The notes beneath the pieces were generated by a model. That model was given only the letters and a program-made list of their open reading frames with translations. It was not told the origin of the DNA and did no database searches. From assembly GCA_016195685.1 (NCBI GenBank), contig JACPZE010000044.1, positions 633 through 64,632 on the forward strand: a stretch of DNA of 64,000 nt. Reading direction: 5' to 3'. Of the stretch, positions 1 through 64,000 are shown one piece after another. The stretch comes from Candidatus Gottesmanbacteria bacterium (GTDB lineage Bacteria > Patescibacteriota > Microgenomatia > 2-02-FULL-39-11). Numbering within the stretch: position 1 is the stretch's first letter; the number at the start of each line of letters is the position of its first letter. Position numbers and translations under genes: made by a program.

Positions 1-586
1 GGATTAATAAATAAAAAGATAAAGTAATAAAGAAAGTAAGATAAGTATCTACAGCGTAGAAGTGCGAGAGTTGGACAGGAAGAACCATGATGGAGTAGAG
101 GAACATAGCAAGAAGGGGTAAATTTCTAATTGACCTAATTTCTAATTGACCTAATTGAGATTTGGCGTTTGGGGATTTTTTAGAAATTAGAAATTTGGAT
201 TTAGAAATTGCTTGTTTAGCTATTAGATAAACAAGTATTACCGTTCCCAGATCTACCATCGCTGAGAGTTGTCTGCCTATGATGGTGAGGTGCCCATAAT
301 CACCTTTTCCCAGAAGTTCTGCCACCCATTTGGTGAAAAATACAGGGAAAGTGCCATAGACGAAAAAGCCAAAACCCCGGTTATGAGGATTTAATGGCGA
401 AATTCCCGTATCCAAGTATTCTCCAAAATCTTTGGGCCAGGAAATACCTGTAGCGACCATGGTGAGAAATCTTTCATCCGGGTGAAGATGCTGTCCTTGA
501 TCCCAGTTGACACCGTAGAGACGCAAGAATGCGGCAAGAAGTAAGATTCCTAATGCTAATATTAAGGTCGAGAGTTTCTTGTCCAT
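1..586 (-). CDS. GT-C (GT39/ArnT/PMT-like) membrane glycosyltransferase; ATG at 586, 3' end beyond the window start (partial)
   Basis: Reverse-strand translation from 586 gives MDKKLSTLILALGILLLAAFLRLYGVNWDQGQHLHPDERF. The HPDERF motif is typical of PMT/ArnT family 39 glycosyltransferases. No minus-strand stop was found down to position 2. Not in the ORF track because it is truncated. Confidence 0.55.
   Translation of the reverse strand, partial: MDKKLSTLILALGILLLAAFLRLYGVNWDQGQHLHPDERFLTMVATGISWPKDFGEYLDTGISPLNPHNRGFGFFVYGTFPVFFTKWVAELLGKGDYGHLTIIGRQLSAMVDLGTVILVYLIAKQAISKSKFLISKKSPNAKSQLGQLEIRSIRNLPLLAMFLYSIMVLPVQLSHFYAVDTYLTFFITLSFYLLI
121..210. repeat. Tandem short repeats (16-mer aatttctaattgacct x2.5, then agaaatt-type units) inside the partial GT-C ORF
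   Basis: Direct reading of the sequence; same family as the other heptamer-type repeats in this window. Confidence 0.6.
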
Positions 587-590
587 TAAT

Positions 591-700
591 TTTTAATTTT
601 CAATTTACAATGAATTTTCAATGATTTAATTATCAAATTGAAAAATTGAGATTTGATTGAAAACTGAAAATTTTAAATTGAAAATTGTTACCTAAGTTTA
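591..700. repeat. Intergenic tandem heptamer-type repeat tract (aattttc/aattgaa units)
   Basis: ttttaattttcaatttacaatgaattttcaatgatttaattatcaaattgaaaaattgag..., between two GT-C genes. Confidence 0.6.
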
Positions 701-2716
701 TCAGATATTAAATAATGATCGATACTCATCTATTGTAATCGGTTTGATCTTTCGATATATCCTTATCACCGGATGATCAAATACCGTGAATGTTTCTTCA
801 GCGCCCTCATCTGGAATACTTAATTGATAATTGCCCATTGATAATTGCGGAAAGGAATAAATTTCTGAAACTTTTTCAAACCCCAAGGCTCCAGAGAATA
901 ATAATTGATAATATTTTGTAACCAGGGGATATTTGTTTAGGATGTTGGGATAATTGGCAAATATTCTCCGAGAAGGGATGAAGATAAAATCGGACTTTTC
1001 CAGATGGTTTAGTAACTGCTGGAAAATCTGTGGATTTTCATCCATATGATAGAAATCAAAAGAGATAACCGTATAGTTTTTAGAAGTTGATTGCTGGTTT
1101 GTGGTTTTGGCTATGCCAAGTGGTATATCTACAACGTTGGCTGTTTCAGATAGTACATAAGAGTGATCCGGAATATTATTGTAAATCCAATAAGACGCTT
1201 GTAGTCTACTGTCATCATGGGTGTAGATGGACATAAACATCAATCCTGGAAGGATTGATGAAAATAAAAAGGCAAAAATCAAAAGGTAAAAGTAATTTTG
1301 AATTTTTCGACTGAAATTTTTTATGAATCGATAAATCAAATAAACTGTAAAAGCTGCAAAAATACTGAAGAATGGTAGTATCGGTGTCATAAACCTAGTC
1401 CATTTGGCAAAAAGAAAGGCGTTGGGGAGGAAATAGATAAGTAATGAAACCATTACTATAAATAATAATTGTAGCCCGTCCCGTTTTTTATTCTTTGTAT
1501 AATTTGAAATTTGAAATTTGAAATTTTTATTGAATTTGAAAATTTTTAATTTGAATCTTGATTGAAAATTGAAAATTGAAAATTGAAAATTTATTACTAG
1601 ATCAACAAAAAGAATGATAACTGCAGTTATAAACCCTAAAGATCCAAGGATAAACACCGGCCAGCCCAACGCATAGGGAAATATCTTTTCCGCCTGGAAA
1701 AGTATGGGTGTGGTGTTTGCAAATTGCCTGGTGTAAAAAGCCTCATATCTACCTGTGGCTACATCACTCTCATAGCCAAATACAGCGCTTTTAAAATCGG
1801 CAGGATCTGCTAAATTATATGGAGAAGATATGAAAAAAATTAAAGTACTGCCAACAAGGACCAATAATCCCATAAACCCATAAGCCAATAAGCCGGAAAT
1901 CCTCTTTTTACTCCTCTTATTTAATAGTTGGATGATTTGTATCAATAGAGTTATTGCAGTAGGAATAAGGAAAAAGATTCCAGTGAGTTTGCTTCCCAAG
2001 GCAAGACCGATGGTGAAAGACAAAAGTATTAAGTATTTAGTATTAAGTATGAAGTATTTGGGGAAAGATTTAACCGTTGCAATTTCCATCAATTTCATCG
2101 AAAAATATATTGATGCTAGAAAGAAAAAGGTGAGAAAAGATTCTGTGGTGCCGAAGTGAGCTGATTGGATAAGGCCGGGAGAAAAAGCAGTAGCTAGAGC
2201 AGCAAATAGTGAGTATTTGGTAGGAAGTAGTTTTTGGCAGAGAAGAAATACGAAGAAGACTGTGAAGATAGATGATAAAGTAGAATATAAACGGAGCCAA
2301 AAGATAGCGGAGGGGAAATTAGTGGATAGATAGTTAGTAGTTAGTAGTTGGTAGTTGGTAGTTGGTAGAAGGCGAAGTGAAAACTGGGTGATTTGGTCGC
2401 TAAAATATGCTAAATAAAGCGGAAACTGGCCATAGGAAAAGAAACGCGGGTTGAGATTACAGTTGTTGATTGTTAATTGTTGATTGTTAAGTGTTGATTG
2501 AAGATTAGGAGTTAACTGAGAAATGATACATGAAGGGATATCTGATAATTTTACCGGAAGGCGGAATTGGGAAATGGCATTGGCCATATTGCGCTCGTCA
2601 GGATCGAAGAAATAAGGAGCATCGTGCATGAGGTGGAAGAAGCGAAGGAAGGAAGCGATTAAGAGAATTATTATTAGTAGGTAAGTCTCATACTTTCGGA
2701 ACATTGTTACATTCAT
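701..2716 (-). CDS. GT-C family 39-like membrane glycosyltransferase (ArnT/PMT-like), 671 aa
   Basis: Multi-TM protein. The DPDERNM motif near the N-terminal loop matches GT39/PMT. It carries three in-frame low-complexity insertions encoded by heptamer repeats. Confidence 0.7.
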   Translation of the reverse strand: MNVTMFRKYETYLLIIILLIASFLRFFHLMHDAPYFFDPDERNMANAISQFRLPVKLSDIPSCIISQLTPNLQSTLNNQQLTINNCNLNPRFFSYGQFPLYLAYFSDQITQFSLRLLPTTNYQLLTTNYLSTNFPSAIFWLRLYSTLSSIFTVFFVFLLCQKLLPTKYSLFAALATAFSPGLIQSAHFGTTESFLTFFFLASIYFSMKLMEIATVKSFPKYFILNTKYLILLSFTIGLALGSKLTGIFFLIPTAITLLIQIIQLLNKRSKKRISGLLAYGFMGLLVLVGSTLIFFISSPYNLADPADFKSAVFGYESDVATGRYEAFYTRQFANTTPILFQAEKIFPYALGWPVFILGSLGFITAVIILFVDLVINFQFSIFNFQSRFKLKIFKFNKNFKFQISNYTKNKKRDGLQLLFIVMVSLLIYFLPNAFLFAKWTRFMTPILPFFSIFAAFTVYLIYRFIKNFSRKIQNYFYLLIFAFLFSSILPGLMFMSIYTHDDSRLQASYWIYNNIPDHSYVLSETANVVDIPLGIAKTTNQQSTSKNYTVISFDFYHMDENPQIFQQLLNHLEKSDFIFIPSRRIFANYPNILNKYPLVTKYYQLLFSGALGFEKVSEIYSFPQLSMGNYQLSIPDEGAEETFTVFDHPVIRIYRKIKPITIDEYRSLFNI
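1499..1592. repeat. In-ORF tandem heptamer repeat (aatttga x4, gaaaatt x4) encoding NFQFSIFNFQS...FKFQISN
   Basis: Read directly; the translation in the 701..2716 ORF is heptad periodic. Confidence 0.65.
2326..2368. repeat. In-ORF tandem heptamer repeat (ttagtag/ttggtag units) encoding TTNYQLLTTNYLSTN
   Basis: Read directly from the sequence. Confidence 0.6.
2461..2503. repeat. In-ORF tandem heptamer repeat (ttgattg/ttaattg units) encoding NNQQLTINNCNLN
   Basis: Read directly from the sequence. Confidence 0.6.
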
Positions 2717-2742
2717 TAGAAATTATTAATTAGAAATTTCTG

Positions 2743-3708
2743 TCAGAGGATATATAAAAACATGATTATTAACAAGCCCCACATAAGTATAGACACAATC
2801 AGTGGAAGATCTGTAGTGATGATCTTTTCTGGACGTTCTCCCTGAGTTCCCTCATAGGCTAGTTGAGCATAGCGCATAAGGCCGTAGATGACAAAAGGAA
2901 TAGTGATGATCATCCATTTACGCTCTATTGCTTGCGGTACTGTATTAAAAAGAAATGTCCGAAATGGAGGATTAAAGTGGGAAGGTTCTTCCCAAAAAGT
3001 AAACATCGCGTAAGCCAGTATCGCGGCCGACCCAAACATGGAATTATAAAAATCCAAAAGATGTTCACGATATTGAAATAGGACAGGACGGGTAGTAGTG
3101 CCTTCGCGTATCAATTCCGAATGTCTCTTGGTAGCTGCGACAAATAAAGCTACAAACATCACTGCCAAAAAGAGCCAAAAAGGCAGATGGTAGCCAGTGA
3201 TGGCTTCTCCTGCATACGCCCTTAAAATAAAAGAAAATGCGATTCCCATGATATCCAATATCGCGTGTTTCTTAAGTACCGTAGAATAAAGGATATGGAT
3301 GATGGCAAAAGCAGCCGCGACAAAGAAAAATACAGTAGAGAGAAGTAGTGCTGCAATAAGCCCAAAAAATCCCAACAAAAATGCAGCTTCAGATGCCAAA
3401 CTTAAAGAGATGAGTCCAGCAGCAAGAGGTCTGGTTTTCTTATCCGGGTGAAGCTTATCAAATTTCAGATCAATGATGTCGTTGAAAAGATAAGAAGCAG
3501 AGGAGATAGCACAAAATATCAAAAACCCCAAAAATGTCATGATGAAGAATCGCGGGTCAAAAAGCTTACCGGTGAAAATGATAGCGGCGAAGAGGATAAA
3601 GTTTTTTACCCATTGGTTTGGTCTAAGAGCAAGTAACAGTGGCGGTAAGGGGAAGAGTGTTTTTATCTTCATCATGGGTATTTTAAGGCAGTTGAGAGAG
3701 AATATCAA
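2743..3708 (-). CDS. UbiA-family prenyltransferase, decaprenyl-phosphate phosphoribosyltransferase-like
   Basis: The NDIIDLKFDKLHPDKKTRPLAAG motif (NDxxDxxxD) and about 8 TM helices. The true start may be the internal MMKIKTLF. Confidence 0.7.
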   Translation of the reverse strand: MIFSLNCLKIPMMKIKTLFPLPPLLLALRPNQWVKNFILFAAIIFTGKLFDPRFFIMTFLGFLIFCAISSASYLFNDIIDLKFDKLHPDKKTRPLAAGLISLSLASEAAFLLGFFGLIAALLLSTVFFFVAAAFAIIHILYSTVLKKHAILDIMGIAFSFILRAYAGEAITGYHLPFWLFLAVMFVALFVAATKRHSELIREGTTTRPVLFQYREHLLDFYNSMFGSAAILAYAMFTFWEEPSHFNPPFRTFLFNTVPQAIERKWMIITIPFVIYGLMRYAQLAYEGTQGERPEKIITTDLPLIVSILMWGLLIIMFLYIL

Positions 3709-3736
3709 TCATGAAGATAGAAAAGGTGGCCATAAA

Positions 3737-3772
3737 AAAACCAGGCGCCCTCAGGCGCCTGGTTTTCTCCAC
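3737..3772 (-). terminator. Rho-independent terminator downstream of the pilin gene
   Basis: GC hairpin ccaggcgcc-ctca-ggcgcctgg followed on the minus strand by a T-run (ttttttta). Confidence 0.6.
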
Positions 3773-3781
3773 TTTTATAAT

Positions 3782-4231
3782 TTATCGTGTCACTTGTATG
3801 GTTTCACTAAGCTCAGCGCCAGGAGCAGAAACAGTGATACGATTGTCAGTAGCGCTTTTCACTACCTTATAGTTGGTAGTGTAAGATGCTGTACAATCCG
3901 TAACGTCCCCACCTGTCACTAACGGATCTCTCGGTAGAGCAGCCAGATATTTGGTCACAACAGATGCGCAAATGTCTGCTTCTCCAGTGCCGTTTCCAAT
4001 TGTCAGCGCGCTGGTTGTAATCGCAGCTGGAAGCGCGCCTTTGTTGTCCGCAGCGTATTGGTGAACTGCATTTAACAGCGCATTCACGTCGCTTCTTCGT
4101 TTGGTGTTATTGGCTTGTGAAAATTGCCTGGCCGGATTGATTGCTACCAAAGCGATAGCAAAAAGAACTGCCAAAATGCCTATAACAACCAGGATTTCTA
4201 TCAGCGTAAATCCTTTCTGGTTTTTCCTCAT
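3782..4231 (-). CDS. pilA: Type IV pilin (class III signal peptide, major pilin candidate)
   Basis: N-terminus MRKNQKGFTLIEILVVIGILAVLFAIA has the canonical G-FTLIE prepilin cleavage/methylation motif. Confidence 0.85.
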   Translation of the reverse strand: MRKNQKGFTLIEILVVIGILAVLFAIALVAINPARQFSQANNTKRRSDVNALLNAVHQYAADNKGALPAAITTSALTIGNGTGEADICASVVTKYLAALPRDPLVTGGDVTDCTASYTTNYKVVKSATDNRITVSAPGAELSETIQVTR

Positions 4232-4315
4232 AGGAGACCTCCTTTGATATATTTTTATAATATTAATTCCAGTACATCACAGCTAAATTTTCTTGTCAAG
4301 TAGTAGTTATTTATT

Positions 4316-5152
4316 TTATAGTTTAGGTTGATTTATAGCTCCATCATCAGTACTTGTGTTGTTCTGATTCATACCTGCAGAAGGAGAAGATATGTTATTG
4401 AAATTGTTCGTGGGTAATGTGGGTACTCTATTTATAAAAATTGTCGGAGTTGGTGTTGACTTGGGCGCTACCGAAGGGGAATATGATTTCAGGTAAAGTA
4501 TGATCAGTACCAACACCAAGACAAATAATATAGGTAGTAATAAGATAAGTGTGTGATTATCGCTCTTCATATCTGTTCTGTCCTTTTTATTTTGACTTTT
4601 GGGGTAAGAATTTTGATTCGTCAGGAGTGTATTTTGTTTCGCAAGATCAAATCTTTCAAGTATTATCCGTGCGATTGATACATCCAAGTTATCAGATACA
4701 GTTACATCCTTACCAAGTACAAAAATAGGGATGACCGATTCAATCACAAATCCTGCTTGTTCAAACGCATCGTTGACGGCGCGGTATAAATCCGCATTAG
4801 TTGCTACAAGTTTTGATCCGGTTGGAAGTTTATATATCTTAGTACTGCAATTTTCAAAAGGGACTGTATCAACGAATTTTTGCAGTTCACTGTCCTGGTG
4901 AAATTCCGGAGTCTGCGAAAATTCTTTTTCAAAATATACATGAGGGGAGAGTACGATCATCACTTGGGATGGTGTAATTTTATTATTATCTATAAATGAC
5001 TTGATTTGTAGATTAAAAGCAGCAGAATTCACCACGTCAAGGTCATTTACAAATTCTTTTGTGAATTGGAAAGTCAAAGCAGAAGACCGGTTGTGATCAT
5101 AATAGTTGATTTTATCCCGGTCTATAAAAATGACGCTTTTTTCAAAATTCAT
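4316..5152 (-). CDS. Hypothetical bitopic membrane protein in the pilus locus (possible assembly component)
   Basis: About 195-aa N-terminal domain, a single TM (TLILLLPILFVLVLVLIILYL) and an S/T/P/N-rich tail. No confident family match. Confidence 0.45.
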   Translation of the reverse strand: MNFEKSVIFIDRDKINYYDHNRSSALTFQFTKEFVNDLDVVNSAAFNLQIKSFIDNNKITPSQVMIVLSPHVYFEKEFSQTPEFHQDSELQKFVDTVPFENCSTKIYKLPTGSKLVATNADLYRAVNDAFEQAGFVIESVIPIFVLGKDVTVSDNLDVSIARIILERFDLAKQNTLLTNQNSYPKSQNKKDRTDMKSDNHTLILLLPILFVLVLVLIILYLKSYSPSVAPKSTPTPTIFINRVPTLPTNNFNNISSPSAGMNQNNTSTDDGAINQPKL

Positions 5153-5155
5153 GAT

Positions 5156-5554
5156 CTAAATTTCCTTCCAAGATTGAACAGTCAAAATATTATTTGTGTA
5201 ATCAACTGTTACTTGAATCGTCCGTGACAAATTATTCAGTGTGCCGACTGAAGTGATGGTTATCGGGTTTGACCCGCTTATCTGTATAGTAGCATTTCCG
5301 GTATCAATTGGAAGTGTTTCACCTGTGTAATTCGGGTTTCGCAAAAGTCTGATTAAAGCATTTTCTACACCGCTTTCTGCAATATAATATGCTGAGTTTC
5401 CCTGATCAAATTTACTGGCAGAAACGGAGTTGGAAAGTATTATTACGACCGCCCCGGATGTCACCGTAATAGCAATAATCATAAAAAAAAGGAGGGTGAC
5501 TAATGCCTGACCATGATTTGAAATAGATGAGCGTTTCAAAATATTTATACCCAT
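5156..5554 (-). CDS. PilX-N-like minor pilin
   Basis: N-terminal GQALVTLLFFMIIAITVTSGAVVIILSN resembles the PilX N-terminal domain. It lacks the canonical E+5. Confidence 0.45.
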   Translation of the reverse strand: MGINILKRSSISNHGQALVTLLFFMIIAITVTSGAVVIILSNSVSASKFDQGNSAYYIAESGVENALIRLLRNPNYTGETLPIDTGNATIQISGSNPITITSVGTLNNLSRTIQVTVDYTNNILTVQSWKEI

Positions 5555-5558
5555 AAAT

Positions 5559-6053
5559 TTACCGTATTCCTACGGTCGTTTGAAAAGTTTTAGTTTCAGG
5601 ACCTTTTGACCTTTGAGTAATGCTGGAAATGGTAAAAGATATTTTTACGTTATTTTTGCCGCTGACATTTCCTAATCTTTGGAAAGTAAGGTTTGACACT
5701 AAACTATCATATCCGTTTAAATCATCGGTAGAACTATTTTTAGTGATTTGAATTTTGCCGTTAGTTAAAGTAAAAGTCTCATTCACTCCGTTAACCGTAA
5801 TTTGCAAAGTATTACCTGTTGCGCCCAAAGAAGGTGAAGTTATACTTTGCGCGCGATTGATATCATATGCAAGCTTTGCGATTAAATATCTGCCATCCTG
5901 TTCTATGCCGGCGATGGATTCGGATTCAAGTTTGATATCGATAGTTGAAATAAATATATTGGTTAAAACTACTATAAATACTGATAACATCCCTATATAT
6001 ATAATAATTTCTATAATTGAAAAACCGAAATTTTTTTTGAGCAATTTAGCCAT
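5559..6053 (-). CDS. Prepilin-type minor pilin
   Basis: MAKLLKKNFGFSIIEIIIYIGML has a G-FSIIE cleavage motif. Confidence 0.75.
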   Translation of the reverse strand: MAKLLKKNFGFSIIEIIIYIGMLSVFIVVLTNIFISTIDIKLESESIAGIEQDGRYLIAKLAYDINRAQSITSPSLGATGNTLQITVNGVNETFTLTNGKIQITKNSSTDDLNGYDSLVSNLTFQRLGNVSGKNNVKISFTISSITQRSKGPETKTFQTTVGIR

Positions 6054-6058
6054 AATAT

Positions 6059-8050
6059 CTAAGGTGAATAATTAAAAGTAATATCATATAAAGTTGGCGC
6101 AACAGTTGGTGAAGAAGTAGAGAAATAGGCTTTATACTTTACACATCGACCTGGGTTACTAAAACCGTTCTGATTACTGGTAAATGGTATAGGCCAGGAT
6201 ACTGAGAAAGGAGAAGTATTGTAAGTAGAAGAAGTAAAATAAGCGTTTGGATCCGGCACATACGGATTAGTCGCGCTTGGACCAAAAAAAGTATATGTGG
6301 CGTTGGAGCAACTTCCGTTGACAGGTTCACTGATGGCAATTTGAAATTTTATACTTGTATTGGATGGTTGAGAGACGGTAGCAAATAGTCTATTAAAGGC
6401 GACATCAGTACCAGGATCGGATAAAACTGCTGACTGATATGTTCCGGATAGTGCAAATGTTCCCCCCGGTCCTCCCTCAATTATTTGAAGTTCAGCGCTG
6501 GCATTGTCAGTCAAAATATAAGAAAAAGCATCTGTATCGGGTTCCAACACAGATGATATCGCATTTAGGCCGGTAACTCCTGTAGGGCTAGTTTGACCGC
6601 AGAGACTGATATTTGTCTTTATTTGTGTGTTGAATACCTGATACAAAGTTCCGCCAGTGCCTACAATAACAGCTCTATTTCCGTTTAAAACGTTAATTAC
6701 TCCTTTTGGTGTCATTCCATTTGTATTTGAGCTGTTTATACTTTGGGGAGAAGTTGGATTGGATATGTCTACGATATAAAAGTTTGATTTCCCTGACGCA
6801 TAGGCGGTGACAATAAAAAGATATGATCCAGTTGGATCAATGTCCAAATCTATACCGGCCAGATTATTCCCTAAGTTTACATTTGTAATCGCATGAGTAC
6901 TAATATTAATAATTTGCAGCTGACTGGTTGTACTATCGGTTGCGACAAATAAATAGTTTCCATAAATAAGTACCTTTTTACCCGTACCTGCTAAATTCAC
7001 ATTCCATAATTCAGTTTGAGAGGAACTACCAAGTATTGTAGTGACATCAAAAGCATAAAGTTTGCTGCCGGCAGCGACGTAGCCGGTGTTTCCAGAGACA
7101 TAAACACTGTTACCCGGTCGTTCTCCTCCTGAGGAGTTAAAATAACCAGCATGTGAAAGAGTAGTAGGATTTACTATATCTACAGTTAAGTTAGGATGGT
7201 CTGAGGTTAAATAAACATAATTTGGAGTGGCATAAATTGCATAAGTTTTAAAATAATTATAAGCACCTGCATTTGCCGCTGCCGGTGCAATAGGCTGGGG
7301 GGGATCGGAAATATTTACGCTATCCATAGAGTCCCCTGAAGCATTCCCTCCGGTTGTGGTATAAGCATGCCCATAGATTGCACTGATTGCGGTAGTTATC
7401 CCCTGGCCGGGAAGATCAAGAGTGTTAACCACCTCATTTTGAGGCTTACACCAGTCTCCGCGGCCTGGGCCGGCCGCGGTCAAGGTTATCTCCCCGCCAC
7501 TATTATTGGTTATTACAGTATTATTGTTAACACTTCCAGATTGGTTGAAATCTGCCTGTGTTGTTTGTAAAACATTAGCATTTTTAAGAAACCTGGTAAG
7601 GTACATTGTGCTGTCAACAGATGAAGAAAAAGGAGTATTCCATGATACGGTTGAAACGATTTTCTTAGTGGCTGGATCGATTGTCCCACCCGTTGAAACG
7701 ATATTCCCATTTGTACCTATTTGGGTATCACTTATCACAATTTTTCGGGTATATCCGTTCACTACCTCAGAATTTGATCCTAAAGACCAAGTGTTACCTG
7801 AAATAACAGGATGGTAAGTACCGTTGACGGCAATTGAAGACCAATTGGTCTCTCGTACACTCCGAATTGCTTCCTCAGCTTCTTTAAGGTACGTAGTGGC
7901 TTCAAGTCTTTGTGTTTGTTGCGCTTTACCTTCTCTGGAAGCGACCAATCCGGTTAAAAGTGCAGGTAAAAAAATACTCGCAAGTCCTATGGCGATTAAA
8001 AATTCTACGATTGTTTGTCCTTTTTGTTTGGTCATAAAGATTAAACACAA
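6059..8050 (-). CDS. Large (about 660 aa) prepilin-like protein, possible pilus tip/adhesin minor pilin
   Basis: KGQTIVEFLIAIGLASIFLPAL class III signal, then a large beta-rich S/T/N-rich domain. The probable start is the internal MTKQKGQ. Confidence 0.7.
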   Translation of the reverse strand: MCLIFMTKQKGQTIVEFLIAIGLASIFLPALLTGLVASREGKAQQTQRLEATTYLKEAEEAIRSVRETNWSSIAVNGTYHPVISGNTWSLGSNSEVVNGYTRKIVISDTQIGTNGNIVSTGGTIDPATKKIVSTVSWNTPFSSSVDSTMYLTRFLKNANVLQTTQADFNQSGSVNNNTVITNNSGGEITLTAAGPGRGDWCKPQNEVVNTLDLPGQGITTAISAIYGHAYTTTGGNASGDSMDSVNISDPPQPIAPAAANAGAYNYFKTYAIYATPNYVYLTSDHPNLTVDIVNPTTLSHAGYFNSSGGERPGNSVYVSGNTGYVAAGSKLYAFDVTTILGSSSQTELWNVNLAGTGKKVLIYGNYLFVATDSTTSQLQIINISTHAITNVNLGNNLAGIDLDIDPTGSYLFIVTAYASGKSNFYIVDISNPTSPQSINSSNTNGMTPKGVINVLNGNRAVIVGTGGTLYQVFNTQIKTNISLCGQTSPTGVTGLNAISSVLEPDTDAFSYILTDNASAELQIIEGGPGGTFALSGTYQSAVLSDPGTDVAFNRLFATVSQPSNTSIKFQIAISEPVNGSCSNATYTFFGPSATNPYVPDPNAYFTSSTYNTSPFSVSWPIPFTSNQNGFSNPGRCVKYKAYFSTSSPTVAPTLYDITFNYSP

Positions 8051-8061
8051 AGTTTTCTATC

Positions 8062-8550
8062 TTAATTCACAGATGTAACTATTCCATATTTATTTACGGT
8101 GATGATCTTTTGTTCAGACGATAATGAGTTTTTCATAGTGATTGTATTGTTGCCTATCGCACCTGATATATCTCCGGAGCCGCTTAGAAATATTATTTGT
8201 GAGGAAGGAAAAGTAGTACTGATGATCTGAATGTTATCGTCAAAGTTTATGTCTAAATTGGTTGATGATGATAAATTTAATGTACCATAGAAATCTGTAT
8301 ATTTATTGGTTGTAAGATATATACCGATATTGTCTTTTGTGTTATTTCCTTCGGTATCGCCAACCATAGCTTTTAATTGTTGGCTTTTTAAATTATTGAT
8401 AAAAGTGTCGATAGAATCAGAAAGTGACGCTTTGTGTTTCACATTTAAAAGATTGATAATTACCATCGTAACGAGCGAAGAAAAAATCAGAAGAGCTATA
8501 ATAACTTCAACTAGAGTAAAACCACGTTGTGTTTTTTTGTAAACAATCAT
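8062..8550 (-). CDS. Prepilin-type minor pilin
   Basis: MIVYKKTQRGFTLVEVIIALLIF has a G-FTLVE motif. Confidence 0.8.
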   Translation of the reverse strand: MIVYKKTQRGFTLVEVIIALLIFSSLVTMVIINLLNVKHKASLSDSIDTFINNLKSQQLKAMVGDTEGNNTKDNIGIYLTTNKYTDFYGTLNLSSSTNLDINFDDNIQIISTTFPSSQIIFLSGSGDISGAIGNNTITMKNSLSSEQKIITVNKYGIVTSVN

Positions 8551-8551
8551 T

Positions 8552-9613
8552 CTATCTGGCGCCGATTTGCCCGATCATTCCATAAATTGGAGATAATATG
8601 GACATCATCATTCCGCCTACCAAAACTCCAACCACTACGAGTATCAAAGGTTCCATAAGAGTAGTAGTAGTATGAAGTGTTTTGGATACCTGATAATCTA
8701 AATATTCGGAAATATCCTGCATAGATTTGTCCAGAGAGCCGCTTTTTTCACCTGCTTCAGTGATTTTTATCATGATACTGGGAAAGATATTTTTGGCATC
8801 TTTAAAACCTTCTGATAGTTTTTTACCTGATAAGACTAAATCTTTACAGTGTCTTATAGCAGTAGCCACTTCATTTTTCGTCACGATATCGAAAGTCAGA
8901 TCCAATGCTGCTGTAATTGGTATTCCGGCATTTAACAGAAGGTAAAGGCTGCGGGTAAAGTTCGTCAAATCGATTTCCTTTGCTAATTCCCTAAGAAGCG
9001 GTATAGAGAATAATAAATTAATGATTAATTTTTTATTTCTTCTATAAAGGAAGATAAATCCAAATACTACAACCGTTATTATGGCGATAACGGGTATTGT
9101 CTGAGTAAGAAGGGTGTTAGAAGCAAACATCAAAATCCTGGTAGGCAACGGCAACTTCATTTTCATTCTCAGAAAAACTGATGAAATTTTGGGAATGACA
9201 AAAACAAGGATCATCAGAAGTACGCCTGCGAAGACAAACATGATGACCACAGGGTAGATAAGCGCTCCTTTCACTTTATCTGAGAACTCTGTTTGTTTTC
9301 TGATATTTTCTCTCAGATCTTTTAAGGTAACATCTAGTGTTCCTGCTTCTTCAGCCGCTCTAATGATATTTACAGTAACTTTATCAAAGACGTTCGGAAA
9401 TTTTGCAAATGAAGTATGGAGTTGTTCACCTTGAACTAAATCTGCTCGCAGAGTCTCAAGGATTTTCTTTTGGTTTCCTTTGGCATCTTCAAGAATAGAA
9501 TCAACTGTCTCCAGTATTGAGATACCGGCTGATAGCATGGTTGATAGATTGCTGATAAGACCAATTTTTTCAGTAGCAGAAAGACTGATATATTCTGTTT
9601 TAATTTCACTCAT
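8552..9613 (-). CDS. pilC: Type IV pilus platform protein PilC (GspF family)
   Basis: Two T2SS-F repeats with 3 TM helices; IYPVVIMFVFAGVLLMILVFVIPK is typical of the family. Confidence 0.9.
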   Translation of the reverse strand: MSEIKTEYISLSATEKIGLISNLSTMLSAGISILETVDSILEDAKGNQKKILETLRADLVQGEQLHTSFAKFPNVFDKVTVNIIRAAEEAGTLDVTLKDLRENIRKQTEFSDKVKGALIYPVVIMFVFAGVLLMILVFVIPKISSVFLRMKMKLPLPTRILMFASNTLLTQTIPVIAIITVVVFGFIFLYRRNKKLIINLLFSIPLLRELAKEIDLTNFTRSLYLLLNAGIPITAALDLTFDIVTKNEVATAIRHCKDLVLSGKKLSEGFKDAKNIFPSIMIKITEAGEKSGSLDKSMQDISEYLDYQVSKTLHTTTTLMEPLILVVVGVLVGGMMMSILSPIYGMIGQIGAR

Positions 9614-11295
9614 GATGATTCTACCTTTGTGACTCTTAGTACTTCTTCGATAGTGGTTGTCCCTTTGGCTACTTTTTGCAATCCGTCATCAAGCATGGTG
9701 GTCATGCCTTCTTGTATTGCGGCTCTAGCAATGACATCAGCGTCATTTTTCTCTGTGATAAGTTTTCTTATGTTTTTGGTGACTTCCAATACTTCAAATA
9801 CACCAATTCTTCCGGCATACCCAATATTGTGGCAAATTTTACAGCCCTTTCCTACATAAGTTTTTATTTCTACTGCCTCACCAAAATTTTTCTTTATGAT
9901 CTCGGAAGGGATATGTTTAGCTAGTTCTCCCGCTGTGATTGCTACTGATGTTTTGCACAGATCACAAATTTTACGGACCAGACGTTGGGCGATAATTACA
10001 TTCACTGTTGAAGCTACCAGGAAAGGTTCGACTTTCATATCGATAAGCCTGGGAAGAGTAGTGGCAGAATCATTGGTGTGAATAGTAGATAAAACCAAAT
10101 GTCCCGTAAGAGCAGCATTTACCGCAATGCCTGCAGTTTCGCTATCCCTTATCTCGCCTACAAAAACTATGTTTGGGTCTTGCCGAAGTATTGATCTAAG
10201 TCCCGAGGCGAATGTGAGATTTGTCTTGGGATTTGTCTGAATCTGGTTTACTCCTTTTATGCGATACTCAACTGGGTCTTCAATGGTTGTGATGTTTTTC
10301 TCTCGGGTGTTTAAAATTTTTAATATCGAATAAATAGAGGTAGTTTTTCCAGAACCTGTTGGACCTGTAGATAGTATCATTCCATAGGATTTCTTGGTAG
10401 CCGCGGTTACTTTTTTCAAGTCTTTTTCCTGCATCCCCAGATCAAGTAATGAAAATTGTCTGAATCGTGAAGAAAGAAGACGAAGTACGGCTTTTTCACC
10501 GTCAACCATGGGAAGAATTGAAACACGGATGTCCAAATTCTCCTCATCTAATTTCATACGGATTTTACCGTCTTGAGGAGCCATATGCTCATCTGTTCTC
10601 AGTTTAGATAGAACTTTGATTCTACTAATGACCCTTTCATGGAGGTTTTTGGGTAAAAATAATACATCGTGTAGGATACCGTCGATCCGAAACCTCACAA
10701 GTGAATTTCTTTCTTCAGCTTCTATGTGGATGTCTGATGCCTTATCCTGGTAGGCAAAATCTACAAGTAAATCAACGATTTTTGCAATTGGTGCTTCATC
10801 TATCACTAAGCTTCCTGTTTTTGTGATTTCCTCACTAAAGAGCCCTTCATAAGTTTTCTGCAACTCTTTTCTAAAAACATGGAAAGTATTAAAGATATCT
10901 CTTTCTGTAGCTAAATACGGAATAACTTTTTCAGAGGTTTTTTTAGAGATCATCTCCTGGATTTGACTGTTACCGGGGTCAGTCATTGCGAGTTTGATAC
11001 CGTATTCATCACGCGAGAAAGGAATGATTTTTTGTTTTCTGGCGATTTTTTCAGGAATTATTCTTACTACGTCATCGGGTATAGATATTTTAGAAAGGTT
11101 TATGAACGGAAGTTTAAGATAATTTGCTATCAGTTGTCCTAAATTTTCATCCGAAACAATATCCTTTTCTATCAAAGCATCGGCCAGAGTGATGTCTGAA
11201 TTTTTCGCAAATTCCATGACTTCAGCGAGTTTTATCTGAGTGGCAAGATTGTTTTCCAGGATAAGAGACTTTAATTGTTCATCAGAGATGATCAT
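9610..11295 (-). CDS. pilB: Type IV pilus assembly ATPase PilB (GspE family)
   Basis: Walker A GPTGSGKTT, the GspE C-terminal tetracysteine region (CDLC...GCKIC) and an N-terminal GspE_N domain. Confidence 0.92.
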   Translation of the reverse strand: MIISDEQLKSLILENNLATQIKLAEVMEFAKNSDITLADALIEKDIVSDENLGQLIANYLKLPFINLSKISIPDDVVRIIPEKIARKQKIIPFSRDEYGIKLAMTDPGNSQIQEMISKKTSEKVIPYLATERDIFNTFHVFRKELQKTYEGLFSEEITKTGSLVIDEAPIAKIVDLLVDFAYQDKASDIHIEAEERNSLVRFRIDGILHDVLFLPKNLHERVISRIKVLSKLRTDEHMAPQDGKIRMKLDEENLDIRVSILPMVDGEKAVLRLLSSRFRQFSLLDLGMQEKDLKKVTAATKKSYGMILSTGPTGSGKTTSIYSILKILNTREKNITTIEDPVEYRIKGVNQIQTNPKTNLTFASGLRSILRQDPNIVFVGEIRDSETAGIAVNAALTGHLVLSTIHTNDSATTLPRLIDMKVEPFLVASTVNVIIAQRLVRKICDLCKTSVAITAGELAKHIPSEIIKKNFGEAVEIKTYVGKGCKICHNIGYAGRIGVFEVLEVTKNIRKLITEKNDADVIARAAIQEGMTTMLDDGLQKVAKGTTTIEEVLRVTKVESS

Positions 11296-11335
11296 GGGCA
11301 GTTTAATTTAATTTTAGGCTAGTTTCAGGGGAATA

Positions 11336-12574
11336 TCAATCAATAAGACTTGCGACTTTTTGTCCAAGTTCAATTGCGTAGTTGGTGCCTCTGTCCCATG
11401 GGTATACCATGTCCATATTCGCTAGGTAAACGTTTGGGATGGGTGTAATAAAGTCTGGTTTTATCTTTGAGTAGTTTGTGGGGAAAACTGGTTGGGCGAA
11501 AGGACCCATAAATAATTGAGAATTGAGAATTAAGAATTGAGAATTAAGTCGGGGATTGATTTTTTGAAGATAGGGAAGATATAGTTTTAATAACTCATCT
11601 TTGGTCATTTTAAGGTAGGGATGACCTTCTGGGAGATAATTTCCTACCCAAGTAAGGTGTTTTCCGCCATAATGTTTTGCATCCACCAAATTAGTTTGTT
11701 GGATAACTGCAATAAAAGGGAAAGTCCTGTCATTTATATTGAGCCAATATTCCTTTTCAAGTATTTTCTCTTTTGTCACGAGCAGTAGATTTAAAGCGTG
11801 CAAATGTGGAATATTCGTAAGTCTTTCTTTATAATCTTTTGGAAGTTGTGGGTACATTTTTATGAATATTGGGGAGGGTGTAGTGATAATGATCTTGTCA
11901 TAGTCTGTCGTTTTTTTGGTATCAAAAGGAGTAGAAAGTAATATCTTACCCCCGTCTTTTTTAAATTGCTTTTCCATTGCGTCTATCAGAGTTTGGTATC
12001 CGCCTTCCAGGTATCCTAATACTAGAGTGCGTTTTTTTATCCTAGCCCAAAACCAAGCCATGTTTACTACTTTTGCAAACTTTCCGAATTTGCCGAATAG
12101 GAGTGGTTTCCAGACAATCTCATATACTTTTTCACCAAAATATTTTCTCAGCCACTCATGGGCCAGATGTTTTTCTAAATTCTGACCAGAATTCATCGAT
12201 AAAAGTTTCAGAAACAAAGTGATTAGCCCAAGTCTTAGTCGATCTGTAAACGGAAGGGGAGAGAAAAAAAGGATTTGCAGTGGAGAATTAAAAGGGTAGC
12301 TTGTTTCCTGATAATAGATAGAAGTAAGAGTTTTTGGGAAAAGTAACTTTTCGGAAAGTCCCAGTTTTTTAATCAAATTTAAAGCAAAGTAATCATTGGA
12401 AAACCAATGGTGGTAGTGTTTTTCCACATACCAATCTGTACCCGGTAACTTTACCGCCGAAGCTAAGCCGCCTAACTCGCCAGTTGCTTCAAAAAGAGTC
12501 ACTTTATGATTTTGGGAAAGAGAAAGGCCAGCAGAAAGTCCGGTAAATCCTCCTCCCACAATTGTGATTTTCAT
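11336..12574 (-). CDS. FAD/NAD(P)-binding oxidoreductase (amine oxidase / phytoene desaturase-like)
   Basis: MKITIVGGGFTGLSAGL is a Rossmann dinucleotide-binding N-terminus. The track start at 12598 is a GTG inside the upstream repeat element, so the ATG at 12574 is preferred. It contains an in-frame heptamer repeat encoding LNSQFLILNSQL. Confidence 0.7.
   Translation of the reverse strand: MKITIVGGGFTGLSAGLSLSQNHKVTLFEATGELGGLASAVKLPGTDWYVEKHYHHWFSNDYFALNLIKKLGLSEKLLFPKTLTSIYYQETSYPFNSPLQILFFSPLPFTDRLRLGLITLFLKLLSMNSGQNLEKHLAHEWLRKYFGEKVYEIVWKPLLFGKFGKFAKVVNMAWFWARIKKRTLVLGYLEGGYQTLIDAMEKQFKKDGGKILLSTPFDTKKTTDYDKIIITTPSPIFIKMYPQLPKDYKERLTNIPHLHALNLLLVTKEKILEKEYWLNINDRTFPFIAVIQQTNLVDAKHYGGKHLTWVGNYLPEGHPYLKMTKDELLKLYLPYLQKINPRLNSQFLILNSQLFMGPFAQPVFPTNYSKIKPDFITPIPNVYLANMDMVYPWDRGTNYAIELGQKVASLID
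11511..11548. repeat. In-ORF tandem heptamer repeat (aattgag/aattaag)
   Basis: ataattgagaattgagaattaagaattgagaattaagtc, read directly. Confidence 0.6.
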
Positions 12575-12582
12575 ATTTTGAT

Positions 12583-12660
12583 TTACGGGTCCTGCCACTT
12601 AGTATCCCAACGCTACGATACATCTCCGGTTGGGACCCCTCTCTCGTGTCACCCGTTGTA
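12583..12660 (-). repeat. Palindromic 80-95-nt element (RPE-like), copy A, in the 5' UTR immediately upstream of the oxidoreductase start
   Basis: tttACGGGTcctgcc...tatcccaac...gttggga...gtcACCCGTtg has an outer stem ACGGGT/ACCCGT and an inner stem tcccaac/gttggga. It is homologous to copies at 25788, 36281 and 30418. Confidence 0.7.
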
Positions 12661-12685
12661 AATCGATGGAGATATATTATCCAGT

Positions 12686-13129
12686 TTATTGTGTAAATTC
12701 AACTGTGGGACTGTTACTTACACTAGTGTTACTGCCTAAATCAGTAGCAGTCAGTTTCACCGTGCCTGCGGTATTGGAAGTGATGAAAAATTGGGCCATG
12801 CCAAGATTATCTGTGGAAACAGTATCTGCCGGTTTTATGCTAGAAGTAGGTGTGGTCGCCAATTGTACACTCCTCCCAGGAAGAACGCTACCGCCTTCAT
12901 CTCTTATAAAGACTGAAACTTTTATTTGAGTTGGTTTCTTGTCGCTTCCCTCATCTCCGGCAACTCCAATTTGTGGAAATACGATTATAAATGATTTAAG
13001 AGGAGAGGGGTTTACGTTTTTTGCACGCAGAATTTGGTTGGTGGGTTTTTGCAGAGCTACAGTGGCAATACCTGCAAAAAACAGAAGGAAGAAAAAAGAA
13101 GTAAGAGCCAAAAACTTTCTGTCTTTCAT
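12686..13129 (-). CDS. Secreted protein with an Ig-like (Big/invasin-like) beta-sandwich domain
   Basis: Signal peptide MKDRKFLALTSFFFLLFFAGIATVA. The T/S-rich beta pattern VKLTATDLGSNTSVS. Confidence 0.5.
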   Translation of the reverse strand: MKDRKFLALTSFFFLLFFAGIATVALQKPTNQILRAKNVNPSPLKSFIIVFPQIGVAGDEGSDKKPTQIKVSVFIRDEGGSVLPGRSVQLATTPTSSIKPADTVSTDNLGMAQFFITSNTAGTVKLTATDLGSNTSVSNSPTVEFTQ

Positions 13130-13233
13130 GGTTATCTTAGCCTTATTGTGTCATTCTCGCCTAAAATTGTCAAATTTTACAATCGTTTTGATAAGGCTTG
13201 ACAACAAGTTTTATATTTGCCATACTATTTTTG

Positions 13234-13400
13234 CCCTTCGGATAAGGAGAATGCTTAAGAGATTTTTTCCTCTACAACCTCCGAAGTGGGTATCCCGAAT
13301 TTTTCGGGAGATGAGGTTAAAGTATCCACGCACCCGTGGGTGCGGGATCTACCTCCCCATTGTTGCTTCGGGGAAAAATCTTAAGTAGTCTTCCTTTTTT
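13234..13400 (+). ncRNA. Candidate structured small RNA upstream of rho (unknown family)
   Basis: Putative promoter TTGACA(13198)-17nt-CATACT. Closing stem cttaagagattttt/aaaaatcttaag. Internal hairpins tcccgaa-ttttt-cggga and gaggttaaagtATCCaCGCACCCgtgGGGTGCGGGATctacctc. A T-run follows at 13393-13400. No family assignment was possible. Confidence 0.25.
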
Positions 13401-13457
13401 GAGGGGCAATTCAGTTGGCTTTACCCTGAGAAATTTCGAATAGAAATTTTGAAGGGT

Positions 13458-13486
13458 TGACAAATACTATTTTATTTGATTAAATA
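13458..13486 (+). promoter_or_regulatory. Putative sigma70-type promoter for rho
   Basis: TTGACA followed by a 17-nt spacer and TTAAAT, about 60 nt upstream of the rho start. Confidence 0.35.
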
Positions 13487-13547
13487 GGTTACTTAAGTTT
13501 GATTTTCCCCAATTTTTTGTTCAATTAATTTGTTTCCCAGAAAATAA

Positions 13548-15032
13548 ATGACAGTACGAACTAAAGTGATAAAATCTAAAGATATAAGTGTAGAAGATCT
13601 TATAGGAGATCCCAAAGCTTCTGCAAAACAACCTGCCGAAACTTCTGTTACTGGTAAAACAGTGATAGGTATTCCTCGAGTTTCGGGAGGTCCATTACCT
13701 GTACAAACTGTTGCAGCGGTAAATTCAGGAGGTATTTCTACTGCTGGATCAATAACTCAACCTGTAAATGATTTTACTCAAACATTACAGCCTGTTTCGG
13801 TACCTTCACCAGTGGTTAGAGTGGGGGAAACGCGAAGTGTACAAGTTCCACAGGTAATTACTCCTGTGGTTGGCACAAATGGATATCCGAACGTAAATTA
13901 TTCCGACAGATATGCAAATACTCCCACCAAAGCGGTATCTGGATTTTTGGATATTATGCCGGAAGGACATGGTTTTCTTAGGCCAAAATTTATCCCTGGA
14001 GAGGGAGATATATATATTTCCCAATCTCAAATCCGCAAATTTCAACTACGGGAAGGCGACGAAGTATCAGGACAAGCAAGGCTTCCAAAAGAGAATGAAA
14101 GATACCTTGGACTTCTTAAAGTTGAAAAGGTGAATGATAAAGTGGCAGAAGATTCTGTCAAAAGGTTACATTTTGAAGATCTTACTCCTATTTATCCCAA
14201 CAAACAGTTAATACTGGAAACAGGAAAATCTCCATTATCTACCAGGATTATCGATCTTGTTTCCCCAATTGGTTTTGGTCAGCGAGGGATGATCGTATCC
14301 CCTCCCAAAGCCGGTAAAACTACCATTCTGAAAGAAATTGCCCACGGTATTTCGGAGAATTTCCCCAAAGCGCATTTGATGGCGGTTCTTATAGGTGAAA
14401 GGCCTGAAGAAGTCACAGATATCAGTAGGTCAGTGAAGGGTGACGTAATTGCTAGTAACTTTGACGAGGCGCCTGAGTCTCAAACGAGAGTGGCTGAAGT
14501 GGGATTAGACCGCGCAAAAAGATTGGTGGAATTAGGGAAAGACGTAATCATTTTGCTAGATTCCATCACTAGACTGGCCCGGGCTTACAATTTATGTGTG
14601 AACCCCTCAGGGAGGACCCTTTCGGGGGGATTTGATCCGGCAGCTTTGTATCCGGCTAAGAAATTTTTGGGGGCAGCAAGGTGTTGTGAAGCAGGCGGAA
14701 GCTTGACCATTCTGGGAACATCACTTACAGAGACAGGAAGCCGAATGGATGATTTGATTTATGAAGAGTTTAAGGGCACGGGCAATATGGAGTTACACCT
14801 ATCCCGTTTCCTGCAGGAACAAAGAGTTTTCCCGGCAATTGATATAGATAAATCAGGTACAAGACATGAAGAATTACTTTTATCTGCCGATACGCTTAAA
14901 AAAGTGGTCACTCTACGCCATATGCTTTCACTTCTGGGAGAAAATCAGGAGCGCACATCAACTTTGGTTGACCGTCTCTCCAAAACCCGTTCAAACAAAG
15001 AATTCTTGGAAGGATTAGGAAAAGGACAATAA
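13548..15032 (+). CDS. rho: Transcription termination factor Rho (with an N-terminal extension)
   Basis: GQRGMIVSPPKAGKTTILKEIAH Walker A, an RNA-binding OB domain (FIPGEGDIYISQSQIRKFQLREGDEVSG) and a RecA-like core. Confidence 0.9.
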   Translation: MTVRTKVIKSKDISVEDLIGDPKASAKQPAETSVTGKTVIGIPRVSGGPLPVQTVAAVNSGGISTAGSITQPVNDFTQTLQPVSVPSPVVRVGETRSVQVPQVITPVVGTNGYPNVNYSDRYANTPTKAVSGFLDIMPEGHGFLRPKFIPGEGDIYISQSQIRKFQLREGDEVSGQARLPKENERYLGLLKVEKVNDKVAEDSVKRLHFEDLTPIYPNKQLILETGKSPLSTRIIDLVSPIGFGQRGMIVSPPKAGKTTILKEIAHGISENFPKAHLMAVLIGERPEEVTDISRSVKGDVIASNFDEAPESQTRVAEVGLDRAKRLVELGKDVIILLDSITRLARAYNLCVNPSGRTLSGGFDPAALYPAKKFLGAARCCEAGGSLTILGTSLTETGSRMDDLIYEEFKGTGNMELHLSRFLQEQRVFPAIDIDKSGTRHEELLLSADTLKKVVTLRHMLSLLGENQERTSTLVDRLSKTRSNKEFLEGLGKGQ

Positions 15033-15110
15033 TTAATTGTTGATTGCTAATTGTTGATTGTTGATAGAATATTATTCAATTAACAATTGACTATTAACCA
15101 TTAACAATTC
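15031..15110. repeat. Intergenic tandem heptamer repeats (ttgattg/taattg, then ttaacaa-type)
   Basis: taattaattgttgattgctaattgttgattgttgatag...caattaacaattgactattaaccattaacaattc. Confidence 0.6.
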
Positions 15111-15123
15111 TTTTATTTATCTC

Positions 15124-16233
15124 ATGAAAATTTCTCCCAAGTTAGAATTTGTTTTTCATAATATTAAAGACTTCTCCAAAGAAATTTCCGAGTGGCTTCG
15201 TTTTCTTTATTACTATTCTCATAAAAAGTTGACTACAGCAGGACGTCATTTTGAAGGATTAAAGGATATTTTAGTAGATATGTTGCTTGTGAAACGAGGC
15301 AGGTACAGTAAACATTTCTTAAATATTTCATTTTTATTTCTTATTGCGGGAGCTGTAGTTGCTGGTCCGGCAATTGGCGAATACTATCCTACAGTTCAAC
15401 ATGATGCCACTACAGCAGGAGATAATTCTACCTATCTTTTAGCTTCCAATTCACAAGATGAATTATCTACCTCGACAGTAGTTTCAGATAAGCCGCGGTT
15501 TGATATCATCGATTATGAAGTAGTGAAAGGAGATACTTTAGCAGGCGTTGCAGACAAATTCGGTATCTCTATAGATACGATAAGATGGGCAAATACATTA
15601 AAAACAGACAATCTGATTCCAGGGCAAATGCTTCGGATTCCTCCAGTGACAGGTATAGTACAAAAAGTTGGTCCAGGAGACACTATCTATTCGTTAGCCA
15701 AAAAATACAAATCTGATGCTCAAAAAATAGTCAATTTCCCGGCCAATGATTTTGCAGATTTAGACACATTTGCGTTAAATATTGGCCAAATACTTTTTAT
15801 ACCAGATGGAGTTATGCCAGAGGCAGCTCCGGTTTATATAGCTGCCCAAGTCCCACAATTTATTCCCGGTACAGGAGGTAAATTCATGTGGCCAACTCAG
15901 GGAATTATTACTCAATATCCTGTTTCATATCATATGGCTGTAGATATCGCCAATAATGCAGCTCCACCGGTGGCAGCTGGGGACGCTGGTACTGTTTCTT
16001 TTGCCGGATGCATTCGTTATGGGTATGGATGCCATGTGATCATAAATCATGCCGATGGGTATCAGACTTTATACGGCCATCTGCAGTCATATAGTGTGGA
16101 AGCCGGTGATAAAGTGGGCCGCGGCCAAGTTATAGGCAAAATGGGATCAACCGGTAGATCTACGGGTATGCATTTGCACTTCGAAGTCAGGCAAAATGGT
16201 GTACTTCTAAATCCACTGTCATTTCTGAAGTAA
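15124..16233 (+). CDS. LysM-domain M23 family metallopeptidase (cell-wall hydrolase)
   Basis: Two LysM repeats (YEVVKGDTLAGVADKFGIS; VQKVGPGDTIYSLAKKY) and an M23 motif (HMAVDIA...GYGCHVIINH...GSTGRSTGMHLHFE). Confidence 0.85.
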   Translation: MKISPKLEFVFHNIKDFSKEISEWLRFLYYYSHKKLTTAGRHFEGLKDILVDMLLVKRGRYSKHFLNISFLFLIAGAVVAGPAIGEYYPTVQHDATTAGDNSTYLLASNSQDELSTSTVVSDKPRFDIIDYEVVKGDTLAGVADKFGISIDTIRWANTLKTDNLIPGQMLRIPPVTGIVQKVGPGDTIYSLAKKYKSDAQKIVNFPANDFADLDTFALNIGQILFIPDGVMPEAAPVYIAAQVPQFIPGTGGKFMWPTQGIITQYPVSYHMAVDIANNAAPPVAAGDAGTVSFAGCIRYGYGCHVIINHADGYQTLYGHLQSYSVEAGDKVGRGQVIGKMGSTGRSTGMHLHFEVRQNGVLLNPLSFLK

Positions 16234-16236
16234 TTG

Positions 16237-16309
16237 TGGACCCGATCGGACTCGAACCGACCACCTTCGCAATGCGAATGCGACGCTCTACCAGATGAGC
16301 TACGGGCCC
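16237..16309 (-). tRNA. tRNA-Ala (anticodon CGC)
   Basis: Reverse complement folds as GGGCCCG-UA-GCUC-AUCUGGUA-GAGC-G-UCGCA-UUCGCAU-UGCGA-AGGUG-GUCGG-UUCGAGU-CCGAC-CGGGUCC-A. It has a G3:U70 pair; CCA is not encoded. Confidence 0.85.
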
Positions 16310-16414
16310 GTGTTCAGAATTACAATAAGGAACACCACTTTATCTGTTAAATTATACACTATCTTAATTCCATAAACCATTGTACATGTAATTGGACTAT
16401 GGTACGATAAATTA

Positions 16415-17110
16415 ATGAGATATAAAAATAATATTATTGCAAAAGCTAAAAAATTAAGAATGAGAGGTAAGACCTATACCGAAATTAAAAAGTATTTTAA
16501 ATTATCAATTCCCAAAAGTACCCTAGTTAGTTGGTTTAGAGATATAAAATTACCTAGGAATTATCCAGAGCGAATACGGAAATTAAACTTGGAGAATTTA
16601 AAAAAAGCAAGATTATTGCACATAAAAAAGAGTTTTGAGAGGAGAAAGAAATTACTAAAAACATATAAAGAAAAGAATAATGGTTTGATTAAAAAAGCGT
16701 CTGAAGTGGGCTATGCAAAAATTGGATTATCGATGCTCTGGTTAGGGGAAGGATCAAAGCAAAGAGGAGTTTTTAGAGTAGGCAGCTCAGATCCTAGAAT
16801 AGTTAAATTATTTTTGTGGTTTATTAAAAAATGTTACCAATTTGACTTATCAAAGGTCAGATGTACTCTGCAATGTAGAGCAGATCAAAATATACCTGAG
16901 CTAGAAAAATATTGGATAAATATTACAAATATTCCCAAAAGATTATTTTACAAAGCAAGAATTGATCCGAGGACAATTGGTAAACAAACAATTAATAAAG
17001 AATATAAAGGTGTATTAAGAGTAGATTATTTTGACGTTAAAATTCAGGACGAAATGGCAGTCATAGCTGATATGTTATATAATCAAACTTTACCAGGGCC
17101 CGAAGTTTAA
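16415..17110 (+). CDS. Hypothetical HTH-domain protein, possibly a degenerate LAGLIDADG-like C-terminal domain
   Basis: N-terminal resolvase/IS30-type HTH (RMRGKTYTEIKKYFKLSIPKSTLVSWFRDI). The C-terminal LSMLWLGEGSK...VFRV is a weak LAGLIDADG-like pattern. The ORF 3' end overlaps the downstream tRNA by 15 nt. Confidence 0.45.
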   Translation: MRYKNNIIAKAKKLRMRGKTYTEIKKYFKLSIPKSTLVSWFRDIKLPRNYPERIRKLNLENLKKARLLHIKKSFERRKKLLKTYKEKNNGLIKKASEVGYAKIGLSMLWLGEGSKQRGVFRVGSSDPRIVKLFLWFIKKCYQFDLSKVRCTLQCRADQNIPELEKYWINITNIPKRLFYKARIDPRTIGKQTINKEYKGVLRVDYFDVKIQDEMAVIADMLYNQTLPGPEV

Positions 17111-17168
17111 AAGGTTGAACATCTCGATGGCATCGAGAAGGCAAGGGGTTCGATTCCCCTCGGGTCCA
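17096..17168 (+). tRNA. tRNA-Ala (anticodon GGC), atypical A8
   Basis: Folds as GGGCCCG-AA-GUUU-AAAAGGUU-GAAC-A-UCUCG-AUGGCAU-CGAGA-AGGCA-AGGGG-UUCGAUU-CCCCU-CGGGUCC-A. It has a G3:U70 pair. Position 8 is A rather than the conserved U. Confidence 0.7.
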
Positions 17169-17246
17169 CAAATTAAAATGCGAGCTGTTGTAATGGATTC
17201 ATTTTCACTATGATTCAAAAAAAGGAGGTTCCCCAAGTCCTCTCTC

Positions 17247-18763
17247 TTGCCTCAAATTTTTATTGGTGACAGATGGAAGAAAATAGTACTTTTCATTGTA
17301 TTTTTTAATCTTTTTCTCGCATCATGGTATTTCATACAGGGAGATCTGAATTTTAACACAGATATTGCCAGAGACTTTTTATTATTAGAGGACCTCAAAC
17401 AAAAAAAAGTTGTGCTCATCGGTGCTCGTGCAGGACCAGCCGGTTTTTTCCATGGTCCGGCCTGGATGTATCTGAATCTTCCTATTTATATACTCGGTAA
17501 TGGGAATCCAGTTGTTGTCGGATGGTTTTGGATAGCTCTTACAATTGGATTTCTTTTTTACAGTTTTAAAATTGCAAAAAAAATATTCGATGAAAAACTG
17601 CTTACGTTTATATTCTTTTTATGTCCTGTTATCTTATTCATTTTACCTGGGCATACTCCCATCAATATATGGGGATGATGCTGATGCCTCTTTTTTTCTA
17701 TACATTTATTCAATATATAAAGACTTTAAACGCTAAATATCTGGCATCAAATGTTTTTCTTGGTGGGATGCTTATCCAGTTTGAAATTGCCTACGGAGGC
17801 CCCCTTTCTTTTATCTTTTTGCTCTTTGTACTTTTGAAAAATAAAAAATTCCTGCATATTTTATTATTTGGACTTATTCTTATTCCACTTTCAACTTATA
17901 TTATGTTTGATCTCCGTCATAATTTTATGTTGCTTAAGAGTCTTCAAGTTTACATGAAAGGTAATCCACAGGAGCATTACGTAAGTATTCTTAGTATTAT
18001 AAAAAACCGCTTCGAATACATGACTTCTTCAGCAGTACCATTGTTATGGGATCTGCCAAATTCTAATAAAATATTAGCTGTTCTTGTTTTGGGGTTTCTG
18101 TTAAAGCTTGCTTCTTTTAATAAAGTAGATAATAAATATAAATATTTTTTCTATTTTTTCTTCGGATACTTTCTTTTTAGTTTAACCAACAGATACTATC
18201 TACTTTCACAGCATTTCCTTGGATTTATTCCAATTGTCATTATGATGATTGCTTCTTTGGTTACCTCCCGTTACGCAAAATATATCGTGATATTATTTTT
18301 ATTTATTATGCTAAATAATGAAGTTGAAGCAATAAAATTTGTTGCAGCATCAAATAATATTATTGGATTTGCAGAAAGGAGCTGGAAATTTTACGATACG
18401 CTTTCCCAAAAAGCGTTTACTGCTGGTTCTGAAAAAGAGTTTGGATATTTTGTGTGGACTCCAGATAAATTTGCGTATTCCCCTCGTTATGCCATGGTGT
18501 ATGGACAAAAAACACATCCCGATAAAATAGCATATTCCTTTACCAAAAAGCCTGTTACTTATCTAGTTATGGCTCCTCCTCCCAAAGAAGATCCATGGGT
18601 AGATGGTAAATTTTGGAAAGTACACTCGATAGTGATCGATAAGAAACCAGTCAGTGTAATTTCTTTTCCAAATGGGTATCGGATAGACCGATATGAATTG
18701 ACAGATAAAGAAGTTGCTACTCCATTTGATCCGACTCAGGATATGGGTATCCACTTTCGATGA
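17247..18763 (+). pseudogene. GT-C (GT39/ArnT-like) membrane glycosyltransferase split by a frameshift near 17594-17678 (pseudogene, sequencing error or programmed shift)
   Basis: Two overlapping ORFs (17247..17678 and 17621..18763) in different frames. Both are polytopic membrane sequence, and DIARDFLLLED is a GT39-like motif. An A8 homopolymer lies at 17576-17583. Confidence 0.45.
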
Positions 18764-18873
18764 TGACCTTTTATAGTTTTCCGGTTTACAAAATATTTAT
18801 ACAAGCAAATCAGAAGGTTCTAAATCTAAATCAATAAATCGATGAATTATGATTTTAATTAACAGATTTAAAT

Positions 18874-20052
18874 CTAAAGTAGAAACTGTGCAGGAGAAAT
18901 CGAGGGGGTAGGTTCAGTATAATTTCCACTCATATCTGTCAGAACTTTATCAGGAGTAAGTGCGTAATTATATATACGTACCTCATCAATGATTCCGTTA
19001 TAAATATAGTTACCCCCGGCTCTGGATCCAATATTAGGAAAAACGTCGTTTTGAATTCCATCCTTCAGACTATCTACACTAATGTTTGATAGTTGTTCTT
19101 TTCCATCTAGGTATATTTTTACTCCTTGGGCTTTGCTAGATCCATCATACGTCATAGCTACATGATGCCAGAGATTATTATTTACCGGCGTCTGCCCGTA
19201 AACATAGATGGCATTATCGGACCAGGTGTTGATTAAATATACTCCCAGCTGGTTATTCTTGTTTATAAAAAATTCATACCCTCGATTTCCATGTTCATTC
19301 TCCATTTTGGAAAATATTGTACTTTCCTTATCCGTTTCTGCATACTTGATCCAAGATTCTATGGTAAAAGGGTTTGTCCTTTCAAAACTAAAATTTAGCT
19401 TATTACTAACCCAAATTGAACTATCCCATCCATTGAAAAGCCTCGCTTTCCCTATTTTGCCTGTGGTAAAAACGGTGCTTGTTGAACCGCTGATATTATT
19501 ATTCCCTGACATATCATATGCAGTGATCAAGTCTTTATCACTATCAAATGGCCAGTAAGCAACAAGTTGCGGAGGTTTCATTGGAGGAGGTTTGAGTGTA
19601 GGTGTGGGTAAATTCCGAATCAAAAAATCAGGTACAGTATACTCAATACAATCATACCCTTTCTTATGTTTCCACTGATCGTAATAAGAGGATGGGTAAG
19701 AATACCTGTCACTGATTGTATCATTAGAATCTGTAGAAAAATCGGTGCACAGTTTATACCCTTTGTCATTCAAAACAATATAATCATAATCTTTTCTTGT
19801 TTTTGGATCTTTAATCGCTACCTTTGATTTTAAATCTGTAAGTTGATTCGGTAATTTATAATTCGTGCTGAAGAACTTTTCTATCTCATACCTTATACTG
19901 CCAAAATCACTTAATCTGGTATTGTCGAATGATTTATCTCTTTGTGCAAACGGATTACCGACAATTGTTAAACCCAAAAGGACGACCGTAAATACGAGTA
20001 TTCCCAAGAATCCAATAAAAATATAATAATTACGCATTTGCATTCCTGTCAT
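18874..20052 (-). CDS. Membrane-anchored LamG (concanavalin A-like lectin) domain protein with a pilin-like N-terminal helix
   Basis: N-terminal TM with a pilin-like region following the TM (DNTRLSDFGSIRYEIEKFF) but no G-FTLIE motif. C-terminal LamG region KIGKARLFNGWDSSIWV...NNLWHHVAMTYDGSS...IDEVRIYNYALTPDKV. Confidence 0.65.
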   Translation of the reverse strand: MTGMQMRNYYIFIGFLGILVFTVVLLGLTIVGNPFAQRDKSFDNTRLSDFGSIRYEIEKFFSTNYKLPNQLTDLKSKVAIKDPKTRKDYDYIVLNDKGYKLCTDFSTDSNDTISDRYSYPSSYYDQWKHKKGYDCIEYTVPDFLIRNLPTPTLKPPPMKPPQLVAYWPFDSDKDLITAYDMSGNNNISGSTSTVFTTGKIGKARLFNGWDSSIWVSNKLNFSFERTNPFTIESWIKYAETDKESTIFSKMENEHGNRGYEFFINKNNQLGVYLINTWSDNAIYVYGQTPVNNNLWHHVAMTYDGSSKAQGVKIYLDGKEQLSNISVDSLKDGIQNDVFPNIGSRAGGNYIYNGIIDEVRIYNYALTPDKVLTDMSGNYTEPTPSISPAQFLL

Positions 20053-20701
20053 CTTTAATTTGATAAATGTAATAGCTAAAAATAATACTGCTTATTGCTA
20101 AAGTTACCAGCAGATGAAGTATGAAATTGGATGTAATGTTACCATTTAGTATTGTATAGACTGTAGAGATAATCTTGTATATAAATATGAGGAATGTCAC
20201 TACAAGAGTAAAATAAATTAGCATCTTTCTCGGCATTAAAGTTCTCAATATCGGATTTTCTATAGTCTTTCTAGTAATCCGTAAAAAGAAAAATGCAAAT
20301 AGTAGATAAGAGACAATTAGTGCTGCTAGATAAGCCCGTATAAGCGTTTGAAGAAACAAAGAAAAATAATCTTTAACACTATTAGGAGGTACTGCAAGAA
20401 CCCATTTGTCTATAAAAGCATGAAGCATCAATCCGAGCGAAGTAGCTAAAACATAAAGACTGATAAACATCAGTATATGTTCAAAAGTATCCCAATCCCA
20501 CATACTATTGTGTAAATTAATGGTTATATTATTATTAGAATTTGGCGGAACAGGAATTGCGGGTTGAACTTCATCTGTGAACCCTTTTTTAATTTCTTCT
20601 TCCTCCCAACCGACTTTAAGTAGAGAAGCAATAATTTGTTTCTTCGGGATTTTTTGTAATTTTGCCAGCTTTATATAATTGGTAATTGCTTCTTGTACCA
20701 T
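20030..20701 (-). CDS. Hypothetical 4-TM membrane protein, probably co-transcribed with the LamG protein (23-nt overlap)
   Basis: ORF with four hydrophobic segments and a cytoplasmic N-terminal domain. No family recognised. Confidence 0.55.
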   Translation of the reverse strand: MVQEAITNYIKLAKLQKIPKKQIIASLLKVGWEEEEIKKGFTDEVQPAIPVPPNSNNNITINLHNSMWDWDTFEHILMFISLYVLATSLGLMLHAFIDKWVLAVPPNSVKDYFSLFLQTLIRAYLAALIVSYLLFAFFFLRITRKTIENPILRTLMPRKMLIYFTLVVTFLIFIYKIISTVYTILNGNITSNFILHLLVTLAISSIIFSYYIYQIKDDRNANA

Positions 20702-20742
20702 TTATATCTACTATAAACTGGATTCAGAAGAAATGTCAATTT

Positions 20743-21114
20743 TTAAATTGTTGCATTACTATAAGCAAGCGGAAATTGCTGAAAAATAATCCTCCATTCC
20801 CTGAGTGTCTGAACACATCCATCTACAATCGAGTTCGAAAGAATGAAACGATAGTCCACATTTGTTGATGCGGAAGCCGCAATATCATTGATTATCTTGA
20901 ATGGAAGCCCTAAACTTGGGTTCGAAAAGCCATCAATATTAAAGATTACTCCTTTTGGGAAAATTAGCCTCTGGTATTTTGTCTTCGCTTCATAAAGAGC
21001 GTCATACCAAGCTAATTCTGGGGTTCTAATAAATGCAGTACCAAAATTAAGAAGTGCGTCTATCTCAAGCTCTTCTGTATAAGTCTCATTCAGGCTCATT
21101 TTGGCAAGAGTCAA
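20743..21114 (-). CDS. Hypothetical protein (123 aa) with a paralogous C-terminal fragment at 23338..23514
   Basis: ORF; its C-terminal 27 codons are conserved at the amino-acid level in a second copy 2.5 kb downstream. Confidence 0.45.
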   Translation of the reverse strand: MTLAKMSLNETYTEELEIDALLNFGTAFIRTPELAWYDALYEAKTKYQRLIFPKGVIFNIDGFSNPSLGLPFKIINDIAASASTNVDYRFILSNSIVDGCVQTLREWRIIFQQFPLAYSNATI

Positions 21115-21119
21115 TTTCT

Positions 21120-21293
21120 GTTCTCCTCGGCGATCTTAATGATGACGGGAAGGTGGACATCTTTGATTATAACCTCGTCATTACCAATTTTGGAAAAACT
21201 CATACTCCCAGAACGCTAAGCAGGGATGCAAACGGTGTTGCCAAAGTCGACATTTTTGATTATAATCAAGTGGTAACGTATTTTGGCACATGA
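21120..21293 (+). pseudogene. Orphan dockerin module fragment (two Ca-binding repeats) with no catalytic or signal region
   Basis: DLNDDGKVDIFDYNLVITNFGK...DANGVAKVDIFDYNQVVTYFG. GC-rich relative to its surroundings. It ends 3 nt before the next gene's ATG. Confidence 0.4.
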
Positions 21294-21296
21294 GCA

Positions 21297-22607
21297 ATGG
21301 ATCTTTTGAAGCACATCATTACAACTTTCGTACTCCTATTACTCCTGCGACCTCCAGTTGTGTTTGCCCAGTCATCGTCACTTCTTACCCTTATCAACAG
21401 TGGTAAATCACTCATGTTCATTGGCGCCCACGCCGACGACGCAAACATTGCAGCGCCACTTCTCGTCCGCGGCTGTGTGGCTAAAAAATCAAAGTGTACC
21501 ATTGTGTCGATTGACCGGGCAAAATCGCCAGACGGAACCCAAGTTGATACTGAGTTTCGCACCTATACGTATCTCCTCAATACGAACGGCGTTGGCTTGG
21601 GATATCCATCTGGTACGCAGGGGGCGGGATTTGATGGTAATCCAGAGATTGTTATTGCAAACTGGAAGGCCATAGGTGACGTTGAAGGTGATATTTTAGC
21701 ACTTATTAATCAAGAAAAACCTGATGTCGTTATCACGCAGGAACCGACTCACGGGGTCTATGGGCACCCAGATCATCGCGCCATTGGCAGGGTTGTCACC
21801 AATGTCTTTCAAAAGAACAGTATTAATGCTTACCTCTACTATCAAATCGTCCGTTACTCATCGATTTTAGGTGGTAATCTTGACCCATTGCCTATCACCG
21901 ATACCATTGACGAACGTGATCGACTACCCGAGCTCAATAATGAAACGCCGTGGAATACTGCCTTAGGCGCACTGAGAACGATCCGTTTCGACCCAGGCTT
22001 TTTCGATTTAATTGCCTCTATCCCATCAGACGAGCAAATAAGTTGGAATCGGCTCGTGCAAACACCACAACAACCAGAAACCAGTCCAACACCAACAAGC
22101 GCCCCGACAGCTACGTCCATTCTTCTGCCGGCAACCACCCCGACGAGCATTCCAACTCCAGGCGCAGGTATCAGCCTAACCCCCACACCTGCCTATTTTC
22201 CTGACGATATCAATCATGATGGAAAAGTCGATATCTTCGACTATAATCTCCTAGTCACCGACTTTGGCAAGACAGGTTCCCCAGGTTTTTCAAAAGCAGA
22301 TTTAAACAATGACGGTAAAGTGGATATGTCAGATTTTAATATATTTATGGCTAGCGTTAAAAATCAACTATCAGTTTCTCCTACACTCATCTTAGCTCCT
22401 ACGCCAACCTATATTCCGACGATAATTCCTTCTCACACGGTATCCTTAACATCATGTGCATATAAACCCAATGGTGCAATTTGCATTGTAAATAACCAAG
22501 CAGGAGTCTGCAGCCATCACCAGTGTATTCCTCCTAATCATCCCCAACCGACTTCACCACCTGTAGACTGTGATTCACCAAACTCACCTAAATATTGTAA
22601 TTATTAA
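21297..22607 (+). CDS. Secreted LmbE/PIG-L family (CE14) deacetylase with a C-terminal dockerin and a Cys-rich tail
   Basis: Signal peptide. GAHADDANIA and HGVYGHPDHRAIG are LmbE-like motifs. P/T-rich linkers. DDINHDGKVDIFDYNLLVTDFGK and DLNNDGKVDMSDFNIFM are dockerin repeats. The gene is clearly GC-richer than its flanks. Confidence 0.7.
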   Translation: MDLLKHIITTFVLLLLLRPPVVFAQSSSLLTLINSGKSLMFIGAHADDANIAAPLLVRGCVAKKSKCTIVSIDRAKSPDGTQVDTEFRTYTYLLNTNGVGLGYPSGTQGAGFDGNPEIVIANWKAIGDVEGDILALINQEKPDVVITQEPTHGVYGHPDHRAIGRVVTNVFQKNSINAYLYYQIVRYSSILGGNLDPLPITDTIDERDRLPELNNETPWNTALGALRTIRFDPGFFDLIASIPSDEQISWNRLVQTPQQPETSPTPTSAPTATSILLPATTPTSIPTPGAGISLTPTPAYFPDDINHDGKVDIFDYNLLVTDFGKTGSPGFSKADLNNDGKVDMSDFNIFMASVKNQLSVSPTLILAPTPTYIPTIIPSHTVSLTSCAYKPNGAICIVNNQAGVCSHHQCIPPNHPQPTSPPVDCDSPNSPKYCNY

Positions 22608-22616
22608 TGAATTAAT

Positions 22617-23282
22617 ATGTTGAAATTAAATCTTACAAAAAAATCATACACTACAGTGCTAATCTTACTTTTTCTTCTGGTGGGATTAGCCTCTACGGTG
22701 TATCTATCCATGTCATATCTGGATATCAGAAAGAAAGCATCATATTCCGGAGCAACACTTGAACTTATTCCAGCAAGTATCATTAAAAACACAGGGGATA
22801 CATTCACAGTGGGAGTAGCCGTAAACACAGGAGATGAGACTGTCTCTGGAGCAGATGTCCATATAATTTATGAGGCTGATAAACTTGAAGTTCAAAGTAT
22901 TACCCCCGGTAACTTTCTGCCTAATATCTTTTCAGCCGGAAACTTTGGAGGAGGTAATGCTTCAATTGCATTAGTCAGCCAACCCGATAAACCACAAAAA
23001 GGATCTGGTATATTAGCCTCTATCAATTTCAAAGTCTTATCTAGTACACCTACAGTCATAAATTTCTCCTCAAATACTAAGATAGCTGCAATAGGAAAGA
23101 CCACTAATGTACTTACCAGTACCCAGGCAGCTGTGATAAATACTCCTTTGGCCACCATCAGTTCTTCGTCTTTTGCTTCTCCTAGCAGCATAGTAACACC
23201 TTCAATTGTTTCACCAACCCTTGCTATTACTCCTACCCTTAAAGTTCCTAGCCCTACGTCTATCACACCAGGAGACGGATAA
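22617..23282 (+). CDS. Membrane-anchored cohesin-like domain protein with an S/T/P-rich C-terminus
   Basis: N-terminal TM anchor. ATLELIPASIIKNTGDTFTVGVAVNTGDETVSGADVHIIYEADKLEVQSITPGNF resembles the cohesin beta-sandwich pattern. Confidence 0.45.
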   Translation: MLKLNLTKKSYTTVLILLFLLVGLASTVYLSMSYLDIRKKASYSGATLELIPASIIKNTGDTFTVGVAVNTGDETVSGADVHIIYEADKLEVQSITPGNFLPNIFSAGNFGGGNASIALVSQPDKPQKGSGILASINFKVLSSTPTVINFSSNTKIAAIGKTTNVLTSTQAAVINTPLATISSSSFASPSSIVTPSIVSPTLAITPTLKVPSPTSITPGDG

Positions 23283-23337
23283 CTCTGATAGATTAATACC
23301 AGGGGGGGTAAGGAATAGAATCTTCTTCGGTACAAAT

Positions 23338-23514
23338 TACAGAGTGTAAACCAAATTTAGTGGATACTGCTGGAAAACAATCCTCCAATCCTTTAAAGTC
23401 TGTATCAAATCATCTATAATCTGGTTCGTAAGGACTAAACGATAGTCCACTGAAAAATTTCTGATGAAATTTTCCAGTGCAAGCACAATAAAGGTGATTT
23501 TTTCGGTGTAAACA
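23338..23514 (-). pseudogene. 5'-truncated paralog fragment of the 20743..21114 gene (C-terminal about 58 codons, no start)
   Basis: The minus-strand frame ...SVDYRLVLTNQIIDDLIQTLKDWRIVFQQYPL...* aligns with ...NVDYRFILSNSIVDGCVQTLREWRIIFQQFPL...* of the full gene. Nucleotide identity is about 75% over 82 nt, with conservative amino-acid substitutions. Confidence 0.5.
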
Positions 23515-23523
23515 CATTATTTT

Positions 23524-23558
23524 TTCTCACACAAGTAATTTCCCATAACTGATATATT
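23524..23558 (-). pseudogene. Duplicated remnant of the carbamoyltransferase 3' end (encodes ...ISVMGNYLCEKK*)
   Basis: 31/34 nt identical to 25475..25508, which encodes the genuine C-terminus ILVMGNYVCEK* of the carbamoyltransferase. The two copies flank the 615-aa gene as direct repeats. Confidence 0.55.
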
Positions 23559-23620
23559 ACCAAAACTTTATACGTCTTGAAAATGTTGACAATGCAGATT
23601 CTTATTCTTATTCTGGTTAT

Positions 23621-25468
23621 ATGAAGTCTTTTCCCAAAATAAGTACAGTAGGAATTTTTCTAATACTTTTAATTTCGACGATTCTTCTTATTTCAGGATT
23701 TGCAATAGGGTATAAAACTTCACGAACAGATATATTCTCAAGAGCAGAATCTGGCCTAGCTCCGACTCCGCCTGCTTCACAATACGGAAGTATATCAGGT
23801 ACAATCACTATAGATAAAAATGTCTATGACAGTCTGGATAAATCGAGATCACTGGTAGTTTCTTCCTGTGATGTTGTACCTAAACCAACTATTGATCCCC
23901 AGGATCAGTTTCAGAAAGAAAATACTGTTGATATAAAAGATAAATATCTGGATTGTCCTAGAAATAATTGGTTTTTAGTATCCTTGGTTAAACCGGCAAA
24001 GTTTGAATATAATAAATATATTTTTCGGTATAACTTAGATAAAGTACCAATCGGAACCAGGGGAATCACTCTTCTCTCCTATTATTTTACTTCCAGAGAT
24101 GAAATTGTAGGAATTCTTTTTCCAGATAAAACAACGATAGAATCGCAAAATTGTGAGCTATTTGAAACTGACTATAAACAAGATTGTACATTAAGTATTG
24201 ATCAGGGAAGTGAGGTTAAACTGGATTATAAAATTTCTAAATCTGCCAGTAATGAAGTAAATAATGAATTATATCTTTATTCTTTGATTGGGAAAGATAA
24301 TAAAGTAGCATTAAACAAATGGTTGGAAAAAGCAGATAAGGAGACGTATAACCAGGCATTATCACTTATTACTTCTTCAGTGATAAATGTGAAGATTGAA
24401 AAAAATGAAGATTATAAACCTGTCTATTTCATCATAAAAGAGGCTGTATATGATTATCTTTTATCAAATCCAGGAAAAAACGTAATATATAAGTCAACCC
24501 GGAAAGATGAAAATTATTATAATGCGATTGCCACAAGCGGTATGTACAATATTCTACAACGCAGTTGGATGCCGGAAACAGTTGCGGGTCATATATTTGT
24601 AGCGGAACTTTTACCTACGTATTTTAAAAACTTCGGATCAATGGAAAATTACATACTTAAATATTCTGCACATATATATCCTACTTATTATCCGGGTTAT
24701 ATCCTTCAGGGAAGCGGGTTATATACTTATCTAAAAGATAAAATCATGCAAAGATTTGGTATAGATGATAAACGTTTTGCAGATATAACTCTCAGCATCA
24801 TCTATAACCGTTATAATCAAAAGGCAGAGGATGTAGAGATTATAGATGTAATTGAAGATGAAGCAAAAAACTGGGTAGAAGACAGTAAATCTTTTATAGT
24901 TGAAGAATATGATAAAAGTAATGAGCCAATCAGCACTTCGACAATACTGAGGTATTATCTGGAAAAAAACAACGGTAATCTTTCAGAATCATTGTGGGAT
25001 GTGGCAATCCTTTACAAGATTCTTGTGCGCTTCGATCATTTTGATAATACTCCATTATTTATTGTTAAACCTGATACTATTGAAACTAAATTTTCCGTAG
25101 AAAAAGCAAGTAAAGTCGCAGGTTTTACAGCAAAATATATAAAAGATGAGTTTACTAAAGTAAATAATTTTAATTCACTCAAGCAAAATTTAGATACAAA
25201 TGCCTCAGGAAATGAATCGGAAATTTATTATGACCCTAATAATCCGGAAATATCATTAGTGAATCAAGTAGGTAACGCCTATCGAAAAATGAACACGATT
25301 TCTTTACTAGTGTCGTACCCGCCAAATTTCTTGAAATTTCTTATGGTTGTGGAGAGTCAGTATAAAGGAGATGTTCATGGAATTGTAAAAAAAGAAGTTG
25401 ATTATGATGCAGCTCTATCCTTGGATGAAGTAGATAGTTATCTACAGTCATTTCTAAATAGTCCTTAA
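23621..25468 (+). CDS. Large secreted/membrane-anchored hypothetical protein (615 aa); no recognised domain
   Basis: N-terminal TM/signal (ISTVGIFLILLISTILLISGFAIG). Putative promoter TTGACA at 23588. Flanked by about 35-40-bp direct repeats. Confidence 0.6.
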   Translation: MKSFPKISTVGIFLILLISTILLISGFAIGYKTSRTDIFSRAESGLAPTPPASQYGSISGTITIDKNVYDSLDKSRSLVVSSCDVVPKPTIDPQDQFQKENTVDIKDKYLDCPRNNWFLVSLVKPAKFEYNKYIFRYNLDKVPIGTRGITLLSYYFTSRDEIVGILFPDKTTIESQNCELFETDYKQDCTLSIDQGSEVKLDYKISKSASNEVNNELYLYSLIGKDNKVALNKWLEKADKETYNQALSLITSSVINVKIEKNEDYKPVYFIIKEAVYDYLLSNPGKNVIYKSTRKDENYYNAIATSGMYNILQRSWMPETVAGHIFVAELLPTYFKNFGSMENYILKYSAHIYPTYYPGYILQGSGLYTYLKDKIMQRFGIDDKRFADITLSIIYNRYNQKAEDVEIIDVIEDEAKNWVEDSKSFIVEEYDKSNEPISTSTILRYYLEKNNGNLSESLWDVAILYKILVRFDHFDNTPLFIVKPDTIETKFSVEKASKVAGFTAKYIKDEFTKVNNFNSLKQNLDTNASGNESEIYYDPNNPEISLVNQVGNAYRKMNTISLLVSYPPNFLKFLMVVESQYKGDVHGIVKKEVDYDAALSLDEVDSYLQSFLNSP

Positions 25469-25470
25469 TA

Positions 25471-27279
25471 TTATTTCTCACACACGTAATTTCCCATCAC
25501 TAATATATCTATTCCGGATCTTTCCAAAGTTGAATAAGCGTCGGCAGGGGAGGCGACAATTGGTTCTCCACGCAGATTAAATGAGGTATTTAATACAAGT
25601 GGTACGCCTGTTTTTTTGTAAAAAGATTTTATCAATTGGTAGTAAAGAGGATTTTCCTTTTCATAAACTAGTTGAGGTCGAGCCGTATTATCTGCATGAT
25701 TTATGGCTGGTACTTTCTTTTGCCATTCTTTCTTGACTGGTACCACATACAACATGTAGCGAAGAGGATAGTGATTTTCTAATTTTAATTTACGGGTCCT
25801 GCCGCTTAGGTATCCCAAACTACGATACATCTTCGTTTGGGATCCCTCCTTCGCGTCACCCGTGGTTAAAATAGATGTATTCATAGCTGATAAATCAAAT
25901 ATCTTATCAGCATATTCTGCAAGTACAGAAGGGGCAAAAGGGCGGAAAGCTTCCCGGAATTTCACTTTTCTATTTATAATATCTTTCATTTTCAGGTTTC
26001 GGGCGTCTGCCAGGATACTTCTTGCTCCCAGCGCTCTTGGTCCCCATTCAAATCTTCCTTGCATCCAACCGATGACTCGGCCTTTTGATATTTTATCCGC
26101 GATAAAATCAACGATCTTTTTGTCATTTAATTTTTTAAATTTTGCTTTTTTCTCCTTCAAAAACTTCTCAATTTCCGGATTATCATATTGTTTTCCCAGA
26201 TAAGCGTGGGTCATCATTTTTCGATTGCCTTTATTTAAGACATGATGATATGCATATAAAGCCGCACCCATTGCTCCTCCAGAATCACCCGCTGCCGGTT
26301 GTACAAAAATATTTTTAAAGCCAGATTCTTTTAAGATCCGGTAATTAGCTACAGAGTTTAATGCTACACCACCTGCTAGGCACAGATTATCTGATTTAGT
26401 TTTGTTTCTTACATATTTGGCCATACCCAGAATCAATTCTTCTGTTACCAGCTGTACACTCGAAGCGATATCGGCTGGCCGTTTTTCTACCAGATGAGAT
26501 TGGTTCGGATCGATTGGACTTCCCAAGAGTTTTACCAATTTTTCAGAAAATGATTTTTTATCAGAGTACTGAAAAGAAAAATAGGAAAAGTCCAAAGAGA
26601 AACTGCCATCCGCAAGTTGCCGTACTGTTTTCCAGATTTTATCTGCATAGATAGGTTTGCCGTATGGAGCTAGACCCATGAGTTTCCATTCTCCTTCGTT
26701 TACCTCAAACCCCAAAAATGCAGTAAAAGCAGAATAAAAAAGTCCAAGAGATTGAGGAAAACGTATTTCGGAATTTAATCTGAGCTTGCTTCCCTCGCCA
26801 ACCCCAAATGATGAGGTGGTCCATTCGCCGACACCATCCAAAGTGAGAATCGCTGATTTTTTAAAAAGGGATGGATAAAAACAGCTGGCCGCATGGGATA
26901 AATGATGATCGCAAAAAAGTATTTTGGAAAGATCAACTTTTACATAAGATGAAATTTCCTGTTTTATCCAAAGTTTTTGTGTCAGCCAGACCCGAATACC
27001 CTCCCTAAAACTTGCATATGACAGGGGATAAGTTGATATTGCACTGATAAGCATGCGGTGAAACTTCCTGAAAGGTTTTTCATAAAATACTACATAATCT
27101 AAATCAGACTTGCTGACATGAGCAATCTCCAGGCAAAAATCAATCGCATTTTTGGGAAAAGACGAATCGTGTTTTTTACGGCTGAACCGTTCCTCTTCTG
27201 CTGCAGCTAAAACTTCTCCGTCTTTTAAAAGTACGGCAGCTGCGTCATGATAATAACAGGAAATTCCTAAGATATTCAT
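25471..27279 (-). CDS. Carbamoyltransferase (NodU/CmcH family)
   Basis: MNILGISCYYHDAAAVLLKDGEVLAAAEEERFSRKKHD and C-terminal PAINHADNTARPQLV...VLNTSFNLRGEPIV are family hallmarks. The start is set to the internal Met overlapping the upstream gene's stop. It carries a roughly 30-aa in-frame insertion from the palindromic element. Confidence 0.85.
   Translation of the reverse strand: MNILGISCYYHDAAAVLLKDGEVLAAAEEERFSRKKHDSSFPKNAIDFCLEIAHVSKSDLDYVVFYEKPFRKFHRMLISAISTYPLSYASFREGIRVWLTQKLWIKQEISSYVKVDLSKILFCDHHLSHAASCFYPSLFKKSAILTLDGVGEWTTSSFGVGEGSKLRLNSEIRFPQSLGLFYSAFTAFLGFEVNEGEWKLMGLAPYGKPIYADKIWKTVRQLADGSFSLDFSYFSFQYSDKKSFSEKLVKLLGSPIDPNQSHLVEKRPADIASSVQLVTEELILGMAKYVRNKTKSDNLCLAGGVALNSVANYRILKESGFKNIFVQPAAGDSGGAMGAALYAYHHVLNKGNRKMMTHAYLGKQYDNPEIEKFLKEKKAKFKKLNDKKIVDFIADKISKGRVIGWMQGRFEWGPRALGARSILADARNLKMKDIINRKVKFREAFRPFAPSVLAEYADKIFDLSAMNTSILTTGDAKEGSQTKMYRSLGYLSGRTRKLKLENHYPLRYMLYVVPVKKEWQKKVPAINHADNTARPQLVYEKENPLYYQLIKSFYKKTGVPLVLNTSFNLRGEPIVASPADAYSTLERSGIDILVMGNYVCEK
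25788..25870 (-). repeat. Palindromic RPE-like element, copy B, inserted in-frame inside the carbamoyltransferase
   Basis: tttACGGGTcctgccgcttaggtatcccaaactacgatacatcttcgtttgggatccctccttcgcgtcACCCGTgg. Translated in the gene frame it gives LTTGDAKEGSQTKMYRSLGYLSGRTRKLKLE with no stop. Confidence 0.75.
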
Positions 27280-27509
27280 CAGAATTGTTCTTTTAGTTCT
27301 TCTAAGGTATCGTTGTGTGTATTTTTTAAACTCCAAGTGGATACCGGGAGGGTTTTAAACCCGAGTTTGTCTTTCGTAAAAGTAAAAATAATTCCGAAAG
27401 GCAAAAGAATTGTAAAATAGAAGATAGACAGTATTACTTGCGCTTGGAATACTGCAATGCGGTGGGCGATTTTTTTCCATTTTTGCCAAATAGACTTTAT
27501 TATCTGCAT
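27279..27509 (-). CDS. Small membrane protein, SxtJ-like, in the carbamoyltransferase operon
   Basis: 76-aa ORF with 2 TM helices, immediately upstream of and overlapping the carbamoyltransferase start. Confidence 0.45.
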   Translation of the reverse strand: MQIIKSIWQKWKKIAHRIAVFQAQVILSIFYFTILLPFGIIFTFTKDKLGFKTLPVSTWSLKNTHNDTLEELKEQF

Positions 27510-27512
27510 GAT

Positions 27513-27686
27513 TTAAAAAATAGTGTAGATAAATGGGGCTATAGCAGAGCCTTGGGAGAAAATCATCAGGATTCCCAAAAGAATAAGTATGATGATCATA
27601 GGGATAAGCCACCACAAGCGTTCTTTCCATAAAAATGAGAGTAATTCTCGGATGATAGAGTAGCGCGCCAATAATTTCTTTAGCAT
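27513..27686 (-). CDS. DUF5989-family small membrane protein (57 aa), absent from the ORF track
   Basis: Manual translation gives MLKKLLARYSIIRELLSFLWKERLWWLIPMIIILILLGILMIFSQGSAIAPFIYTIF*. The C-terminal QGSAIAPFIYT motif is characteristic of small proteins found beside carbamoyltransferases. Confidence 0.55.
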   Translation of the reverse strand: MLKKLLARYSIIRELLSFLWKERLWWLIPMIIILILLGILMIFSQGSAIAPFIYTIF

Positions 27687-27729
27687 GATATTTCCATTAT
27701 AGTTTATAATGAAAAGATAAAATTACAAA

Positions 27730-28329
27730 ATGCGAAACACTCAATTAAACATAAAATTAGTTATTTTCACCGTAATAGCAGGTAAATTAAAGATATTTTT
27801 GTCCAACGATAAATTATTAGTTGGGTCATTAATTACTGGGAAATCTCTAAACCAATCTGCAGAGATACTTTTTAAAGAAAAAGTTGGCATATTGTTAAAG
27901 GATATCTATATCGAGCAATTATACACTTTTTCTTCTATAAAACCGCTAGAAATTTCAGTAGTTTATTACTTTCTAGTACCTGAACACAAAATATATTCAA
28001 ATAAATATAATTGGAAAGAATTAGCTACATTTATATTAAATAAAAGTGACAAGAAAATTATCCTATACGCGGTGCAAAGACTAAGGTGGAAGATAGAGTA
28101 TACCAATGTAGTGTACAGTTTGCTTCCGGATGAATTTACTTTTGGTCAATTGCAGTCAATATACGAGGCGATATTGGGTAAAACGCTAGATAAGAGAAAC
28201 TTCCGAAAGAAGATTTTGATCTTGAATATTCTAAAGTCCACCGGACATATCAAAAATTTGGGGAAAGCCCGTCCTGCCGAGATGTTTTCGTTTACTAAAA
28301 AGAAATTATCTTTTGTCCAAATTCTTTAA
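27730..28329 (+). CDS. nrtR: NrtR-like regulator (Nudix-related N-domain plus C-terminal winged helix), candidate regulator of the nad genes
   Basis: Diverged Nudix-like N-domain. C-terminal FTFGQLQSIYEAILGKTLDKRNFRKKIL is NrtR winged-helix-like. It sits adjacent to nadC/nadA/nadB. Confidence 0.5.
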   Translation: MRNTQLNIKLVIFTVIAGKLKIFLSNDKLLVGSLITGKSLNQSAEILFKEKVGILLKDIYIEQLYTFSSIKPLEISVVYYFLVPEHKIYSNKYNWKELATFILNKSDKKIILYAVQRLRWKIEYTNVVYSLLPDEFTFGQLQSIYEAILGKTLDKRNFRKKILILNILKSTGHIKNLGKARPAEMFSFTKKKLSFVQIL

Positions 28330-29260
28330 GAAGTATAAATTCCAGAGATAAGTTGGTGGCTTTTGAGGAATGGGTGAGGGATCCAAGTGAGAGAATATCT
28401 ACTCCAGTTTTGGACCATAACAATATATTATTCTTATCAATTCCTCCGGAGGCTTCAAAAATTATTGCAGATAAATCAAATTCTTTTCTCAGGTTAGTCA
28501 GAGTCTGTTTTGCTATTTGAGGAGTAAAATTGTCAAACATAAGAGCTAGATTATTGGGGCTATTTAATTTATTGAAAGTTGAGATGGTTTTGTAAGCTTG
28601 TTTAGCCTCCGTTACTTCTACTTCAATTAATTCATTCTTATATTTGTCAGTCAAAATCCTCAATGCCTTTTCAATTGATACAAAGATTAAATGATTATCT
28701 TTTACTAAAATTCCGTCCGACAGGTTTAATCTATGAGTGAGTCCTCCTCCCATAGCTACTGCTTTTTTATCTATCTGCATCCAAGGGGTTTTGCGGGTGG
28801 CCGCGATAAAAGGTTGTGAATTATGAGTTTTGAATTGTAGGTTAATAAGAGTAATTAAATTATTAGTTGCTGTGGCTATTCCGGACATCCGCTGGAGAAT
28901 ATTTAAAATAGTTCTTTCGAAAGCTAGGATATCATGTGCTTTCCCACTGATTTCTGCAATTGTATCCTTATTGCTTATCTCAGAGCCGTCTTTGATTTTT
29001 GGGTTAAAGACAAGCTTTGTATACTTTTTAAGTAAATATCCAACTTCCTCAAGACCTGCTATTCTTCCATTTTGTTTTGCAATAATTATTGCTTTAGTAT
29101 CCTTATGGGGAAAGAATTTTGTAGTTTTATCATTTGTAACTTTGTCGCTATCAGTAAGCCACGCAAAAAGTGTAGAGATAGTCCGTTGATAATCTCTATT
29201 TTTGGTCGTTAACTGATTTTCTTTCTGGAAGTATTTGAGAACAAGAGATATTTTATTCAT
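28295..29260 (-). CDS. nadC: Nicotinate-nucleotide pyrophosphorylase (quinolinate phosphoribosyltransferase), with an N-terminal extension
   Basis: TRKTPWMQIDKKAVAMGGGLTHRLNLSDGILVKDNH is the QPRTase signature. Confidence 0.85.
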   Translation of the reverse strand: MNKISLVLKYFQKENQLTTKNRDYQRTISTLFAWLTDSDKVTNDKTTKFFPHKDTKAIIIAKQNGRIAGLEEVGYLLKKYTKLVFNPKIKDGSEISNKDTIAEISGKAHDILAFERTILNILQRMSGIATATNNLITLINLQFKTHNSQPFIAATRKTPWMQIDKKAVAMGGGLTHRLNLSDGILVKDNHLIFVSIEKALRILTDKYKNELIEVEVTEAKQAYKTISTFNKLNSPNNLALMFDNFTPQIAKQTLTNLRKEFDLSAIIFEASGGIDKNNILLWSKTGVDILSLGSLTHSSKATNLSLEFILLKEFGQKIISF

Positions 29261-29434
29261 GGAAGTTTAATAGCTCGCATATAAATTTTTCTAGCTTACA
29301 AAATATCAATATTCCGTTGCTGCGTTGTCATTCTGAACTTGTTTCAGAATCTTGATACTTGTTATTGATTTATTTACTTGGTCTAAGAGTACCGTGTGTG
29401 CGCTTCTAAAAATTCATATTGCTGTGCTATTTCA

Positions 29435-30412
29435 TTAATTCGATAACTTCAGCATCCTTTCAATTGGTATTCTAGCCCTTTCTGCTATTTCTTTGGGAAC
29501 TTTTACTTCATAGACTAGATTCTTCAGAGTATTTAGTAACTTGGGTAGGGTGATCATTTTCATAAATTCACAAACCATATCATCACGAAGGGGTATAAAA
29601 TTTTTCTGCGGGTTATCTTTCTTCATGCGGTATAAAATTCCAGTTTCTGTCGCGACGACATATTCTTTTGCAGGAGATTGTTGTACATGCTTCATCATTC
29701 CGCCGGTTGAAAGGATTTTGGTTTTTGATGTGGGTATATCTCCGCTTGCTACATAGTGCATGCAGGTGGAAACGCAACCGCATTCAGGATGGATAAGAAA
29801 TTCAGCTTGGGGATGTTCATCCATTTTTTGGATAATATCAGCTGGTTTTACCCTAGCATGGACGTGGCATTCACCCGGATAAATAATCATATTTTTGCGG
29901 CCTGTAGTTTTGGCCACATAATCACCCAAAAACATATCAGGTAGGAAAAGAATAGGTTTTTCGGGAGGTAAAGAATTGACTATTTTTACAGCATTAGCCG
30001 ATGTGACGCAGTAATCTGATTCCGCTTTTACTTCTGCTGTGGTATTCACATAAGAAACAACTAAAGCTTCAGGGTACATTTTCTTCCATTTCCGTAATTC
30101 TGTGCCGTCAATACTGGCAGCCAGAGAACAGCCGGCATTTAAATCTGGGATAAGGACAGTTTTATCAGGTGAGAAGATAGAGGCTGATTCTGCCATGAAA
30201 TGGACACCGCAAAAAACAATAAGTGATTTTTTTGTTTCTGCGGCAAGTCTGGATAGTTCCAGGGAATCACCCACAAAATCCGCGACATCTTGGATTTCCG
30301 GGAGCTCGTAATTATGAGCAATTATTAATGCTCCCCTTTTTTCTTTCCAAAGGAGGACGTCTTTCATCAATTTTTGTTTTTCTTCTTCAAGCTCATTGTT
30401 TTGCTTCGTCAT
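29435..30412 (-). CDS. nadA: Quinolinate synthase NadA
   Basis: IIAHNYELPEIQDVADFVGDSLELS, VFCGVHFMAESA and Cys ligands. Confidence 0.9.
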   Translation of the reverse strand: MTKQNNELEEEKQKLMKDVLLWKEKRGALIIAHNYELPEIQDVADFVGDSLELSRLAAETKKSLIVFCGVHFMAESASIFSPDKTVLIPDLNAGCSLAASIDGTELRKWKKMYPEALVVSYVNTTAEVKAESDYCVTSANAVKIVNSLPPEKPILFLPDMFLGDYVAKTTGRKNMIIYPGECHVHARVKPADIIQKMDEHPQAEFLIHPECGCVSTCMHYVASGDIPTSKTKILSTGGMMKHVQQSPAKEYVVATETGILYRMKKDNPQKNFIPLRDDMVCEFMKMITLPKLLNTLKNLVYEVKVPKEIAERARIPIERMLKLSN

Positions 30413-30417
30413 TTTAA

Positions 30418-30432
30418 TTTACGGGTCCTGCC
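30418..30432 (-). repeat. Partial copy D of the palindromic element (tttacgggtcctgcc), abutting the nadA start codon
   Basis: The same 15-mer terminus as copies A-C; the minus strand reads GGCAGGACCCGTAAATTAAAATG. Confidence 0.5.
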
Positions 30433-30597
30433 GTATTCTGTATCAGCATATAAATTTTTCAGACTCTGCAGCTCGTGCTCGGTATAGCCCTAACCGTCTG
30501 TCCATATGCCTTAATATTCTCGCACTCAATTGCAGAGATCTTCAAAATTCATATTTCTTACTGAATTAGTATCGCAATGCCCGTGGTTAAATTTAAA

Positions 30598-30640
30598 ATG
30601 TTTATACTTAATACCTAATACTTGATACTTAATACTATTT
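30598..30640. repeat. Heptamer-type repeats (tacttaa/tacctaa/tacttga) in the nadA-nadB divergent promoter region
   Basis: tttatacttaatacctaatacttgatacttaatactatttt. Confidence 0.55.
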
Positions 30641-30684
30641 TCAGTTATTATACTTACTTAGTGTAAAAAATACAATAATTCATT

Positions 30685-32208
30685 ATGAAAACTGATTTTA
30701 TTGTGATTGGATCAGGTTTAGCTGGACTTACAAGTAGTTTAATTCTTTCTAACTACGGAAAAGTTTTGTTGGTTACCAAAGGAAAACTATCCGATGGGGC
30801 AACTAATTGGGCGCAGGGAGGTGTTGCTTGTGTGGTGGAAAAGAATGATACTTGGCAGAAGCATTATAAAGATACTCTCGTTTCCGGAGCATACCATAAT
30901 GACAGAAAGTCAGTTGAATTTTTGGTGAAGAATGCTCCATCAGCTATTGATTGGCTTGAAAAGATGGGGGTCCCTTTTGAGAAGGAAGAAGGCCATTTTA
31001 AAGTAGGGAGGGAGGGAGGGCACTCCTATAACCGGATTATTCACGCCACAGATTTTACCGGCAAAGAAATAGAATTTACCCTTCTTAAGAAGATAAGGGA
31101 GAATAAAAATATAATTATTTGGGAAGATTCTTTTGCCCAAAAATTATTAGTGGAGAGGAAGAAATGTTTTGGCGTTCAAATAATAAAAAAGGACAAAATT
31201 ATTCTTTGTTATTCAAAGTTTACGATACTAGCCACTGGAGGGTTAGGTCAAATTTATCAGTGGACTACAAATCCGCTAGTTTCTACAGGGGATGGTTATG
31301 CTCTCGCTTATCGGGGAGGAGTAAAATTAAAAGATATGGAATTTATACAATTCCATCCGACTGCTCTAAAACCTGCCTCCTCGGCAGGCAGGTATGGTAA
31401 TTCGCCGCTATTTCTTCTCACTGAAGCATTGCGAGGGGAAGACGCTTATTTAGTAAATTCCAAAGGAGAAAGATTTATGGGAGATTATGATAAGAGAGAA
31501 GAATTAGCTCCTCGAGATATAGTTTCCCGAGCTATTTTTGAAGAGCAACAAAAAGGATACGAGATCTATCTGGATATCAGGCATAAAAGAAAACAATTCT
31601 TAAAGAAAAGATTTCCCAATATTTATGAAGAACTGAAAAAAAGAGGGTTTGATCTAGTAAAACACTTAATCCCAGTCACTCCAGCAGCCCATTTCAGTTG
31701 CGGGGGAGTAGAAACTGATTTGTCCGGCAGGACTAATATAAAAAACCTCTTCGCATTTGGAGAAGTAGCTTGTACTGGTGTGCATGGAGCCAACAGGTTA
31801 GCCTCGAATTCTTTACTTGAAGCAGTAGTTTTTCCGCTCCGTCTGCTGAGGTCAGCGAGACTTTTTTGCGCACCTCCCAGTTCGTCCACTCCTTTGCCTC
31901 CGGCAAACTCGTGGTACTCAGGAAACAGTGGGCGTGCTCAAAAAGCTAGCTTCCCTGCAGACTTTTATCTAAATATAAGAAAAAATCTCCAAAAACTTAT
32001 GTGGGAGAAGGTGGGGATAGTGAGAAGAAAAAGGGATTTAGAATATGCGATAGGTAAGTTAAGCAGTTGGGAAAAAGATCTGGAAGATTTGGATTATCCC
32101 AGTAGAGAATTATTGGAATTAAAAAACATGATATTGGTGGGAAAACTCATTACCCAATCAGCACTCAAAAGAAGAAAAAGTCTAGGGACGCATTTTATTA
32201 CCGTATGA
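30685..32208 (+). CDS. nadB: L-aspartate oxidase NadB
   Basis: DFIVIGSGLAGLTSSL FAD site, RxxHxxGG-like HPTAL and the succinate dehydrogenase/fumarate reductase flavoprotein fold. Confidence 0.9.
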   Translation: MKTDFIVIGSGLAGLTSSLILSNYGKVLLVTKGKLSDGATNWAQGGVACVVEKNDTWQKHYKDTLVSGAYHNDRKSVEFLVKNAPSAIDWLEKMGVPFEKEEGHFKVGREGGHSYNRIIHATDFTGKEIEFTLLKKIRENKNIIIWEDSFAQKLLVERKKCFGVQIIKKDKIILCYSKFTILATGGLGQIYQWTTNPLVSTGDGYALAYRGGVKLKDMEFIQFHPTALKPASSAGRYGNSPLFLLTEALRGEDAYLVNSKGERFMGDYDKREELAPRDIVSRAIFEEQQKGYEIYLDIRHKRKQFLKKRFPNIYEELKKRGFDLVKHLIPVTPAAHFSCGGVETDLSGRTNIKNLFAFGEVACTGVHGANRLASNSLLEAVVFPLRLLRSARLFCAPPSSSTPLPPANSWYSGNSGRAQKASFPADFYLNIRKNLQKLMWEKVGIVRRKRDLEYAIGKLSSWEKDLEDLDYPSRELLELKNMILVGKLITQSALKRRKSLGTHFITV

Positions 32209-32240
32209 GGTAAATGTAGGCTTTGGTTTGAATTAGTAGC

Positions 32241-32606
32241 CTACGGCCGTGAAGATGTTGGTGGTGTATTAGCACATACTGCGTTGGCCTGAAAGTCTTC
32301 CATCGGAGTGTTTTCAACACGGAAATCCATTACATTTCCGCTATATTGTCTTTGACATATATTTCTCCCACCGACTAAATGAAATAGTGTACCTCCTATT
32401 CTGGCATTGCCTAATGGGCAATGAAAACATGGGGACTGCTGGAAATCTTTGGCATCAATATTTCTTCTTAAATTAGTTGGTGCGATTGACCCAACAACAT
32501 CAGGTCCTACTTGTTTAGCTTGCATTTTTACTTCAGTTGGGAAAGGGTCTGCAAATGGGTCAAAAGTTACATGAAATGTTTTTTCAATGGTTTCAGTATC
32601 TGGCAT
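32241..32606 (-). CDS. Hypothetical small Cys-containing protein
   Basis: ORF with CFHCP...C motifs. No family assignment. Confidence 0.45.
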   Translation of the reverse strand: MPDTETIEKTFHVTFDPFADPFPTEVKMQAKQVGPDVVGSIAPTNLRRNIDAKDFQQSPCFHCPLGNARIGGTLFHLVGGRNICQRQYSGNVMDFRVENTPMEDFQANAVCANTPPTSSRP

Positions 32607-32739
32607 ATATTTTTATACCTCTATTCGTCAAGTTAGATAGGGCTATATCTTAGCATAGCATTTATGCCGATGCAAATCATCGTATCCGAAGGTAAGCTTT
32701 CCCGGTATTTTTTGAGTATGATTGTTATGAATTTGCTTT

Positions 32740-32784
32740 TTGACACTTGACATTGCCTCAATTTTAACGTACACTGATGTACGT
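32740..32784 (+). promoter_or_regulatory. Promoter (TTGACA-17nt-TACACT) overlapping an 18-bp palindromic operator ACGTACActgaTGTACGT for the antitoxin gene
   Basis: Tandem TTGACA at 32740 and 32747. The -10 is TACACT at 32770-32775. A perfect inverted repeat spans 32767-32784. The predicted TSS is about 3 nt before the ATG at 32786, so the mRNA is probably leaderless. Confidence 0.5.
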
Positions 32785-32785
32785 T

Positions 32786-33058
32786 ATGACCCAGATAATT
32801 TCCATCACTGATCTTAGAAAGAACCTTTTCAACCTCGCCGAGCGGGTATTTTCCAGTGGAGAAGAGATAGAAGTGGAGAAAGAAGGAAGAAGGATAGTAA
32901 AAATAGTTAGAATTGATGACGACCCAAAAGATAGGGCAAAAAGAGCTCTCGCAGTGATGAAAAAAATCGGTGGGAAATTTAAAAATGTCGATTTCGACAG
33001 AAACTTTTTCAGAGGGAAGAAAGAAAAAGAGTATATGAAGAAATTAGGTCAGTGGTAG
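32786..33058 (+). CDS. Phd/YefM-family type II antitoxin
   Basis: MTQIISITDLRKNLFNLAERVFSSGEEIEVEKEGRRIVKIV is a Phd/YefM fold pattern. The start is moved to the second ATG because of the promoter geometry. Confidence 0.65.
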   Translation: MTQIISITDLRKNLFNLAERVFSSGEEIEVEKEGRRIVKIVRIDDDPKDRAKRALAVMKKIGGKFKNVDFDRNFFRGKKEKEYMKKLGQW

Positions 33059-33068
33059 GTATTAATAT

Positions 33069-33458
33069 ATGGAAAAAGTAGTTGTAGATACAGATATTAT
33101 CATAGATTTCCTCAGAACAAATAAAGGATTGCTCCCACGTCTTCGGCAACTTCAAGAAAAAGGAGTACTAGAGATCTATATATCCAGTGTTACCATTGTG
33201 GAACTTTTTACGGGAGATATGAGAAGGACACAAGAGAAAATGTTGTCTGACTTACTAGTAAATTTTAAAGTTATTCCTTTTGATGAAGAAATTGCTAAAT
33301 TTGCCGGAGAAGCAAAAAGAGGGAAAAGATTGCAAATTCAATTGTCTGATTTCATCATAGGTATTACTTCTATCTATTTTAAAGCAGATCTTGCGACCAG
33401 AAACAAAGATCATTTTCAGGGAATGAAAGGAATAAAATTTTGGAAACTTGCTTTTTGA
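33069..33458 (+). CDS. vapC: PIN-domain toxin VapC
   Basis: VVDTDIIIDFLR has the N-terminal acidic D; a PIN-domain pattern follows. Confidence 0.8.
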   Translation: MEKVVVDTDIIIDFLRTNKGLLPRLRQLQEKGVLEIYISSVTIVELFTGDMRRTQEKMLSDLLVNFKVIPFDEEIAKFAGEAKRGKRLQIQLSDFIIGITSIYFKADLATRNKDHFQGMKGIKFWKLAF

Positions 33459-33579
33459 CATGGTGTGATATATACTACGGCTTAGTTTATAGGTATCCTT
33501 AGTAGTTCCACGGTATCCTCAGGTTAAACCTAGGCATCCTGGAAACGAGAAGGACCAGTCGAAAGGGGGTGAATCCAGG

Positions 33580-33885
33580 ATGCAAACATCACAATTTCAA
33601 GATCAAACATTAGTCTGTAAAGACTGTGGCAAACAATTTACGTGGACAGCAGGGGAGCAAGAGTTTTATGCCCAAAAAGGCTTTAACAACCCTCCATTTA
33701 GATGTCCAGATTGTCGTCAGAAAAGAAAAGCTGACAGAATGTCACAACGTTCTATGACCAAAATCACTTGCAGCAATTGCGGCAAGGAAGATGAGGTACC
33801 TTTTGTTCCCAGAAAAGGAACAGGAGTTTTATGTCGAGACTGTTTTTCTAAACAAAGACAAGACCGCGGTGGCGCAATGGCATAA
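33580..33885 (+). CDS. Zinc-ribbon protein (three CxxC pairs)
   Basis: CKDCGKQFTWTAGEQEFYAQKGFNNPPFRCPDCR...CSNCGKEDEVPFVPRKGTGVLCRDCF. Confidence 0.65.
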   Translation: MQTSQFQDQTLVCKDCGKQFTWTAGEQEFYAQKGFNNPPFRCPDCRQKRKADRMSQRSMTKITCSNCGKEDEVPFVPRKGTGVLCRDCFSKQRQDRGGAMA

Positions 33886-33910
33886 ATTTTGCTTTGAAAA
33901 TAAACGATAA

Positions 33911-33942
33911 ACCCCGTACTCGAAAGAGTCCGGGGTTTATTT
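33911..33942 (+). terminator. Rho-independent terminator
   Basis: ccccgtactc-gaaa-gagtccgggg (10-bp stem with one mismatch, GAAA loop), followed by tttattt. Confidence 0.65.
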
Positions 33943-34015
33943 AAATACAGAGCCTATTGACAATAAAATTACTTCAGAGTAATATTTGCTTCTCTGCCCC
34001 GATGGGGCATTTTTT

Positions 34016-35215
34016 ATGCTTAAATATCTTTTTATTATCTCTTTCTTTCTCGGATTGAGCCTCTTTTTATCTCCTGTAAAAGTCTCTGCAGAAGAAGTTT
34101 CCTGTATGGGAAAGCCAGCTACAATAGTTAACGATCTGGAAAATGTGGTTATCAATGGAACTGAGGGGGATGACGTAATTGTCAGTACCGCACAAAATGT
34201 TGATATTTATGGTAATGGTGGAAATGACACTATATGTGCCGCAGGAAAAGCAAGAATTTGGGGAGGAGATGGTGATGATAAAATCGATGGAGGGGGAGCA
34301 AGTGAAATCCATGGTGGTCCCGGTGACGATGTAATATTTGCTCACGCGGGCGCTGGAAATACAGGAACTATTAACAGTACAGAGGCATATAACGGAACAC
34401 CCGGAGTAAACTGTTTAGCCGGAACAGGAGTTGAAGACAGTAGCACGATTTATGGAGATGAAGGTAATGATATTTTAGTCGGATGTGGTGGGCATGATAT
34501 TTTAGATGGCGGTCCAGGTGTAGATGCAATATTTGGATATGGAGGTACTGATCTTCTTTACGGTGAGGATGGGAATGATTTGTTAGTAGGTAATGATGGT
34601 GATGATACGATTTACGGTGGTCCTGGTTTAAATACAATTTTGGGTGGAGGTGGAAACGATACAATTTATGGAGGAGATGATGGGAATTATATATATGGAG
34701 GAGAGGGGAATGATTCTCTTTTTGGGGGAAATGGCAATGATTATATATTTGGGGAAGCCGGTAATGATGAAATCTATGGTTATGGAGGGGATGATTATAT
34801 AATTGGAGGAGAGGGAGCAAATGTAATTGATGGTGGAACAGGATACAATAGATGTATGCAAGGTGATCCTATGTATAATTGCGTTGATCTTTTACATCCG
34901 CCAACCCCAACTCCTGCTCCTACAGATGAGCCTACACTTACGCCTACTATCACTATTACTCCTACAGTGACTCTTACTCCTGTACCTTTGGAGCCTACGC
35001 TTACCAGTACTCCTACTCCTGTAGTTCCTACACCCACAACGCGATTGCCAAGTCTAGTTCTACCAACAATAAATTGGACATTGCCTCAATTATGGTTATT
35101 ATCACCCACACCAACTATTGGAGGAGATAATGGTCCTACACCCACAGTACAACCTACACCTACTCAACCTAGTAGTTCAAATAGGTATAACAGGCCACCT
35201 TACCGTATTAACTAA
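34016..35215 (+). CDS. Secreted hemolysin-type calcium-binding (RTX) repeat protein with a P/T-rich C-terminus
   Basis: Signal peptide MLKYLFIISFFLGLSLFLSPVKVSA. Many GGxGxDxxx nonapeptide repeats (GNGGNDTI, GGDGDDKI, GGPGDDVI...). Confidence 0.7.
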   Translation: MLKYLFIISFFLGLSLFLSPVKVSAEEVSCMGKPATIVNDLENVVINGTEGDDVIVSTAQNVDIYGNGGNDTICAAGKARIWGGDGDDKIDGGGASEIHGGPGDDVIFAHAGAGNTGTINSTEAYNGTPGVNCLAGTGVEDSSTIYGDEGNDILVGCGGHDILDGGPGVDAIFGYGGTDLLYGEDGNDLLVGNDGDDTIYGGPGLNTILGGGGNDTIYGGDDGNYIYGGEGNDSLFGGNGNDYIFGEAGNDEIYGYGGDDYIIGGEGANVIDGGTGYNRCMQGDPMYNCVDLLHPPTPTPAPTDEPTLTPTITITPTVTLTPVPLEPTLTSTPTPVVPTPTTRLPSLVLPTINWTLPQLWLLSPTPTIGGDNGPTPTVQPTPTQPSSSNRYNRPPYRIN

Positions 35216-37583
35216 TTTTCTTTCGAAAAATAATAAAAATTATTCCCAAGATTATTTCTCCGGCTAAAAGAAAAACTTTCAACTTATTCGGTTCATAGGT
35301 AAATTCCACTGTGTGAGTTCCGGGTGTGACTGGAGTAGCTAGATAAAATGGGAACACTGCGAATTTACTTGCCTCGTTTCCATCCAACTTTACCTTCCAA
35401 TCAGGATGGTAACTCATCTTAAACATGGCATAACAATATTTACAGTTATTCGGTACTTCAATTGTGGCGGAAAATGTTTGTTTTGATTGATTATCTTTGA
35501 TTATTTTTCCGGAAGGAGTAGATTCTGGAAACATGAGAGGAAAATCCGCGAATATATTCTTGGATTGCCCGTTTTCTATATAATTTGTTTCATCAGTCAT
35601 GGTTAAAACTCTTTGCATGTTTTGTGGAATAGTAGGATTATTCTCTACAGAGATAAGAGGGTGCATTTTCCACCTTCGGGTGTAGGAATTCCACCAATAA
35701 TGGACAAGGTTTAGATAATTCGTCTTATCGCTTTTTACCATCATTGGAGAAGTTACCACATCAAACCAACCGGTAGTAGGTGCCTGGAAAAGATTAAACG
35801 GGCCGTATTTATCAACCAATTTTAGACTAGATGCGAAACCTTCATTTTTCGCAGCTACAGCATATTTTATATTCAGCAGATCAAAGTCCAAAGCCTCTCT
35901 TTCATCAAAATCCTGCTCGTTTTCAGAAAGGGGCGACCAGGTTTCTGGTAGGAATTGGCTGATGTCATATCCTATACCTCCAAATAAAAGATAAAGTTCT
36001 GTTGATCCAAGTCTGAAATTTTTGCCCCAATTTCCAGGCCTTCCGGCATAGATTCTTCCGCGTGGAAGGGAATCGATCTTTGCGAGTAGATTTTGGAAAT
36101 TATGTTCATCATAGCGGTAGGCATCATTCGCCTGGTAAATCCATTTGTTATTTAAAGTGGCATAATCAGCAGTTTGTTTGGTAGTTATGTAGATCAAAAA
36201 GGATGCGAATATAAATAATAAGATATAAAAGACTATATTGAGATTTGGATTCACAGCCTCAATACCGAATTTCTCATCTGCGCGGGTTCTGCCGCGAAAG
36301 TATCCCAACTTCGTCCCGCTAAGCGGGACTACGTTTGGGAGTCCCTCCTTCGCGCCACCCACAGTTAATAATTTTGATATTTTATATTTGATTTTTGATA
36401 TAAACGAAAATAAATATTCCAACCCAGCTGGAATTAAGAATAGTGCTGCAATATGTACCCCCACTATAAATCTATGCTGGTGAAAGTCTTTCATACCGGG
36501 GATAAGATCGATCAGTCCTCCCCAAGTTGTTCTGCCAAAATATAAAATCATCCAGAAAGCAAAAAGAAGAGAAAAAGGAAAATATTTCCTGCGGATAGTC
36601 AGGACAAAAAAACCTGCCAAAACAAGAATAGTTACAATAGGGAATCTCTGCCAGTCAAAAATCTCCCCTGCAAACAGTTGTCTTGCCACTTCATACCATC
36701 CGTATGAATTGAATTTCCAGATAGGATCCCAGAAAGAGATGATGTGATATTGATTATTTAAAAGAATGGGAATAATCCAATATGAAAGAATTAAGAAACA
36801 TGAAGCAAGAATGAAGAATAATTTCTTACCCCTATTTATTATTTGAGATAAATTTAAATCTAGAAATATAAAAGGTATGGTAGAGAGAAATCCTATTATT
36901 CCGATACCTAGGTGTCCCATGACTGTGAGGGTGAGAAATATTATCGATTTTAAGGTGTATTTATTCCACAACTTGTAATCCTTACTACTTGATTCGTCAC
37001 CGATTAATGCCCTATAAGTAAAAGCAATTCCGAGTGGTAGGAAAATAAGTGCATAAAGCTGTGAAGTGAGTCCGTAGCCTCGCCAAAGGTAACTTGGCGG
37101 GTCAATACCGTAAAGTCCGTCTGTTGAGTAGTGAGCAGAGAAGAACGCTCCTAAAGCAGCCAAGATGGGTGAGAAACCAACTATTCTGAGAGCTAAAAAA
37201 ACAGATAGAGGAAAAAGACTTAGCAGTAAGTATTTTGTCCAATTATAGTAATTGTAAATTGAAAATTGAGAATTGAAAATTGAAGAGATGGGTTTAATAA
37301 AAAGATGATATGAGGAGACAATTGTTATTTGAGGTATATGACTGTAATAAAATGGAAGGGGATAACCTTCAGCCCAATTGGTTACATTATGGTCGATAAG
37401 ATTAGGTAAGCAAGATAAAGATAGTGGGCAACCGTAATTTTCCCAAACCCAATTGGTTCTGCCTACCAAAGAAAATTGAAAAATATTATCATTTGGATCA
37501 GCCAAGATTTGAGTCTCCGGATAGTTGAGCCAGAGATTAAAGATTATTGTTGCTGCTAATATTAAATAGGCGATGTATTTCAT
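35208..37583 (-). CDS. Large polytopic membrane protein, GT-C-like (YfhO/PMT-like), carrying an RPE-like insertion and heptamer-repeat insertions
   Basis: 791 aa with many TM helices and a C-terminal soluble domain. The element inserted in-frame gives LTVGGAKEGLPNVVPLSGTKLGYFRGRTRADEKF. Confidence 0.6.
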   Translation of the reverse strand: MKYIAYLILAATIIFNLWLNYPETQILADPNDNIFQFSLVGRTNWVWENYGCPLSLSCLPNLIDHNVTNWAEGYPLPFYYSHIPQITIVSSYHLFIKPISSIFNSQFSIYNYYNWTKYLLLSLFPLSVFLALRIVGFSPILAALGAFFSAHYSTDGLYGIDPPSYLWRGYGLTSQLYALIFLPLGIAFTYRALIGDESSSKDYKLWNKYTLKSIIFLTLTVMGHLGIGIIGFLSTIPFIFLDLNLSQIINRGKKLFFILASCFLILSYWIIPILLNNQYHIISFWDPIWKFNSYGWYEVARQLFAGEIFDWQRFPIVTILVLAGFFVLTIRRKYFPFSLLFAFWMILYFGRTTWGGLIDLIPGMKDFHQHRFIVGVHIAALFLIPAGLEYLFSFISKIKYKISKLLTVGGAKEGLPNVVPLSGTKLGYFRGRTRADEKFGIEAVNPNLNIVFYILLFIFASFLIYITTKQTADYATLNNKWIYQANDAYRYDEHNFQNLLAKIDSLPRGRIYAGRPGNWGKNFRLGSTELYLLFGGIGYDISQFLPETWSPLSENEQDFDEREALDFDLLNIKYAVAAKNEGFASSLKLVDKYGPFNLFQAPTTGWFDVVTSPMMVKSDKTNYLNLVHYWWNSYTRRWKMHPLISVENNPTIPQNMQRVLTMTDETNYIENGQSKNIFADFPLMFPESTPSGKIIKDNQSKQTFSATIEVPNNCKYCYAMFKMSYHPDWKVKLDGNEASKFAVFPFYLATPVTPGTHTVEFTYEPNKLKVFLLAGEIILGIIFIIFRKKIS
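36281..36368 (-). repeat. Palindromic RPE-like element, copy C, inserted in-frame in the GT-C-like gene
   Basis: cGCGGGTtctgccgcgaaagtatcccaacttcgtcccgctaagcgggactacgtttgggagtccctccttcgcgccACCCAC. It is in the same frame as copy B and the inner hairpin is 9 nt longer. Confidence 0.7.
37250..37286. repeat. In-ORF heptamer repeat (aattgta/aattgaa/aattgag) encoding SIFNSQFSIYNY
   Basis: aattgtaaattgaaaattgagaattgaaaattgaag. Confidence 0.6.
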
Positions 37584-39412
37584 TTATAAAGTACTGGGTT
37601 TAACCAGTCCGCGTGATCACTATTTATTCCGTCTCCTGCGTCTGTCACCATGAGTCCTAGAAATTTAACACCAGTTATATTCAAATTTACATGATTTGGG
37701 TAATCAAATCGGCCCATTCTTTTACTTTCAAAAAGTTTTTTTGTATCACCGTAAATGATAAAGACCGAAGAAGCAGGAGTGGCAGCTTCGGTGTCTATCC
37801 CAAAATCTGTAGAAAAACTTGTGAATTTCTTATCAATATCAAAAACCAAATTTGAGTTGGCATGAGTGCCGAAGCCTTTGCGGTAGAATAAGTAATTATT
37901 AGATAGTCTACTCCATGATTTAAAACCAGCGGAAGAATTTACTGATTGGTTTACTTGTAGTACGCCATAGTCTTGTTTGATCAGGACTGGTTTGAATAAA
38001 GTGAGTGAAATTGGTTTGCCAAAAATATAAGGGATGTTGAGAATTATTAAACAGACAACAATAAAAAAAGAACTCATGACAAAATATAAATATGATATTT
38101 GAGAGAATATATATGGCAGAAGGAGAAAGAATAAAAGAATTAGAAAGAAGGAATTAAAAATTGTCATTGGAACAGTAGTTAATCGTGTCAATAATTGGAA
38201 TCCATTTTGGGGATAATTTATTATCAGTCCATAATGCATGTTGAAAAAGATGGTGAAGGTAAGGAGGAGATATATGATCCAAAAATATTTTCCATTTCCG
38301 AAGAGACCACGGAAATTATATTTTTGATATTTAATATTTGATATCTCTAGAAAAGGATAGAGGAATAATAACAATACTATTACAGGATAGCTATATCTTT
38401 CGTGGCTTTGAGTAGTGAAGAGGAAAAAGGCAAAAATACCAAGCGATAATGATAATAAGAAATTTCGAGCAGTTGGTTTCAGAAATACAAGGATAGTTGA
38501 GAGAAGATAGAAACTAGAGAAAAGAATTAATCCAACAGTTTTGGCGTTCAGTATCCCCAAAATTGTTAATCTATCTGTCGCAGGCATTCCATGACCTTTG
38601 GCTACAATCCACCAGAGATTATGAGCATTAAGAGATAGCCACGGGAAATAGTCACCGTTGACGGTAAGAAGATAAAGTACTTGATTCATTTGGTGTTCCC
38701 AGATGAAAGGAAGGTTTAAGAAGAAAAAAGTTGCAACAGACATAGCCACACTTTTGATCATGGTATTTATATCGAAATACCGCCAGATAAAGATAAAATA
38801 GATAGGGATAAAAATGATATTTTGTAGTTTCATCATTGTTCCGGTAGTGAATAAAATGGTAGCAAGATGTGGACGCCGATAGAATAGAAGAATAATTGCA
38901 ACAAGGGTAAAAAGTATACCGAAAGACTCAACTTGTCCCCATATAGAAGAATCAAGGATAACGATAGGATTTAGGAAGAACGCAGAAGAAAGGAGAAGGG
39001 GAAGTATAGAGTATACTCTTGAATTTTTTTCGATAATTTCAGCACCAAGTTGTTTTAGTTTTTCTTTCTGTGAGAAAAACCAATATATGAGCCAGGCTAT
39101 CGCTACATCCGATATTATCGCCACAGATTTGGATACTGCCAGGAATCCGAAATTATTTTGCCGCCAAAAATTATTGAAATTGTGTGGATCGCCAATGAGA
39201 GAATAAGCTTTACCCATAAGCCAAAGCACGTAAAGGAATGCAGGAGGGTAGTTCGTGTTCGTATTTAGAGATGCCCATACTACGCCATGATCTGCTGCGG
39301 CTAGCCCCCAAGATTTCCAGAAAGAAATATCCGCCAAAAAACCCGTATTGCCGATAAAAAGGATTCTTAAGACTAATCCGATAAAGAGGATAAAGAGGAA
39401 TTTTTTAGACAT
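37580..39412 (-). CDS. GT-C-like polytopic membrane protein with a C-terminal NPCBM-like carbohydrate-binding domain
   Basis: About 12 TM helices. C-terminal KGFGTHANSNLVFDI...GVKFLGLMVTDAGDGINSDHADWLNPVL matches the NPCBM/NEW2 pattern. Confidence 0.65.
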   Translation of the reverse strand: MSKKFLFILFIGLVLRILFIGNTGFLADISFWKSWGLAAADHGVVWASLNTNTNYPPAFLYVLWLMGKAYSLIGDPHNFNNFWRQNNFGFLAVSKSVAIISDVAIAWLIYWFFSQKEKLKQLGAEIIEKNSRVYSILPLLLSSAFFLNPIVILDSSIWGQVESFGILFTLVAIILLFYRRPHLATILFTTGTMMKLQNIIFIPIYFIFIWRYFDINTMIKSVAMSVATFFFLNLPFIWEHQMNQVLYLLTVNGDYFPWLSLNAHNLWWIVAKGHGMPATDRLTILGILNAKTVGLILFSSFYLLSTILVFLKPTARNFLLSLSLGIFAFFLFTTQSHERYSYPVIVLLLFLYPFLEISNIKYQKYNFRGLFGNGKYFWIIYLLLTFTIFFNMHYGLIINYPQNGFQLLTRLTTVPMTIFNSFFLILLFFLLLPYIFSQISYLYFVMSSFFIVVCLIILNIPYIFGKPISLTLFKPVLIKQDYGVLQVNQSVNSSAGFKSWSRLSNNYLFYRKGFGTHANSNLVFDIDKKFTSFSTDFGIDTEAATPASSVFIIYGDTKKLFESKRMGRFDYPNHVNLNITGVKFLGLMVTDAGDGINSDHADWLNPVLYK

Positions 39413-39429
39413 GTGTTTATTATTATAAT

Positions 39430-39615
39430 TTAAGGAGTAGGAGTAGGGCTAGGGCCAAGGTAGGTAGATCCTGCAGGTATAATGATTCCGGAGGGTTGGC
39501 TTTGTGAATATCTGTATGATACAAAAAACGCTCCAATCAGAATCAACATACCCAAAACGACGATAATTACGAGTTTTATTTCAGAAGGATTTTCCTGGTT
39601 ATTCTCTTTATTCAT
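39430..39615 (-). CDS. Small single-TM protein (61 aa)
   Basis: ORF with a TM helix; weak support. Confidence 0.3.
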   Translation of the reverse strand: MNKENNQENPSEIKLVIIVVLGMLILIGAFFVSYRYSQSQPSGIIIPAGSTYLGPSPTPTP

Positions 39616-39637
39616 TTATGCTAGAATTTTAGCATAA

Positions 39638-41275
39638 ATGGTGAAAAAATTATTAATCTTTTTAAGTATTTTCTTTGTTTTCCTCTCTTTTTATCCTACA
39701 TTGTATGAAATCCAGCAAGCTAAAAATCTGCCAAATGAACGCTTTTTTGAATTAGTTCATAATTATGTTTTTGATTACAACTTCTATCTTTCAAGAATAA
39801 AAGAAGGGCAGGAGGGGAGATGGCTCGTAATTGAAAAATATTATAACAAGCCGCATCATGGTTCATTTTTTCAGATTTTTTATCTTTATCTAGGTAAGAT
39901 AGGTGGAATATTTCATCAGTCTAATGTGGTGATTTATCATGTCGCAAGAGTAATCCTGGGGCTTATATTATTACTACTAATCAGTAAATTAGTAATGAAT
40001 CTTTTCCCGAATTGGTGGAGTGTAGTTTCTTTTTTGATGATAGTTACTGTTGGAAGCTGGCCAATACTGATAAAACTGGGAGATGGTTGGCGTTTTGCCT
40101 CTCATTGGGGTGGGTGGTCGGTGATAGATAGTTTGCAGAGAATTACTTTTATCCCTCATGTAGTTTTTGGACAGATATTCTTGGTATTTTTTATCTGGAA
40201 ATTTGGTTTAAATCCCCAAAAAGAAAAAATTACCAGTTGGTTTTGGTGGTGGAATCTGGGTCTTCTCGCAGGGATAATATTTCCACCTGCCATCATCATA
40301 ATTTATGCGATTTTTGTAGTTTTATCTTTGTTGGAAATTATTGGAAATAAGTCAAATAAGGAATTTAAGTCACTTATTTTACCAAGAGTAGTCTTTATAA
40401 TCTTTTCTCTTCCTGCGCTTTTATATTTGCAGATCATGTTTAAAATAGAACCATGGAAAGCTCTATCACTATTTGACATCCAGCATAGGTCGATATTACC
40501 TTACTCTGAGTATGCCTTAGCATTGGGACCGATGTTGCCTTTAGGCTTGGTAGGATTATTTCTTGCTTTATATAAAAAAGAAAAAAAGTTTTATCCTTTC
40601 GCCGCATGGATAATAGCGTTGGGCTTTTTATTTCTAGTTTTTGAACACATACCACAACAATCTCCCACGCGTTTTACCCAGATGCTCATAAACATCCCCT
40701 TGGGCATTTTAGCGACTTATCTTTTTCATAATTTATGGCAGATTCGTGGTCGGTTGACAAGATTAGTCAGAGGAATAACAGTTATAATGTTTATAGCTGT
40801 TATATTACTTGGTTTTAGCGTAATGCTTTCAGAGTTGGGATGGCTTACGGACCAGGTAAGGTGGAAAAGGGAAGGGACCTGGCTTTATCCTGTCGGGGCG
40901 GAGCTGGTTTATCCGCTGAAAGACTTTATGAATGGTGTTTATTTTCTGAAGGATAATACTAGGCTGGAAGACATTGTTTTAGCTTATGAAGCTGCAGGAA
41001 ATTATATTCCCGCTTATGCCGGTAATTTTGTGTATTTAGGTCATGCCAACACACCGGATGAAGATGGAAAGTTATTAGTCGCAAACAAGTTTTTCAGCGG
41101 GAAAATGATACAAGCTGAAGCAAAAGGATTTCTTGAACGCGAAAACATCAAATACATCTATTTTGGTCCCCAAGAGAAGGAATTAAGTGACCTTACTGAC
41201 TTGTCGACAGTTTATAAATTCATTACTGCTACATACAGTAATAGTCGAGTAATTATCTATAAATTAAGTTTATAA
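39638..41275 (+). CDS. Polytopic membrane protein (GT-C-like), paralog of 41257..43005
   Basis: ORF. Shared motifs with its convergent neighbour (DYNFYLSRIKEGQEGRW vs DYYFYLSLMNEGANGAW; C-terminal IYKLSL vs IYKLNL). Confidence 0.55.
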   Translation: MVKKLLIFLSIFFVFLSFYPTLYEIQQAKNLPNERFFELVHNYVFDYNFYLSRIKEGQEGRWLVIEKYYNKPHHGSFFQIFYLYLGKIGGIFHQSNVVIYHVARVILGLILLLLISKLVMNLFPNWWSVVSFLMIVTVGSWPILIKLGDGWRFASHWGGWSVIDSLQRITFIPHVVFGQIFLVFFIWKFGLNPQKEKITSWFWWWNLGLLAGIIFPPAIIIIYAIFVVLSLLEIIGNKSNKEFKSLILPRVVFIIFSLPALLYLQIMFKIEPWKALSLFDIQHRSILPYSEYALALGPMLPLGLVGLFLALYKKEKKFYPFAAWIIALGFLFLVFEHIPQQSPTRFTQMLINIPLGILATYLFHNLWQIRGRLTRLVRGITVIMFIAVILLGFSVMLSELGWLTDQVRWKREGTWLYPVGAELVYPLKDFMNGVYFLKDNTRLEDIVLAYEAAGNYIPAYAGNFVYLGHANTPDEDGKLLVANKFFSGKMIQAEAKGFLERENIKYIYFGPQEKELSDLTDLSTVYKFITATYSNSRVIIYKLSL

Positions 41276-43005
41276 ATCGTCACCGCTTCTTTATCGTAAA
41301 CTGGTTTCAAAAGAGTAGGGTAAAGATAATTTTTGGCAAAAGGTTTTTCTTCCGGGCCTTGGAATACTAGAGCAATTTTATTACTCACAAGGAAGTTTTT
41401 AGCTTCTTCTGTGGTCATTTTATCTTCAAATAATCTTTGTGTATCATTTTCCTTTTCCTGCTCTTTATATGTATAGCCAAAATGGCCGATAAAACTGATC
41501 GTATTGGTATATGCTGGCAAATAATTTCCGGTATAAAAGGTAGAGAGTGTAACTGATTTGGTTGGATAATTTAGGTTTATGAAATTAAAAGCATCAAAAA
41601 TCCTATTATCCAGATAAACATTGCCATAAAATGGCCAGTATTCCCTGATCTGATCTTTGATACTCCAGTAAAGGGTGGGGTAAGTAAATATAATAAATAA
41701 CGTAATACTAGTAAGAGCAACTAAATTTGAAATTTGAAATTTGAAATTTGAAATGAAATCTAAATTTTTAATATTTAATTTTTGAAAATTCAATGAAAAT
41801 TTAAAATTGAAAATTGAAAATTGTTTAAGAAACTTTTCAATAGTCTTAATTCCCAGTATTGCTAGTATTGCCAATGGTAAATATGGTACCCCCTGTATTA
41901 AGCGGACATTTGAAAGATTTAATTTTGGAGCGATAGGTATAAAAAGAAGTGGAATTACTAACCAGCAAAGGATAAATATGTTTTCAAACTTTTTGGATTT
42001 TATGGTCTGATAAATTTCCATGATAGAAAATGGTAGAAGAATACCCAGCGCTCCAATTAGCTCTCTATCGAGGGGAAACTGCAGGTTTTTCTCCCAGTCG
42101 ATATACTGGCTCCAGGGAAAACCATTCTTGGTTTGAGAAACCATAAACAATAAAAATATTAACCCAATAACCCAATAACCCAATAACCCAATCAGTTTTG
42201 ACTTTTGAATTTTAACTTTTGAATTTTGGCCATTGGAAATATTTAAAAAGTAGTAAATCAACATGCTAGAAGGAATTATTAATAAGATGATCAGTAAGCT
42301 CGGTGTATGTACAAATGCCATAATTGCGCTAAGTAGAATGAGCCAGAATAGATATTTTCGTTGGGGTTTATTGATATATTTGAAAATGACAATTATTGAA
42401 GTGACAAGTAGAAATCCCCCCAACATGTGATGCGGTAGAAATGCGGCCCTTCTTACAGGATCGATGCCATTCCACCAATGCATGTAAGGTACTGACCGAA
42501 GAGTTCCATAATCATTGATAGTATGCATAAATGGTGAAGCAAATAAAAAGAAAAAGTATGTAAGATTTGGATATGGAATTTTGAGATATAAAATCAGGTA
42601 GTAAGAAGTAATAAGTAGGATTAAACCAAGAATAATTCTAGTCAGGTGATAGGTATAAGGATACCAAAGACCCAATATTTTGCTTAATCTACCAAGCCAC
42701 AAAAAGTAAGAAAAAATTATAGATGGTTGATGTCCTTCAGAAGTGTAAGGATCGTAAGTCATCCAAGCGCCATTTGCCCCTTCATTCATAAGAGAGAGAT
42801 AGAAGTAATAGTCTTGGGTATTGTTATGAATTAACGTCAAGGTACGGCCGGGAGGAGTATGTCTGACTTGCATGATCATCGGAGTGAGGTTGAGGGCAAG
42901 AATAAATAAAGTGGCGAGAACAAAAAAAACAATTTTTGATTTGAGGATTTTTAATATCACTGAGAATTTATTGTAAATTGTAAATTGTAAATTGTAAATT
43001 ACCAA
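41257..43005 (-). CDS. Polytopic membrane protein (GT-C-like) with two in-frame heptamer-repeat insertions
   Basis: ORF; paralog of the preceding gene. The insertions encode IFNFKFSLNFQKLNIKNLDFISNFKFQISN and LIGLLGYWVIGLIF. Confidence 0.55.
   Translation of the reverse strand: MVIYNLQFTIYNKFSVILKILKSKIVFFVLATLFILALNLTPMIMQVRHTPPGRTLTLIHNNTQDYYFYLSLMNEGANGAWMTYDPYTSEGHQPSIIFSYFLWLGRLSKILGLWYPYTYHLTRIILGLILLITSYYLILYLKIPYPNLTYFFFLFASPFMHTINDYGTLRSVPYMHWWNGIDPVRRAAFLPHHMLGGFLLVTSIIVIFKYINKPQRKYLFWLILLSAIMAFVHTPSLLIILLIIPSSMLIYYFLNISNGQNSKVKIQKSKLIGLLGYWVIGLIFLLFMVSQTKNGFPWSQYIDWEKNLQFPLDRELIGALGILLPFSIMEIYQTIKSKKFENIFILCWLVIPLLFIPIAPKLNLSNVRLIQGVPYLPLAILAILGIKTIEKFLKQFSIFNFKFSLNFQKLNIKNLDFISNFKFQISNLVALTSITLFIIFTYPTLYWSIKDQIREYWPFYGNVYLDNRIFDAFNFINLNYPTKSVTLSTFYTGNYLPAYTNTISFIGHFGYTYKEQEKENDTQRLFEDKMTTEEAKNFLVSNKIALVFQGPEEKPFAKNYLYPTLLKPVYDKEAVTIYKLNL
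41723..41824. repeat. In-ORF tandem heptamer repeats (aatttga x4 ... aaattga x3)
   Basis: ctaaatttgaaatttgaaatttgaaatttgaaatgaaatc...aaattgaaaattgaaaattg. Confidence 0.65.
42160..42230. repeat. In-ORF tandem repeats (aacccaat x4, then ttttgaa/ttttaac units)
   Basis: aacccaataacccaataacccaataacccaatcagttttgacttttgaattttaacttttgaatttt. Confidence 0.6.
42970..43000. repeat. Intergenic tandem heptamer repeat (ttgtaaa x4)
   Basis: ttgtaaattgtaaattgtaaattgtaaatt. Confidence 0.6.
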
Positions 43006-43033
43006 GAGAATCTGTTATCATCCGCCTAAGATT

Positions 43034-43795
43034 ATGTCAAAAGTTACACCTTCAATATCTGTTTTTTTTCCATTTTTAAACGACTGGGGGACGGTGGGGA
43101 GTCTTGTGGGAATAGCAATATCGACAGTGAGTAAACTCACAAATGATTGGGAGATATTAATTGTTAATGACGGCAGTAATCCACAAGATAGGCATGCATT
43201 AGATGAAATTGTCCAACAGATAAATCCGCAATCTGCCATCCGCAATCCGAAAATAAATAGGATTAAAATTATTGATCATGAAGAAAATAGAGGATACGGG
43301 GGGGCATTAAGAACAGGGTTTAATGAGGCGAAAAAAGACCTGGTATTTTATACAGATTGTGATGCACAGTATGATCCTAGAGAGCTTGCGAACTTATATA
43401 ATGCACTAAAACCCAATGTTGGGATGGTTAATGGTTATAAAATCAAAAGAAGTGACCCTTGGTTTAGAATTGTTACGGGTAGAATTTATCACTATTTCGT
43501 TAAATACGCATTTGGATTACCTATACGGGATACGGATTGTGATTTCAGGTTGATAAGAAGAGAAGTATTCAAAAAGGTTAAACTATTTGAAAATACAGGT
43601 ACGATCTGTGTGGAACTGGTGAAGAAAATAGATCATTTTGGGTTTAAAATTGCCGAAGTACCTGTACATCATTATTGGAGAACAAGCGGTAAAAGCCAGT
43701 TTTTTAATTTCAAAAGATTAAATAAAACCGGCATAAACCTTTTTAAACTTTGGTGGAGACTGATGATTGTACAAAATTACACTTCCTCAAGATGA
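43034..43795 (+). CDS. GT2 family glycosyltransferase (polyprenyl-phosphate sugar synthase, DPM1/GtrB-like)
   Basis: ISVFFPFLNDWGTV...ILIVNDGSNP...YTDCDAQYDP (DxD) is GT-A fold. Confidence 0.8.
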   Translation: MSKVTPSISVFFPFLNDWGTVGSLVGIAISTVSKLTNDWEILIVNDGSNPQDRHALDEIVQQINPQSAIRNPKINRIKIIDHEENRGYGGALRTGFNEAKKDLVFYTDCDAQYDPRELANLYNALKPNVGMVNGYKIKRSDPWFRIVTGRIYHYFVKYAFGLPIRDTDCDFRLIRREVFKKVKLFENTGTICVELVKKIDHFGFKIAEVPVHHYWRTSGKSQFFNFKRLNKTGINLFKLWWRLMIVQNYTSSR

Positions 43796-45414
43796 CATCT
43801 AAGATCAGAAATTTCATCAAAAAAAATTCCATTCTGATTTTAGTATCAGTAATCTACCTCATTTTTATCACACTATACTCAGGTTTTGTTCCCATGTGGG
43901 ATGCTTGGGAATATGTAGATTATTGGATATATAGGGCAGTGAGTTTGCCTTTTAATACTTTTAACTTTGATTTTGGCAGCCACGTATCTTTCTTTTATTC
44001 CTTTCTTATAAGCATTCCGGCATACTTTGATTTCGCTAATACCTACCTACTTTATTTGTTGATAGCCTTACTTACGATTCTTTCCGCTTTTGCTTTCTAT
44101 AGTATTTTATCTTGGATTTTTCCTGGGATAAACCAAAGACCAGAATTTCATCTTCTGACCATTCTTTACTTATTTTTTCCAGTAGCCACTGCCAATATTT
44201 TCCAGATCAATCCTGACACAGGAGTAATGATTTTTTTCATCATATTCTTAGCTTTCCTTATACAGAAGAACTATTTTTGGGCATTTCTTGCTGGAACCTT
44301 TTTGGTTTTTACCAAGGAGACTGGTATGGCTCTTTATATTTTTACCTTGGTTTTGTATTCTTTATACTTGAAGTTTACAACAGGAAAATTACAGTACAGA
44401 TCTGTCAAATTGCTCAAATGGATGGCACTTTTTTCCATACCACTTGTATTGTTTGCGATAAATATATTAATTCGGATCATATGGCTAAATCGAGGTTTTC
44501 AACTCCACCGTTTTGGGTCAATAGTGAACTCTTCTGATCTGATCACCTTTTCATCTCATACTGTTTCTAGATTACCTTATTCATATTTTCTTACAATATT
44601 TGTTCTCAATTTTAATTGGATACTTTCAGCCTTTTTGTCTTTGGGAGTATTTAGTTGGGGAAGGGAATTGATCAGTACCATAAAAAAGAAAAAAAATATC
44701 AACACTTCCTCACTAGCTAATCACGGATTTATAATCACTCTTTTTTTGGGAGCCTTTTTCATAATGAATATTTATAAAACCTTTACCAATCCTCGTTATT
44801 TTCTGTCTCTATACCCCCTGATGATTGTCCTTTTTTACAAAGGATTGACTTTTATCTTTGCTGGAAGAATGCTTAGAAGGGTTGTTTTATCAGTCGTAGT
44901 TTTGATTTTATTGCTCACCAATTTCCAAACTTTAGATCCTATTTCCAAAATAATTTTTGGTACATTTAAATTTGGGAGTCATGATATGCTTCTTATGACG
45001 GGGATAACGGGGGAGTGCTGTGGATACGGAAGGGATCAGATAGTCTATAATCTGGAGTATACAAATATCCATTACCTGGTGAATAAAATATTGAAAGACA
45101 TAAAACCAGATGAAAAGACAGCGATAGCTTTCACTCCATGGGAAGGGCCTTATGTTCTTGTCCGAATGGATAAGGGTCAATACGAAAGAACGCTTAGAAA
45201 ATCCGGTATTTTGGAAATTGATAGAAACTTAGTTACATGGACCTTTGATTCTTTAACTATCAAGCCTTACAGGCTTTATTTTCTTGATTTCCCAAATAAT
45301 AACGGCAGTTTTTATTTGTCTTATTATTTAAAATATTACAATATAGAAAATATCAAAACATACGACAATTGGGGTTACCAGATGAAAGTGTATCTACTGA
45401 GATTGAAAAAGTAA
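43792..45414 (+). CDS. Polytopic membrane protein (GT-C-like)
   Basis: ORF with at least 10 TM helices. The start is moved to the internal MTSKIRNF to avoid overlap with the GT2 gene. Confidence 0.5.
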   Translation: MTSKIRNFIKKNSILILVSVIYLIFITLYSGFVPMWDAWEYVDYWIYRAVSLPFNTFNFDFGSHVSFFYSFLISIPAYFDFANTYLLYLLIALLTILSAFAFYSILSWIFPGINQRPEFHLLTILYLFFPVATANIFQINPDTGVMIFFIIFLAFLIQKNYFWAFLAGTFLVFTKETGMALYIFTLVLYSLYLKFTTGKLQYRSVKLLKWMALFSIPLVLFAINILIRIIWLNRGFQLHRFGSIVNSSDLITFSSHTVSRLPYSYFLTIFVLNFNWILSAFLSLGVFSWGRELISTIKKKKNINTSSLANHGFIITLFLGAFFIMNIYKTFTNPRYFLSLYPLMIVLFYKGLTFIFAGRMLRRVVLSVVVLILLLTNFQTLDPISKIIFGTFKFGSHDMLLMTGITGECCGYGRDQIVYNLEYTNIHYLVNKILKDIKPDEKTAIAFTPWEGPYVLVRMDKGQYERTLRKSGILEIDRNLVTWTFDSLTIKPYRLYFLDFPNNNGSFYLSYYLKYYNIENIKTYDNWGYQMKVYLLRLKK

Positions 45415-45418
45415 TTTG

Positions 45419-46378
45419 TCAGTCAAAATTAATTTTTTCTCTGATAATTACAAAATATTTCCTACGGACTTGAGAATGGATAGCACCGATATATTCTCCC
45501 ATAACTCCTAGGAAAAAAAGCTGAATGCCTGCAAAAATAAAAATAAGAAATATAACGCCAGTTAATCCTGGAACTGTGACTTTCCAGTAGAAAATCTTCA
45601 ATGATAAATAGATGACTGCGCTTAAGAAACTAAGTAGTGACAAGAAAAGACCAATATAGGTACAAATACGCATAGGTAGAATAGAATAGTTAATAATTCC
45701 ATTTATGGCAAAATCTATAAGATACCGAAGAGAACTTTTGGAATGTCCTTTGCCTTTCGGCCTGGCATTCCTTTGATAGACGATTGCTTTTTTATTGAAA
45801 CCGGCTGTCGTTACAAGGCCTCTCAAATAAGGATTGTAGTCGTCAATTTTTTTTATCTCATCAACGATTATCTTATCTATAAGGCAAAAAGAACCAACAT
45901 TCAAGGGCAATTCATCAGAAGCAAGAAACCTCTCCAAACGGTAAAATATTTTTCGTGCAAAACTCAGAAGAGGATTATCTCTTGTTTTATTTCTTACTCC
46001 ATATACTAACTGATGCCCATCTTCCCAATATTTAATGAAAGTTGGTATAAGAGAAGCAGGATCCTTCATACTGCCTTCGTAAGGGATTACAGCGTCACCT
46101 GATGTGTGGATCAGGCCGGTAAATCCACTTTTCTCCGGTCCGAAGTTTCTCGAATACGACAATATCTTTACTCTTTTATCCTTTTTGGCGATGGTTTTCA
46201 GGATTGAAAGGGTAGCATCGGTGGAGCAGTTGTCCATGAAGATATGCTCATAATTGTATTTTGGAAGTTTCGAAAATGTTTTTTTAATAGCCTCATAGAC
46301 ATCCCTGACAAGGAGTTCTTCATTGAATACTCCAGTTACTACAGATATTTTCTTCATATTTATGATATTAAATCCCAA
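45419..46378 (-). CDS. GT2 glycosyltransferase, ArnC/GtrB-like, with a C-terminal 2-TM anchor
   Basis: KKISVVTGVFNEE...MDNCSTD... plus two C-terminal TM helices. Confidence 0.8.
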   Translation of the reverse strand: MGFNIINMKKISVVTGVFNEELLVRDVYEAIKKTFSKLPKYNYEHIFMDNCSTDATLSILKTIAKKDKRVKILSYSRNFGPEKSGFTGLIHTSGDAVIPYEGSMKDPASLIPTFIKYWEDGHQLVYGVRNKTRDNPLLSFARKIFYRLERFLASDELPLNVGSFCLIDKIIVDEIKKIDDYNPYLRGLVTTAGFNKKAIVYQRNARPKGKGHSKSSLRYLIDFAINGIINYSILPMRICTYIGLFLSLLSFLSAVIYLSLKIFYWKVTVPGLTGVIFLIFIFAGIQLFFLGVMGEYIGAIHSQVRRKYFVIIREKINFD

Positions 46379-47421
46379 CTTAAAGGAGTGCCTCTTTTTA
46401 TGAACTTTTGAGCTTTCTTACCCAGAATTTTATCATAATATTTTGGAGCTAGGCCAAAACCAGGACGTATCGACCTTATATTCTTTTTTGTTAAACGTCC
46501 ACCTTTTTTTATATCTTCAACTGCAAACAGGGATCGGCTGAATGGACGGCTTTTATTATACTTTTCCTTTCCGACAACTGATGGGTTACCCAATGCTTGC
46601 TCTACCTGCCTGATGCTTTTAACCATTGATTTGAATTCTTTAAAATCCAGCGAAAATGGTGAATCCGGCCCGCCTAATTTCTTATCGAGGATAAAATGTT
46701 TCTCGATTACCCGGGCCCCTAAGGTAACTGCCGCCACAGGAACATTTATGCCTAAAGTATGGTCAGAAAGGCCCACTAATGTTTTTAGTTTTTCACGCAT
46801 TGTAGTAATTGCTGAAAGATTAGTATTTTTAAATGGTGTCGGATAAAGTGATGTACATTTGAGGAATACAAGTTTATTATTGCCATTTCTCATAAATATT
46901 TTCTTAATCTTATAAAGATCATCAAGGTCTGTGAGGCCAGAAGATATAAACACGGGTTTTTTCTTGGCAGCAACATAATTTACAAAATAAGGATCGACAG
47001 CTTCAAAAGAAGAGATTTTAAATACAGGCACATCCATCTTATCCAAAAAATCTGTAGCCGTCTCATCAAATGGGGTAGAGAAAAGGATGAGACCCAAATC
47101 TTGTGCGATCTTTTGAAGTTTTGGATGCCATTCCCAGGGTGTATAGGCTTCTTTATAAAGGTCATATAATGTTTTGCCGTACCAAAGAGAACCAGATTTA
47201 ATCCGGAAATATTTGTTATTCTCATTGATAGTTAGAGTATCGGCTGTATAGGTTTGCAATTTCACTGCGTCAGCTCCGCTATCTTTTATCGCTTTAAGAG
47301 TTTTGACGGCAATATCAAAGTTATGGTTATGGTTACCTGAGAGTTCAGCGACAATAAATACAGGAGAATGGTCGCCGATTTTTTTATTGCCTATTTTTAT
47401 TTGGAGGGAAAATGGATTCAT
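46360..47421 (-). CDS. pseI: Nonulosonic acid synthase (NeuB/PseI/LegI family) with a C-terminal SAF domain
   Basis: IGNKKIGDHSPVFIVAELSGNHNHNFDIAVKTLKAIKDSGADAVKLQTY. Confidence 0.8.
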   Translation of the reverse strand: MNPFSLQIKIGNKKIGDHSPVFIVAELSGNHNHNFDIAVKTLKAIKDSGADAVKLQTYTADTLTINENNKYFRIKSGSLWYGKTLYDLYKEAYTPWEWHPKLQKIAQDLGLILFSTPFDETATDFLDKMDVPVFKISSFEAVDPYFVNYVAAKKKPVFISSGLTDLDDLYKIKKIFMRNGNNKLVFLKCTSLYPTPFKNTNLSAITTMREKLKTLVGLSDHTLGINVPVAAVTLGARVIEKHFILDKKLGGPDSPFSLDFKEFKSMVKSIRQVEQALGNPSVVGKEKYNKSRPFSRSLFAVEDIKKGGRLTKKNIRSIRPGFGLAPKYYDKILGKKAQKFIKRGTPLSWDLIS

Positions 47422-47995
47422 ACTTTTTTAACAAGTCCTTAACCCCAATATTCCAACTTGGGGAAATTAGTGAACGAATTTTATCAAAATCCCTAAGTGT
47501 ATGTATACTACCTTTGTCTTTTTGTTTTTGTGGTTTTATTTCAAACTTTCTTATTTCATCCCAATTCTTTATGAATAAATTCTGTAATTCTTCATGCAGC
47601 TTCAAATAAGATGATTGAAGCGTCTCTTTTGCTGAATGAAAATTGACACTCTTTTGTACTAGTATATCGCCAGTATCCAGTCCTTTATCAATCAGATGAA
47701 TTGTAACCCCCTTGGGAGTCTTTTTGAGAAAGCTCCAAAGGTTAGGATGTGCACCACGGTTCCAAGGGAGGTAAGAAATATGCAAGTTGATTGTTTTTCC
47801 GAAAATCAGATTCAAAATATCTTCGGGTATGATATACTTGTAGTTGTAACTGATCACAATATCGGGTTTAAATCTTACAATATCAGTCTTTTTGATCTTT
47901 GCTTCTAGAACCTTTACTGTATTATTTTCTTTTTCCCAAAGCCATTTGATGAGTGGATCAGGAATGATACCATTCTTGAGAAAAAGAATTTTCAT
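47384..47995 (-). CDS. Sugar N-formyltransferase (Fmt N-terminal domain family)
   Basis: NLHISYLPWNRGAHP and HLIDKGLDTGDIL are formyltransferase catalytic motifs. Confidence 0.7.
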   Translation of the reverse strand: MKILFLKNGIIPDPLIKWLWEKENNTVKVLEAKIKKTDIVRFKPDIVISYNYKYIIPEDILNLIFGKTINLHISYLPWNRGAHPNLWSFLKKTPKGVTIHLIDKGLDTGDILVQKSVNFHSAKETLQSSYLKLHEELQNLFIKNWDEIRKFEIKPQKQKDKGSIHTLRDFDKIRSLISPSWNIGVKDLLKKYESIFPPNKNRQ

Positions 47996-47998
47996 AGA

Positions 47999-49141
47999 TC
48001 AATATAATTCCTTGATATGTTTAATAACCTTTTGAACGTCCCTATTTGTCATCTTGGGATAGAGGGGAAGAGATAAGCATCTTTTATAATAGCTCTCACA
48101 TTGAGGATAATCTTTCTCCCTAAAGCCGAAATTCTTCTGGTAATAAGGCTGAAGATAGACAGGAATATAGTGAACTTGAGTACCAATACCATTTTCGAAA
48201 AGATATTCCATAACCTGTTTTCTGGTTTTCCCGATCTTTTGGAAGTCAAAAAGAGCCACGTACAGATGGAATACAGAATTTACTCCTTCTTCTTCATATG
48301 GACTTTTAAGCCAAGATAAATTATTAAAGTGCTTATTATAAGTTTCAACAATTTCTTTTCGCCTTTGGATGAACTTACGGATCTTTTTTAGTTGTGATAA
48401 GCCTAATGCCGCTTGGAAATCAGTCATGCGAAAGTTGTATCCTAATTCCTGCATTTCATAATACCATGGGCCGGGATTCTGGTTTAAAAAATTTTCTTCT
48501 TTTTCTATGCCATGGTTTCTGAGCTTTTTTAGCCTCTCATACAGCTTACGATTATTTGTGGTGATTATTCCGCCTTCTCCTGTGGTTATAGTTTTTACAG
48601 GATGAAAGGAAAAGGTTGTTAGATCAGAATAACAGCAGCTCCCCACCATTTTGCCATTTTTATACTTGCTGCCTAGAGCATGTGCTGCGTCTTCGATCAC
48701 AAAGAGCCCATGTTTGTTAGCTATTGTGTTGATTCTATCCATATCTGCCGGTTGACCAGCAAAATCCACAGGGATTACAACTTTTGTTTTTGAGGTAAGT
48801 TGCTTTTTAATTTCCTGGGGATGAATGTTGTAAGTCTTTGCATCGATATCAGCAAATACTGGTTGGATCCCGTTATAAAGAAATGCATTGGAAGAAGCTA
48901 CAAACGTATTTGGTGAAGTAATACCCTCCGAACCTTTTTCTATATCAAGCGCCAAGACGGCTAAATGAAGAGCCGCCGTCCCATTGGCTACAGCAACAGC
49001 ATATTTTGCATTCACAAACATAGCAAATTCATTTTCGAACCGAGCAATAAGAGGTCCAGTTGTCAAAAAAGGGGATTTAAGAACCTGAATAACTGACTTT
49101 ATGTCCGTGTTATCAATCCATTGAGATCCATAGGGAATCAT
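47999..49141 (-). CDS. pseC: DegT/DnrJ/EryC1 aminotransferase, PseC-like
   Basis: MIPYGSQWIDNTDIKSVIQVLKSPFLTTGP and the PLP-lysine region FHPVKTITTGEGG. Confidence 0.8.
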   Translation of the reverse strand: MIPYGSQWIDNTDIKSVIQVLKSPFLTTGPLIARFENEFAMFVNAKYAVAVANGTAALHLAVLALDIEKGSEGITSPNTFVASSNAFLYNGIQPVFADIDAKTYNIHPQEIKKQLTSKTKVVIPVDFAGQPADMDRINTIANKHGLFVIEDAAHALGSKYKNGKMVGSCCYSDLTTFSFHPVKTITTGEGGIITTNNRKLYERLKKLRNHGIEKEENFLNQNPGPWYYEMQELGYNFRMTDFQAALGLSQLKKIRKFIQRRKEIVETYNKHFNNLSWLKSPYEEEGVNSVFHLYVALFDFQKIGKTRKQVMEYLFENGIGTQVHYIPVYLQPYYQKNFGFREKDYPQCESYYKRCLSLPLYPKMTNRDVQKVIKHIKELY

Positions 49142-49142
49142 A

Positions 49143-50150
49143 TTAGATATCTTTAATCATCCGTTGCAATTTTTTTATTGTTAACCACCTGGGATTGTTA
49201 TTGCTGGAAAAATAAGGTTCTGTCATTTTTCTGCTTCTTTTCCAAAGAGGATTTACCGGTTCATGGAATAGATTTGAGGGACGGATAATATACATATCTT
49301 TTTGTTCATAAGTATTTCTTGCTTCATCTTCCGATATTAGCAATTCGTGGATTTTTTCACCGGGTCTAATACCAATAACTTTTATTTTACACTTCGGAGC
49401 CACCGATTTGGCCAGATCCATAATTTTCATGCTGGGAATCCTGGGTACAAATACTTCACCTCCACACATCAGTTCAATAGCTTTAATAACAAACCAGACA
49501 CCCTCATCCAGCGTGATCCAAAATCTGATCATTTTTTCATCAGTAATGGTAATCTCTCCATTTTTTTTCTGATGGTTAAATAATGAAACTACGCTTCCTC
49601 GACTTCCGATTACATTACCGTATCTGACGCAGGCAAATTTTGTGCCGAATTTTAGATCCGAATAATTATTACCCTGAATAAAGAGTTTTTCGGCTACCAG
49701 TTTGGTTGCTCCGTATAGATTGATGGGGTTAACTGCTTTATCGGTACTGATTATAATCGCCTTTTTTACACCTCTGTCGATTGCTACATTTATTATATTC
49801 TCAGCCCCTCCGATATTCGTTTTTACTACCTCAATAGGGTTGTATTCACTGGCTTCAACTTGTTTTAGAGCAGCTGCATGTATAACAATATCTACCTTAA
49901 CCATCGCTCTGTTTAATCTATCTTTGTCTCTTATATCGCCGATGAAATACCGCAGCCTCGGATCAGTAAATCCACCCATGGTCCTCATTTCTTCCTGCTT
50001 TAGCTCATCCCGGCTAAATATAACAAGACGCTTGACTTTATATTCCTCAAGAACGATCTGCACAAATCTTTTACCGAACGATCCGGTTCCTCCAGTGACC
50101 AGTATGGTTTTGCCATTCAGATAGCTTTTCTTGCGTGTTAGCTGCTTCAT
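49143..50150 (-). CDS. pseB: UDP-GlcNAc 4,6-dehydratase (PseB/FlaA1/CapD-like)
   Basis: GKTILVTGGTGSFGKRFVQIVLEEYKVKRLVIFSRDELKQ. Confidence 0.85.
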   Translation of the reverse strand: MKQLTRKKSYLNGKTILVTGGTGSFGKRFVQIVLEEYKVKRLVIFSRDELKQEEMRTMGGFTDPRLRYFIGDIRDKDRLNRAMVKVDIVIHAAALKQVEASEYNPIEVVKTNIGGAENIINVAIDRGVKKAIIISTDKAVNPINLYGATKLVAEKLFIQGNNYSDLKFGTKFACVRYGNVIGSRGSVVSLFNHQKKNGEITITDEKMIRFWITLDEGVWFVIKAIELMCGGEVFVPRIPSMKIMDLAKSVAPKCKIKVIGIRPGEKIHELLISEDEARNTYEQKDMYIIRPSNLFHEPVNPLWKRSRKMTEPYFSSNNNPRWLTIKKLQRMIKDI

Positions 50151-50830
50151 GTATATTTGTGAAATATTACCTGATATGAATGTATTTTAAATTGATTCTT
50201 TAGGTAGAAATTCAATGCTATAATATTTTCTGCCTGAGTACCGGTATAAAAATTGGAAGTCCTATACTTCTCTATCATGTAAGATATGAGTAGGGAACCG
50301 ATTCCCTTATTTTGAAACTTTGCGTCAACGCCAATAAGATCAATGCTGTAGGAAGCATTATTCCTCTTAATTGTCAAAAATGCAATAATTAGCTTTTTGT
50401 ATCTTATAAAGACATAATCATCAGCGTATCCTGAAAGAATAGAGTTTAAGATCCACTGCTTATAAATTTTTTTTGCATATTTTCTGATACGCAAATCTTT
50501 GTTGAATCTGCTGTTTTTGGCAATTATTGAAGATACATTATAGATATTATTCCAGTCTTCTTTTGTTACTTCTTTGTCTAAAATATATTCCTTAGGAAAC
50601 TTAAAATGCTTTAATTGATTGTTCTTGTTTCTTTTCAGCACAACTCTACTGCTTATATATCGGAAATCCAGTTTATGGCACAGATTAATAAGTTCCAGGT
50701 TGAAGTCAAAACAATATGAGTAGACTGCATTCTTTTGGAATCTTATGTTTTGGCGCAATATATTTATATTAAAGAAGTCTCTCCCGATAACTTTTGATAG
50801 AAATAAGTCTTCTTTTAAAGTCGTTTTCAT
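50147..50830 (-). CDS. GNAT family N-acetyltransferase (PseH-like)
   Basis: FQNKGIGSLLISYMIE is GNAT motif A. Confidence 0.55.
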   Translation of the reverse strand: MKTTLKEDLFLSKVIGRDFFNINILRQNIRFQKNAVYSYCFDFNLELINLCHKLDFRYISSRVVLKRNKNNQLKHFKFPKEYILDKEVTKEDWNNIYNVSSIIAKNSRFNKDLRIRKYAKKIYKQWILNSILSGYADDYVFIRYKKLIIAFLTIKRNNASYSIDLIGVDAKFQNKGIGSLLISYMIEKYRTSNFYTGTQAENIIALNFYLKNQFKIHSYQVIFHKYT

Positions 50831-50831
50831 A

Positions 50832-51974
50832 TTAATTTTTACTCTTAAATATATTTTTAATTACCTTTATAACCTGCCATGTTTCTTTTATACCCATGAC
50901 AGCATTAAAGGGTAAGGATAGACAATCCTTGTAAGCAGTTTCGCAATTGGGAAATTCACTATTTTTGACGAGGAGTTCTTTATATAGCGTAAACTTATAA
51001 ACAGGGATAAAATGGACGCTGCAGACGATATTTTTCTTTTTCATTATTTCAATAAAATCATCCCTTTTTATTTTTTTTGATTTTATTTTTATTACAAAAA
51101 GATGTCTGAATGGGAAAGAATATGCATTCCCGCTTAAAATTTCTATTCCTTTAATCTCTGATAGTCCTTCTTTATATAATTGATAAATAATATCTCTTCT
51201 CCTTTTGAGTATATTGATTCGACCCAACTGGGCAATCCCTAGTGTTGCCTGGAGATCAGTCATGTTGTATTTGAAACCTAGTTTGTCAACGTCATATTTC
51301 CAAGAGCCAGTTGTTGAGTACCTTTTCCAAGCGTTTCCTTTGTTTATTCCATGGAGAGATAGCGAAAGTGCTTTTTTATAGACATTCTCATCGTTTGTTA
51401 CTAAAGCGCCACCCTCACCGGTGGTAATATTTTTGGTTGGATAAAAACTGAAACAGCAAAATCTACTACTTCTGCCTATAAATCTATTTCTATATTTTGA
51501 TCCAAATGCATGAGCTGCGTCTTCAATGAGAGTAAGATTATATTTTTTGCAGAGTAAACTAAGTTTATCCAGGTTGGCACTAAAACCTGCATAATGGACC
51601 GGCAAAATTGCTTTTGTCTTCTTAGTGATTTTGCTTTCGATTTTGTCTTCATCAATCACAAAATCTTGTGGTTTGATATCGACAAATACAGGTTTTGCAC
51701 GAAGATATAAAATTGTGTTGATTGTTGAAACAAACGTAAAAGGTGTAGTTATAACTTCATCACCTGCTTTTATACCAGCACAGATAAGAGCAAGATGAAG
51801 GGCTGATGTACAGGAGTTTAGGCATAAACAAAATTCCGAACCGATATATTGGTTGATTAAACTTTCCAAATTTTTAGTTTGACTTCCGGTTGTTAGCCAA
51901 CCACTGTTAAGTACTTTAGTTACATTATTTATTTCCTTATTGGTAATTGATGGGGTGGCAAAGTTAATTGTCAT
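50832..51974 (-). CDS. DegT/DnrJ/EryC1 family sugar aminotransferase
   Basis: Family-wide pattern; FYPTKNITTGEGG. Confidence 0.8.
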   Translation of the reverse strand: MTINFATPSITNKEINNVTKVLNSGWLTTGSQTKNLESLINQYIGSEFCLCLNSCTSALHLALICAGIKAGDEVITTPFTFVSTINTILYLRAKPVFVDIKPQDFVIDEDKIESKITKKTKAILPVHYAGFSANLDKLSLLCKKYNLTLIEDAAHAFGSKYRNRFIGRSSRFCCFSFYPTKNITTGEGGALVTNDENVYKKALSLSLHGINKGNAWKRYSTTGSWKYDVDKLGFKYNMTDLQATLGIAQLGRINILKRRRDIIYQLYKEGLSEIKGIEILSGNAYSFPFRHLFVIKIKSKKIKRDDFIEIMKKKNIVCSVHFIPVYKFTLYKELLVKNSEFPNCETAYKDCLSLPFNAVMGIKETWQVIKVIKNIFKSKN

Positions 51975-52956
51975 TTTTTTGATGTTTATAAAGGTATTTT
52001 ACGTTGTAATATTTATCTTCGAGATAGTTGATATTCTTTCGTTTCAATTCTTTTATAATTTCTTTTATGCCATAGTCTAAATTATATTTAGGTATGAATC
52101 CTAGTGAATTTTTCACCTTATCAAAAGAAACCCGGTAATTTCTAATATCACTTCCAACATCTTTGAAATGGATCGTAATACCTTTAATATATTTTTCCAT
52201 GTGCTTGACTATATCCTTTATCTGAATATTTAAAGCATTGCCTCCGATATTTAAAATTTCTTTCGAAGTATGGCCAGATTTGTCAGATATAATTAATTTT
52301 ATAGCACGAGCGACATCGCCAACATGTATGATAGGTCGCCACTGATCGCCGTTTATTATGTCTATTTGTTTTGTATAGAAAGCTTGAGTAGTAAGAAAGT
52401 TGACGACAAGGTCAAATCTAACCCGCTTTGACCATCCAAATACTGTCGCCAGTCTTAATATGACGTAGTCTAAGTCCGGACTTAAGTTTTTTCTTATAAG
52501 CTCTTCCGACATAACCCGGGTTTTTGCATATAATGATAGTGGATTGAGTCTGGATCCTTCATTTAGAAGATTACTATCAGCTCCGTAGACGCTACAAGAT
52601 GAGGCAAAGATAATGCGTCTTATTTTATACTGATTACAAAGTCGCACCAGAAGATTTGTTGAATGAAAATTAGTTGAAAGGGTTTGATCCTCATTGAGTG
52701 CACAGGCAGGATCTCCAACGATTGCAGCCAATGCAATAACAGTATCTATCCCTCTTAAGGCTTTCACCATATCTATAATGTTGCAGATGTCCCCCTTAAT
52801 AATTGTCAGTCTTTTATTTCTTTTGAAATCATCAAGCGAATGTTTCTCATATATAAATGAATCCAACACGGTAACTTTATGTTTGGTCGATAAGAGCAAT
52901 AACTTAACGAGGTGGTATCCTATATAACCTCCACCTCCAGTAATAAGGATATTCAT
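51964..52956 (-). CDS. NAD-dependent sugar epimerase/dehydratase (SDR)
   Basis: MNILITGGGGYIGYHLV; YxxxK. Confidence 0.8.
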   Translation of the reverse strand: MNILITGGGGYIGYHLVKLLLLSTKHKVTVLDSFIYEKHSLDDFKRNKRLTIIKGDICNIIDMVKALRGIDTVIALAAIVGDPACALNEDQTLSTNFHSTNLLVRLCNQYKIRRIIFASSCSVYGADSNLLNEGSRLNPLSLYAKTRVMSEELIRKNLSPDLDYVILRLATVFGWSKRVRFDLVVNFLTTQAFYTKQIDIINGDQWRPIIHVGDVARAIKLIISDKSGHTSKEILNIGGNALNIQIKDIVKHMEKYIKGITIHFKDVGSDIRNYRVSFDKVKNSLGFIPKYNLDYGIKEIIKELKRKNINYLEDKYYNVKYLYKHQKNDN

Positions 52957-52957
52957 A

Positions 52958-53959
52958 TCAGTTGAGGATAGAATATTTTTTCAAAACAAATTCTACTATT
53001 CTTTTGCTTCCTTTGCCATCGACCAGTTTCCTTCCAATTCTTGATTTTTCTAATCTTAAGTTGTAACTATCCATTTTGCTTATAAGAGAATTAAGCCTAG
53101 TCAAAATATTTTTATCATTCCATGATCCAGCATGTTCTATGAATCTAGCTTGTTTCCATCCGGAAATATTGTTCTCCTGATTATTCACAATCGTGATTGA
53201 TATCGTAGGTGCGCCGATTCTGGCCAGTTCATATAAGGTTTGACCACCAGCAGAAATGACAATATCAGCGTCAAGAAACATATTTTTCAATATCTCCCCA
53301 GTTGGATAATAAAGTATGCTGGTATATCTGTCTTGAACATCTTCAATCTGTTTAATATTATTAAATGCTCTACCTACAACCACAGTTTTTCTGATATCAG
53401 GATAAGATACTGATAATGACTTTAGGATTTTTGACGTCATGTTTCTTAGGTCTGATCCGCCGAATGTGATTAAAATATGCCCAATTTTCTTCCTGATAGT
53501 TTTTCTTGGTATATACCAGAAGGCTTTCGTAAGAGGGAGAAACTGGCTTCCGAGCAAATAAAAACTGTCTCGGCGTTTATTTATTTTGAATTTCTGGGCA
53601 TAAAGAGTACGGTTGATTAGAATAGATCTAGGGTAAGGAAGTCTTAGCGTATCATCAATATAAACAGGGATTTTCACGAGTGAAGACACGTACTGATAAA
53701 ATTGAAGTGGTGCTTTGACAGAATCAATTACAACGATATCTGATTTAGAAATGATCTTTCGTGATTCTTCTTTTCTCACAACCCAATCGATTATCCTATG
53801 GTTATAACGTTTGATAATTTTAGCACTTTCATGGTCACAATTGGCATACATTGCCAAATCTGCTTTTTTATCTTCAAAAGCTTGGTATAGGGCTATACAT
53901 CTGATGATATGGCCTAATCCAAGACGGTTATTCCCTTCAGTAAAAATTGCAATTTTCAT
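52958..53959 (-). CDS. pseG: PseG-like UDP-sugar hydrolase (GT28-like fold)
   Basis: MKIAIFTEGNNRLGLGHIIRCIALYQAF resembles the PseG N-terminus. Confidence 0.65.
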   Translation of the reverse strand: MKIAIFTEGNNRLGLGHIIRCIALYQAFEDKKADLAMYANCDHESAKIIKRYNHRIIDWVVRKEESRKIISKSDIVVIDSVKAPLQFYQYVSSLVKIPVYIDDTLRLPYPRSILINRTLYAQKFKINKRRDSFYLLGSQFLPLTKAFWYIPRKTIRKKIGHILITFGGSDLRNMTSKILKSLSVSYPDIRKTVVVGRAFNNIKQIEDVQDRYTSILYYPTGEILKNMFLDADIVISAGGQTLYELARIGAPTISITIVNNQENNISGWKQARFIEHAGSWNDKNILTRLNSLISKMDSYNLRLEKSRIGRKLVDGKGSKRIVEFVLKKYSILN

Positions 53960-54840
53960 TTCCTTACCTTACTTGCGGACAAATACTTGTCTTTACGAAG
54001 ATCGTTTTTATCAAAAAGATGCATATTTTCCTGATAATATCTGTAGAGTTCGGTTACACTATCCATATAAGGAGTAAATTTAAGATTGGAAATAGTCCTT
54101 TTCAATCGTTTGTTGTCCCCCGTATATTCATAATTTTCTCCTTTATTCTTAACTGAAATTTCCAGGTCTTTTCCGGATATTTCTCTGATCATCTGAGCAA
54201 GTTGGGAGATTTTTATGGATCTATCAGGGATAATATTGTAGTCTGGGTAAGGAGATTGATGGGTGAGGAAGTAATCGCAAATTGCAACCAAATCCGTAAT
54301 ATAAAGATAGTCAAAAACTACATCCTGTTTGATGATTATTGGAAGGCCGAAGAGAGTTTTGGCAATTGTATTGGATATAAATTTGAAGCGATAATCTTCA
54401 TATTTACCATATACACCGAAAAGCCTTAGTGTAATGATTTTATTATAATTTTTTGATATTTCGCTACAAATATATTTAGCTAATCCGTAGGGATCTTTTG
54501 GAATTCTTTCTCCCCAATGGGTTTCCTTAACCTTTATCAAATCTCTGGATTTATCATATTCAGCTCCTGAGCCGAAGTGGATGAATTTTTGTAAAGAGCT
54601 TAAGTTTCCAAGGATACTTAAATACATCCGAAGAGTTGTTTCAAGGACGTCACCATCGCCTTTTATTGCACAATGGATGACAGCATCGATTTTATTTTTC
54701 TTTATATATTGTTCGACGGCTCGAAAATTAGTTAATTCAAGTTCCTTATGGGAAGGAACAAAAACAGTATATTTTTTTCGATATGCTTCAGAAAGGTTTT
54801 TTCCGATAAAACCAGAACCACCTGTGATTAAAACTCTCAT
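53956..54840 (-). CDS. NAD(P)-dependent sugar epimerase/reductase (SDR)
   Basis: MRVLITGGSGFIGKNL. Confidence 0.8.
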   Translation of the reverse strand: MRVLITGGSGFIGKNLSEAYRKKYTVFVPSHKELELTNFRAVEQYIKKNKIDAVIHCAIKGDGDVLETTLRMYLSILGNLSSLQKFIHFGSGAEYDKSRDLIKVKETHWGERIPKDPYGLAKYICSEISKNYNKIITLRLFGVYGKYEDYRFKFISNTIAKTLFGLPIIIKQDVVFDYLYITDLVAICDYFLTHQSPYPDYNIIPDRSIKISQLAQMIREISGKDLEISVKNKGENYEYTGDNKRLKRTISNLKFTPYMDSVTELYRYYQENMHLFDKNDLRKDKYLSASKVRK

Positions 54841-56636
54841 ACTTTTCCCTTATCAAATAAATGCATGTTCTTTTGGATTTCTTCTCGGGGCAGGAATGGA
54901 TACATATCCTCCAGCGGTTTTGATTCTAACGTACCATCAGGTCTTTTGAAAGATGCTGTTTTGGGATTTCTGCCTTGAGTGGGAGATAGATTGATTTCGC
55001 AAATTGTAGGAGAGGAAGTAGTCAGAACTTTCTTTAATTTAGGAGTTAATTCATTATTATTATGAATTATTTCATAATCCATATGATATGCTTGGGCCAA
55101 TTGGGCAAAATCAGGATTAACAACCCCAGATCTTTTATCGGCTCCCACAAAGCGGCTGGAGAAATAATTAGTTTGAGTTGAGCGGATTGATTCGTAGCCT
55201 TCATTGTTTAAGATAAAGATCTTGATTGGAAGTTTATAATAACTAATGGTATTTAATTCTTGGATGTTAAACTGTATGCTACCATCTCCTGTAACCAGTA
55301 TTGTCCTTTTTCTTTTATTGCCCACACATGCACCGATTGCACTTGGAAGACACCAGCCCATTGGGCCTAAGTTTGCATTTGTATAAGCCCGTTGCTCCTT
55401 TTTCACCCTCAATGCCTGATAAAGTCCGATGGCATCGAGGGAATTGCCGGTCACTACTGTGTCGTGGTTTGTCAGTAAATCAGATAGTTTATCAAATAAG
55501 ACATAGGAGTTGACATGTTTTTTATCTTTGAAAAATTCCGGTATGATATCGGGATATTTCTTCCTCCAGTATTTCATTGTATCGATCCATTGTTTGACTG
55601 GTTTTAATTTATAATTTTCCATTTGGCACAATAGTTCGACTATAAATTCTTTGGCATCAGATTCTATCGCTAAATCAATCTTGAGTGTATTTTTGGTTAA
55701 TTCTTCTTTATCAATATTTACCATTATTTTGGTAGCCTTTGGCGCAAACCCTTTGAAGTTAAATCCAGTGGAGGAAATATTAAGACTTGCTCCTATGCTT
55801 AAAATAAGATCAGAATTCTGCAAGGCAAAGTTGCCACGCCTTTGTCCTACTGGTCCGAATTTACCTGCAAGAAGAGGGTGACTGTATGGAATAAGATCTA
55901 ATCCGTTAAAAGGTAAAAGTATGGGAATGTTTAATTTATTTACTAGCTTATCAATCAGATCCTCTCCATGGGCCAACCTTACTCCATTACCAAGAATCAT
56001 AACCGGTCTTTTTGCTTTTTGTAACATTTTTATAGTTTGAATTGCCTTTTTTCTCACATCCGAAGCAGTTTCCCTTTTTGCAGGAGGCATAAACAGTTTC
56101 AATTTATTCTCATTAATATAGCTTCCCTGAACATCCAGAGGAATATTAAGCCATATAGGACCTGGTTTTCCTGTTATTGCCAGAAAATAAGCTTTTTCAA
56201 GATGGTAACGGATTTTTTGGGGATCCATTACTGTTTCGGCATATTTAGTGATGGGTTTGACGATATCAATGATGTTTATTTCCTGGGGTCCGAGTTGTCT
56301 AAGTTTTTTGTAATCGGCAATTATTTCTCTTCTGACTTGACCGGAGATCACAATCATAGGGATTGAATCAAGATATGCGCCAGCTACTCCGGTAATTGCA
56401 TTTGTACCCCCAGGACCGGTGGTCACGAGACAGGCAGATATATGATTAGTCATTCTGGCATAACTCTCAGCACATATTGCGGAGGCCTGTTCGTGGTAGT
56501 TAGATATATATTTAATTTTCTTGTTTCGCCCCACAGAATCAATAAGATGCATAATCCCACCTCCTGACACCAGAAAAATATCCCTGATGCCTTTTTCAAC
56601 TAAAAAATTGATGACGTAGTCGGAAAGCTTAATCAC
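54837..56636 (-). CDS. Thiamine-pyrophosphate enzyme (acetolactate-synthase-like; sugar-branching YerE-like candidate)
   Basis: Three-domain TPP fold: GGGIMHLID, GPGGTNAITGVAGAY, GDGSIQFNIQEL. Confidence 0.8.
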   Translation of the reverse strand: MIKLSDYVINFLVEKGIRDIFLVSGGGIMHLIDSVGRNKKIKYISNYHEQASAICAESYARMTNHISACLVTTGPGGTNAITGVAGAYLDSIPMIVISGQVRREIIADYKKLRQLGPQEINIIDIVKPITKYAETVMDPQKIRYHLEKAYFLAITGKPGPIWLNIPLDVQGSYINENKLKLFMPPAKRETASDVRKKAIQTIKMLQKAKRPVMILGNGVRLAHGEDLIDKLVNKLNIPILLPFNGLDLIPYSHPLLAGKFGPVGQRRGNFALQNSDLILSIGASLNISSTGFNFKGFAPKATKIMVNIDKEELTKNTLKIDLAIESDAKEFIVELLCQMENYKLKPVKQWIDTMKYWRKKYPDIIPEFFKDKKHVNSYVLFDKLSDLLTNHDTVVTGNSLDAIGLYQALRVKKEQRAYTNANLGPMGWCLPSAIGACVGNKRKRTILVTGDGSIQFNIQELNTISYYKLPIKIFILNNEGYESIRSTQTNYFSSRFVGADKRSGVVNPDFAQLAQAYHMDYEIIHNNNELTPKLKKVLTTSSPTICEINLSPTQGRNPKTASFKRPDGTLESKPLEDMYPFLPREEIQKNMHLFDKGKV

Positions 56637-56644
56637 GTTACTTA

Positions 56645-57868
56645 TTATTTATATTTAGATAAGAACTTCATGATAATTTTTTTCACATACGCAATCTCTT
56701 CATTGCCAATTGCCGGATATACTCCTAGCCAAAAAGCATCGTTCATGACTATATCGGCATTGACTATTTTTCCAGCAGTTTTATACTTGATTTCTTTGTA
56801 TGCTGGATGCCGAAGTAGATTGCCGGAGAAGATATTGCGGGTACCAATATTGTTCATCTCTAAATATTCGGTCAATTCATTGCGAGTGAAGGGTGCAAGG
56901 GGATTAACTATAATCGGAAACCCAAACCAGCAGGGGTCTTCTTTTTTTGATAATTTCATGAGGTTAAAATATTTAGAGTACTTTGCGAAAAATTCATAAT
57001 ATTGTCGGTAATTATCTTTTCTTTTTTTGATAAAGTAGGGGAGTTTCTTAAGCTGTGCTAGACCAATGGCGGCTTGAAAATCTGTAAGTTTGAGGTTAAA
57101 TCCAATTTGGGAATAGATATATTTATGGTCGTAGCCAAAAGGAATTTCTCCCATTTTCCATCCAAATCTTTTCCTGCAGGTATTATCTTTCCCTGTATCA
57201 CACCAGCAGTCCCGTCCCCAATCCCGGAATTGCCTTATGGATCTATGAATAAATGGATTATTCGTGATAACTGAGCCACCTTCTCCCATGGTAATCTGAT
57301 GGGCGGGATAATAAGAAAATGTGGCAATATCACCAAAAGTGCCGACTAGTCTACCGTCATATTTTGATCCAAGAGCATCGCAACAATCTTCAATGAGCCA
57401 AAGGTTATATTTTTTCGCAAGCGCAACAATTTTTTCAAGGTTAAAAGGCATACCCAGAGTATGTGCAGCCATGATGAGTTTAGTTTTCTTGGTGATAACT
57501 TTCTCAATTTTGGAGACATCAATATTTAAATTGCGCAGATCACAGTCGACAAAAATTGGGGTAAGTCCGTAAAATATTCCCGGATTTACAGTAGTAGGGA
57601 AAGCAACAGAGGTGGTTATATATTCATCACCTGGTTTTAATCTTTTCTTATCAAAGACTTTGGATGTAAGTGAAGCAAGGGCTACCAGATTAGCGGATGA
57701 GCCAGAATTTACCAAAGATACATATCTTACCTCCATGAATTTCGAGAAATCTTTCTCAAACCTTTTTGCAAATTCACCTTCAGTCCACCAGCCATCTTTC
57801 GCAACTTTTATAGCATTATTTATTTCCTCAATATCAAAAACCTTGCCAGATACAGGAATATATTTCAT
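56645..57868 (-). CDS. DegT-family CDP-4-keto-6-deoxyhexose 3-dehydrase-like (RfbH/DdhC-like)
   Basis: MKYIPVSGKVFDIEEINNAIKVAKDGWWTEGEFAKRFEKDFSKF...VNSGSSANL. Confidence 0.8.
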   Translation of the reverse strand: MKYIPVSGKVFDIEEINNAIKVAKDGWWTEGEFAKRFEKDFSKFMEVRYVSLVNSGSSANLVALASLTSKVFDKKRLKPGDEYITTSVAFPTTVNPGIFYGLTPIFVDCDLRNLNIDVSKIEKVITKKTKLIMAAHTLGMPFNLEKIVALAKKYNLWLIEDCCDALGSKYDGRLVGTFGDIATFSYYPAHQITMGEGGSVITNNPFIHRSIRQFRDWGRDCWCDTGKDNTCRKRFGWKMGEIPFGYDHKYIYSQIGFNLKLTDFQAAIGLAQLKKLPYFIKKRKDNYRQYYEFFAKYSKYFNLMKLSKKEDPCWFGFPIIVNPLAPFTRNELTEYLEMNNIGTRNIFSGNLLRHPAYKEIKYKTAGKIVNADIVMNDAFWLGVYPAIGNEEIAYVKKIIMKFLSKYK

Positions 57869-57918
57869 ATGTCTTCTCTAATTGTTCTGTATTATAGTAT
57901 AAATACCATAGAGAAAAA

Positions 57919-59682
57919 ATGAATCTTCTCGTTTTTACCACATTTATAGTCCTTGTTTACCTCCTGTCTTATCTGCCTGGTCGATTAATAGTACAGTTAT
58001 TACCATTAAAAAGTAACGAGAAATTTGTTTTAAGTTTCGGAGTTTCCTTCTTTTTATATTATCTTTTGGGCTTTTTCCAGTATATTTTTAATTTCCCTTT
58101 TTTCTGGGGGTATTTGTTTCTTCTTTCCCTCGTCATTTGTTTATCTTTTTTCCTATATACAAATAAAAAATTGTCGTTGCCGAGTTTGGAGATTAAACTG
58201 CTGGGCATCTTTTTTTTAGGATTTCTCTTCGTTACCTCTATCCAGGCACTTCAACCTTACTATTCAGGTGGTGGATCGTATTGGGATTGGTATGAATACT
58301 ACTTCCGGAGTCAATTCTTCTTTAACCATCTGTCCCCCTTCACTGCGATAGGAAATACTTTCTTACCTCAAAGAATGCCTCTTTACCACGGGGCCACTTC
58401 TTTTTTTATGTCGATATTTGGTAATGGTTTTTGGGTAATTCAACCAATTAATTCATTGTTCAATATGAGTGCTCTTCTATCCTGTTTTTTGATTTGTTCA
58501 GAGTATTTACTTCCAAAAAAGAGGCAGATAACACTTTTTATCATCGTTATGTCTCTACTTCTTCTCAATCTTCATTTTGTAGCCCAAAGTACTTATCCAT
58601 GGACGAAGGCAATGACTGCATATTATATACTTGTCGGACTTTACTTTTTCTTAAAGAATTATAAGGAAAAGAGTAAACTATCAATTTATTTAGGATTGAT
58701 CTTTTTGGCCATGGGACATCTGGTCCATCAAGTATCCTTTACTTATATTTTTGTGGTTGCTTTAGGTTTCCTTATCGTATCAATAAAACACAAGCAGTTT
58801 ACACACTTTTTCCTTGCTTTACTTATTCACCTAATTTTATTATCGACCTGGTATATATGGGCATATTTTACATTCGGAAGTTCTTTAACAATAGCCTCAG
58901 CACAGATTGTCACGGAAACGAAAAACATACCAATTGGCGCGAAATTGGACATCCTGTTTTATGATGTAGAGCAAACAGTCTTACCGGTATTAAACCAATA
59001 TTCTTGGAACAAAATATCGAATGATAAAAACTTTTTTGTATTTTTTTATGATTTTGTTTATCTATTTTGGGGCGCCACAATGCCTTCAGCTATCAGTTTC
59101 TCGGTATCTATACCCTTAATCTATTTCACGTCTATTAAACTTATTTATATTGTGAGGTCTGGATTTCATCATTTTAAAATAAAATTCGATCATATAATCT
59201 TAGCGTTTTTTATCCTCTCAGGATTTTTACCGCTTTGGTATTCTACTAAAGGTAGTGGAGCTGCGGGACTTATGCTACTGCCTTCAACTTTACTCTTAAT
59301 ATGTTTTGGTGTTTATGCAATCAATCATTTTGCAAAAAAGATTGGAAGTAAGTTTATATATTTATTCTCTTTTTTTATAATAATTGAGTCTATGATAGGA
59401 GTCGGTACCAAAGCACTGGTTCCTAAATTTTTCTTAGACCCCAATGTCAACAAAGATATCGATATGAAAAGAGATTTATATGATCTTTCGCAAGATCAGC
59501 AATATAAGGGATTTGCTGTGCATTTAAAAAATTACACATTAAAAACTGACAATCATCTAATTTTGCTTTATGATAAATTTGCCGATTTGCAACCGTTTTT
59601 TGTCCTGGTATTTATAACATTATGGATTACACTGGTCGGTATGTTAGTGAGGAGTTTATTTATCTTGGCCCATCAGGATTAA
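57919..59682 (+). CDS. Polytopic membrane protein (GT-C / O-antigen-polymerase-like)
   Basis: ORF with at least 12 TM helices. Confidence 0.55.
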   Translation: MNLLVFTTFIVLVYLLSYLPGRLIVQLLPLKSNEKFVLSFGVSFFLYYLLGFFQYIFNFPFFWGYLFLLSLVICLSFFLYTNKKLSLPSLEIKLLGIFFLGFLFVTSIQALQPYYSGGGSYWDWYEYYFRSQFFFNHLSPFTAIGNTFLPQRMPLYHGATSFFMSIFGNGFWVIQPINSLFNMSALLSCFLICSEYLLPKKRQITLFIIVMSLLLLNLHFVAQSTYPWTKAMTAYYILVGLYFFLKNYKEKSKLSIYLGLIFLAMGHLVHQVSFTYIFVVALGFLIVSIKHKQFTHFFLALLIHLILLSTWYIWAYFTFGSSLTIASAQIVTETKNIPIGAKLDILFYDVEQTVLPVLNQYSWNKISNDKNFFVFFYDFVYLFWGATMPSAISFSVSIPLIYFTSIKLIYIVRSGFHHFKIKFDHIILAFFILSGFLPLWYSTKGSGAAGLMLLPSTLLLICFGVYAINHFAKKIGSKFIYLFSFFIIIESMIGVGTKALVPKFFLDPNVNKDIDMKRDLYDLSQDQQYKGFAVHLKNYTLKTDNHLILLYDKFADLQPFFVLVFITLWITLVGMLVRSLFILAHQD

Positions 59683-59692
59683 TAATTTATAA

Positions 59693-61717
59693 ATGAAAGC
59701 TCTTCTGTTTATTTCATCTATTATTCTGTCCATATTTGCATTTGTTGCTATTTCATTCTTCTTACTAAAAAGCCGTCCGGGTGAAATCGAAATGCAACTT
59801 GCTCACAACACTCCTCTTTTTGTGAATGGTCGTTTGGATCTTGCTCCTGAACCGGGAGAAAGAAGAATTTTTCTCTTTGGATTAGTATTTCTTCCACTTA
59901 TTTCCGTTGCGAATTATTTGATACTTGTAAATCTTACAAAAAGAAAAGACAAGTATCTGAAATTTATTGAAAATCCATACCTCAATTTTTTTGTTGCAGA
60001 AGTTTCTTTGATTTTGATTTTTCTATTAAGCTTCAATATCATTTTAGATTTATTTCGTACAAAAGAACAAAATATTTACCTTATTTTTCATCCACCCTTT
60101 TATTATCTACTGGCGTTTATTGCGATCGGTATCTATATTTTTGCCAGTAGAATATTTTCGAAAGTTAAAAGCATGGTTTTTTTACTCTTTGGATTGGGAA
60201 TAATCATTCTCAGTTCGGTCTATCCCTTGATGCCGGAAAGATATTTTTTTGCTGATTGGTCCATGACGCATCATTTTGATCAGGTTTTTGGTCTAATAAT
60301 ACAGGCGATACATGGTAGGACTTCATTGGTTGATTTTGTTTCTCAATATGGCGTGATTTATCCACATGTTGCAGAAATATTTTTGAAATTCGTACCGTTT
60401 AATTTCCTCAATACCCATATATTTTTCATCTTGCTTATAATTTTCTCATTTGTATTTCTTTACCTGGCAATAGGATCTAAATCGGGCTTCACATCAATTT
60501 ATTCTTTGCTTATTCTTCTGGCTCTATTGGGTATATCGCAGCCTGTGTACTTTGCCCTTGGCTTAAGAAATCCAATCGGGTCGTTATATTATCAATATCT
60601 CCCCATACGGGTCATAACAGGTTCATTTTTCCTTTGTTTTGTACTCTGGTACTTAAAAAAAGAATCAAAGTTAGGCTATATCCTAGGATTTCTCATCATG
60701 GCGATTAGTCTACTTTGGAATGCTGATACTGGAGTAGTGATATGTGGGGCATGGATAACTTTACTTTGCTACAATACTCTCTCAAAATACAAATTCAGCC
60801 TGAAAAGTTTACGGCGGTGTTTAACTCATTTTTTCTTAGCTATAACATCCATAGTCTTAGCGATAGCTGCTTTCAGTCTTTTTGCGTATATAAGATCAGG
60901 AAGTTGGCCTAATTGGAACGGTCTTTTTGAATTTGTGCAAATCTATTACATCGCAGGTGATTTCATGGCGCCAATGCCGCTAGTAGGTTTATGGTATTTT
61001 CCTGTCTTTATTTACCTTGCTTTCTCTGTTCACAGTTTACTTGGGTTATTCACGGGCAAGACCAACTATTGGACAAAATTCTATTTATTCCTTAGTATCT
61101 ACGGAGCCGGAATTTTCGCCTATTACCAGGGAAGGAGTTTCGTTTCAAATCTCCAGGTTGTGATATATCCTGCTATTTTGCTATCTGGATTTTATTTATA
61201 TGATTTTCTTTTAAAGTATGATTTCTCTTTCGGTAAACTTAAAGTACTTTTCTCACATTGGGGTTTCCACTGGTATTTAGTCGCTGCAATTCCAATGATA
61301 TTTCTATTGAGTCATGGGATTTTAAACGTAATAGTCTGGTCCGTTCCGGCGATAGGGAATTTCCAGATGCATTGGAAGAATCCTCCCGCCGTCGTTGAAC
61401 TTGCGAATCAAATTGAAAAAAGATCGGAGTATGTAAGGGCTAATTTGAAATCAGATAAAATTATGATCATTGCTGAAGATGCTTCGTATATTCATTTACA
61501 CACGCAAACCTACTCTAGCTTGCCTTACGGATTTTATCTTGAAGTCGGTTTAACTTCTCAAGCTGATGCATTAAAAAAACTTATAAAAAGTCATAAAGTT
61601 GATCAGGTCTTTGTGGATTATAACTGGAGTAATTGGACAGGCTATAAGCTAGCTCAATATCTCACGCTAGGGGAGACTGATCAAAATTATTTACAAAAAT
61701 TCTACACGCTCCCATAA
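59693..61717 (+). CDS. Polytopic membrane protein (GT-C-like)
   Basis: ORF with many TM helices and a C-terminal soluble domain. Confidence 0.55.
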   Translation: MKALLFISSIILSIFAFVAISFFLLKSRPGEIEMQLAHNTPLFVNGRLDLAPEPGERRIFLFGLVFLPLISVANYLILVNLTKRKDKYLKFIENPYLNFFVAEVSLILIFLLSFNIILDLFRTKEQNIYLIFHPPFYYLLAFIAIGIYIFASRIFSKVKSMVFLLFGLGIIILSSVYPLMPERYFFADWSMTHHFDQVFGLIIQAIHGRTSLVDFVSQYGVIYPHVAEIFLKFVPFNFLNTHIFFILLIIFSFVFLYLAIGSKSGFTSIYSLLILLALLGISQPVYFALGLRNPIGSLYYQYLPIRVITGSFFLCFVLWYLKKESKLGYILGFLIMAISLLWNADTGVVICGAWITLLCYNTLSKYKFSLKSLRRCLTHFFLAITSIVLAIAAFSLFAYIRSGSWPNWNGLFEFVQIYYIAGDFMAPMPLVGLWYFPVFIYLAFSVHSLLGLFTGKTNYWTKFYLFLSIYGAGIFAYYQGRSFVSNLQVVIYPAILLSGFYLYDFLLKYDFSFGKLKVLFSHWGFHWYLVAAIPMIFLLSHGILNVIVWSVPAIGNFQMHWKNPPAVVELANQIEKRSEYVRANLKSDKIMIIAEDASYIHLHTQTYSSLPYGFYLEVGLTSQADALKKLIKSHKVDQVFVDYNWSNWTGYKLAQYLTLGETDQNYLQKFYTLP

Positions 61718-61722
61718 CTTAA

Positions 61723-62445
61723 GTGAAATCTATCGTTACTAAACATTTTGATAATATAGCCTCACAATATGATTATTATAAGAAAAAAAACTCATTTTAT
61801 TATTCTTCACTCAAACTTTTGCTTCACGGACTAATTCCTCCAGACAAAAATATATTGGAAATAGGATGTGGCACTGGAGATATACTTTCATTCCTTAAAC
61901 CAAAATTAGGAGTGGGAATAGATATAAGCAGCAAAATGATTGATATAGCGAGAAAAAAATATCCTATGGAAAATTTACATTTCGTAACTAGTCCGATCGA
62001 CTCATATAAGACTCAATTACAATTCGATTATATCCTCATGGCAGATGTGGTTGAGCATCTAACTGATATAGATAAAAGTTTTAAATTTATCTCCAAGCTG
62101 ACCACTCACGATACGATTTTTATAAATACGATGATAAATCCTATCTGGGAGCCACTCCTTGCGGCAGCTGAGAAGTTAAATATGAAAATGCCCGAAGGTC
62201 CTCATAAAAGGATATCATTTGAATATTTGAAGGAAATAGCCAGTATCCATGGGCTAAAAATTATCACCCATTCTTATTTTCTACTTTGCCCAATTGAAAT
62301 ACCGTTTGTTACGAGGATTTTAAATAGTATTATCGAACCATATTTAAGAAAGTTTACTTTTATCGAATACTTCACCGCTACTAGATCGCTTTCATCTTCC
62401 AAAAAGCGTTCCAACTTACCCAAAGAAGCACGATTGCATTCCTGA
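61723..62445 (+). CDS. Class I SAM-dependent methyltransferase
   Basis: ILEIGCGTGDILSFL is motif I. Confidence 0.8.
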   Translation: MKSIVTKHFDNIASQYDYYKKKNSFYYSSLKLLLHGLIPPDKNILEIGCGTGDILSFLKPKLGVGIDISSKMIDIARKKYPMENLHFVTSPIDSYKTQLQFDYILMADVVEHLTDIDKSFKFISKLTTHDTIFINTMINPIWEPLLAAAEKLNMKMPEGPHKRISFEYLKEIASIHGLKIITHSYFLLCPIEIPFVTRILNSIIEPYLRKFTFIEYFTATRSLSSSKKRSNLPKEARLHS

Positions 62446-63817
62446 CCCGCTTAATATTTGTTTTACCATAGACTCTGGCTTTATAACGTATGGGTATTTC
62501 TATGGATTTCAGATGCAATTTACTTGCACCGAACAGGAGATCAAAATCTCCAAATGGATCAAAATCTCCAAAATACGAACGCATTTTTTTGATTTTCTGG
62601 TAATCAGATCTCCAAAATACTTTTGTTCCACATAAAGTATCCGTCACTTTATGCTCAAGTAACCATGTGAACAGAACTCCAAAAAAGTAATTTCCTAAAA
62701 GATTAAGCAGTCTCATGGAATTATTTTCCATTGGATAGGTGAGTCTAGAACCACTTATCATTTCGCCTTTACCATCGACTAGTGCCTGATAAAATCTTGG
62801 TAGATCTTCAGGGATGACAGACAGATCAGCATCAAGAATCATGAGAATATCACTTTTCGCAGCCTCACATCCTCTATACACCGCTAATTTTTTCCCTTTT
62901 TCCTTATCTTGAATCAGCAATTCGATATTTTTCTTTGGAAATTTTTTTATCACCCGGTGCATTTCCTCGCGTGTTTTGTCTGTTGAATGATCTTCTATCA
63001 TCACTATTTCTGTACCACTTCCCATTTCTGGGATACGGCGTATTGCGTCTTCAATTGTTCCTTTTTCATTTCTAGCCGGCATTATAACCGAGCATGAATA
63101 CTTTCTTCCCCCCAAGCGACTCACTGGTTTTGCAACTAAAATATTGTTTAGGCAAAGATTTTTCACCCATGGCAATTTAGCAATAAATCTGTTTAGAATT
63201 TCTGAAATCATAGGAATATATAAAGGAAAAAGCATACGCTTGCTTCTTCTTATCACTTCAAAATCTGCCAGGTAAAGCATGTTTTCAATAGCACTCGCCG
63301 GTAACCAATTTTTGTATATTTGTGGAGTCTTCAAATGCATAATTTCAGCTAATCTAAGAATGTAATGCCAAAAATAATTATAGTTGTCGATGATGATGCG
63401 GGATCTTTGATGTGTAACTTTCGCAAGCTTTCGGAAAAATTCTTCTATATCATCCAAATCACCAATAAGTCCTGATATTATGATGTAATCAAATTTGTCC
63501 TTCATTTGTAGGTGTTGGGCGTCCATCAGACGAAACTTCAATTTGGGATATTTTTGTTTTGCGCTCCTTATCATGCCGGGGCTAATGTCGATCCCCATTC
63601 CTATTTTGGGTTTAAGTGATGCTAATAGATGGCCCGTACCGCAACCTACTTCCAGCACAGAACTTCCTTCCGGGACTAAAAAACGGTAATATTTGATTAA
63701 ATCGTTGTTGTAATAGCGGTTAAGATGGAAGAACCAGTCACGCCGGCGGGAATGTTTGTCGTAAAATGAAACGGCAGGATTGCTATTTTTCTTCATCAGA
63801 AATATTTCAAATACCAA
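62381..63817 (-). CDS. Bifunctional SAM-dependent methyltransferase / GT2 glycosyltransferase fusion
   Basis: N-terminal VLEVGCGTGHLLASL. C-terminal CSVIMPARNEKGTIEDAI...IEDHSTDKT is GT2. It has a 65-nt convergent overlap with the upstream gene. Confidence 0.75.
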   Translation of the reverse strand: MVFEIFLMKKNSNPAVSFYDKHSRRRDWFFHLNRYYNNDLIKYYRFLVPEGSSVLEVGCGTGHLLASLKPKIGMGIDISPGMIRSAKQKYPKLKFRLMDAQHLQMKDKFDYIIISGLIGDLDDIEEFFRKLAKVTHQRSRIIIDNYNYFWHYILRLAEIMHLKTPQIYKNWLPASAIENMLYLADFEVIRRSKRMLFPLYIPMISEILNRFIAKLPWVKNLCLNNILVAKPVSRLGGRKYSCSVIMPARNEKGTIEDAIRRIPEMGSGTEIVMIEDHSTDKTREEMHRVIKKFPKKNIELLIQDKEKGKKLAVYRGCEAAKSDILMILDADLSVIPEDLPRFYQALVDGKGEMISGSRLTYPMENNSMRLLNLLGNYFFGVLFTWLLEHKVTDTLCGTKVFWRSDYQKIKKMRSYFGDFDPFGDFDLLFGASKLHLKSIEIPIRYKARVYGKTNIKRVRNAIVLLWVSWNAFWKMKAI

Positions 63818-64000
63818 CGGTAAATTTCGTTTATTGTTGTCTGGAGGGAATATTTAGGCTGCCAGCCTAGGGTTTTTCTGATTTTTGACCAATCCAGCGA
63901 CTGGTAAGGAATTTCGTTTTTGGGAATATTGAGGATTTTATATTTCAATGGTTTACGAAGAATTCCAGTGAGGACTTTTATAAGTTCCAATACGTTGTAA
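63796..64000 (-). CDS. C-terminal end of an NAD-dependent epimerase/dehydratase; 5' part beyond the window end (partial)
   Basis: ...ELIKVLTGILRKPLKYKILN...LDWSKIRKTLGWQPKYSLQTTINEIYRWY is a typical epimerase C-terminus. Confidence 0.5.
   Translation of the reverse strand, partial: YNVLELIKVLTGILRKPLKYKILNIPKNEIPYQSLDWSKIRKTLGWQPKYSLQTTINEIYRWYLKYF

Follow-up and report, generated by a model that had tools for sequence, protein, structure and literature searches.

The DNA studied here is a stretch of 64,000 nucleotides from Candidatus Gottesmanbacteria (GCA_016195685.1, contig JACPZE010000044.1, forward strand 633 to 64,632), referred to below as the window, which carries three full copies and one rod-like variant of a short repeat (Table 1). 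Copy A occupies the spacer between a Big_1-domain gene and an oxidoreductase gene, copy B lies within a carbamoyltransferase gene, copy C within a gene for a YfhO/DUF6541-like membrane protein, and the rod-like variant forms the leader of nadA. All are on the minus strand, which is also the strand of their host genes; a first-pass annotation of this DNA had described a single orientation relative to host-gene transcription, and in the window this holds.

Table 1. Coordinates of the repeat copies and adjoining start codons in the window, with the parts of the family fold and examples of covarying alignment columns
Feature	Position	Strand	Details
Copy A, ~99 nt	12575..12673	(-)	covariance model 77 bits
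Copy A, 5' flank	12655-12673	(-)	
Copy A, core hairpin	12587-12654	(-)	
Copy A, 3' tail	12575-12586	(-)	GTAAATCAAAAT
Oxidoreductase ATG	12572..12574	(-)	FAD/amine-oxidase type, MKITIVGGG...; directly adjoins copy A tail
Copy B, ~99 nt (33 codons)	25782..25880	(-)	core 25794-25861; 95 bits; z = -4.85; in frame, carbamoyltransferase
nadA start codon	30410..30412	(-)	PF02445 NadA, E = 2e-115
Rod-like variant, 189 nt, nadA leader	30411..30599	(-)	shares both termini with the family
Copy C	36272..36379 (outer limits approximate)	(-)	core 36284-36360 (77 nt); 61 bits; z = -4.81
Family, 5' flank			(A)TAC(A/C)TTAATTTTAnnAC (minus strand of window)
Family, helix P1			GGGT/ACCC, extension differs per copy
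Family, asymmetric loop			GA opposite GCAGG
Family, helix P2a			CGC/GCG
Family, tandem loop			GA/GA, between P2a and P2b
Family, helix P2b			3 bp, freely covarying
Family, loop			A-GGGG opposite UA
Family, helix P3			UCCCAnAC/GUnUGGGA
Family, short P3b			closes 9-nt loop
Family, variable tip			GAGAUGUAUCGUAG or nested hairpins up to ~100 nt
Family, 3' tail, 12 nt, A/T-rich			GTAAATTAnAAT
Covariation	columns 7-96		AU 14, GC 13
Covariation	columns 21-79		GC 17, AU 7, CG 6
Covariation	columns 34-69		UA 10, AU 9, CG 5

The 15-mer TTTACGGGTCCTGCC occurs exactly three times in the window (+ strand 12582, 25789 and 30418), and with up to three mismatches there are six matches against 0.62 expected. 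With filters off, a covariance model built from 33 copies detects three full copies and no more (12579-12662, 25786-25869 and 36276-36368, all minus), and nhmmer recovers the same three together with the nadA fragment, again all on the minus strand. At 99-189 nt and non-coding the elements are of MITE size, and 42 copies were gathered across loci; their G+C content is 44-54%, compared with 36% for the window. Rfam 15 at gathering thresholds reports only two tRNA-Ala genes in the window and no family for the repeat, and at E values up to 10 it gives nothing relevant at copy A or in the nadA leader.

Copy A makes up nearly all of the 111-nt spacer between the Big_1-domain gene (ORF including stop ends at 12686) and the oxidoreductase ATG, leaving 12 nt to spare; beside the related copy L014a the spare spacer is about 2 nt. 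Its minus strand from 12662 to 12575 reads TTTACAAC-GGGTGACACGAGAGAGGGGTCCCAACCGGAGATGTATCGTAGCGTTGGGATACTAAGTGGCAGGACCC-GTAAATCAAAAT and is followed by the oxidoreductase start codon, so that the 3' part just before it is ...GGCAGGACCC GTAAATCAAAAT ATG. The placement of this copy 5' of the oxidoreductase ATG was correctly noted at first, but the gap of 9 nt then described disappears, because the conserved 12-nt tail runs to 12575 and touches the ATG. Copy A is degenerate, with helix P2b broken and a minimum-energy fold that is not the family fold (z = -1.3), and it carries GAGAGAGG in place of AAGGAGG.

The nadA leader reads GGCAGGACCCGTAAATTAAAATG directly before the ATG (30412-30410), and over a longer stretch ...CGGCAGGACCCGTAAATTAAAATG. 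A 15-nt sequence (30418-30432) had been seen to abut this start codon and was taken for a terminal fragment of the repeat; it is adjacent as described, but it is the 3' end of the 189-nt rod variant and not a fragment. The 3' terminus of the variant, CGGCAGGACCCGTAAATTAAAAT (30433-30411), is identical to copy B over 23/23 nt, and its final two bases are the AT of the nadA ATG. The 5' terminus is ATTTTAAATTTAACCACGGGC (30599-30579), with ATTTTAAATTTAACCACGGG matching the 5' flank of the family. The interior of ~145 nt is unrelated to the family, and only the termini match other loci in the data. The variant is without the arm that bears AAGGAGG and folds at -47.3 kcal/mol (z = -3.8). A riboswitch, including an NAD riboswitch for the nadA leader, was considered and rejected, given the unrelated genes downstream of the copies, the lack of an Rfam family, and a nadA interior that is unique to this locus.

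The earlier description of the repeat as a UTR element does not extend to copies B and C, which lie in frame inside long ORFs. Copy B is translated as NTSILTTGDAKEGSQTKMYRSLGYLSGRTRKLK (core part ..TGDAKEGSQTKMYRSLGYLSGRTRKLK..) and splits the Pfam Carbam_trans_C domain of the carbamoyltransferase, with ~42 residues at a place where PDB homologues have a linker of 4-7. In the NCBI annotation the host is a single 602-aa product from a Candidatus Gottesmanbacteria MAG, the baseline length of orthologues being 569 aa, and an AlphaFold model computed from a 25-sequence alignment gives low confidence to the whole C-terminal domain. Copy C lies in frame in a 791-aa protein (...LTVGGAKEGLPNVVPLSGTKLGYFRGRTRADEK...), is read in the same frame as copy B to give the peptide ..VGGAKEG...GRTRADEK.., and carries an extra hairpin at the tip. 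These two are the only copies in the window with AAGGAGG; the proposal that the element contains this motif thus stands for B and C and fails for both of the UTR copies, A and the nadA variant.

A conserved peptide, (T/A/V)GDA(K/R)EGS..MYRS.GY.SGRTRK, recurs in carbamoyltransferase, NadC, Maf, YfhO-like proteins, a pilin and others. Sense copies were found in carbamoyltransferase (four copies, two sites), in NadC (three copies, two sites), in YfhO-like and other membrane proteins, in Maf, at a pilin N-terminus and in one unknown protein, and NadB is an antisense host. Every in-gene copy found preserves the reading frame (14 sense and 2-3 antisense), and the copies must therefore be translated, as a hydrophilic segment of ~30 residues. 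Five of the six frames of the repeat are poor in stop codons, which fits tolerance inside genes but not the sense bias of the in-gene copies; stop content does not explain that bias, because 26-29 of 33 copies have open antisense frames and 26 of 33 are open in the sense frame that in-gene copies use. An exhaustive search of cluster representatives with a 36-residue peptide gave three matches at E <= 0.001 and contributed two further peptide-bearing proteins, these low numbers reflecting a query of only 36 residues; a word-indexed search, ill-suited to so short a query, gave one match.

Alignment of 33 copies (A1) supports the fold in Table 1, with 84.8% of cells able to pair compared to 73% after shuffling and 30-42% with the partners slid, and with fourteen pairs changed on both sides. 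RNAalifold independently predicts the same helices. In an alignment of 42 copies, which was made to the covariance model and leans toward the structure, 94.8% of cells pair, double changes occur in 12 of 21 pairs, and none of 500 shuffles reaches the observed value. G-U pairs outnumber A-C mismatches by 16 to 6, and of the two strands the given one has the better fold in 31 of 33 copies (p = 2e-6), including most of those antisense to neighbouring genes. Outside the core, the A/T-rich subfamily is conserved for ~17-19 nt upstream (ATACATTAATTTTAnnAC) and for the 12 nt of the tail downstream, and then no further; its ends are complementary (ATTTTAA..AC with GT..TTAAAAT, plus P1) and conserved within the subfamily, and ends differ between subfamilies. 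A second subfamily has an added outer stem, GAGTTTCGCG...CGCGAAACTC, and the 5' flank includes an unpaired extra, ATACATTA. Diverged members scoring 21-42 bits (L041 and L044) indicate that the core drifts, and the invariance of the internal loops is partly imposed by the pattern used for searching.

That degenerate pattern – GGGTGNCNCGANNGAGGG, a gap of 25-55 nt, and GGCAGNACCC – matched at 10 loci among species-representative genomes and at 29 among metagenomes; roughly five of these hits are GC-rich and due to chance. The ten genome loci are in records titled Gottesmanbacteria, Saccharimonadales, Planctomycetales and Acidimicrobiales and in two A/T-rich MAGs labelled Gammaproteobacteria, the taxon labels of loci being throughout the MAG record titles. 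The covariance model brought in further copies that are more diverged, in some of which 40-100 nt are nested at the hairpin tip, and four syntenic relatives were added through orthologues of the carbamoyltransferase. The 42 copies gathered from genomes and metagenomes come mostly from CPR bacteria, with a few on GC-rich contigs labelled as other phyla; the core is found on contigs of 50-78% local G+C titled as different phyla. Collections of viral contigs, phages and plasmids contained no copies. A description of the family was sought in Rfam and in the literature, where searches for MITEs or palindromic elements of CPR bacteria or Patescibacteria found none and searches by sequence strings returned unrelated primer matches only. 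Comparison by eye with SRP, 5S, RNase P and tRNA gave short chance matches only.

Syntenic relatives differ from the window, and from one another, in which sites are filled. The nadA-nadC spacer is empty in the window and filled in L014 and L044; in nadC the window is likewise empty at residue ~212, where L014 has a copy, and at residue ~138, where L041 and L044 have one. In nadB the window has a different 120-nt rod and L014 an antisense copy. The nadA leader, occupied by the rod variant in the window, is empty in L014, with 11 nt from a TATAAT box to the nadA ATG. The L014 orthologue of the YfhO-like gene has no copy C and highly similar flanks, and the Big_1-oxidoreductase spacer of L044 holds an unrelated small hairpin in place of copy A. 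At the carbamoyltransferase site of copy B the window copy is near consensus (95 bits), those of L041 and L044 are diverged (36 and 21 bits), and other orthologues have nothing.

The positions of copies were tabulated in an ORF-based census. About one third of copies are in genes, where sense copies predominate (14 sense, 2-3 antisense, p = 0.013), the antisense ones being the copy in NadB of L014 and one or two weak matches in P0030. Between co-directional genes there are 10 sense and 6 antisense copies (p = 0.45), with about six between divergent genes and two between convergent genes. Non-random orientation and position had been anticipated; a sense bias is indeed present across all copies, but the 10:6 split between co-directional genes shows no significant bias. 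The distance to the upstream stop codon is as short as that to the downstream start codon, which indicates that copies simply fill short spacers and speaks against the idea that insertion targets the vicinity of start codons. The genes downstream are unrelated – alaS, ahcY, an M20 peptidase, a PBP1A-like protein, era, nadC and a pilin – and none of the gene pairs flanking intergenic copies resembles two halves of one gene.

Start-codon adjacency, first noticed at two places in the window, recurs in other genomes: for seven sense copies (A, the nadA variant, L014a, L015b, L016, L044a and L042a), at five loci, the start codon is 8-16 nt past the core (ACCC) and at most ~4 nt from the 12-nt tail. 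Our guess is that this is more than expected for random insertion. The leaders of window genes are A/T-rich and almost without Shine-Dalgarno motifs, with any 4-mer match in 9 of 38 genes and GGAGG in none of the 38. The AAGGAGG of the family is unlikely to act as a ribosome-binding site, since neither UTR copy has it and its place in the family is ~65-70 nt 5' of the point at which the start codon of a host gene adjoins the element. The AGGA closest to the nadA and oxidoreductase ATGs, part of GGCAGGACCC, stops 13-15 nt short of them. A Shine-Dalgarno-type initiation region, with GGAGG ~5-10 nt upstream of the start, is therefore not what the repeat supplies. Its A/T-rich 3' tail resembles the Shine-Dalgarno-free leaders normal in this genome, which could explain why insertions ending at a start codon are tolerated and why such copies survive.

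No protein recurs as a neighbour at the loci, and a Pfam scan of 45 window ORFs found no transposase. In a search for target-site duplications, direct repeats of 3-6 nt did not exceed pair-shuffled controls at any fixed offset, imprecise ends and indels blurring the offsets, and filled and unfilled orthologous sites have diverged too far for nucleotide alignments to place the ends. Integron attC sites, IS200/IS605 ends and REP/RAYT elements were set aside, since the termini misfit the RYYYAAC/GTTRRRY that we take to be expected, and since the repeat is one long hairpin and presumably differs in this from the two like-oriented subterminal hairpins of those systems.

The repeat family thus has a fold conserved by compensatory changes, is multi-copy, is present or absent at orthologous sites, and fills spacers in either orientation. 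We consider it probable, if well short of certain, that it is a short, non-coding, hairpin-forming and non-autonomous palindromic repeat, ~100 nt in its commonest form, that behaves as a selfish element and has multiplied in CPR bacteria much as the Rickettsia palindromic elements (RPEs) have in their hosts. RPEs are found in frame in many unrelated genes, to which they add a conserved peptide, and have no known transposase (PMC10969869). They share with this repeat a length of ~100-150 nt, the lack of coding capacity, hairpin formation, multiple copies, and insertion both in frame within unrelated genes and between genes. The likeness is one of behaviour, so that the repeat may be said to work like an RPE without membership of an RPE family, its hosts being CPR bacteria and not Rickettsia. 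It differs from RPEs in showing compensatory changes across subfamilies, in having its core on contigs of several phyla and very different G+C, and in a hairpin tip that accepts nested insertions. With Correia/NEMIS, ERIC, QMITE and REP/BIME elements it has in common small size, dependence on functions not its own, a preference for A/T-rich intergenic DNA, and presence or absence between relatives. Unlike MITEs, it has no detected target-site duplication and no parent insertion sequence that we could find, its interior and not its termini is conserved, and in-frame copies in genes are much more frequent than usual.

Mobilisation would occur in trans, by an enzyme that is not encoded beside the copies and that would probably act on a folded single strand; the conservation of the interior hairpin and not the ends, and the greater stability of the same strand whatever the direction of host transcription, both point to this. 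Transcribed copies would form hairpins of -25 to -50 kcal/mol, which may alter mRNA stability, processing or initiation as a side effect. Transcripts of bacterial MITEs and intergenic palindromes do form stable hairpins able to alter mRNA processing (PMC10969869).

Influence on translation initiation or mRNA stability had been suggested as the role of the element, and in its fullest form this would make it a cis-acting 5'-UTR module, working through AAGGAGG or the hairpin, or one whose insertion targets start-adjacent sites. The seven start-adjoining sense copies are in keeping with such a module, as are the pilin of L021, whose only plausible start codons lie within the element, an in-frame AUG in the apical loop 14 nt after the internal AAGGAGG, and the precedent of Correia and ERIC repeats, which alter transcript fate via RNase III and RNase E (PMC10969869). 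It sits poorly, however, with the absence of the motif from both window UTR copies in a genome almost without Shine-Dalgarno motifs, with 6 of 16 copies between co-directional genes being antisense, with the third of copies that lie within ORFs, with downstream genes of no common function, with upstream stops adjoined as closely as downstream starts, and with a copy A that no longer takes the family fold. We regard a UTR module as distinctly unlikely: the census argues against initiation as the purpose of the element, dedicated translation control looks like a poorer fit than selfish repeat DNA of the Rickettsia palindromic-element kind, and start-codon adjacency is best read as something that follows from compact spacers. 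The hairpin may still affect translation or mRNA stability, though as a side effect and not as the reason for the element. A conserved, covarying fold often immediately upstream of a start codon is also a property of riboswitches and structured leaders; the repeat differs in having unrelated genes downstream, both orientations, copies in ORFs, several copies per 64 kb and no Rfam family. The fixed sense 5'-UTR position before related genes that marks a cis-regulatory leader is not seen here, and this class was rejected.

The fold itself could be the reason for conservation, with the 68-nt core a functional RNA – a site for protein binding or processing, for example, or a small ribozyme – that a mobile element carries or that has been recruited as an intercistronic signal for processing or stabilisation. 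Invariant internal loops (GA opposite GCAGG, tandem GA/GA, and GGGG) between covarying helices, the 16 to 6 excess of G-U over A-C, the superior folding of one strand in 31 of 33 copies, persistence on contigs of 50-78% local G+C under different phylum titles, an interior more conserved than the ends, and the many copies placed exactly between co-transcribed genes would all follow. Yet the transcripts of six intergenic copies would carry the complement, the apparent invariance comes largely from the search pattern and gives way in the members at 21-42 bits, no Rfam family appears even at E = 10, the nadA variant retains the termini with the core replaced, and copy A is without one helix; we therefore hold such a functional RNA to be unlikely. 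A related proposal, that the core is an undescribed functional RNA or ssDNA module which either provides a new kind of mobile element (protein-free or dependent on a host enzyme) with its recognition or catalytic unit or is a portable intercistronic processing or binding site, would explain the conserved interior on CPR-, Planctomycetales- and Acidimicrobiales-titled contigs, and seems to us doubtful to a marked degree. As for the in-gene copies, they might be removed as a tiny intron or skipped as a ribosomal bypass ('hop') element. Yeast mitochondrial GC clusters and bypass elements are G+C-rich palindromic inserts in an A/T-rich genome that occur also within protein-coding genes; those of the bypass type disrupt the frame, and ribosomes pass over them. 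The elements described here are similarly richer in G+C than their host and hairpin-forming, are mostly in sense orientation when within genes, and interrupt conserved domains. However, all in-gene copies are open and in phase, a very improbable outcome had removal relieved them of any need to keep the frame, antisense in-frame copies exist, and intergenic copies are not flanked by the halves of a gene. Obligatory splicing or bypass is very unlikely on these grounds, an intron or hop of any kind is hard to credit, and translation through the insert is the simpler and more economical reading; an insert that disrupts the frame unless removed was not found, read-through being available in both orientations.

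If the repeat is a selfish palindromic element, CPR bacteria – known for small genomes and unusual proteins – carry an RPE-like hairpin family that reshapes intergenic spacers and adds loops of ~30 residues to enzymes and membrane proteins. For annotation this would mean inflated protein lengths, spurious small ORFs over intergenic copies and displaced start codons, and for protein-family alignments recurrent 'hot-spot' insertions such as that in the carbamoyltransferase. Where Shine-Dalgarno sites are barely used, as in this genome, an AAGGAGG should then not be counted as a ribosome-binding site. With a conserved interior and compensatory changes, the family would be well suited to a search for the mechanism that mobilises RPE-type elements.

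A separate observation concerns where conservation lies. A typical MITE is conserved at its termini; in this repeat conservation is strongest in the interior loops and helices, across very different G+C, which runs against a selfish repeat and looks like a functional RNA, part of this interior conservation having been imposed by the degenerate search pattern. By eye, the loop between P1 and P2a resembles in topology a kink-turn (C-stem, 3-nt bulge, tandem sheared G.A and A.G pairs, NC-stem), with GCG-GCA-GG-ACCC opposite GGGU-GA-CGC; most copies, however, would have G.G as the second pair, and in copy C the pattern is swapped.

Unrelated insertions of 15-45 residues are present in many Gottesmanbacteria orthologues of the carbamoyltransferase (window gene 25471-27276; baseline length of 569 aa in orthologues P0002-P0057), where they occupy two or three recurrent sites. 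Among them are copies of the element, the roughly 100-nt hairpin-forming repeat with a 68-nt core, elsewhere in the protein, in sense orientation in P0057 and antisense in P0030. The window's nadB gene contains a rod that encodes, in frame, SARLFCAPPSSSTPLPPANSWYSGNSGRAQKASFPADFY (see the table), and an antisense copy of the element occupies the same nadB site in the syntenic relative L014. The minus strand of this rod folds better than the plus strand (-54 vs -44 kcal/mol). A second in-frame insertion in nadB overlaps a small palindrome, CCTGCCTCCTCGGCAGG.

Features of the window and of related loci
Feature	Location	Context
Rod-like palindromic insertion, ~120 nt, distinct from the element	window 31855-31975	inside nadB, gene on + strand
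7-residue in-frame insertion PASSAGRY	window about 31372-31400	nadB; absent from L014
GTATTAAGTAT-like 11-mer run	window 30604-30642	inverted copy at 2019-2057
GC-rich element copy	L002 4092-4150	upstream of alaS; contig titled Acidimicrobiales
Gene for a type IV pilin with a GFTLVELLV motif	L021 about 1560-1712	minus strand
AATTGAA/ATTGAGA-type heptamer arrays	window 624-686, 1497-1591, 11515-11545, 37251-37281, 41719-41836, 42938-43000	

Hairpins of various kinds seem to fill spacers routinely in this genome and its relatives. The spacer between the Big_1 and oxidoreductase genes, which holds copy A of the element in the window, has a different small hairpin (ATGACCC...GGGTCAT) at 16714-16775 of the syntenic relative L044. 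Upstream of nadA, the 11-mer run is flanked by the promoter-like TTTACA...TATAAT of that gene and by the nadA rod, the 189-nt variant in the leader, and its inverted copy, 28.5 kb distant, is 85% complementary. An NrtR regulator gene (27730-28329) lies close to the run.

The element itself varies among loci from other genomes and metagenomes. In the GC-rich copy of L002 a second instance of the 3' arm GGAGGCAGGACCCGCCAGCC is located 24 nt downstream, so that the 5' arm has two alternative pairing partners. One subfamily (L003, L008, L011, L019, L024, L025 and L031) has an extra conserved outer stem, GAGTTTCGCG...CGCGAAACTC, placed about 20 nt and 12 nt beyond the core, which gives a rod of about 130 nt. 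The L021 pilin gene appears to begin within the element, whose own AUGs are the only plausible in-frame starts giving a short leader (MYRSMGYPSGRTRKFKSSLSG|FTLVELL).

Judged from 38 window gene starts, Shine-Dalgarno motifs are almost absent from the genome: 9 of the 38 genes carry a matching 4-mer between -18 and -6, GGAGG occurs in none of them, and the leaders are A/T-rich. The heptamers form tandem arrays that recur at many window sites, and the array at 11515-11545 lies within the oxidoreductase ORF, where it encodes NSQFLILNSQ.

What the first reader, a model, noticed from the sequence alone, without database searches (positions are those of the whole stretch)
21115..23282. GC-rich islet with a cohesin-dockerin pair: secreted dockerin-bearing LmbE/CE14 deacetylase next to a membrane-anchored cohesin-like protein
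The 21115-22610 segment is visibly GC-richer than the rest of the window, and multiple spurious ORFs arise there on both strands. It encodes a signal-peptide LmbE-family deacetylase with two dockerin Ca-binding repeats. Just upstream lies an orphan, complete dockerin module with no catalytic part (21120-21293). The next gene, of native low GC, is a TM-anchored protein whose ectodomain fits a cohesin beta-sandwich pattern. Together these would tether a carbohydrate deacetylase to the cell surface in a minimal cellulosome-style display. This is unusual for a reduced-genome lineage and looks horizontally acquired.
Basis: partly seen in the sequence, partly recalled or inferred. Interest (0 to 1): 0.7.

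Follow-up and report, generated by a model that had tools for sequence, protein, structure and literature searches.

The report
Membrane-anchored cohesin with dockerin-tagged deacetylase
An ultra-small Gottesmanbacteria (CPR) bacterium carries a secreted sugar deacetylase with a dockerin "plug" beside a membrane-anchored cohesin "socket". This enzyme-docking kit turns out to be common in the lineage, but here the enzyme part looks foreign and the cluster sits among relics of a mobile element.

Summary
21297-22607 encodes a signal-peptide PIG-L/LmbE (CE14-like) deacetylase with an intact metal/catalytic motif set and a two-repeat type I dockerin. 21129-21293 is an orphan dockerin. 22617-23282 encodes an N-terminally membrane-anchored cohesin, supported by Pfam at 45 bits and by an AlphaFold model whose 41 best PDB matches are all cohesins.

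Two corrections apply.
- Cohesin and dockerin are not exotic here. The same TM-cohesin family and a very conserved dockerin family recur in Gottesmanbacteria, Woesebacteria and other Patescibacteria. They often sit in the same order (dockerin enzyme, then cohesin), and one operon has 4 dockerin enzymes plus 3 cohesins.
- Only the catalytic module plus linker (21297-22196) is compositionally foreign. It is the GC maximum of the window (0.487 against 0.364) and its codon-usage z is -6. The dockerin, the C-terminal tail and the cohesin gene are native.

One new point: the islet is bracketed by relics of a tRNA-targeting large serine recombinase element (20743-21129 and 23337-23456). The orphan dockerin is a 5'-truncated gene remnant fused directly to the recombinase relic.

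Physical cohesin-dockerin binding and the enzyme's substrate remain inferred. I rate this a new variant of a known kind, of moderate interest.

The parts
20743..21129 (-). Relic of a large serine recombinase (LSR) gene. Only the C-terminal ~120 aa remain, of a protein that is ~514-560 aa when intact. The last ~38 codons (20746-20862) form the 'R1' tail segment.
   Evidence: tblastn with full-length LSRs aligns their residues ~412-501 to 21123-20854 at 57-67% identity. Full-length relatives carry Resolvase (85 bits), Recombinase and Zn_ribbon_recom domains. Homology to P0043 begins at residue 70 at nt 21129.
21129..21293 (+). Orphan dockerin, the 5'-truncated remnant of a dockerin-bearing gene (nominal ORF 21054-21293). 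The first Ca loop is intact (DLNDDGKVD) and the second is degenerate (DANGVAKVD). It has no signal peptide and no linker, and it abuts the LSR relic with no spacer.
   Evidence: Pfam Dockerin_1 23.6 bits against a cut-off of 22.9. The lineage-specific dockerin HMM gives 73.3 bits, E 8e-22. Sequence; junction.
21238..21266 (+). Sigma-70-like promoter match (TTGCCA-17-TATAAT, 11/12) inside the orphan dockerin, about 30 nt upstream of the deacetylase ATG.
   Evidence: Consensus scan only; function not shown.
21297..21368 (+). Signal peptide of the deacetylase (residues 1-24, MDLLKHIITTFVLLLLLRPPVVFA|QSS).
   Evidence: Sequence. The hydrophobic maximum lies at residues 6-24. The cleavage site is inferred from the A-x-A-like VFA.
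21369..22058 (+). PIG-L/LmbE (CE14-like) zinc deacetylase catalytic module. Motifs are AHADD (residues 44-48: His45, Asp47, Asp48) and HPDH (157-160: His157, His160). Composition is foreign.
   Evidence: Pfam PIG-L 36.3 bits over residues 40-170. A profile of the subfamily hits MshB 1q74 (6.5e-17) and diacetylchitobiose deacetylase 8bgn (1e-16). The invariant columns are H, D, D, H, H. GC 0.471, GC3 0.450; codon-usage z -5.96.
22059..22202 (+). Pro/Thr/Ser/Ala-rich linker (residues 255-302), GC 0.59.
   Evidence: Sequence composition is 71% P/T/S/A; GC.
22206..22361 (+). Type I-like dockerin with two repeats (DINHDGKVD 304-312 and DLNNDGKVD 335-343). Codon usage is native.
   Evidence: Pfam Dockerin_1 30.6 bits. 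Lineage HMM 89.8 bits. Best PDB sequence hit is 2y3n_B, a cellulosomal GH48 dockerin, E 1.3e-5. Codon z -0.13.
22362..22607 (+). C-terminal Pro/Thr stretch plus a 6-Cys module (residues 356-436) and the stop codon. No family assignment.
   Evidence: Sequence; no Pfam hit in this stretch.
22617..22739 (+). N-terminus of the cohesin protein: cytoplasmic Lys-rich stub, TM helix (residues ~13-35) and the conserved juxtamembrane motif DIRKKA (36-41).
   Evidence: Hydrophobic maximum at residues 12-32. AlphaFold predicts a helix over 8-43. The motif Q/D-E/D-I/V-R-K/S/T-K/R-A is conserved in the family.
22752..23141 (+). Cohesin beta-sandwich (residues 46-175).
   Evidence: Pfam Cohesin 45.3 bits. 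AlphaFold block-mean pLDDT is 85-97 for residues 51-170. Foldseek PDB hits 1-41 are all cohesins; the best is 6kgf_C (E 3.8e-10, TM 0.76, rmsd 2.2 A).
23142..23282 (+). Disordered Pro/Thr/Ser tail (residues 176-221) ending ...TPGDG*. This is exactly where relatives begin a C-terminal dockerin ('PGDLD...'), so the gene may have lost a dockerin.
   Evidence: Alignments with P0016, P0036, P0060 and P0061. Low pLDDT. Cohesin-only relatives also exist (L004 190 aa, L039 212 aa, L046 177 aa).
23337..23456 (-). 'R2': an isolated second copy of the 35-39-codon tail segment that follows the LSR relic on the left (92 nt, 75% DNA identity to 20768-20859). It has no recombinase body upstream.
   Evidence: Direct repeat D2; DNA alignment; tblastn with the R peptides.
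17096..17169 (+). tRNA-Ala(GGC), a candidate former integration target of the decayed element(s). Its orientation relative to the LSR relic matches that of the LSR-tRNA junctions in other genomes. This link is speculative.
   Evidence: ARAGORN and Rfam. The LSR fragment P0046 from another contig runs into a tRNA-Ala-like sequence that matches 17169-17131. LSR genes abut antisense tRNA genes in 12 loci.

Best explanation
This is a two-gene enzyme-display module of a Candidatus Gottesmanbacteria (CPR/Patescibacteria) genome.

How it most likely works:
- The first gene makes a Sec-secreted, zinc-dependent PIG-L/LmbE-type (CE14-like) de-N-acetylase. It carries a Pro/Thr linker, a Ca-binding two-repeat dockerin and a small Cys-rich tail.
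- The next gene starts 9 nt downstream in the same frame and orientation. It makes a type II membrane protein: an N-terminal TM anchor, then a single cohesin directly at the membrane surface, then a disordered Pro/Thr/Ser tail.
- The most likely mechanism (inferred) is that the dockerin plugs into the cohesin in a Ca-dependent way. The deacetylase would then be held at the cell surface or wall zone instead of diffusing away. There it would remove acetyl groups from an N-acetyl-hexosamine-containing glycan or oligosaccharide of host or environmental origin.

Where it came from:
- The docking parts are native to the lineage. The same TM-cohesin family and a very conserved dockerin family occur in many Gottesmanbacteria, Woesebacteria and other Patescibacteria genomes. 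In those genomes the dockerins sit on beta-helix/pectate-lyase-like, GH39, GH141, GHL15, DUF4434, polysaccharide-lyase and discoidin proteins.
- The window's locus is the minimal form of that system.
- Only the catalytic module and linker are compositionally foreign. This suggests a laterally acquired PIG-L module was fused to a resident dockerin.
- The cluster lies between relics of tRNA-targeting large-serine-recombinase integrative elements. The orphan dockerin upstream is the 3' stump of another dockerin-bearing gene, cut off by the same rearrangement that truncated the recombinase gene.

Shown: domain identities, fold, catalytic motifs, composition, junctions and conserved neighbourhood. 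Inferred: binding, topology, substrate and the order of evolutionary events.
For: Domains:
- PIG-L, Dockerin_1 (twice) and Cohesin all score above Pfam gathering cut-offs.
- The cohesin fold is supported by an AlphaFold model (block-mean pLDDT 85-97 across the beta-sandwich). Foldseek PDB hits 1-41 are all cohesins, best TM 0.76-0.78 to type I cohesins.
- The dockerin's best PDB sequence hit is a cellulosomal dockerin. A dockerin HMM built from CPR homologues scores 89.8 and 73.3 bits for the two window copies and finds nothing else in the 64 kb.
- Catalytic His45/Asp47/Asp48 and His157/His160 are conserved and invariant in the subfamily alignment. The subfamily profile hits MshB and diacetylchitobiose deacetylase at ~1e-16 to 1e-17.

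Native status of the docking parts:
- 39 of the 41 hits match only the linker/dockerin portion (9-28% of the query). Every one that carries an organism name is Gottesmanbacteria or Patescibacteria, including HY029_01150 from the same MAG.
- TM-cohesin relatives occur in 13 GTDB species genomes.

Conserved gene order (dockerin enzyme, then cohesin):
- L008: 12-nt gap between the two genes.
- L004/L017: GH39 plus 3 cohesins.
- L039: dockerin followed by a TM-cohesin-only protein.
- L046: 4 dockerin enzymes followed by 3 cohesins in one co-oriented run.

Foreign catalytic module:
- The segment is the GC maximum of the window. GC3 is 0.45 against 0.32 +/- 0.04.
- Codon-usage z is -5.96, against a native range of -3.2 to about +3. 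The dockerin plus tail give -0.13 and the cohesin gene +1.37.
- An exhaustive HMMER search of 1.84 billion representatives finds only 2 relatives below 1e-30 (41-44% identity). The ten best cluster look-ups return no CPR organism name; most hits are unnamed metagenomic proteins and the only organism named is an archaeon. The first homology search returned a relative from a 69% GC genome.

Mobile-element relics.

Assembly is reproducible.
Against: - No direct or computed test of cohesin-dockerin binding was possible. The structure tool folds single chains and returns no coordinates or PAE, so the natural cohesin-dockerin fusion P0016 gave no interface information.
- Cellulosomal experience shows that adjacency does not guarantee cognate specificity.
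- The window enzyme and its closest relative P0063 lack the T-x-G-E-x-G loop and a near-invariant Arg found in the rest of the subfamily alignment. The substrate may therefore not be a classical GlcNAc conjugate.
- The cohesin sits about 5-10 residues from the membrane. The enzyme would be held inside the wall zone rather than exposed.
- The second dockerin repeat (MSDFNIF) departs from the family's IFDYN consensus.
- Donor lineage is unresolved: the best relatives are only 41-44% identical and unnamed.
- The cohesin gene may itself be a truncated form (it ends TPGDG*).
- No transcription data are available.
Confidence: 0.6

Rival explanations
1. The domains are real but the neighbours are not partners. 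The deacetylase's dockerin binds a different cohesin elsewhere in the genome or a non-cohesin ligand. The adjacent cohesin recruits other dockerin proteins such as HY029_01150. Adjacency would then reflect common ancestry of a cluster, not a cognate pair.
For: - The same MAG has at least one more dockerin protein (P0005 = HY029_01150).
- Related clusters hold several cohesins and several dockerins of at least two subtypes: the KVDIFDYN type and a Cys-containing type on P0060/P0061. A specificity code therefore probably exists.
- The second repeat of the window dockerin is atypical.
Against: - In 64 kb there is exactly one cohesin and one intact dockerin gene. They are 9 nt apart and co-oriented.
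- The same order recurs in at least four other genomes.
- The enzyme-borne dockerin family is extremely conserved. This argues for a common cohesin partner type.
Confidence: 0.2
2. The cluster is decaying cargo of a dead mobile element and no longer functions. Signs would be the orphan dockerin stump, a cohesin gene that lost its dockerin, and a deacetylase with a deleted substrate loop.
For: - The recombinase relic and the R2 relic flank the cluster.
- The orphan dockerin is a stump with a degenerate second loop.
- The cohesin ORF ends at 'PGDG*', where relatives start a dockerin.
- The TRGExG loop is missing.
Against: - Both long ORFs are intact (436 and 221 aa), with a signal peptide or TM anchor. 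All catalytic and metal residues and both Ca loops are present.
- The shortened loop is shared with the closest relative P0063, so it is a subfamily trait and not decay.
- Cohesin-only TM proteins with Pro/Thr tails are normal family members.
- The cohesin gene has fully native codon usage.
Confidence: 0.1
3. The GC-rich stretch is not foreign. It reflects amino-acid content (Ala/Gly/Pro/Arg-rich catalytic domain and Pro/Thr linker) of a vertically inherited gene.
For: - GC1 and GC2 are also raised (0.52 and 0.44).
- The linker's GC of 0.59 is explained by Pro/Thr/Ala codons.
- Two other genes in the window reach GC3 of ~0.41.
Against: - The codon-usage test conditions on amino-acid content and still gives z = -5.96. 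That is well outside the native spread (minimum -3.22).
- GC3 of 0.45 is 3.3 sd above the gene mean.
- The deviation stops at the dockerin boundary within the same ORF.
- No CPR-named relative of the catalytic module appeared in the exhaustive search.
Confidence: 0.1
4. The repeats are generic EF-hand or thrombospondin-type Ca motifs and the ectodomain is a generic beta-sandwich adhesin. In that case there is no cohesin-dockerin system. A related worry is that the segment is an assembly chimera.
For: Weak sub-threshold hits to EF-hand and FG-GAP models overlap the repeats. A mitochondrial-carrier EF-hand is the second PDB sequence hit.
Against: - Dockerin_1 is the only Ca-motif model above its cut-off.
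- The lineage dockerin HMM scores 73-90 bits.
- The cohesin HMM scores 45 bits and 41 straight cohesin structures head the fold search.
- Independent assemblies are identical.
Confidence: 0.03

Closest known systems
Type I cohesin-dockerin pairs of clostridial cellulosomes (C. thermocellum CipA-enzyme 1ohz, C. cellulolyticum 2vn5/1g1k, C. acetobutylicum CaCohA2-Doc0917 6kgf)
   Same: The fold is a cohesin beta-sandwich (TM 0.73-0.78, rmsd 2.1-2.8 A). The dockerin has two ~22-residue Ca-loop/helix repeats. The logic is also the same: a secreted enzyme carrying a dockerin, encoded beside a cohesin protein.
   Different: There is a single cohesin and no multi-cohesin scaffoldin, CBM, SLH or sortase anchor. 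Anchoring is by an N-terminal TM helix with a conserved juxtamembrane motif. The cargo is a PIG-L deacetylase rather than a cellulase. The host is a reduced-genome CPR bacterium. Sequence identity to solved cohesins is only 14-21%.
Non-cellulosomal cohesin/dockerin modules (Archaeoglobus fulgidus cohesin 2xdh; Clostridium perfringens glycosidase/toxin cohesins 2jh2, 2vo8, 2w1n). Their wide distribution outside cellulosomes is established knowledge (Peer et al. 2009, cited from memory).
   Same: Cohesin and dockerin are used as a general protein-docking pair, outside cellulose degradation, in organisms without cellulosomes. These structures appear among the fold hits.
   Different: Here the pair is organised as a lineage-wide gene-cluster type with a membrane anchor and a varied set of glycan-active cargo enzymes. 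I found no description of it for CPR in the searched literature.
Single-cohesin, membrane-helix 'non-SLH anchoring scaffoldins' and minimal cellulosome-like systems in Firmicutes (PMC11557425; Cellulosilyticum lentocellum, PMC13487519)
   Same: One cohesin per protein, a predicted TM helix as anchor, few components, and not necessarily cellulolytic.
   Different: The Firmicutes proteins carry C-terminal TM helices and type II cohesins (PMC11557425). The CPR family has an N-terminal anchor, a type I-like cohesin and often its own C-terminal dockerin.
PIG-L/LmbE/CE14 deacetylases: MshB (1q74, 4ewl), archaeal diacetylchitobiose deacetylase (3wl4, 8bgn), LnmX, TT1542, BshB
   Same: The Pfam family is the same. 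His-x-Asp-Asp and His-x-x-His metal/catalytic motifs are present.
   Different: Known members are cytoplasmic single-domain enzymes. This one is secreted and fused to a linker, a dockerin and a Cys-rich tail. It lacks the T-x-G-E-x-G loop and Arg conserved in its wider subfamily. It belongs to a sparse clade of secreted or lipoprotein PIG-L proteins; P0063 carries Big_7 and TIG domains.
Essential dockerin-domain envelope protein SEML1_0315 of Saccharibacteria (PMC10633639)
   Same: A dockerin-bearing cell-envelope protein in a CPR bacterium, suggested to act on host glycans.
   Different: No cohesin partner or enzyme-cohesin gene pair was described there, and the class of CPR is different.
tRNA-targeting large serine recombinase integrative elements
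   Same: The flanking relic belongs to an LSR family whose intact members (514-560 aa, with Resolvase, Recombinase and Zn-ribbon domains) end exactly at an antisense tRNA gene in 12 loci.
   Different: In the window only ~120 C-terminal codons survive. They are followed by the 'R' tail instead of a tRNA. A second isolated R copy lies on the other side of the islet.

Membership tests
Cohesin (PF00963) | Sequence matches the family HMM above the curated threshold | tested here: met
   45.3 bits against a cut-off of 24.1, residues 57-170
Cohesin (PF00963) | Nine-stranded jelly-roll beta-sandwich fold | tested here: met
   AlphaFold model with block-mean pLDDT 85-97 for residues 51-170. Foldseek PDB ranks 1-41 are all cohesins, best E 3.8e-10, TM 0.76-0.78.
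Cohesin (PF00963) | Binds a dockerin, Ca-dependently | not testable with these tools
   Only single chains can be folded and no coordinates or PAE are returned. This needs AF-Multimer or biochemistry.
Dockerin type I (PF00404) | HMM match above threshold, and better than generic EF-hand models | tested here: met
   Deacetylase dockerin 30.6 bits and orphan 23.6 bits against a cut-off of 22.9. EF-hand and FG-GAP models are all below their cut-offs. Best PDB hit is a cellulosomal dockerin, 2y3n_B.
Dockerin type I (PF00404) | Duplicated ~22-residue segment, each with a D-x-N/D-x-D-G-x-x-D Ca loop followed by a helix | tested here: met
   DINHDGKVD (304-312) and DLNNDGKVD (335-343). In the orphan copy the second loop is degenerate (DANGVAKVD). 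For the family member P0016, AlphaFold predicts two confident helices.
PIG-L / LmbE / CE14 deacetylase (PF02585) | HMM match above threshold | tested here: met
   36.3 bits against a cut-off of 28.2, residues 40-170. The subfamily profile hits MshB and diacetylchitobiose deacetylase at ~1e-16 to 1e-17.
PIG-L / LmbE / CE14 deacetylase (PF02585) | Metal-binding and catalytic residues: His and two Asp in A-H-x-D-D, two His in H-x-D-H | tested here: met
   AHADD 44-48 and HPDH 157-160. These columns are invariant in alignment A6.
PIG-L / LmbE / CE14 deacetylase (PF02585) | T-x-G-E-x-G loop and conserved Arg. Their role in sugar binding is known from MshB-type enzymes and is recalled from memory. 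| tested here: not met
   The window protein and its closest relative P0063 have a shortened, different loop here. The substrate may therefore differ; activity was not tested.
Cellulosome (sensu stricto) | Scaffoldin with two or more cohesins, dockerin-bearing cellulases/hemicellulases and a cellulose-binding CBM (criteria as used in PMC11557425) | tested here: not met
   The window has one cohesin, one intact dockerin enzyme (a deacetylase) and no CBM. It works like a cellulosome anchor-enzyme pair but is not a cellulosome.
CPR TM-cohesin / conserved-dockerin gene-cluster type (defined here) | N-terminal TM, Q/D-E/D-I/V-R-x-K/R-A motif and cohesin, encoded next to genes with the GD(L/I)NxDGKVDIFDYN-type dockerin | tested here: met
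   Family alignment. Dockerin family. Neighbourhoods in L008, L004/L017, L021, L039 and L046.
Large serine recombinase integrative element | Intact recombinase (Resolvase + Recombinase + Zn ribbon) next to its attachment site | tested here: not met
   Only residues ~412-501 of the recombinase survive. The element is dead, and the relics serve only as evidence of past integration or rearrangement.

The most novel reading that the evidence does not exclude
Gottesmanbacteria and related Microgenomates-type CPR bacteria possess a lineage-wide, modular cohesin-dockerin surface-assembly system. Its parts would be membrane anchors, secreted cohesin-dockerin adaptors and a swappable set of glycan-active enzymes. 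It would be a 'CPR mini-cellulosome' aimed at host or environmental glycans rather than cellulose. New catalytic modules would be recruited by fusion to the resident dockerin and shuffled by tRNA-targeting serine-recombinase elements. The window would show one such recruitment, a foreign CE14-type deacetylase caught in the act.
Probability: 0.4. Interest if true: 0.65.

Novelty: new variant of a known kind. Interest (0 to 1): 0.5.

Why it matters
CPR/Patescibacteria are ultra-small, mostly episymbiotic bacteria with reduced genomes, and how they organise their cell surface to exploit hosts or polymers is largely unknown. A plug-and-socket enzyme display system would give a concrete, testable surface mechanism for a major uncultured lineage. 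Here it is anchored by a TM helix and reused with many glycan-active enzymes across Gottesmanbacteria and their relatives. It would also provide compact new cohesin-dockerin pairs for protein engineering. The locus further illustrates domain-level gene transfer, a foreign catalytic module on a native dockerin, in a lineage usually discussed in terms of gene loss. On the other hand, cohesin and dockerin domains are long known outside cellulosomes, both genes hit standard Pfam models, and one is already annotated as a PIG-L deacetylase. This is an extension of known biology, not a new principle.

Tried and rejected
1. Exact look-up of the deacetylase gene in the contig index found nothing. The cluster look-up later identified it as MBI3380293.1.
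2. I tried a pseudo-complex for structure prediction by translating straight through dockerin, stop codons and cohesin (same frame). The tools refuse translations containing stops.
3. I then folded the natural cohesin-dockerin fusion P0016. Both modules are confident, but the tool gives no coordinates or PAE, so intramolecular docking could not be judged.
4. PHROGs and NCBIfam gave nothing useful for the cohesin protein, the recombinase relic or the 615-aa neighbour.
5. tblastn of the recombinase fragment against the phage collection gave no match.
6. Donor identification for the PIG-L module failed. The exhaustive search gave only 41-44% relatives without organism names. P0001 comes from a 69% GC genome but is only 36-38% identical.
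7. Circular-permutation idea: the orphan dockerin at the left end might be the missing C-terminal dockerin of the cohesin gene at the right end. The break points match ('...TPGD|G*' and 'LLGD|LNDDG...'). However, the cohesin's closest relatives (P0060, P0061) carry a different, Cys-containing dockerin subtype, and cohesin-only relatives exist. The idea stays open and is not adopted.
8. I considered whether the R repeat is a tRNA fragment. It has no T-arm complementarity and ARAGORN and Rfam find nothing there.
9. No second recombinase relic lies near tRNA-Ala. The 'tandem element integrated at tRNA-Ala' model therefore remains a hypothesis.
10. A look-up of the second dockerin protein of the same MAG (P0005) found no contig on record.
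A 5-sequence alignment worked.

Full report
**Source and observation**

The window comes from a Candidatus Gottesmanbacteria MAG with locus tags HY029_06070 to HY029_06095 around the finding. GenBank names the 436-aa product 'PIG-L family deacetylase' (MBI3380293.1) and the 221-aa product 'hypothetical protein' (MBI3380294.1).

- 21054-21293 (+), 79 aa.
- 21297-22607 (+), 436 aa.
- 22617-23282 (+), 221 aa.

Several overlapping stop-free ORFs lie on both strands inside 21266-22204.

The GC rise is real and is the strongest in the window. The 900-nt window 21297-22196 has GC 0.487, against a mean of 0.364 (sd 0.032). The next independent peak is 0.443, and 0.09% of windows reach this value.

The anomaly is narrower than reported:

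| Segment | GC | GC3 |
|---|---|---|
| Signal peptide + catalytic module | 0.471 | 0.450 |
| Pro/Thr linker | 0.592 | 0.475 |
| Dockerin | 0.364 | 0.345 |
| Cys-rich tail | 0.407 | 0.256 |
| Cohesin gene | 0.396 | 0.288 |
| Window genes (mean ± sd) | 0.363 ± 0.037 | 0.321 ± 0.039 |

I also ran a codon-usage test that conditions on amino-acid content:
- Catalytic part: z = -5.96.
- 49 other genes: mean -0.05, sd 1.44, minimum -3.22.
- Dockerin plus tail: z = -0.13.
- Cohesin gene: z = +1.37.

Independent per-run assemblies reproduce 19795-22525 and 22332-24189 at 100% identity. The composition break and both islet junctions are therefore not assembly artefacts.

**What the three ORFs are**

Pfam places all parts above gathering thresholds:

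| Domain | Residues | Bits | Cut-off |
|---|---|---|---|
| PIG-L | 40-170 | 36.3 | 28.2 |
| Dockerin_1 (deacetylase) | 304-349 | 30.6 | 22.9 |
| Dockerin_1 (orphan) | 25-76 | 23.6 | 22.9 |
| Cohesin | 57-170 | 45.3 | 24.1 |

EF-hand and FG-GAP models overlap the repeats but stay below their cut-offs.

The deacetylase (436 aa):
- It starts with a signal peptide (MDLLKHIITTFVLLLLLRPPVVFA|QSS).
- It keeps the PIG-L metal/catalytic set, AHADD (44-48) and HPDH (157-160). These columns are invariant in an alignment with nine relatives.
- A profile of that alignment hits MshB (1q74, 6.5e-17) and archaeal diacetylchitobiose deacetylase (8bgn, 1e-16).
- It lacks the T-R-G-E-x-G loop, two Cys and a near-invariant Arg present in the wider subfamily. 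It shares this shortened loop with its closest relative P0063 (42-44% identity). The loop is therefore a clade trait, not decay.

The dockerin:
- It has two canonical Ca loops, DINHDGKVD and DLNNDGKVD.
- Its best solved-structure sequence match is the cellulosomal GH48 dockerin 2y3n_B (E 1.3e-5).

The cohesin protein (221 aa):
- It has a Lys-rich N-terminal stub, a ~23-residue hydrophobic helix, the motif DIRKKA, the cohesin module and a Pro/Thr/Ser tail.
- An AlphaFold model built on a 7-sequence alignment has mean pLDDT 80. It predicts a helix over residues 8-43 and a beta-sandwich over 46-175, with block-mean pLDDT of 85-97 across residues 51-170.
- In the Foldseek search of the PDB, ranks 1-41 are all cohesins. 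The best are type I cohesins of C. acetobutylicum, C. cellulolyticum and C. thermocellum (E down to 3.8e-10, TM 0.73-0.78, rmsd 2.1-2.8 A). The non-cellulosomal Archaeoglobus cohesin 2xdh also appears.

**The system is native to the lineage**

The homology search with the deacetylase returned 41 proteins. Of these, 39 match only the linker/dockerin part, covering 9-28% of the query. Every hit that carries an organism name is Gottesmanbacteria or 'Patescibacteria group', including HY029_01150 from the same MAG.

These proteins share a strikingly conserved dockerin: GD(L/I)NxDGKVDIFDYNLLVxxFGKTGSPGFxxADINxDGKVDIFDYNILVxNFGK. It is attached to a varied set of modules:
- Beta-helix / pectate-lyase-like.
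- GH141.
- GH39.
- GHL15.
- DUF4434.
- Polysaccharide lyase.
- Discoidin.

An HMM built from these dockerins scores the two window copies at 89.8 and 73.3 bits. It finds no other dockerin in the 64 kb, and a cohesin HMM finds only the one cohesin.

The cohesin protein belongs to a family with an N-terminal TM helix, the motif Q/D-E/D-I/V-R-K/S/T-K/R-A, a cohesin, a Pro/Thr linker and usually a C-terminal dockerin. Members include P0060, P0061, P0016, P0036 and P0027; P0062 has an Ig-like domain instead of the dockerin.

A scan of GTDB species genomes found 13 loci in Gottesmanbacteria, Woesebacteria and 'Patescibacteria group' MAGs. Some MAG records are labelled 'uncultured Gammaproteobacteria'.

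**Conserved gene neighbourhood**

The window's gene order (dockerin enzyme, then TM-cohesin) recurs in other genomes:
- L008: a 512-aa dockerin protein, a 12-nt gap, then the TM-cohesin-dockerin protein P0060.
- L004/L017 (a 1.02-Mb Gottesmanbacteria contig): a GH39 with a weak dockerin, then three cohesin proteins.
- L021: three consecutive cohesin genes, one with a dockerin.
- L039: a dockerin-ending ORF, a 44-nt gap, then a 212-aa TM-cohesin-only protein with a Pro-rich tail. This is the closest architectural twin of the window pair.
- L046 (Patescibacteria GCA_040753135.1): one co-oriented run containing pseudopilin/LamG genes, four dockerin enzymes (dockerin scores 71-92 bits) and three cohesin proteins. 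The cohesins are a 177-aa TM-anchored one, a 234-aa secreted cohesin-dockerin adaptor and a 259-aa secreted one.

This conservation is the main evidence, short of biochemistry, that the dockerin enzymes and the cohesin proteins work together. The window holds the minimal version: one anchor and one enzyme.

**Origin of the catalytic module**

An exhaustive HMMER search of 1.84 billion representatives with the catalytic module found only 2 proteins below 1e-30 (P0063, P0064; 41-44% identity). Nine fall below 1e-10 and 180 below 1e-3.
- The ten best cluster look-ups return no CPR organism name. Most hits are unnamed metagenomic proteins and the only organism named is an archaeon.
- P0063 is a secreted Big_7 + TIG + PIG-L protein.
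- P0001 (36-38% identity) lies in a 69% GC genome, with gene GC3 of 0.92.

Together with the composition break at the linker/dockerin boundary, the best reading is that a foreign secreted PIG-L module was joined to a resident dockerin. The donor cannot be named.

The 123-aa minus-strand ORF at 20743-21114 is the C-terminal ~120 residues of a large serine recombinase.
- Relatives fetched from metagenomes are 514-560 aa. They carry Resolvase (85 bits), Recombinase and Zn-ribbon domains.
- Their residues ~412-501 align to 21123-20854 at 57-67% identity.
- In 12 loci the recombinase ORF ends exactly at an antisense tRNA gene (Lys, Glu, Leu or Ile). These are tRNA-targeting integrative elements.

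In the window the recombinase relic is followed by a 35-39-codon tail, 'R1' (VDYRFILSN...IFQQFPL).
- A second, isolated copy, 'R2' (23337-23456, same strand), lies on the other side of the islet. It shares 75% DNA identity over 92 nt and its substitutions are conservative.
- R also follows the recombinase fragment in L022.
- In L038/L039 R occurs as an orphan, in the arrangement R, then a 395-aa gene, then a decayed recombinase, then tRNA-Ile. A dockerin/cohesin pair sits 1.3 kb upstream of R there.

The left junction is sharp. Recombinase homology ends at nt 21129 and dockerin homology ('GDLNDDGKVD') begins at 21129 on the other strand.
- The orphan dockerin is therefore the 3' stump of a dockerin-bearing gene.
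- It was cut by the same event that removed ~390 codons of the recombinase.
- Its second Ca loop is degenerate (DANGVAKVD), and it has no linker, signal peptide or credible start.

One model fits the layout, read on the minus strand:
- The order is R2, then [cohesin, deacetylase, dockerin stump], then recombinase relic, then R1, then [DUF5671, LamG pseudopilin-like and other genes], then tRNA-Ala(GGC) at 17096-17169.
- This would be a decayed tandem or composite integrative element at tRNA-Ala.
- A recombinase fragment from another contig (P0046) runs into a tRNA-Ala-like sequence matching 17169-17131.
- This model is inference. No second recombinase relic was found near the tRNA.

**Mechanism proposed**

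Shown:
- A secretion signal.
- An intact catalytic and metal motif set.
- An intact dockerin.
- A TM-anchored cohesin fold.
- Tight co-oriented gene spacing (3 nt and 9 nt).
- A conserved neighbourhood.
- A promoter-like site (TTGCCA-17-TATAAT) at 21238-21266, inside the dockerin stump (consensus match only).

Inferred:
- The enzyme is exported and binds Ca2+.
- It docks on the membrane-proximal cohesin and de-N-acetylates an amino-sugar substrate close to the cell.
- In an organism with little biosynthetic capacity, this would keep the enzyme and its products at its own surface or at a host contact.

The missing sugar-binding loop means the substrate should not be assumed to be that of MshB or chitobiose deacetylase.

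The cohesin ORF ends '...TPGDG*', where relatives begin their dockerin ('PGDLD...'). It may therefore be a 3'-truncated cohesin-dockerin gene. Cohesin-only relatives exist, however, so I leave this at roughly even odds.

**Comparison with the known, and novelty**

The locus works like an anchoring-scaffoldin/enzyme pair of a cellulosome. It is not a cellulosome, because it has one cohesin, no CBM and no cellulase.
- Non-cellulosomal cohesin/dockerin modules are long known. Fold hits include the Archaeoglobus and C. perfringens cohesins.
- Single-cohesin proteins with TM helices are reported in Firmicutes (PMC11557425).
- A dockerin-domain envelope protein is essential in a Saccharibacterium (PMC10633639).
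- In the searched library, no paper combines Gottesmanbacteria, Microgenomates or Woesebacteria with dockerin or cohesin. The CPR papers that mention these domains do so only in passing.

The variant features are:
- An N-terminal TM anchor with a conserved juxtamembrane motif.
- A lineage-specific, highly conserved dockerin.
- A CE14-type cargo.
- Domain-level acquisition.
- A context of mobile-element relics.

I rate it a new variant of a known kind, with interest 0.5.

Noticed in passing
window 22722-22739 (cohesin protein residues 36-41) and 23621-25468 (615-aa protein, residues ~34-42); also P0016, P0036, P0060, P0061, P0062: A conserved motif sits directly after the N-terminal TM helix. 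It reads Q/D/T-E/D-I/V-R/F-K/S/T-K/R-A (DIRKKA, QEIRKKA, QEVRTRA, TDIFSRA). It occurs in the whole TM-cohesin family and also in the unrelated 615-aa neighbour, which has no Pfam match. It could be a sorting or processing signal of CPR surface proteins. No library model covers it.
   Followed up: partly
loci L024-L036 (LSR ORF ends at ~4480, tRNA at ~4478-4561 on the opposite strand); window 20746-20862 and 23337-23456; L022 968-1084; L038/L039 2191-2289: In this large-serine-recombinase family the ORF's last codons differ by context. They are read from an antisense tRNA gene in 12 integrated copies, or from a conserved 35-codon 'R' segment in others. Orphan R copies lie at the far end of decayed elements. 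This suggests that attP lies inside the 3' end of the recombinase gene. Integration would then swap the enzyme's C-terminal tail.
   Followed up: partly
window 22362-22604 (deacetylase residues 356-436): After the dockerin, where most family members end, this protein continues with a Pro/Thr stretch and a 6-Cys module (C-x8-C-x8-C-x4-C-x15-C-x8-C). It has no family match. P0060 and P0061 have a different 4-Cys spacer before their Cys-containing dockerin subtype.
   Followed up: no
window 16236-16309 (-) and 17096-17169 (+): Two tRNA-Ala genes (CGC and GGC) lie in divergent orientation about 800 nt apart, flanking a 231-aa ORF with very low GC3 (0.237). The tRNA-Ala(GGC) matches the tail of an LSR fragment from another contig (P0046).
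   Followed up: partly
window 8552-11295 and 18874-20052; L046 1-6157: Type IV pilus / T2SS-like genes (a secretion ATPase at 9610-11295) and a LamG (Laminin_G_3, TafC-like) protein with an N-terminal hydrophobic segment lie near the cohesin/dockerin genes. The same is true in the window and in the large L046 operon, where LamG and pseudopilin genes directly precede the dockerin enzymes. This hints at a linked surface-appendage and enzyme-display neighbourhood.
   Followed up: no
window 2743-4231: Two other genes (2743-3708 and 3782-4231, minus strand) have raised GC3 (~0.41) and deviant codon usage (z -2.2 and -3.2). They are the next most atypical genes in the window.
   Followed up: no
L009-L021 record titles: Several GTDB-representative MAGs that carry the CPR-type TM-cohesin family are titled 'uncultured Gammaproteobacteria bacterium' (binchicken/SRP co-assemblies). 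This is probably a placeholder or mislabel in the records and not a true proteobacterial occurrence.
   Followed up: no

Follow-up and report, generated by a model that had tools for sequence, protein, structure and literature searches.

A probable composite scar beside a truncated large serine recombinase gene in a Candidatus Gottesmanbacteria genome

Known examples of decayed or cis-mobilisable elements and of tandem accretion at one att site are CIME and the composite SCC arrays at rlmH. Integrons have as their hallmarks the tyrosine recombinase IntI, an attI site and cassettes bounded by attC. Large serine recombinases (LSRs) normally recombine attP with attB only (PMC3783163). Genomic islands of the Islander type are mostly produced by tyrosine integrases (PMC4383910). 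In the SSV1-type archaeal integrases and in mycobacteriophage BPs, attP lies within a reading frame and integration alters the encoded protein: SSV1 splits its int gene, while BPs shortens its repressor (PMC8371274; PMC4557955).

The locus compared here with these systems belongs to a metagenome-assembled genome (MAG) of Candidatus Gottesmanbacteria. It was analysed in a 64-kb window, i.e. the whole stretch of 64,000 nucleotides, which is AT-rich with a mean GC content of 36.4%. The comparison suggests that positions 23337-23558 of this window probably represent a composite scar, adjoining a decayed LSR-type integrative element.

Layout of the locus

On its right side the locus is syntenic with relatives that are 63-67% identical, the shared genes being those of the carbamoyltransferase, DUF5989, NrtR and NAD synthesis (NadC). 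The 3' end of the carbamoyltransferase gene is the limit of this synteny, and gene order beyond it (downstream) is not kept in the relatives. The left flank comprises Rho, an M23 peptidase and two tRNA-Ala genes. The 8 kb between the flanks contain ORFans, surface-protein genes and the remnant of an LSR gene (Table 1); this stretch is compatible with a variable region, the relatives being too distant for the label of a hotspot. The 123-aa ORF and the carbamoyltransferase gene had been described as convergent in the first-pass annotation. Both are located on the minus strand (20743-21114 and 25471-27336) and are arranged in tandem. The true start of the carbamoyltransferase is probably at 27279.

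Table 1. Coordinates of the features of the locus (positions in the window) and of the tail copies in contig L100
Feature	Position	Strand	Basis
5'-truncated large serine recombinase gene (delta-LSR)	20743..21132	-	homologues, tblastn
D1 copy 1: tail X2, contiguous with the LSR body, body-tail junction unrecombined	20768..20859	-	repeat comparison
5'-truncated ORF with complete dockerin domain only	21126..21293	+	Pfam Dockerin_1, E 6e-5, from ORF residue 25
Cargo: gene of secreted PIG-L deacetylase-dockerin protein	21297..22607	+	Pfam; GC 44.9%
Cargo: gene of membrane-anchored cohesin-domain protein, 3' end convergent on tail X1	22617..23282	+	Pfam Cohesin, E 1e-11
D1 copy 2: tail-only relic X1, 37 codons plus stop, no LSR body upstream	23337..23450	-	repeat comparison, profile search
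67-nt spacer from carbamoyltransferase relic to X1, plus 3 nt (23448-23450) of the X1 Val codon	23448..23517	-	palindrome
D3 copy b: non-functional relic of the carbamoyltransferase end, last 12 codons plus stop (ISVMGNYLCEKK, stop)	23518..23557	-	
615-aa ORFan with N-terminal transmembrane helix	23621..25468	+	between the D3 copies
D3 copy a: functional carbamoyltransferase 3' end	25469..25508	-	
Intact carbamoyltransferase gene, first of the right-hand syntenic core	25471..27336	-	Pfam Carbam_trans_N, 1.8e-82; Carbam_trans_C, 8e-66
Tail copies in L100	1-55 (partial, cut by contig end), 1793-1900, 2245-2338, 2799-2905	one strand	

The dockerin/cohesin islet has a GC content of 44.9% over 1.5 kb, the highest sustained value in the window and ~2.4 sd above the mean, while isolated 500-nt windows elsewhere reach 47-48%; the excess lends modest support to the reading of the locus as an integrated element. 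The same shift in GC, together with the fact that the source is a metagenome-assembled genome, might be read as the sign of an assembly chimera in which the islet and its repeats come from mis-joined reads. This is hardly credible. Two independent Logan assemblies from different runs (L042 and L043) cover 19795-22525 and contain the junction between the LSR remnant and the dockerin ORF at 100% identity, and mis-joins are not to be expected from repeats as diverged as these (74% and 90%).

Several other features of the window were recorded. Between the tRNA-Ala genes at 16236-16309 (minus strand) and 17096-17169 (plus strand) lies a 231-aa ORF (16415-17110, plus strand), overlapping the start of the second tRNA gene. 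Its N-terminus includes an HTH-like stretch, and an 'LWLGEGSK' motif recalls the LAGLIDADG homing endonucleases; no Pfam match was obtained at 1e-3. A 143-aa ORF (17247-17678) and a 380-aa membrane ORF (17621-18763), both on the plus strand, overlap in different frames; they could be a single gene split by a frameshift or by an assembly error. The 409-aa protein encoded at 33986-35215 (plus strand) contains nine RTX calcium-binding repeats (HemolysinCabind, E 3e-41) and is another secreted or surface protein in a small genome.

The serine recombinase remnant and its tail

Homologues of the 123-aa ORF have 193-199 aa, and the ORF itself has no Pfam match. In contig L045, the ORF directly upstream of the homologue P0003 carries the Recombinase and zinc-ribbon motifs of an LSR. 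A reconstructed query of ~350 aa retrieved ~30 full-length proteins of ~510 aa with the domains PF00239, PF07508 and PF13408 at 46-61% identity, and the 123-aa ORF aligns to the last ~90 residues of these LSRs, i.e. to the part after the coiled coil. A phmmer search returned 125 representative hits, the longer of which are LSRs of ~510 aa aligned at residues ~410-510; most of the 125 are only 80-300 aa long, LSR fragments being very common in the family.

When full-length LSRs were used in tblastn, homology in the window was confined to 21132->20857, and P0007 alone gave 65% identity over 88 aa (E 5e-32). The PF00239 resolvase catalytic domain with the catalytic serine, present in the homologues P0007-P0034, is missing from the window, and so are the PF07508 Recombinase domain and the PF13408 zinc ribbon with its inserted coiled coil, which the homologues likewise possess. 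What is kept consists of the last ~90 residues of the conserved body and a native tail of 38 codons, X2 (20743-20859). The window contains no second LSR fragment, and neither such a fragment nor a B' arm was found to the left of X2.

By homology, the 123-aa ORF is thus shown to represent the last ~120 residues (3' ~390 nt) of an LSR gene for ~510 aa. The copy in the window is a clear homologue over the part that it keeps, yet it is a remnant and not a functional member of the family. This corrects the annotation of a 'hypothetical 123-aa protein'. It also overturns three statements of the first-pass annotation. No integrase was said to be present, and the ORF is an integrase fragment; the mobilising function was placed elsewhere or considered lost, and a truncated integrase sits at the end of the islet; the 123-aa gene was regarded as a targeted host gene with a rebuilt 3' end, and it is in fact the C-terminal remnant of the element's own LSR.

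The 5' end of the LSR gene is cut at ~21126-21132, head-to-head with the 5'-truncated dockerin ORF. One deletion took the first ~390 LSR codons, the intervening DNA and the 5' part of the dockerin-bearing gene. Broken LSR copies of the same clade occur in other contigs as well. In L044 (1-1075), the gene is cut upstream beside a gene for an IS30-type transposase. In L045 (1-1079), the part upstream of the zinc-ribbon end is in another frame and overlaps the downstream part by four bases, so that the LSR gene looks frameshifted.

The organisation of the family can be seen in three intact relatives (L046-L048), in which the LSR gene closes a block that also encodes an HTH regulator, DUF5659 and a Rep-like protein, opposite-strand cargo being located further upstream. 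A convergent tRNA gene overlaps the 3' end of the LSR gene in two of these, tRNA-Lys in L046 (9827-9899) and tRNA-Arg in L047 (11513-11587). The LSR body closes with a conserved Val codon, and the first base of this codon is exactly the 3'-terminal nucleotide of the tRNA (9827 in L046 and 11513 in L047). Translated tRNA sequence, G[FLVI]EP..., forms the end of ~25 of 28 full-length homologues. The window remnant continues for 37 codons after the Val, VDYRFILSNSIVDGCVQTLREWRIIFQQFPL..., and the same type of tail follows the Val in P0002 (L044); a diverged form of it is found on LSRs down to ~27% identity.

Copies of this tail differ from one another by synonymous and conservative changes (one Leu is encoded as ctc, tta and cta), their ORF is open for 33-47 codons, and the antisense frames across them are closed in most copies. 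These properties indicate that the tail is a genuine C-terminal segment of the protein, and sequence comparison in this way shows the ~35-aa stretch after the Val of the remnant to be the native C-terminal tail of the LSR family. A convergent protein gene as the target lying under the tails was rejected because the antisense ORFs are closed in most copies. In L046-L048, a search of the 8-10 kb upstream of the LSR revealed no tail copy, and scans of IMG/VR with the LSR C-terminal alignment and with both repeat patterns gave no match. The conserved Val codon is a nucleotide-precise candidate attachment point for this clade of LSRs from bacteria of the CPR (Candidate Phyla Radiation), which mostly target tRNA 3' ends, and could aid the prediction of att sites for these enzymes.

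The gene for tRNA-Ala(ggc) at 17096-17169 was considered as the original attB of a block at 17.2-23.5 kb. It is convergent with the LSR remnants, but neither a supporting LSR remnant nor a tRNA fragment was found, and this candidate was rejected.

The two pairs of direct repeats

The first pair, D1, is a direct repeat of 92-93 nt with 74-77% nucleotide identity between 20768-20859 and 23359-23450, which is above chance; in tblastn of the 123-aa ORF against the window, the relation is seen as 59% identity over 32 aa (E 1.7e-11). The conserved Val codon supplies the first base of the repeat (GTGGACTATCGTTT, the same 14 nt in the two copies), and in the 41 nt upstream of the copy the nucleotide identity falls to 15%. 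No LSR body was detected upstream of X1 or of any other tail-only copy, either by nhmmer with an LSR-body profile, for which the positive control scores 1.6e-69, or by Smith-Waterman alignment with shuffled controls. The D1 copies bracket the dockerin/cohesin islet, as had been noticed in the first-pass annotation. The latter had also described X1 as a truncated copy of the 20743..21114 gene covering the last 58 codons; its extent is 37 codons plus stop.

At the nucleotide level, X1 is 74% identical to X2, 77% to the tail in contig L099 and 73% to the tails in contig L100. As X1 is no closer to X2 than to the copies in these contigs, the two copies of the window are not an in-situ duplication and are independent members of a dispersed family. 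The earlier idea of a duplication made in place fails on the same figures, the copies being 26% diverged and equidistant to those of unrelated contigs (72-77%).

A palindrome with a 14-bp stem, CACTGGAAAATTTC AT CAGAAATTTTTCAGTG, occupies 23448-23479 (minus strand), with the Val codon of X1 as the end of its right arm. The LSR-attached copy has a smaller inverted repeat, TCCGCAT CAACAA ATGTGGA (20855-20874), at the corresponding position. With z-scores of -2.6 and -2.0 the folding signal is modest, and the palindromes account for it, on which grounds a reading of the repeats as non-coding RNA was rejected. Searches for tRNA and Rfam families in the region and in L044, L045, L099 and L100 did not reveal any RNA gene underlying the repeats.

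Tails without an LSR body were also obtained for P0137 and P0108 in an exhaustive search of representatives. The copy in L099 (JGI 3300045016; 213-326) is 77% identical to X1 in DNA and 71% in protein. It is preceded by unrelated GC-rich DNA with a GC-rich hairpin and followed directly by opposite-strand genes of GmrSD (GmrSD_N) and type I/IIG restriction-modification systems, i.e. by defence cargo. L100 (Logan SRR22388302; 1-4088) bears at least four tails on one strand within 4 kb, as well as degenerate tail starts at 458-497 and 4061-4088. No LSR body is present upstream of the L100 tails. One or two unrelated genes, in most cases on the other strand, come after each tail, and copies a and c share the left arm TTTTAGGCTGNTATAA. 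L100 looks like a cassette-type array of recombination sites. An integron was considered on account of this array and rejected, the recombinase being of the serine type and the repeats being protein-coding tails and not attC hairpins.

The start nucleotide is the same as that of X1 in three of the copies in L099 and L100; of the others, the third L100 copy begins ~12 nt further in and the fourth is cut by the contig end. The X1 breakpoint matches both the tRNA boundary of L046 and L047 and the tail starts of L099 and L100, while searches yielded no intact element complete at both ends. By analogy, a breakpoint recurrent to the nucleotide and coincident with the tRNA boundary is read as a site-specific crossover. 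X1 could otherwise be the leftover of a second LSR pseudogene after random deletion, with no att meaning, so that two decayed elements would lie side by side. LSR fragments are indeed very common in the family, and the other LSR of the window was truncated by an ordinary deletion. This explanation is nevertheless unlikely, since X1 breaks off at nucleotide 1 of the Val codon, the point at which the tRNA genes of L046 and L047 and the tails of L099 and L100 start as well, and a chance endpoint at that position in a gene of 1.5 kb has a probability of ~1/1500 per case.

The second pair, D3, is a direct repeat of 40 nt with 36/40 positions identical, also above chance. A 22-nt core occurs in the 64 kb only at the two D3 sites, with 0.01 matches expected from shuffles. 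The duplicate of the carbamoyltransferase 3' end, given earlier as 35 nt, is hence confirmed at this greater length, and its two copies do bracket the 615-aa gene as claimed. The repeat corresponds to the last 12 codons plus stop of the carbamoyltransferase, ILVMGNYVCEK and stop in the gene versus ISVMGNYLCEKK and stop in the relic. The latter has S and L where 13 relatives have L/A and V/I, plus an extra Lys codon; judged by these codons, it is a decaying copy. The homology between the D3 copies is bounded precisely by the stop codon and by codon -13.

The 1.95-kb insert between the D3 copies holds only the 615-aa ORFan, at a native-like GC content of 32%, and includes no recombinase or mobility gene. 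A promoter-like site was predicted before the ORFan at 23586-23614 by a promoter scan. The 615-aa protein has no Pfam or PHROG match, and its sole match in the databases is itself (HY029_06095, Candidatus Gottesmanbacteria MAG). Among ~60 carbamoyltransferase loci of relatives, none has a homologue of the 615-aa protein within 10 kb, and none has a second carbamoyltransferase 3' end or any downstream gene of the window. Exact-protein look-ups of the carbamoyltransferase (with two start codons) and of the 615-aa protein returned no contigs. Scans of genome_contigs and metagenome_contigs yielded no relative above 67% protein identity (the closest carbamoyltransferase loci being at 63-67%), and metagenome_contigs contained no relative of the DUF5671 neighbour; among relatives this distant, no empty site came to light.

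D3 is 67 nt away from the putative crossover at X1. This is too far for an LSR site of 40-50 bp, and D3 is consequently treated as a separate event. It might have arisen by homology-facilitated illegitimate recombination with DNA of a related strain, which would have brought in the 615-aa gene together with the present carbamoyltransferase 3' end through one crossover in the gene and an illegitimate joint 40 nt before the old stop. The insert without a mobility gene and with native-like GC, the homology that stops exactly at the stop codon and at codon -13, and the relaxed constraint in the relic are all in line with such an event. No donor arrangement is known, however, and a 615-aa homologue occurs at 0 of ~60 loci and nowhere else. 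For D3 this origin is tentative, and somewhat less probable than not.

From the standpoint of the Islander principle, the D3 pair presents a regenerated target plus a displaced 3' fragment, while the block with the 615-aa gene contains no integrase gene inside the island. On that principle (PMC4383910), a further reading of the locus is a live option for D3 and the carbamoyltransferase, namely that two cassettes integrated site-specifically into the 3' ends of two convergent host genes, rebuilding the ends and displacing the fragments, with an integrase encoded elsewhere. Direct repeats that contain the 3' end of a gene do flank both blocks. For the half concerning the 123-aa gene this reading is refuted, as the ORF is an LSR fragment and not a host gene. 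Moreover, the ORF and the carbamoyltransferase gene are co-directional, the position of the displaced fragment, upstream of the complete copy, is not the topology that regeneration of a 3' end would give, and the D1 copies are as far from each other as from those of foreign contigs at 26% divergence. Taken as a whole, the two-cassette scheme is very unlikely.

Proposed history and relation to known systems

The favoured reading, a composite scar beside a decayed LSR element, relies for its att assignment on analogy and on recurrent breakpoints. As is usual for attL and attR, direct repeats are present at both ends of the islet in the form of the D1 copies, one of them contiguous with the integrase remnant. 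In the proposed scheme, attP would lie inside the LSR reading frame at the boundary of body and tail. On integration, the native tail would be left behind as B-o-P' (attL) at the far end of the element, and the LSR body would become fused to the target. X1 may accordingly represent the P' arm of an attL-like junction, with the 67-nt spacer and the old carbamoyltransferase end as its host-side (B) arm. The dockerin and cohesin genes would be cargo to the left of X1, convergent on it as in L099 and L100, and the truncated LSR with tail X2 would be the other end of the element.

A simple single integration does not fit, since the LSR remnant keeps a tail of the native type and not target sequence. 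Most probably, the element inserted at the tail site of an earlier element or recombined with it, by serial accretion and not by entry at a virgin attB. With LSR chemistry restricted to attP and attB, entry at such an older tail site would require homologous recombination within the tail or an atypical LSR reaction. D3 would be a second scar, left by the event that placed the 615-aa ORFan between the carbamoyltransferase and its old 3' end. This event could have been the arrival of a since decayed element that rebuilt the gene end, or recombination of foreign DNA anchored in the carbamoyltransferase gene.

What was supposed to be an insertion hotspot without an integrase is the recognisable wreck of an integrated mobile element with a serine integrase, and a decayed element of this sort with att scars is of an already-known kind. 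It is not likely that anything at the locus is mobile today. The earlier proposal that the repeats are integration scars bracketing foreign blocks holds in its general idea; its convergent ancestral junction and its host 123-aa gene do not.

An attP inside the integrase reading frame with a swappable tail may be new. It can be supposed further that a clade of CPR serine integrases with an in-frame attP swaps a tail of ~35 residues and reuses tail sites of ~100 nt as landing pads, giving rise to single-gene arrays such as L100 (at least 4-6 sites in 4 kb), with the window as a two-site example. This broader generalisation, drawn from the sequences, is speculative and quite unlikely as it stands. 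If integration does swap the C-terminal tail of the integrase, it would constitute a testable switch, and the reuse of tail sites is testable too.

Among described systems, the closest are the LSR prophages and integrative elements of the phiC31, Bxb1, A118 and SPbeta type (PMC3783163). The homologues of the remnant share their Resolvase, Recombinase and zinc-ribbon domains, the integrase gene is the terminal one beside the attachment site, and the sites are short. The window differs in keeping only the last ~120 residues, and the clade differs in that the crossover apparently falls inside the integrase reading frame, so that integration would swap the last ~35 residues; in the literature searched, no description of an LSR with a crossover inside its own reading frame was found. 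With the Islander islands (PMC4383910), the intact LSR relatives have in common that they abut the 3' ends of tRNA-Lys and tRNA-Arg genes, and the D3 pair, with an intact end and a 40-nt relic, has the look of a regenerated target with a displaced fragment. In contrast to these islands, D1 is the integrase's own tail and not a fragment of a target gene, and there is no tRNA at the window junctions.

As in CIME and SCC arrays, att-like repeats flank blocks of the window without a working recombinase, several scars lie within ~100 nt, and L100 is an array of at least four such sites. The repeats of the window are diverged protein-coding tails, unlike the near-identical att cores of those arrays, and the locus bears no sign of mobilisation in trans. 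The LSR clade resembles SSV1 and BPs in its attP, which putatively lies inside a reading frame. Unlike these tyrosine-recombinase systems, it would exchange only the short C-terminal tail of a serine recombinase.
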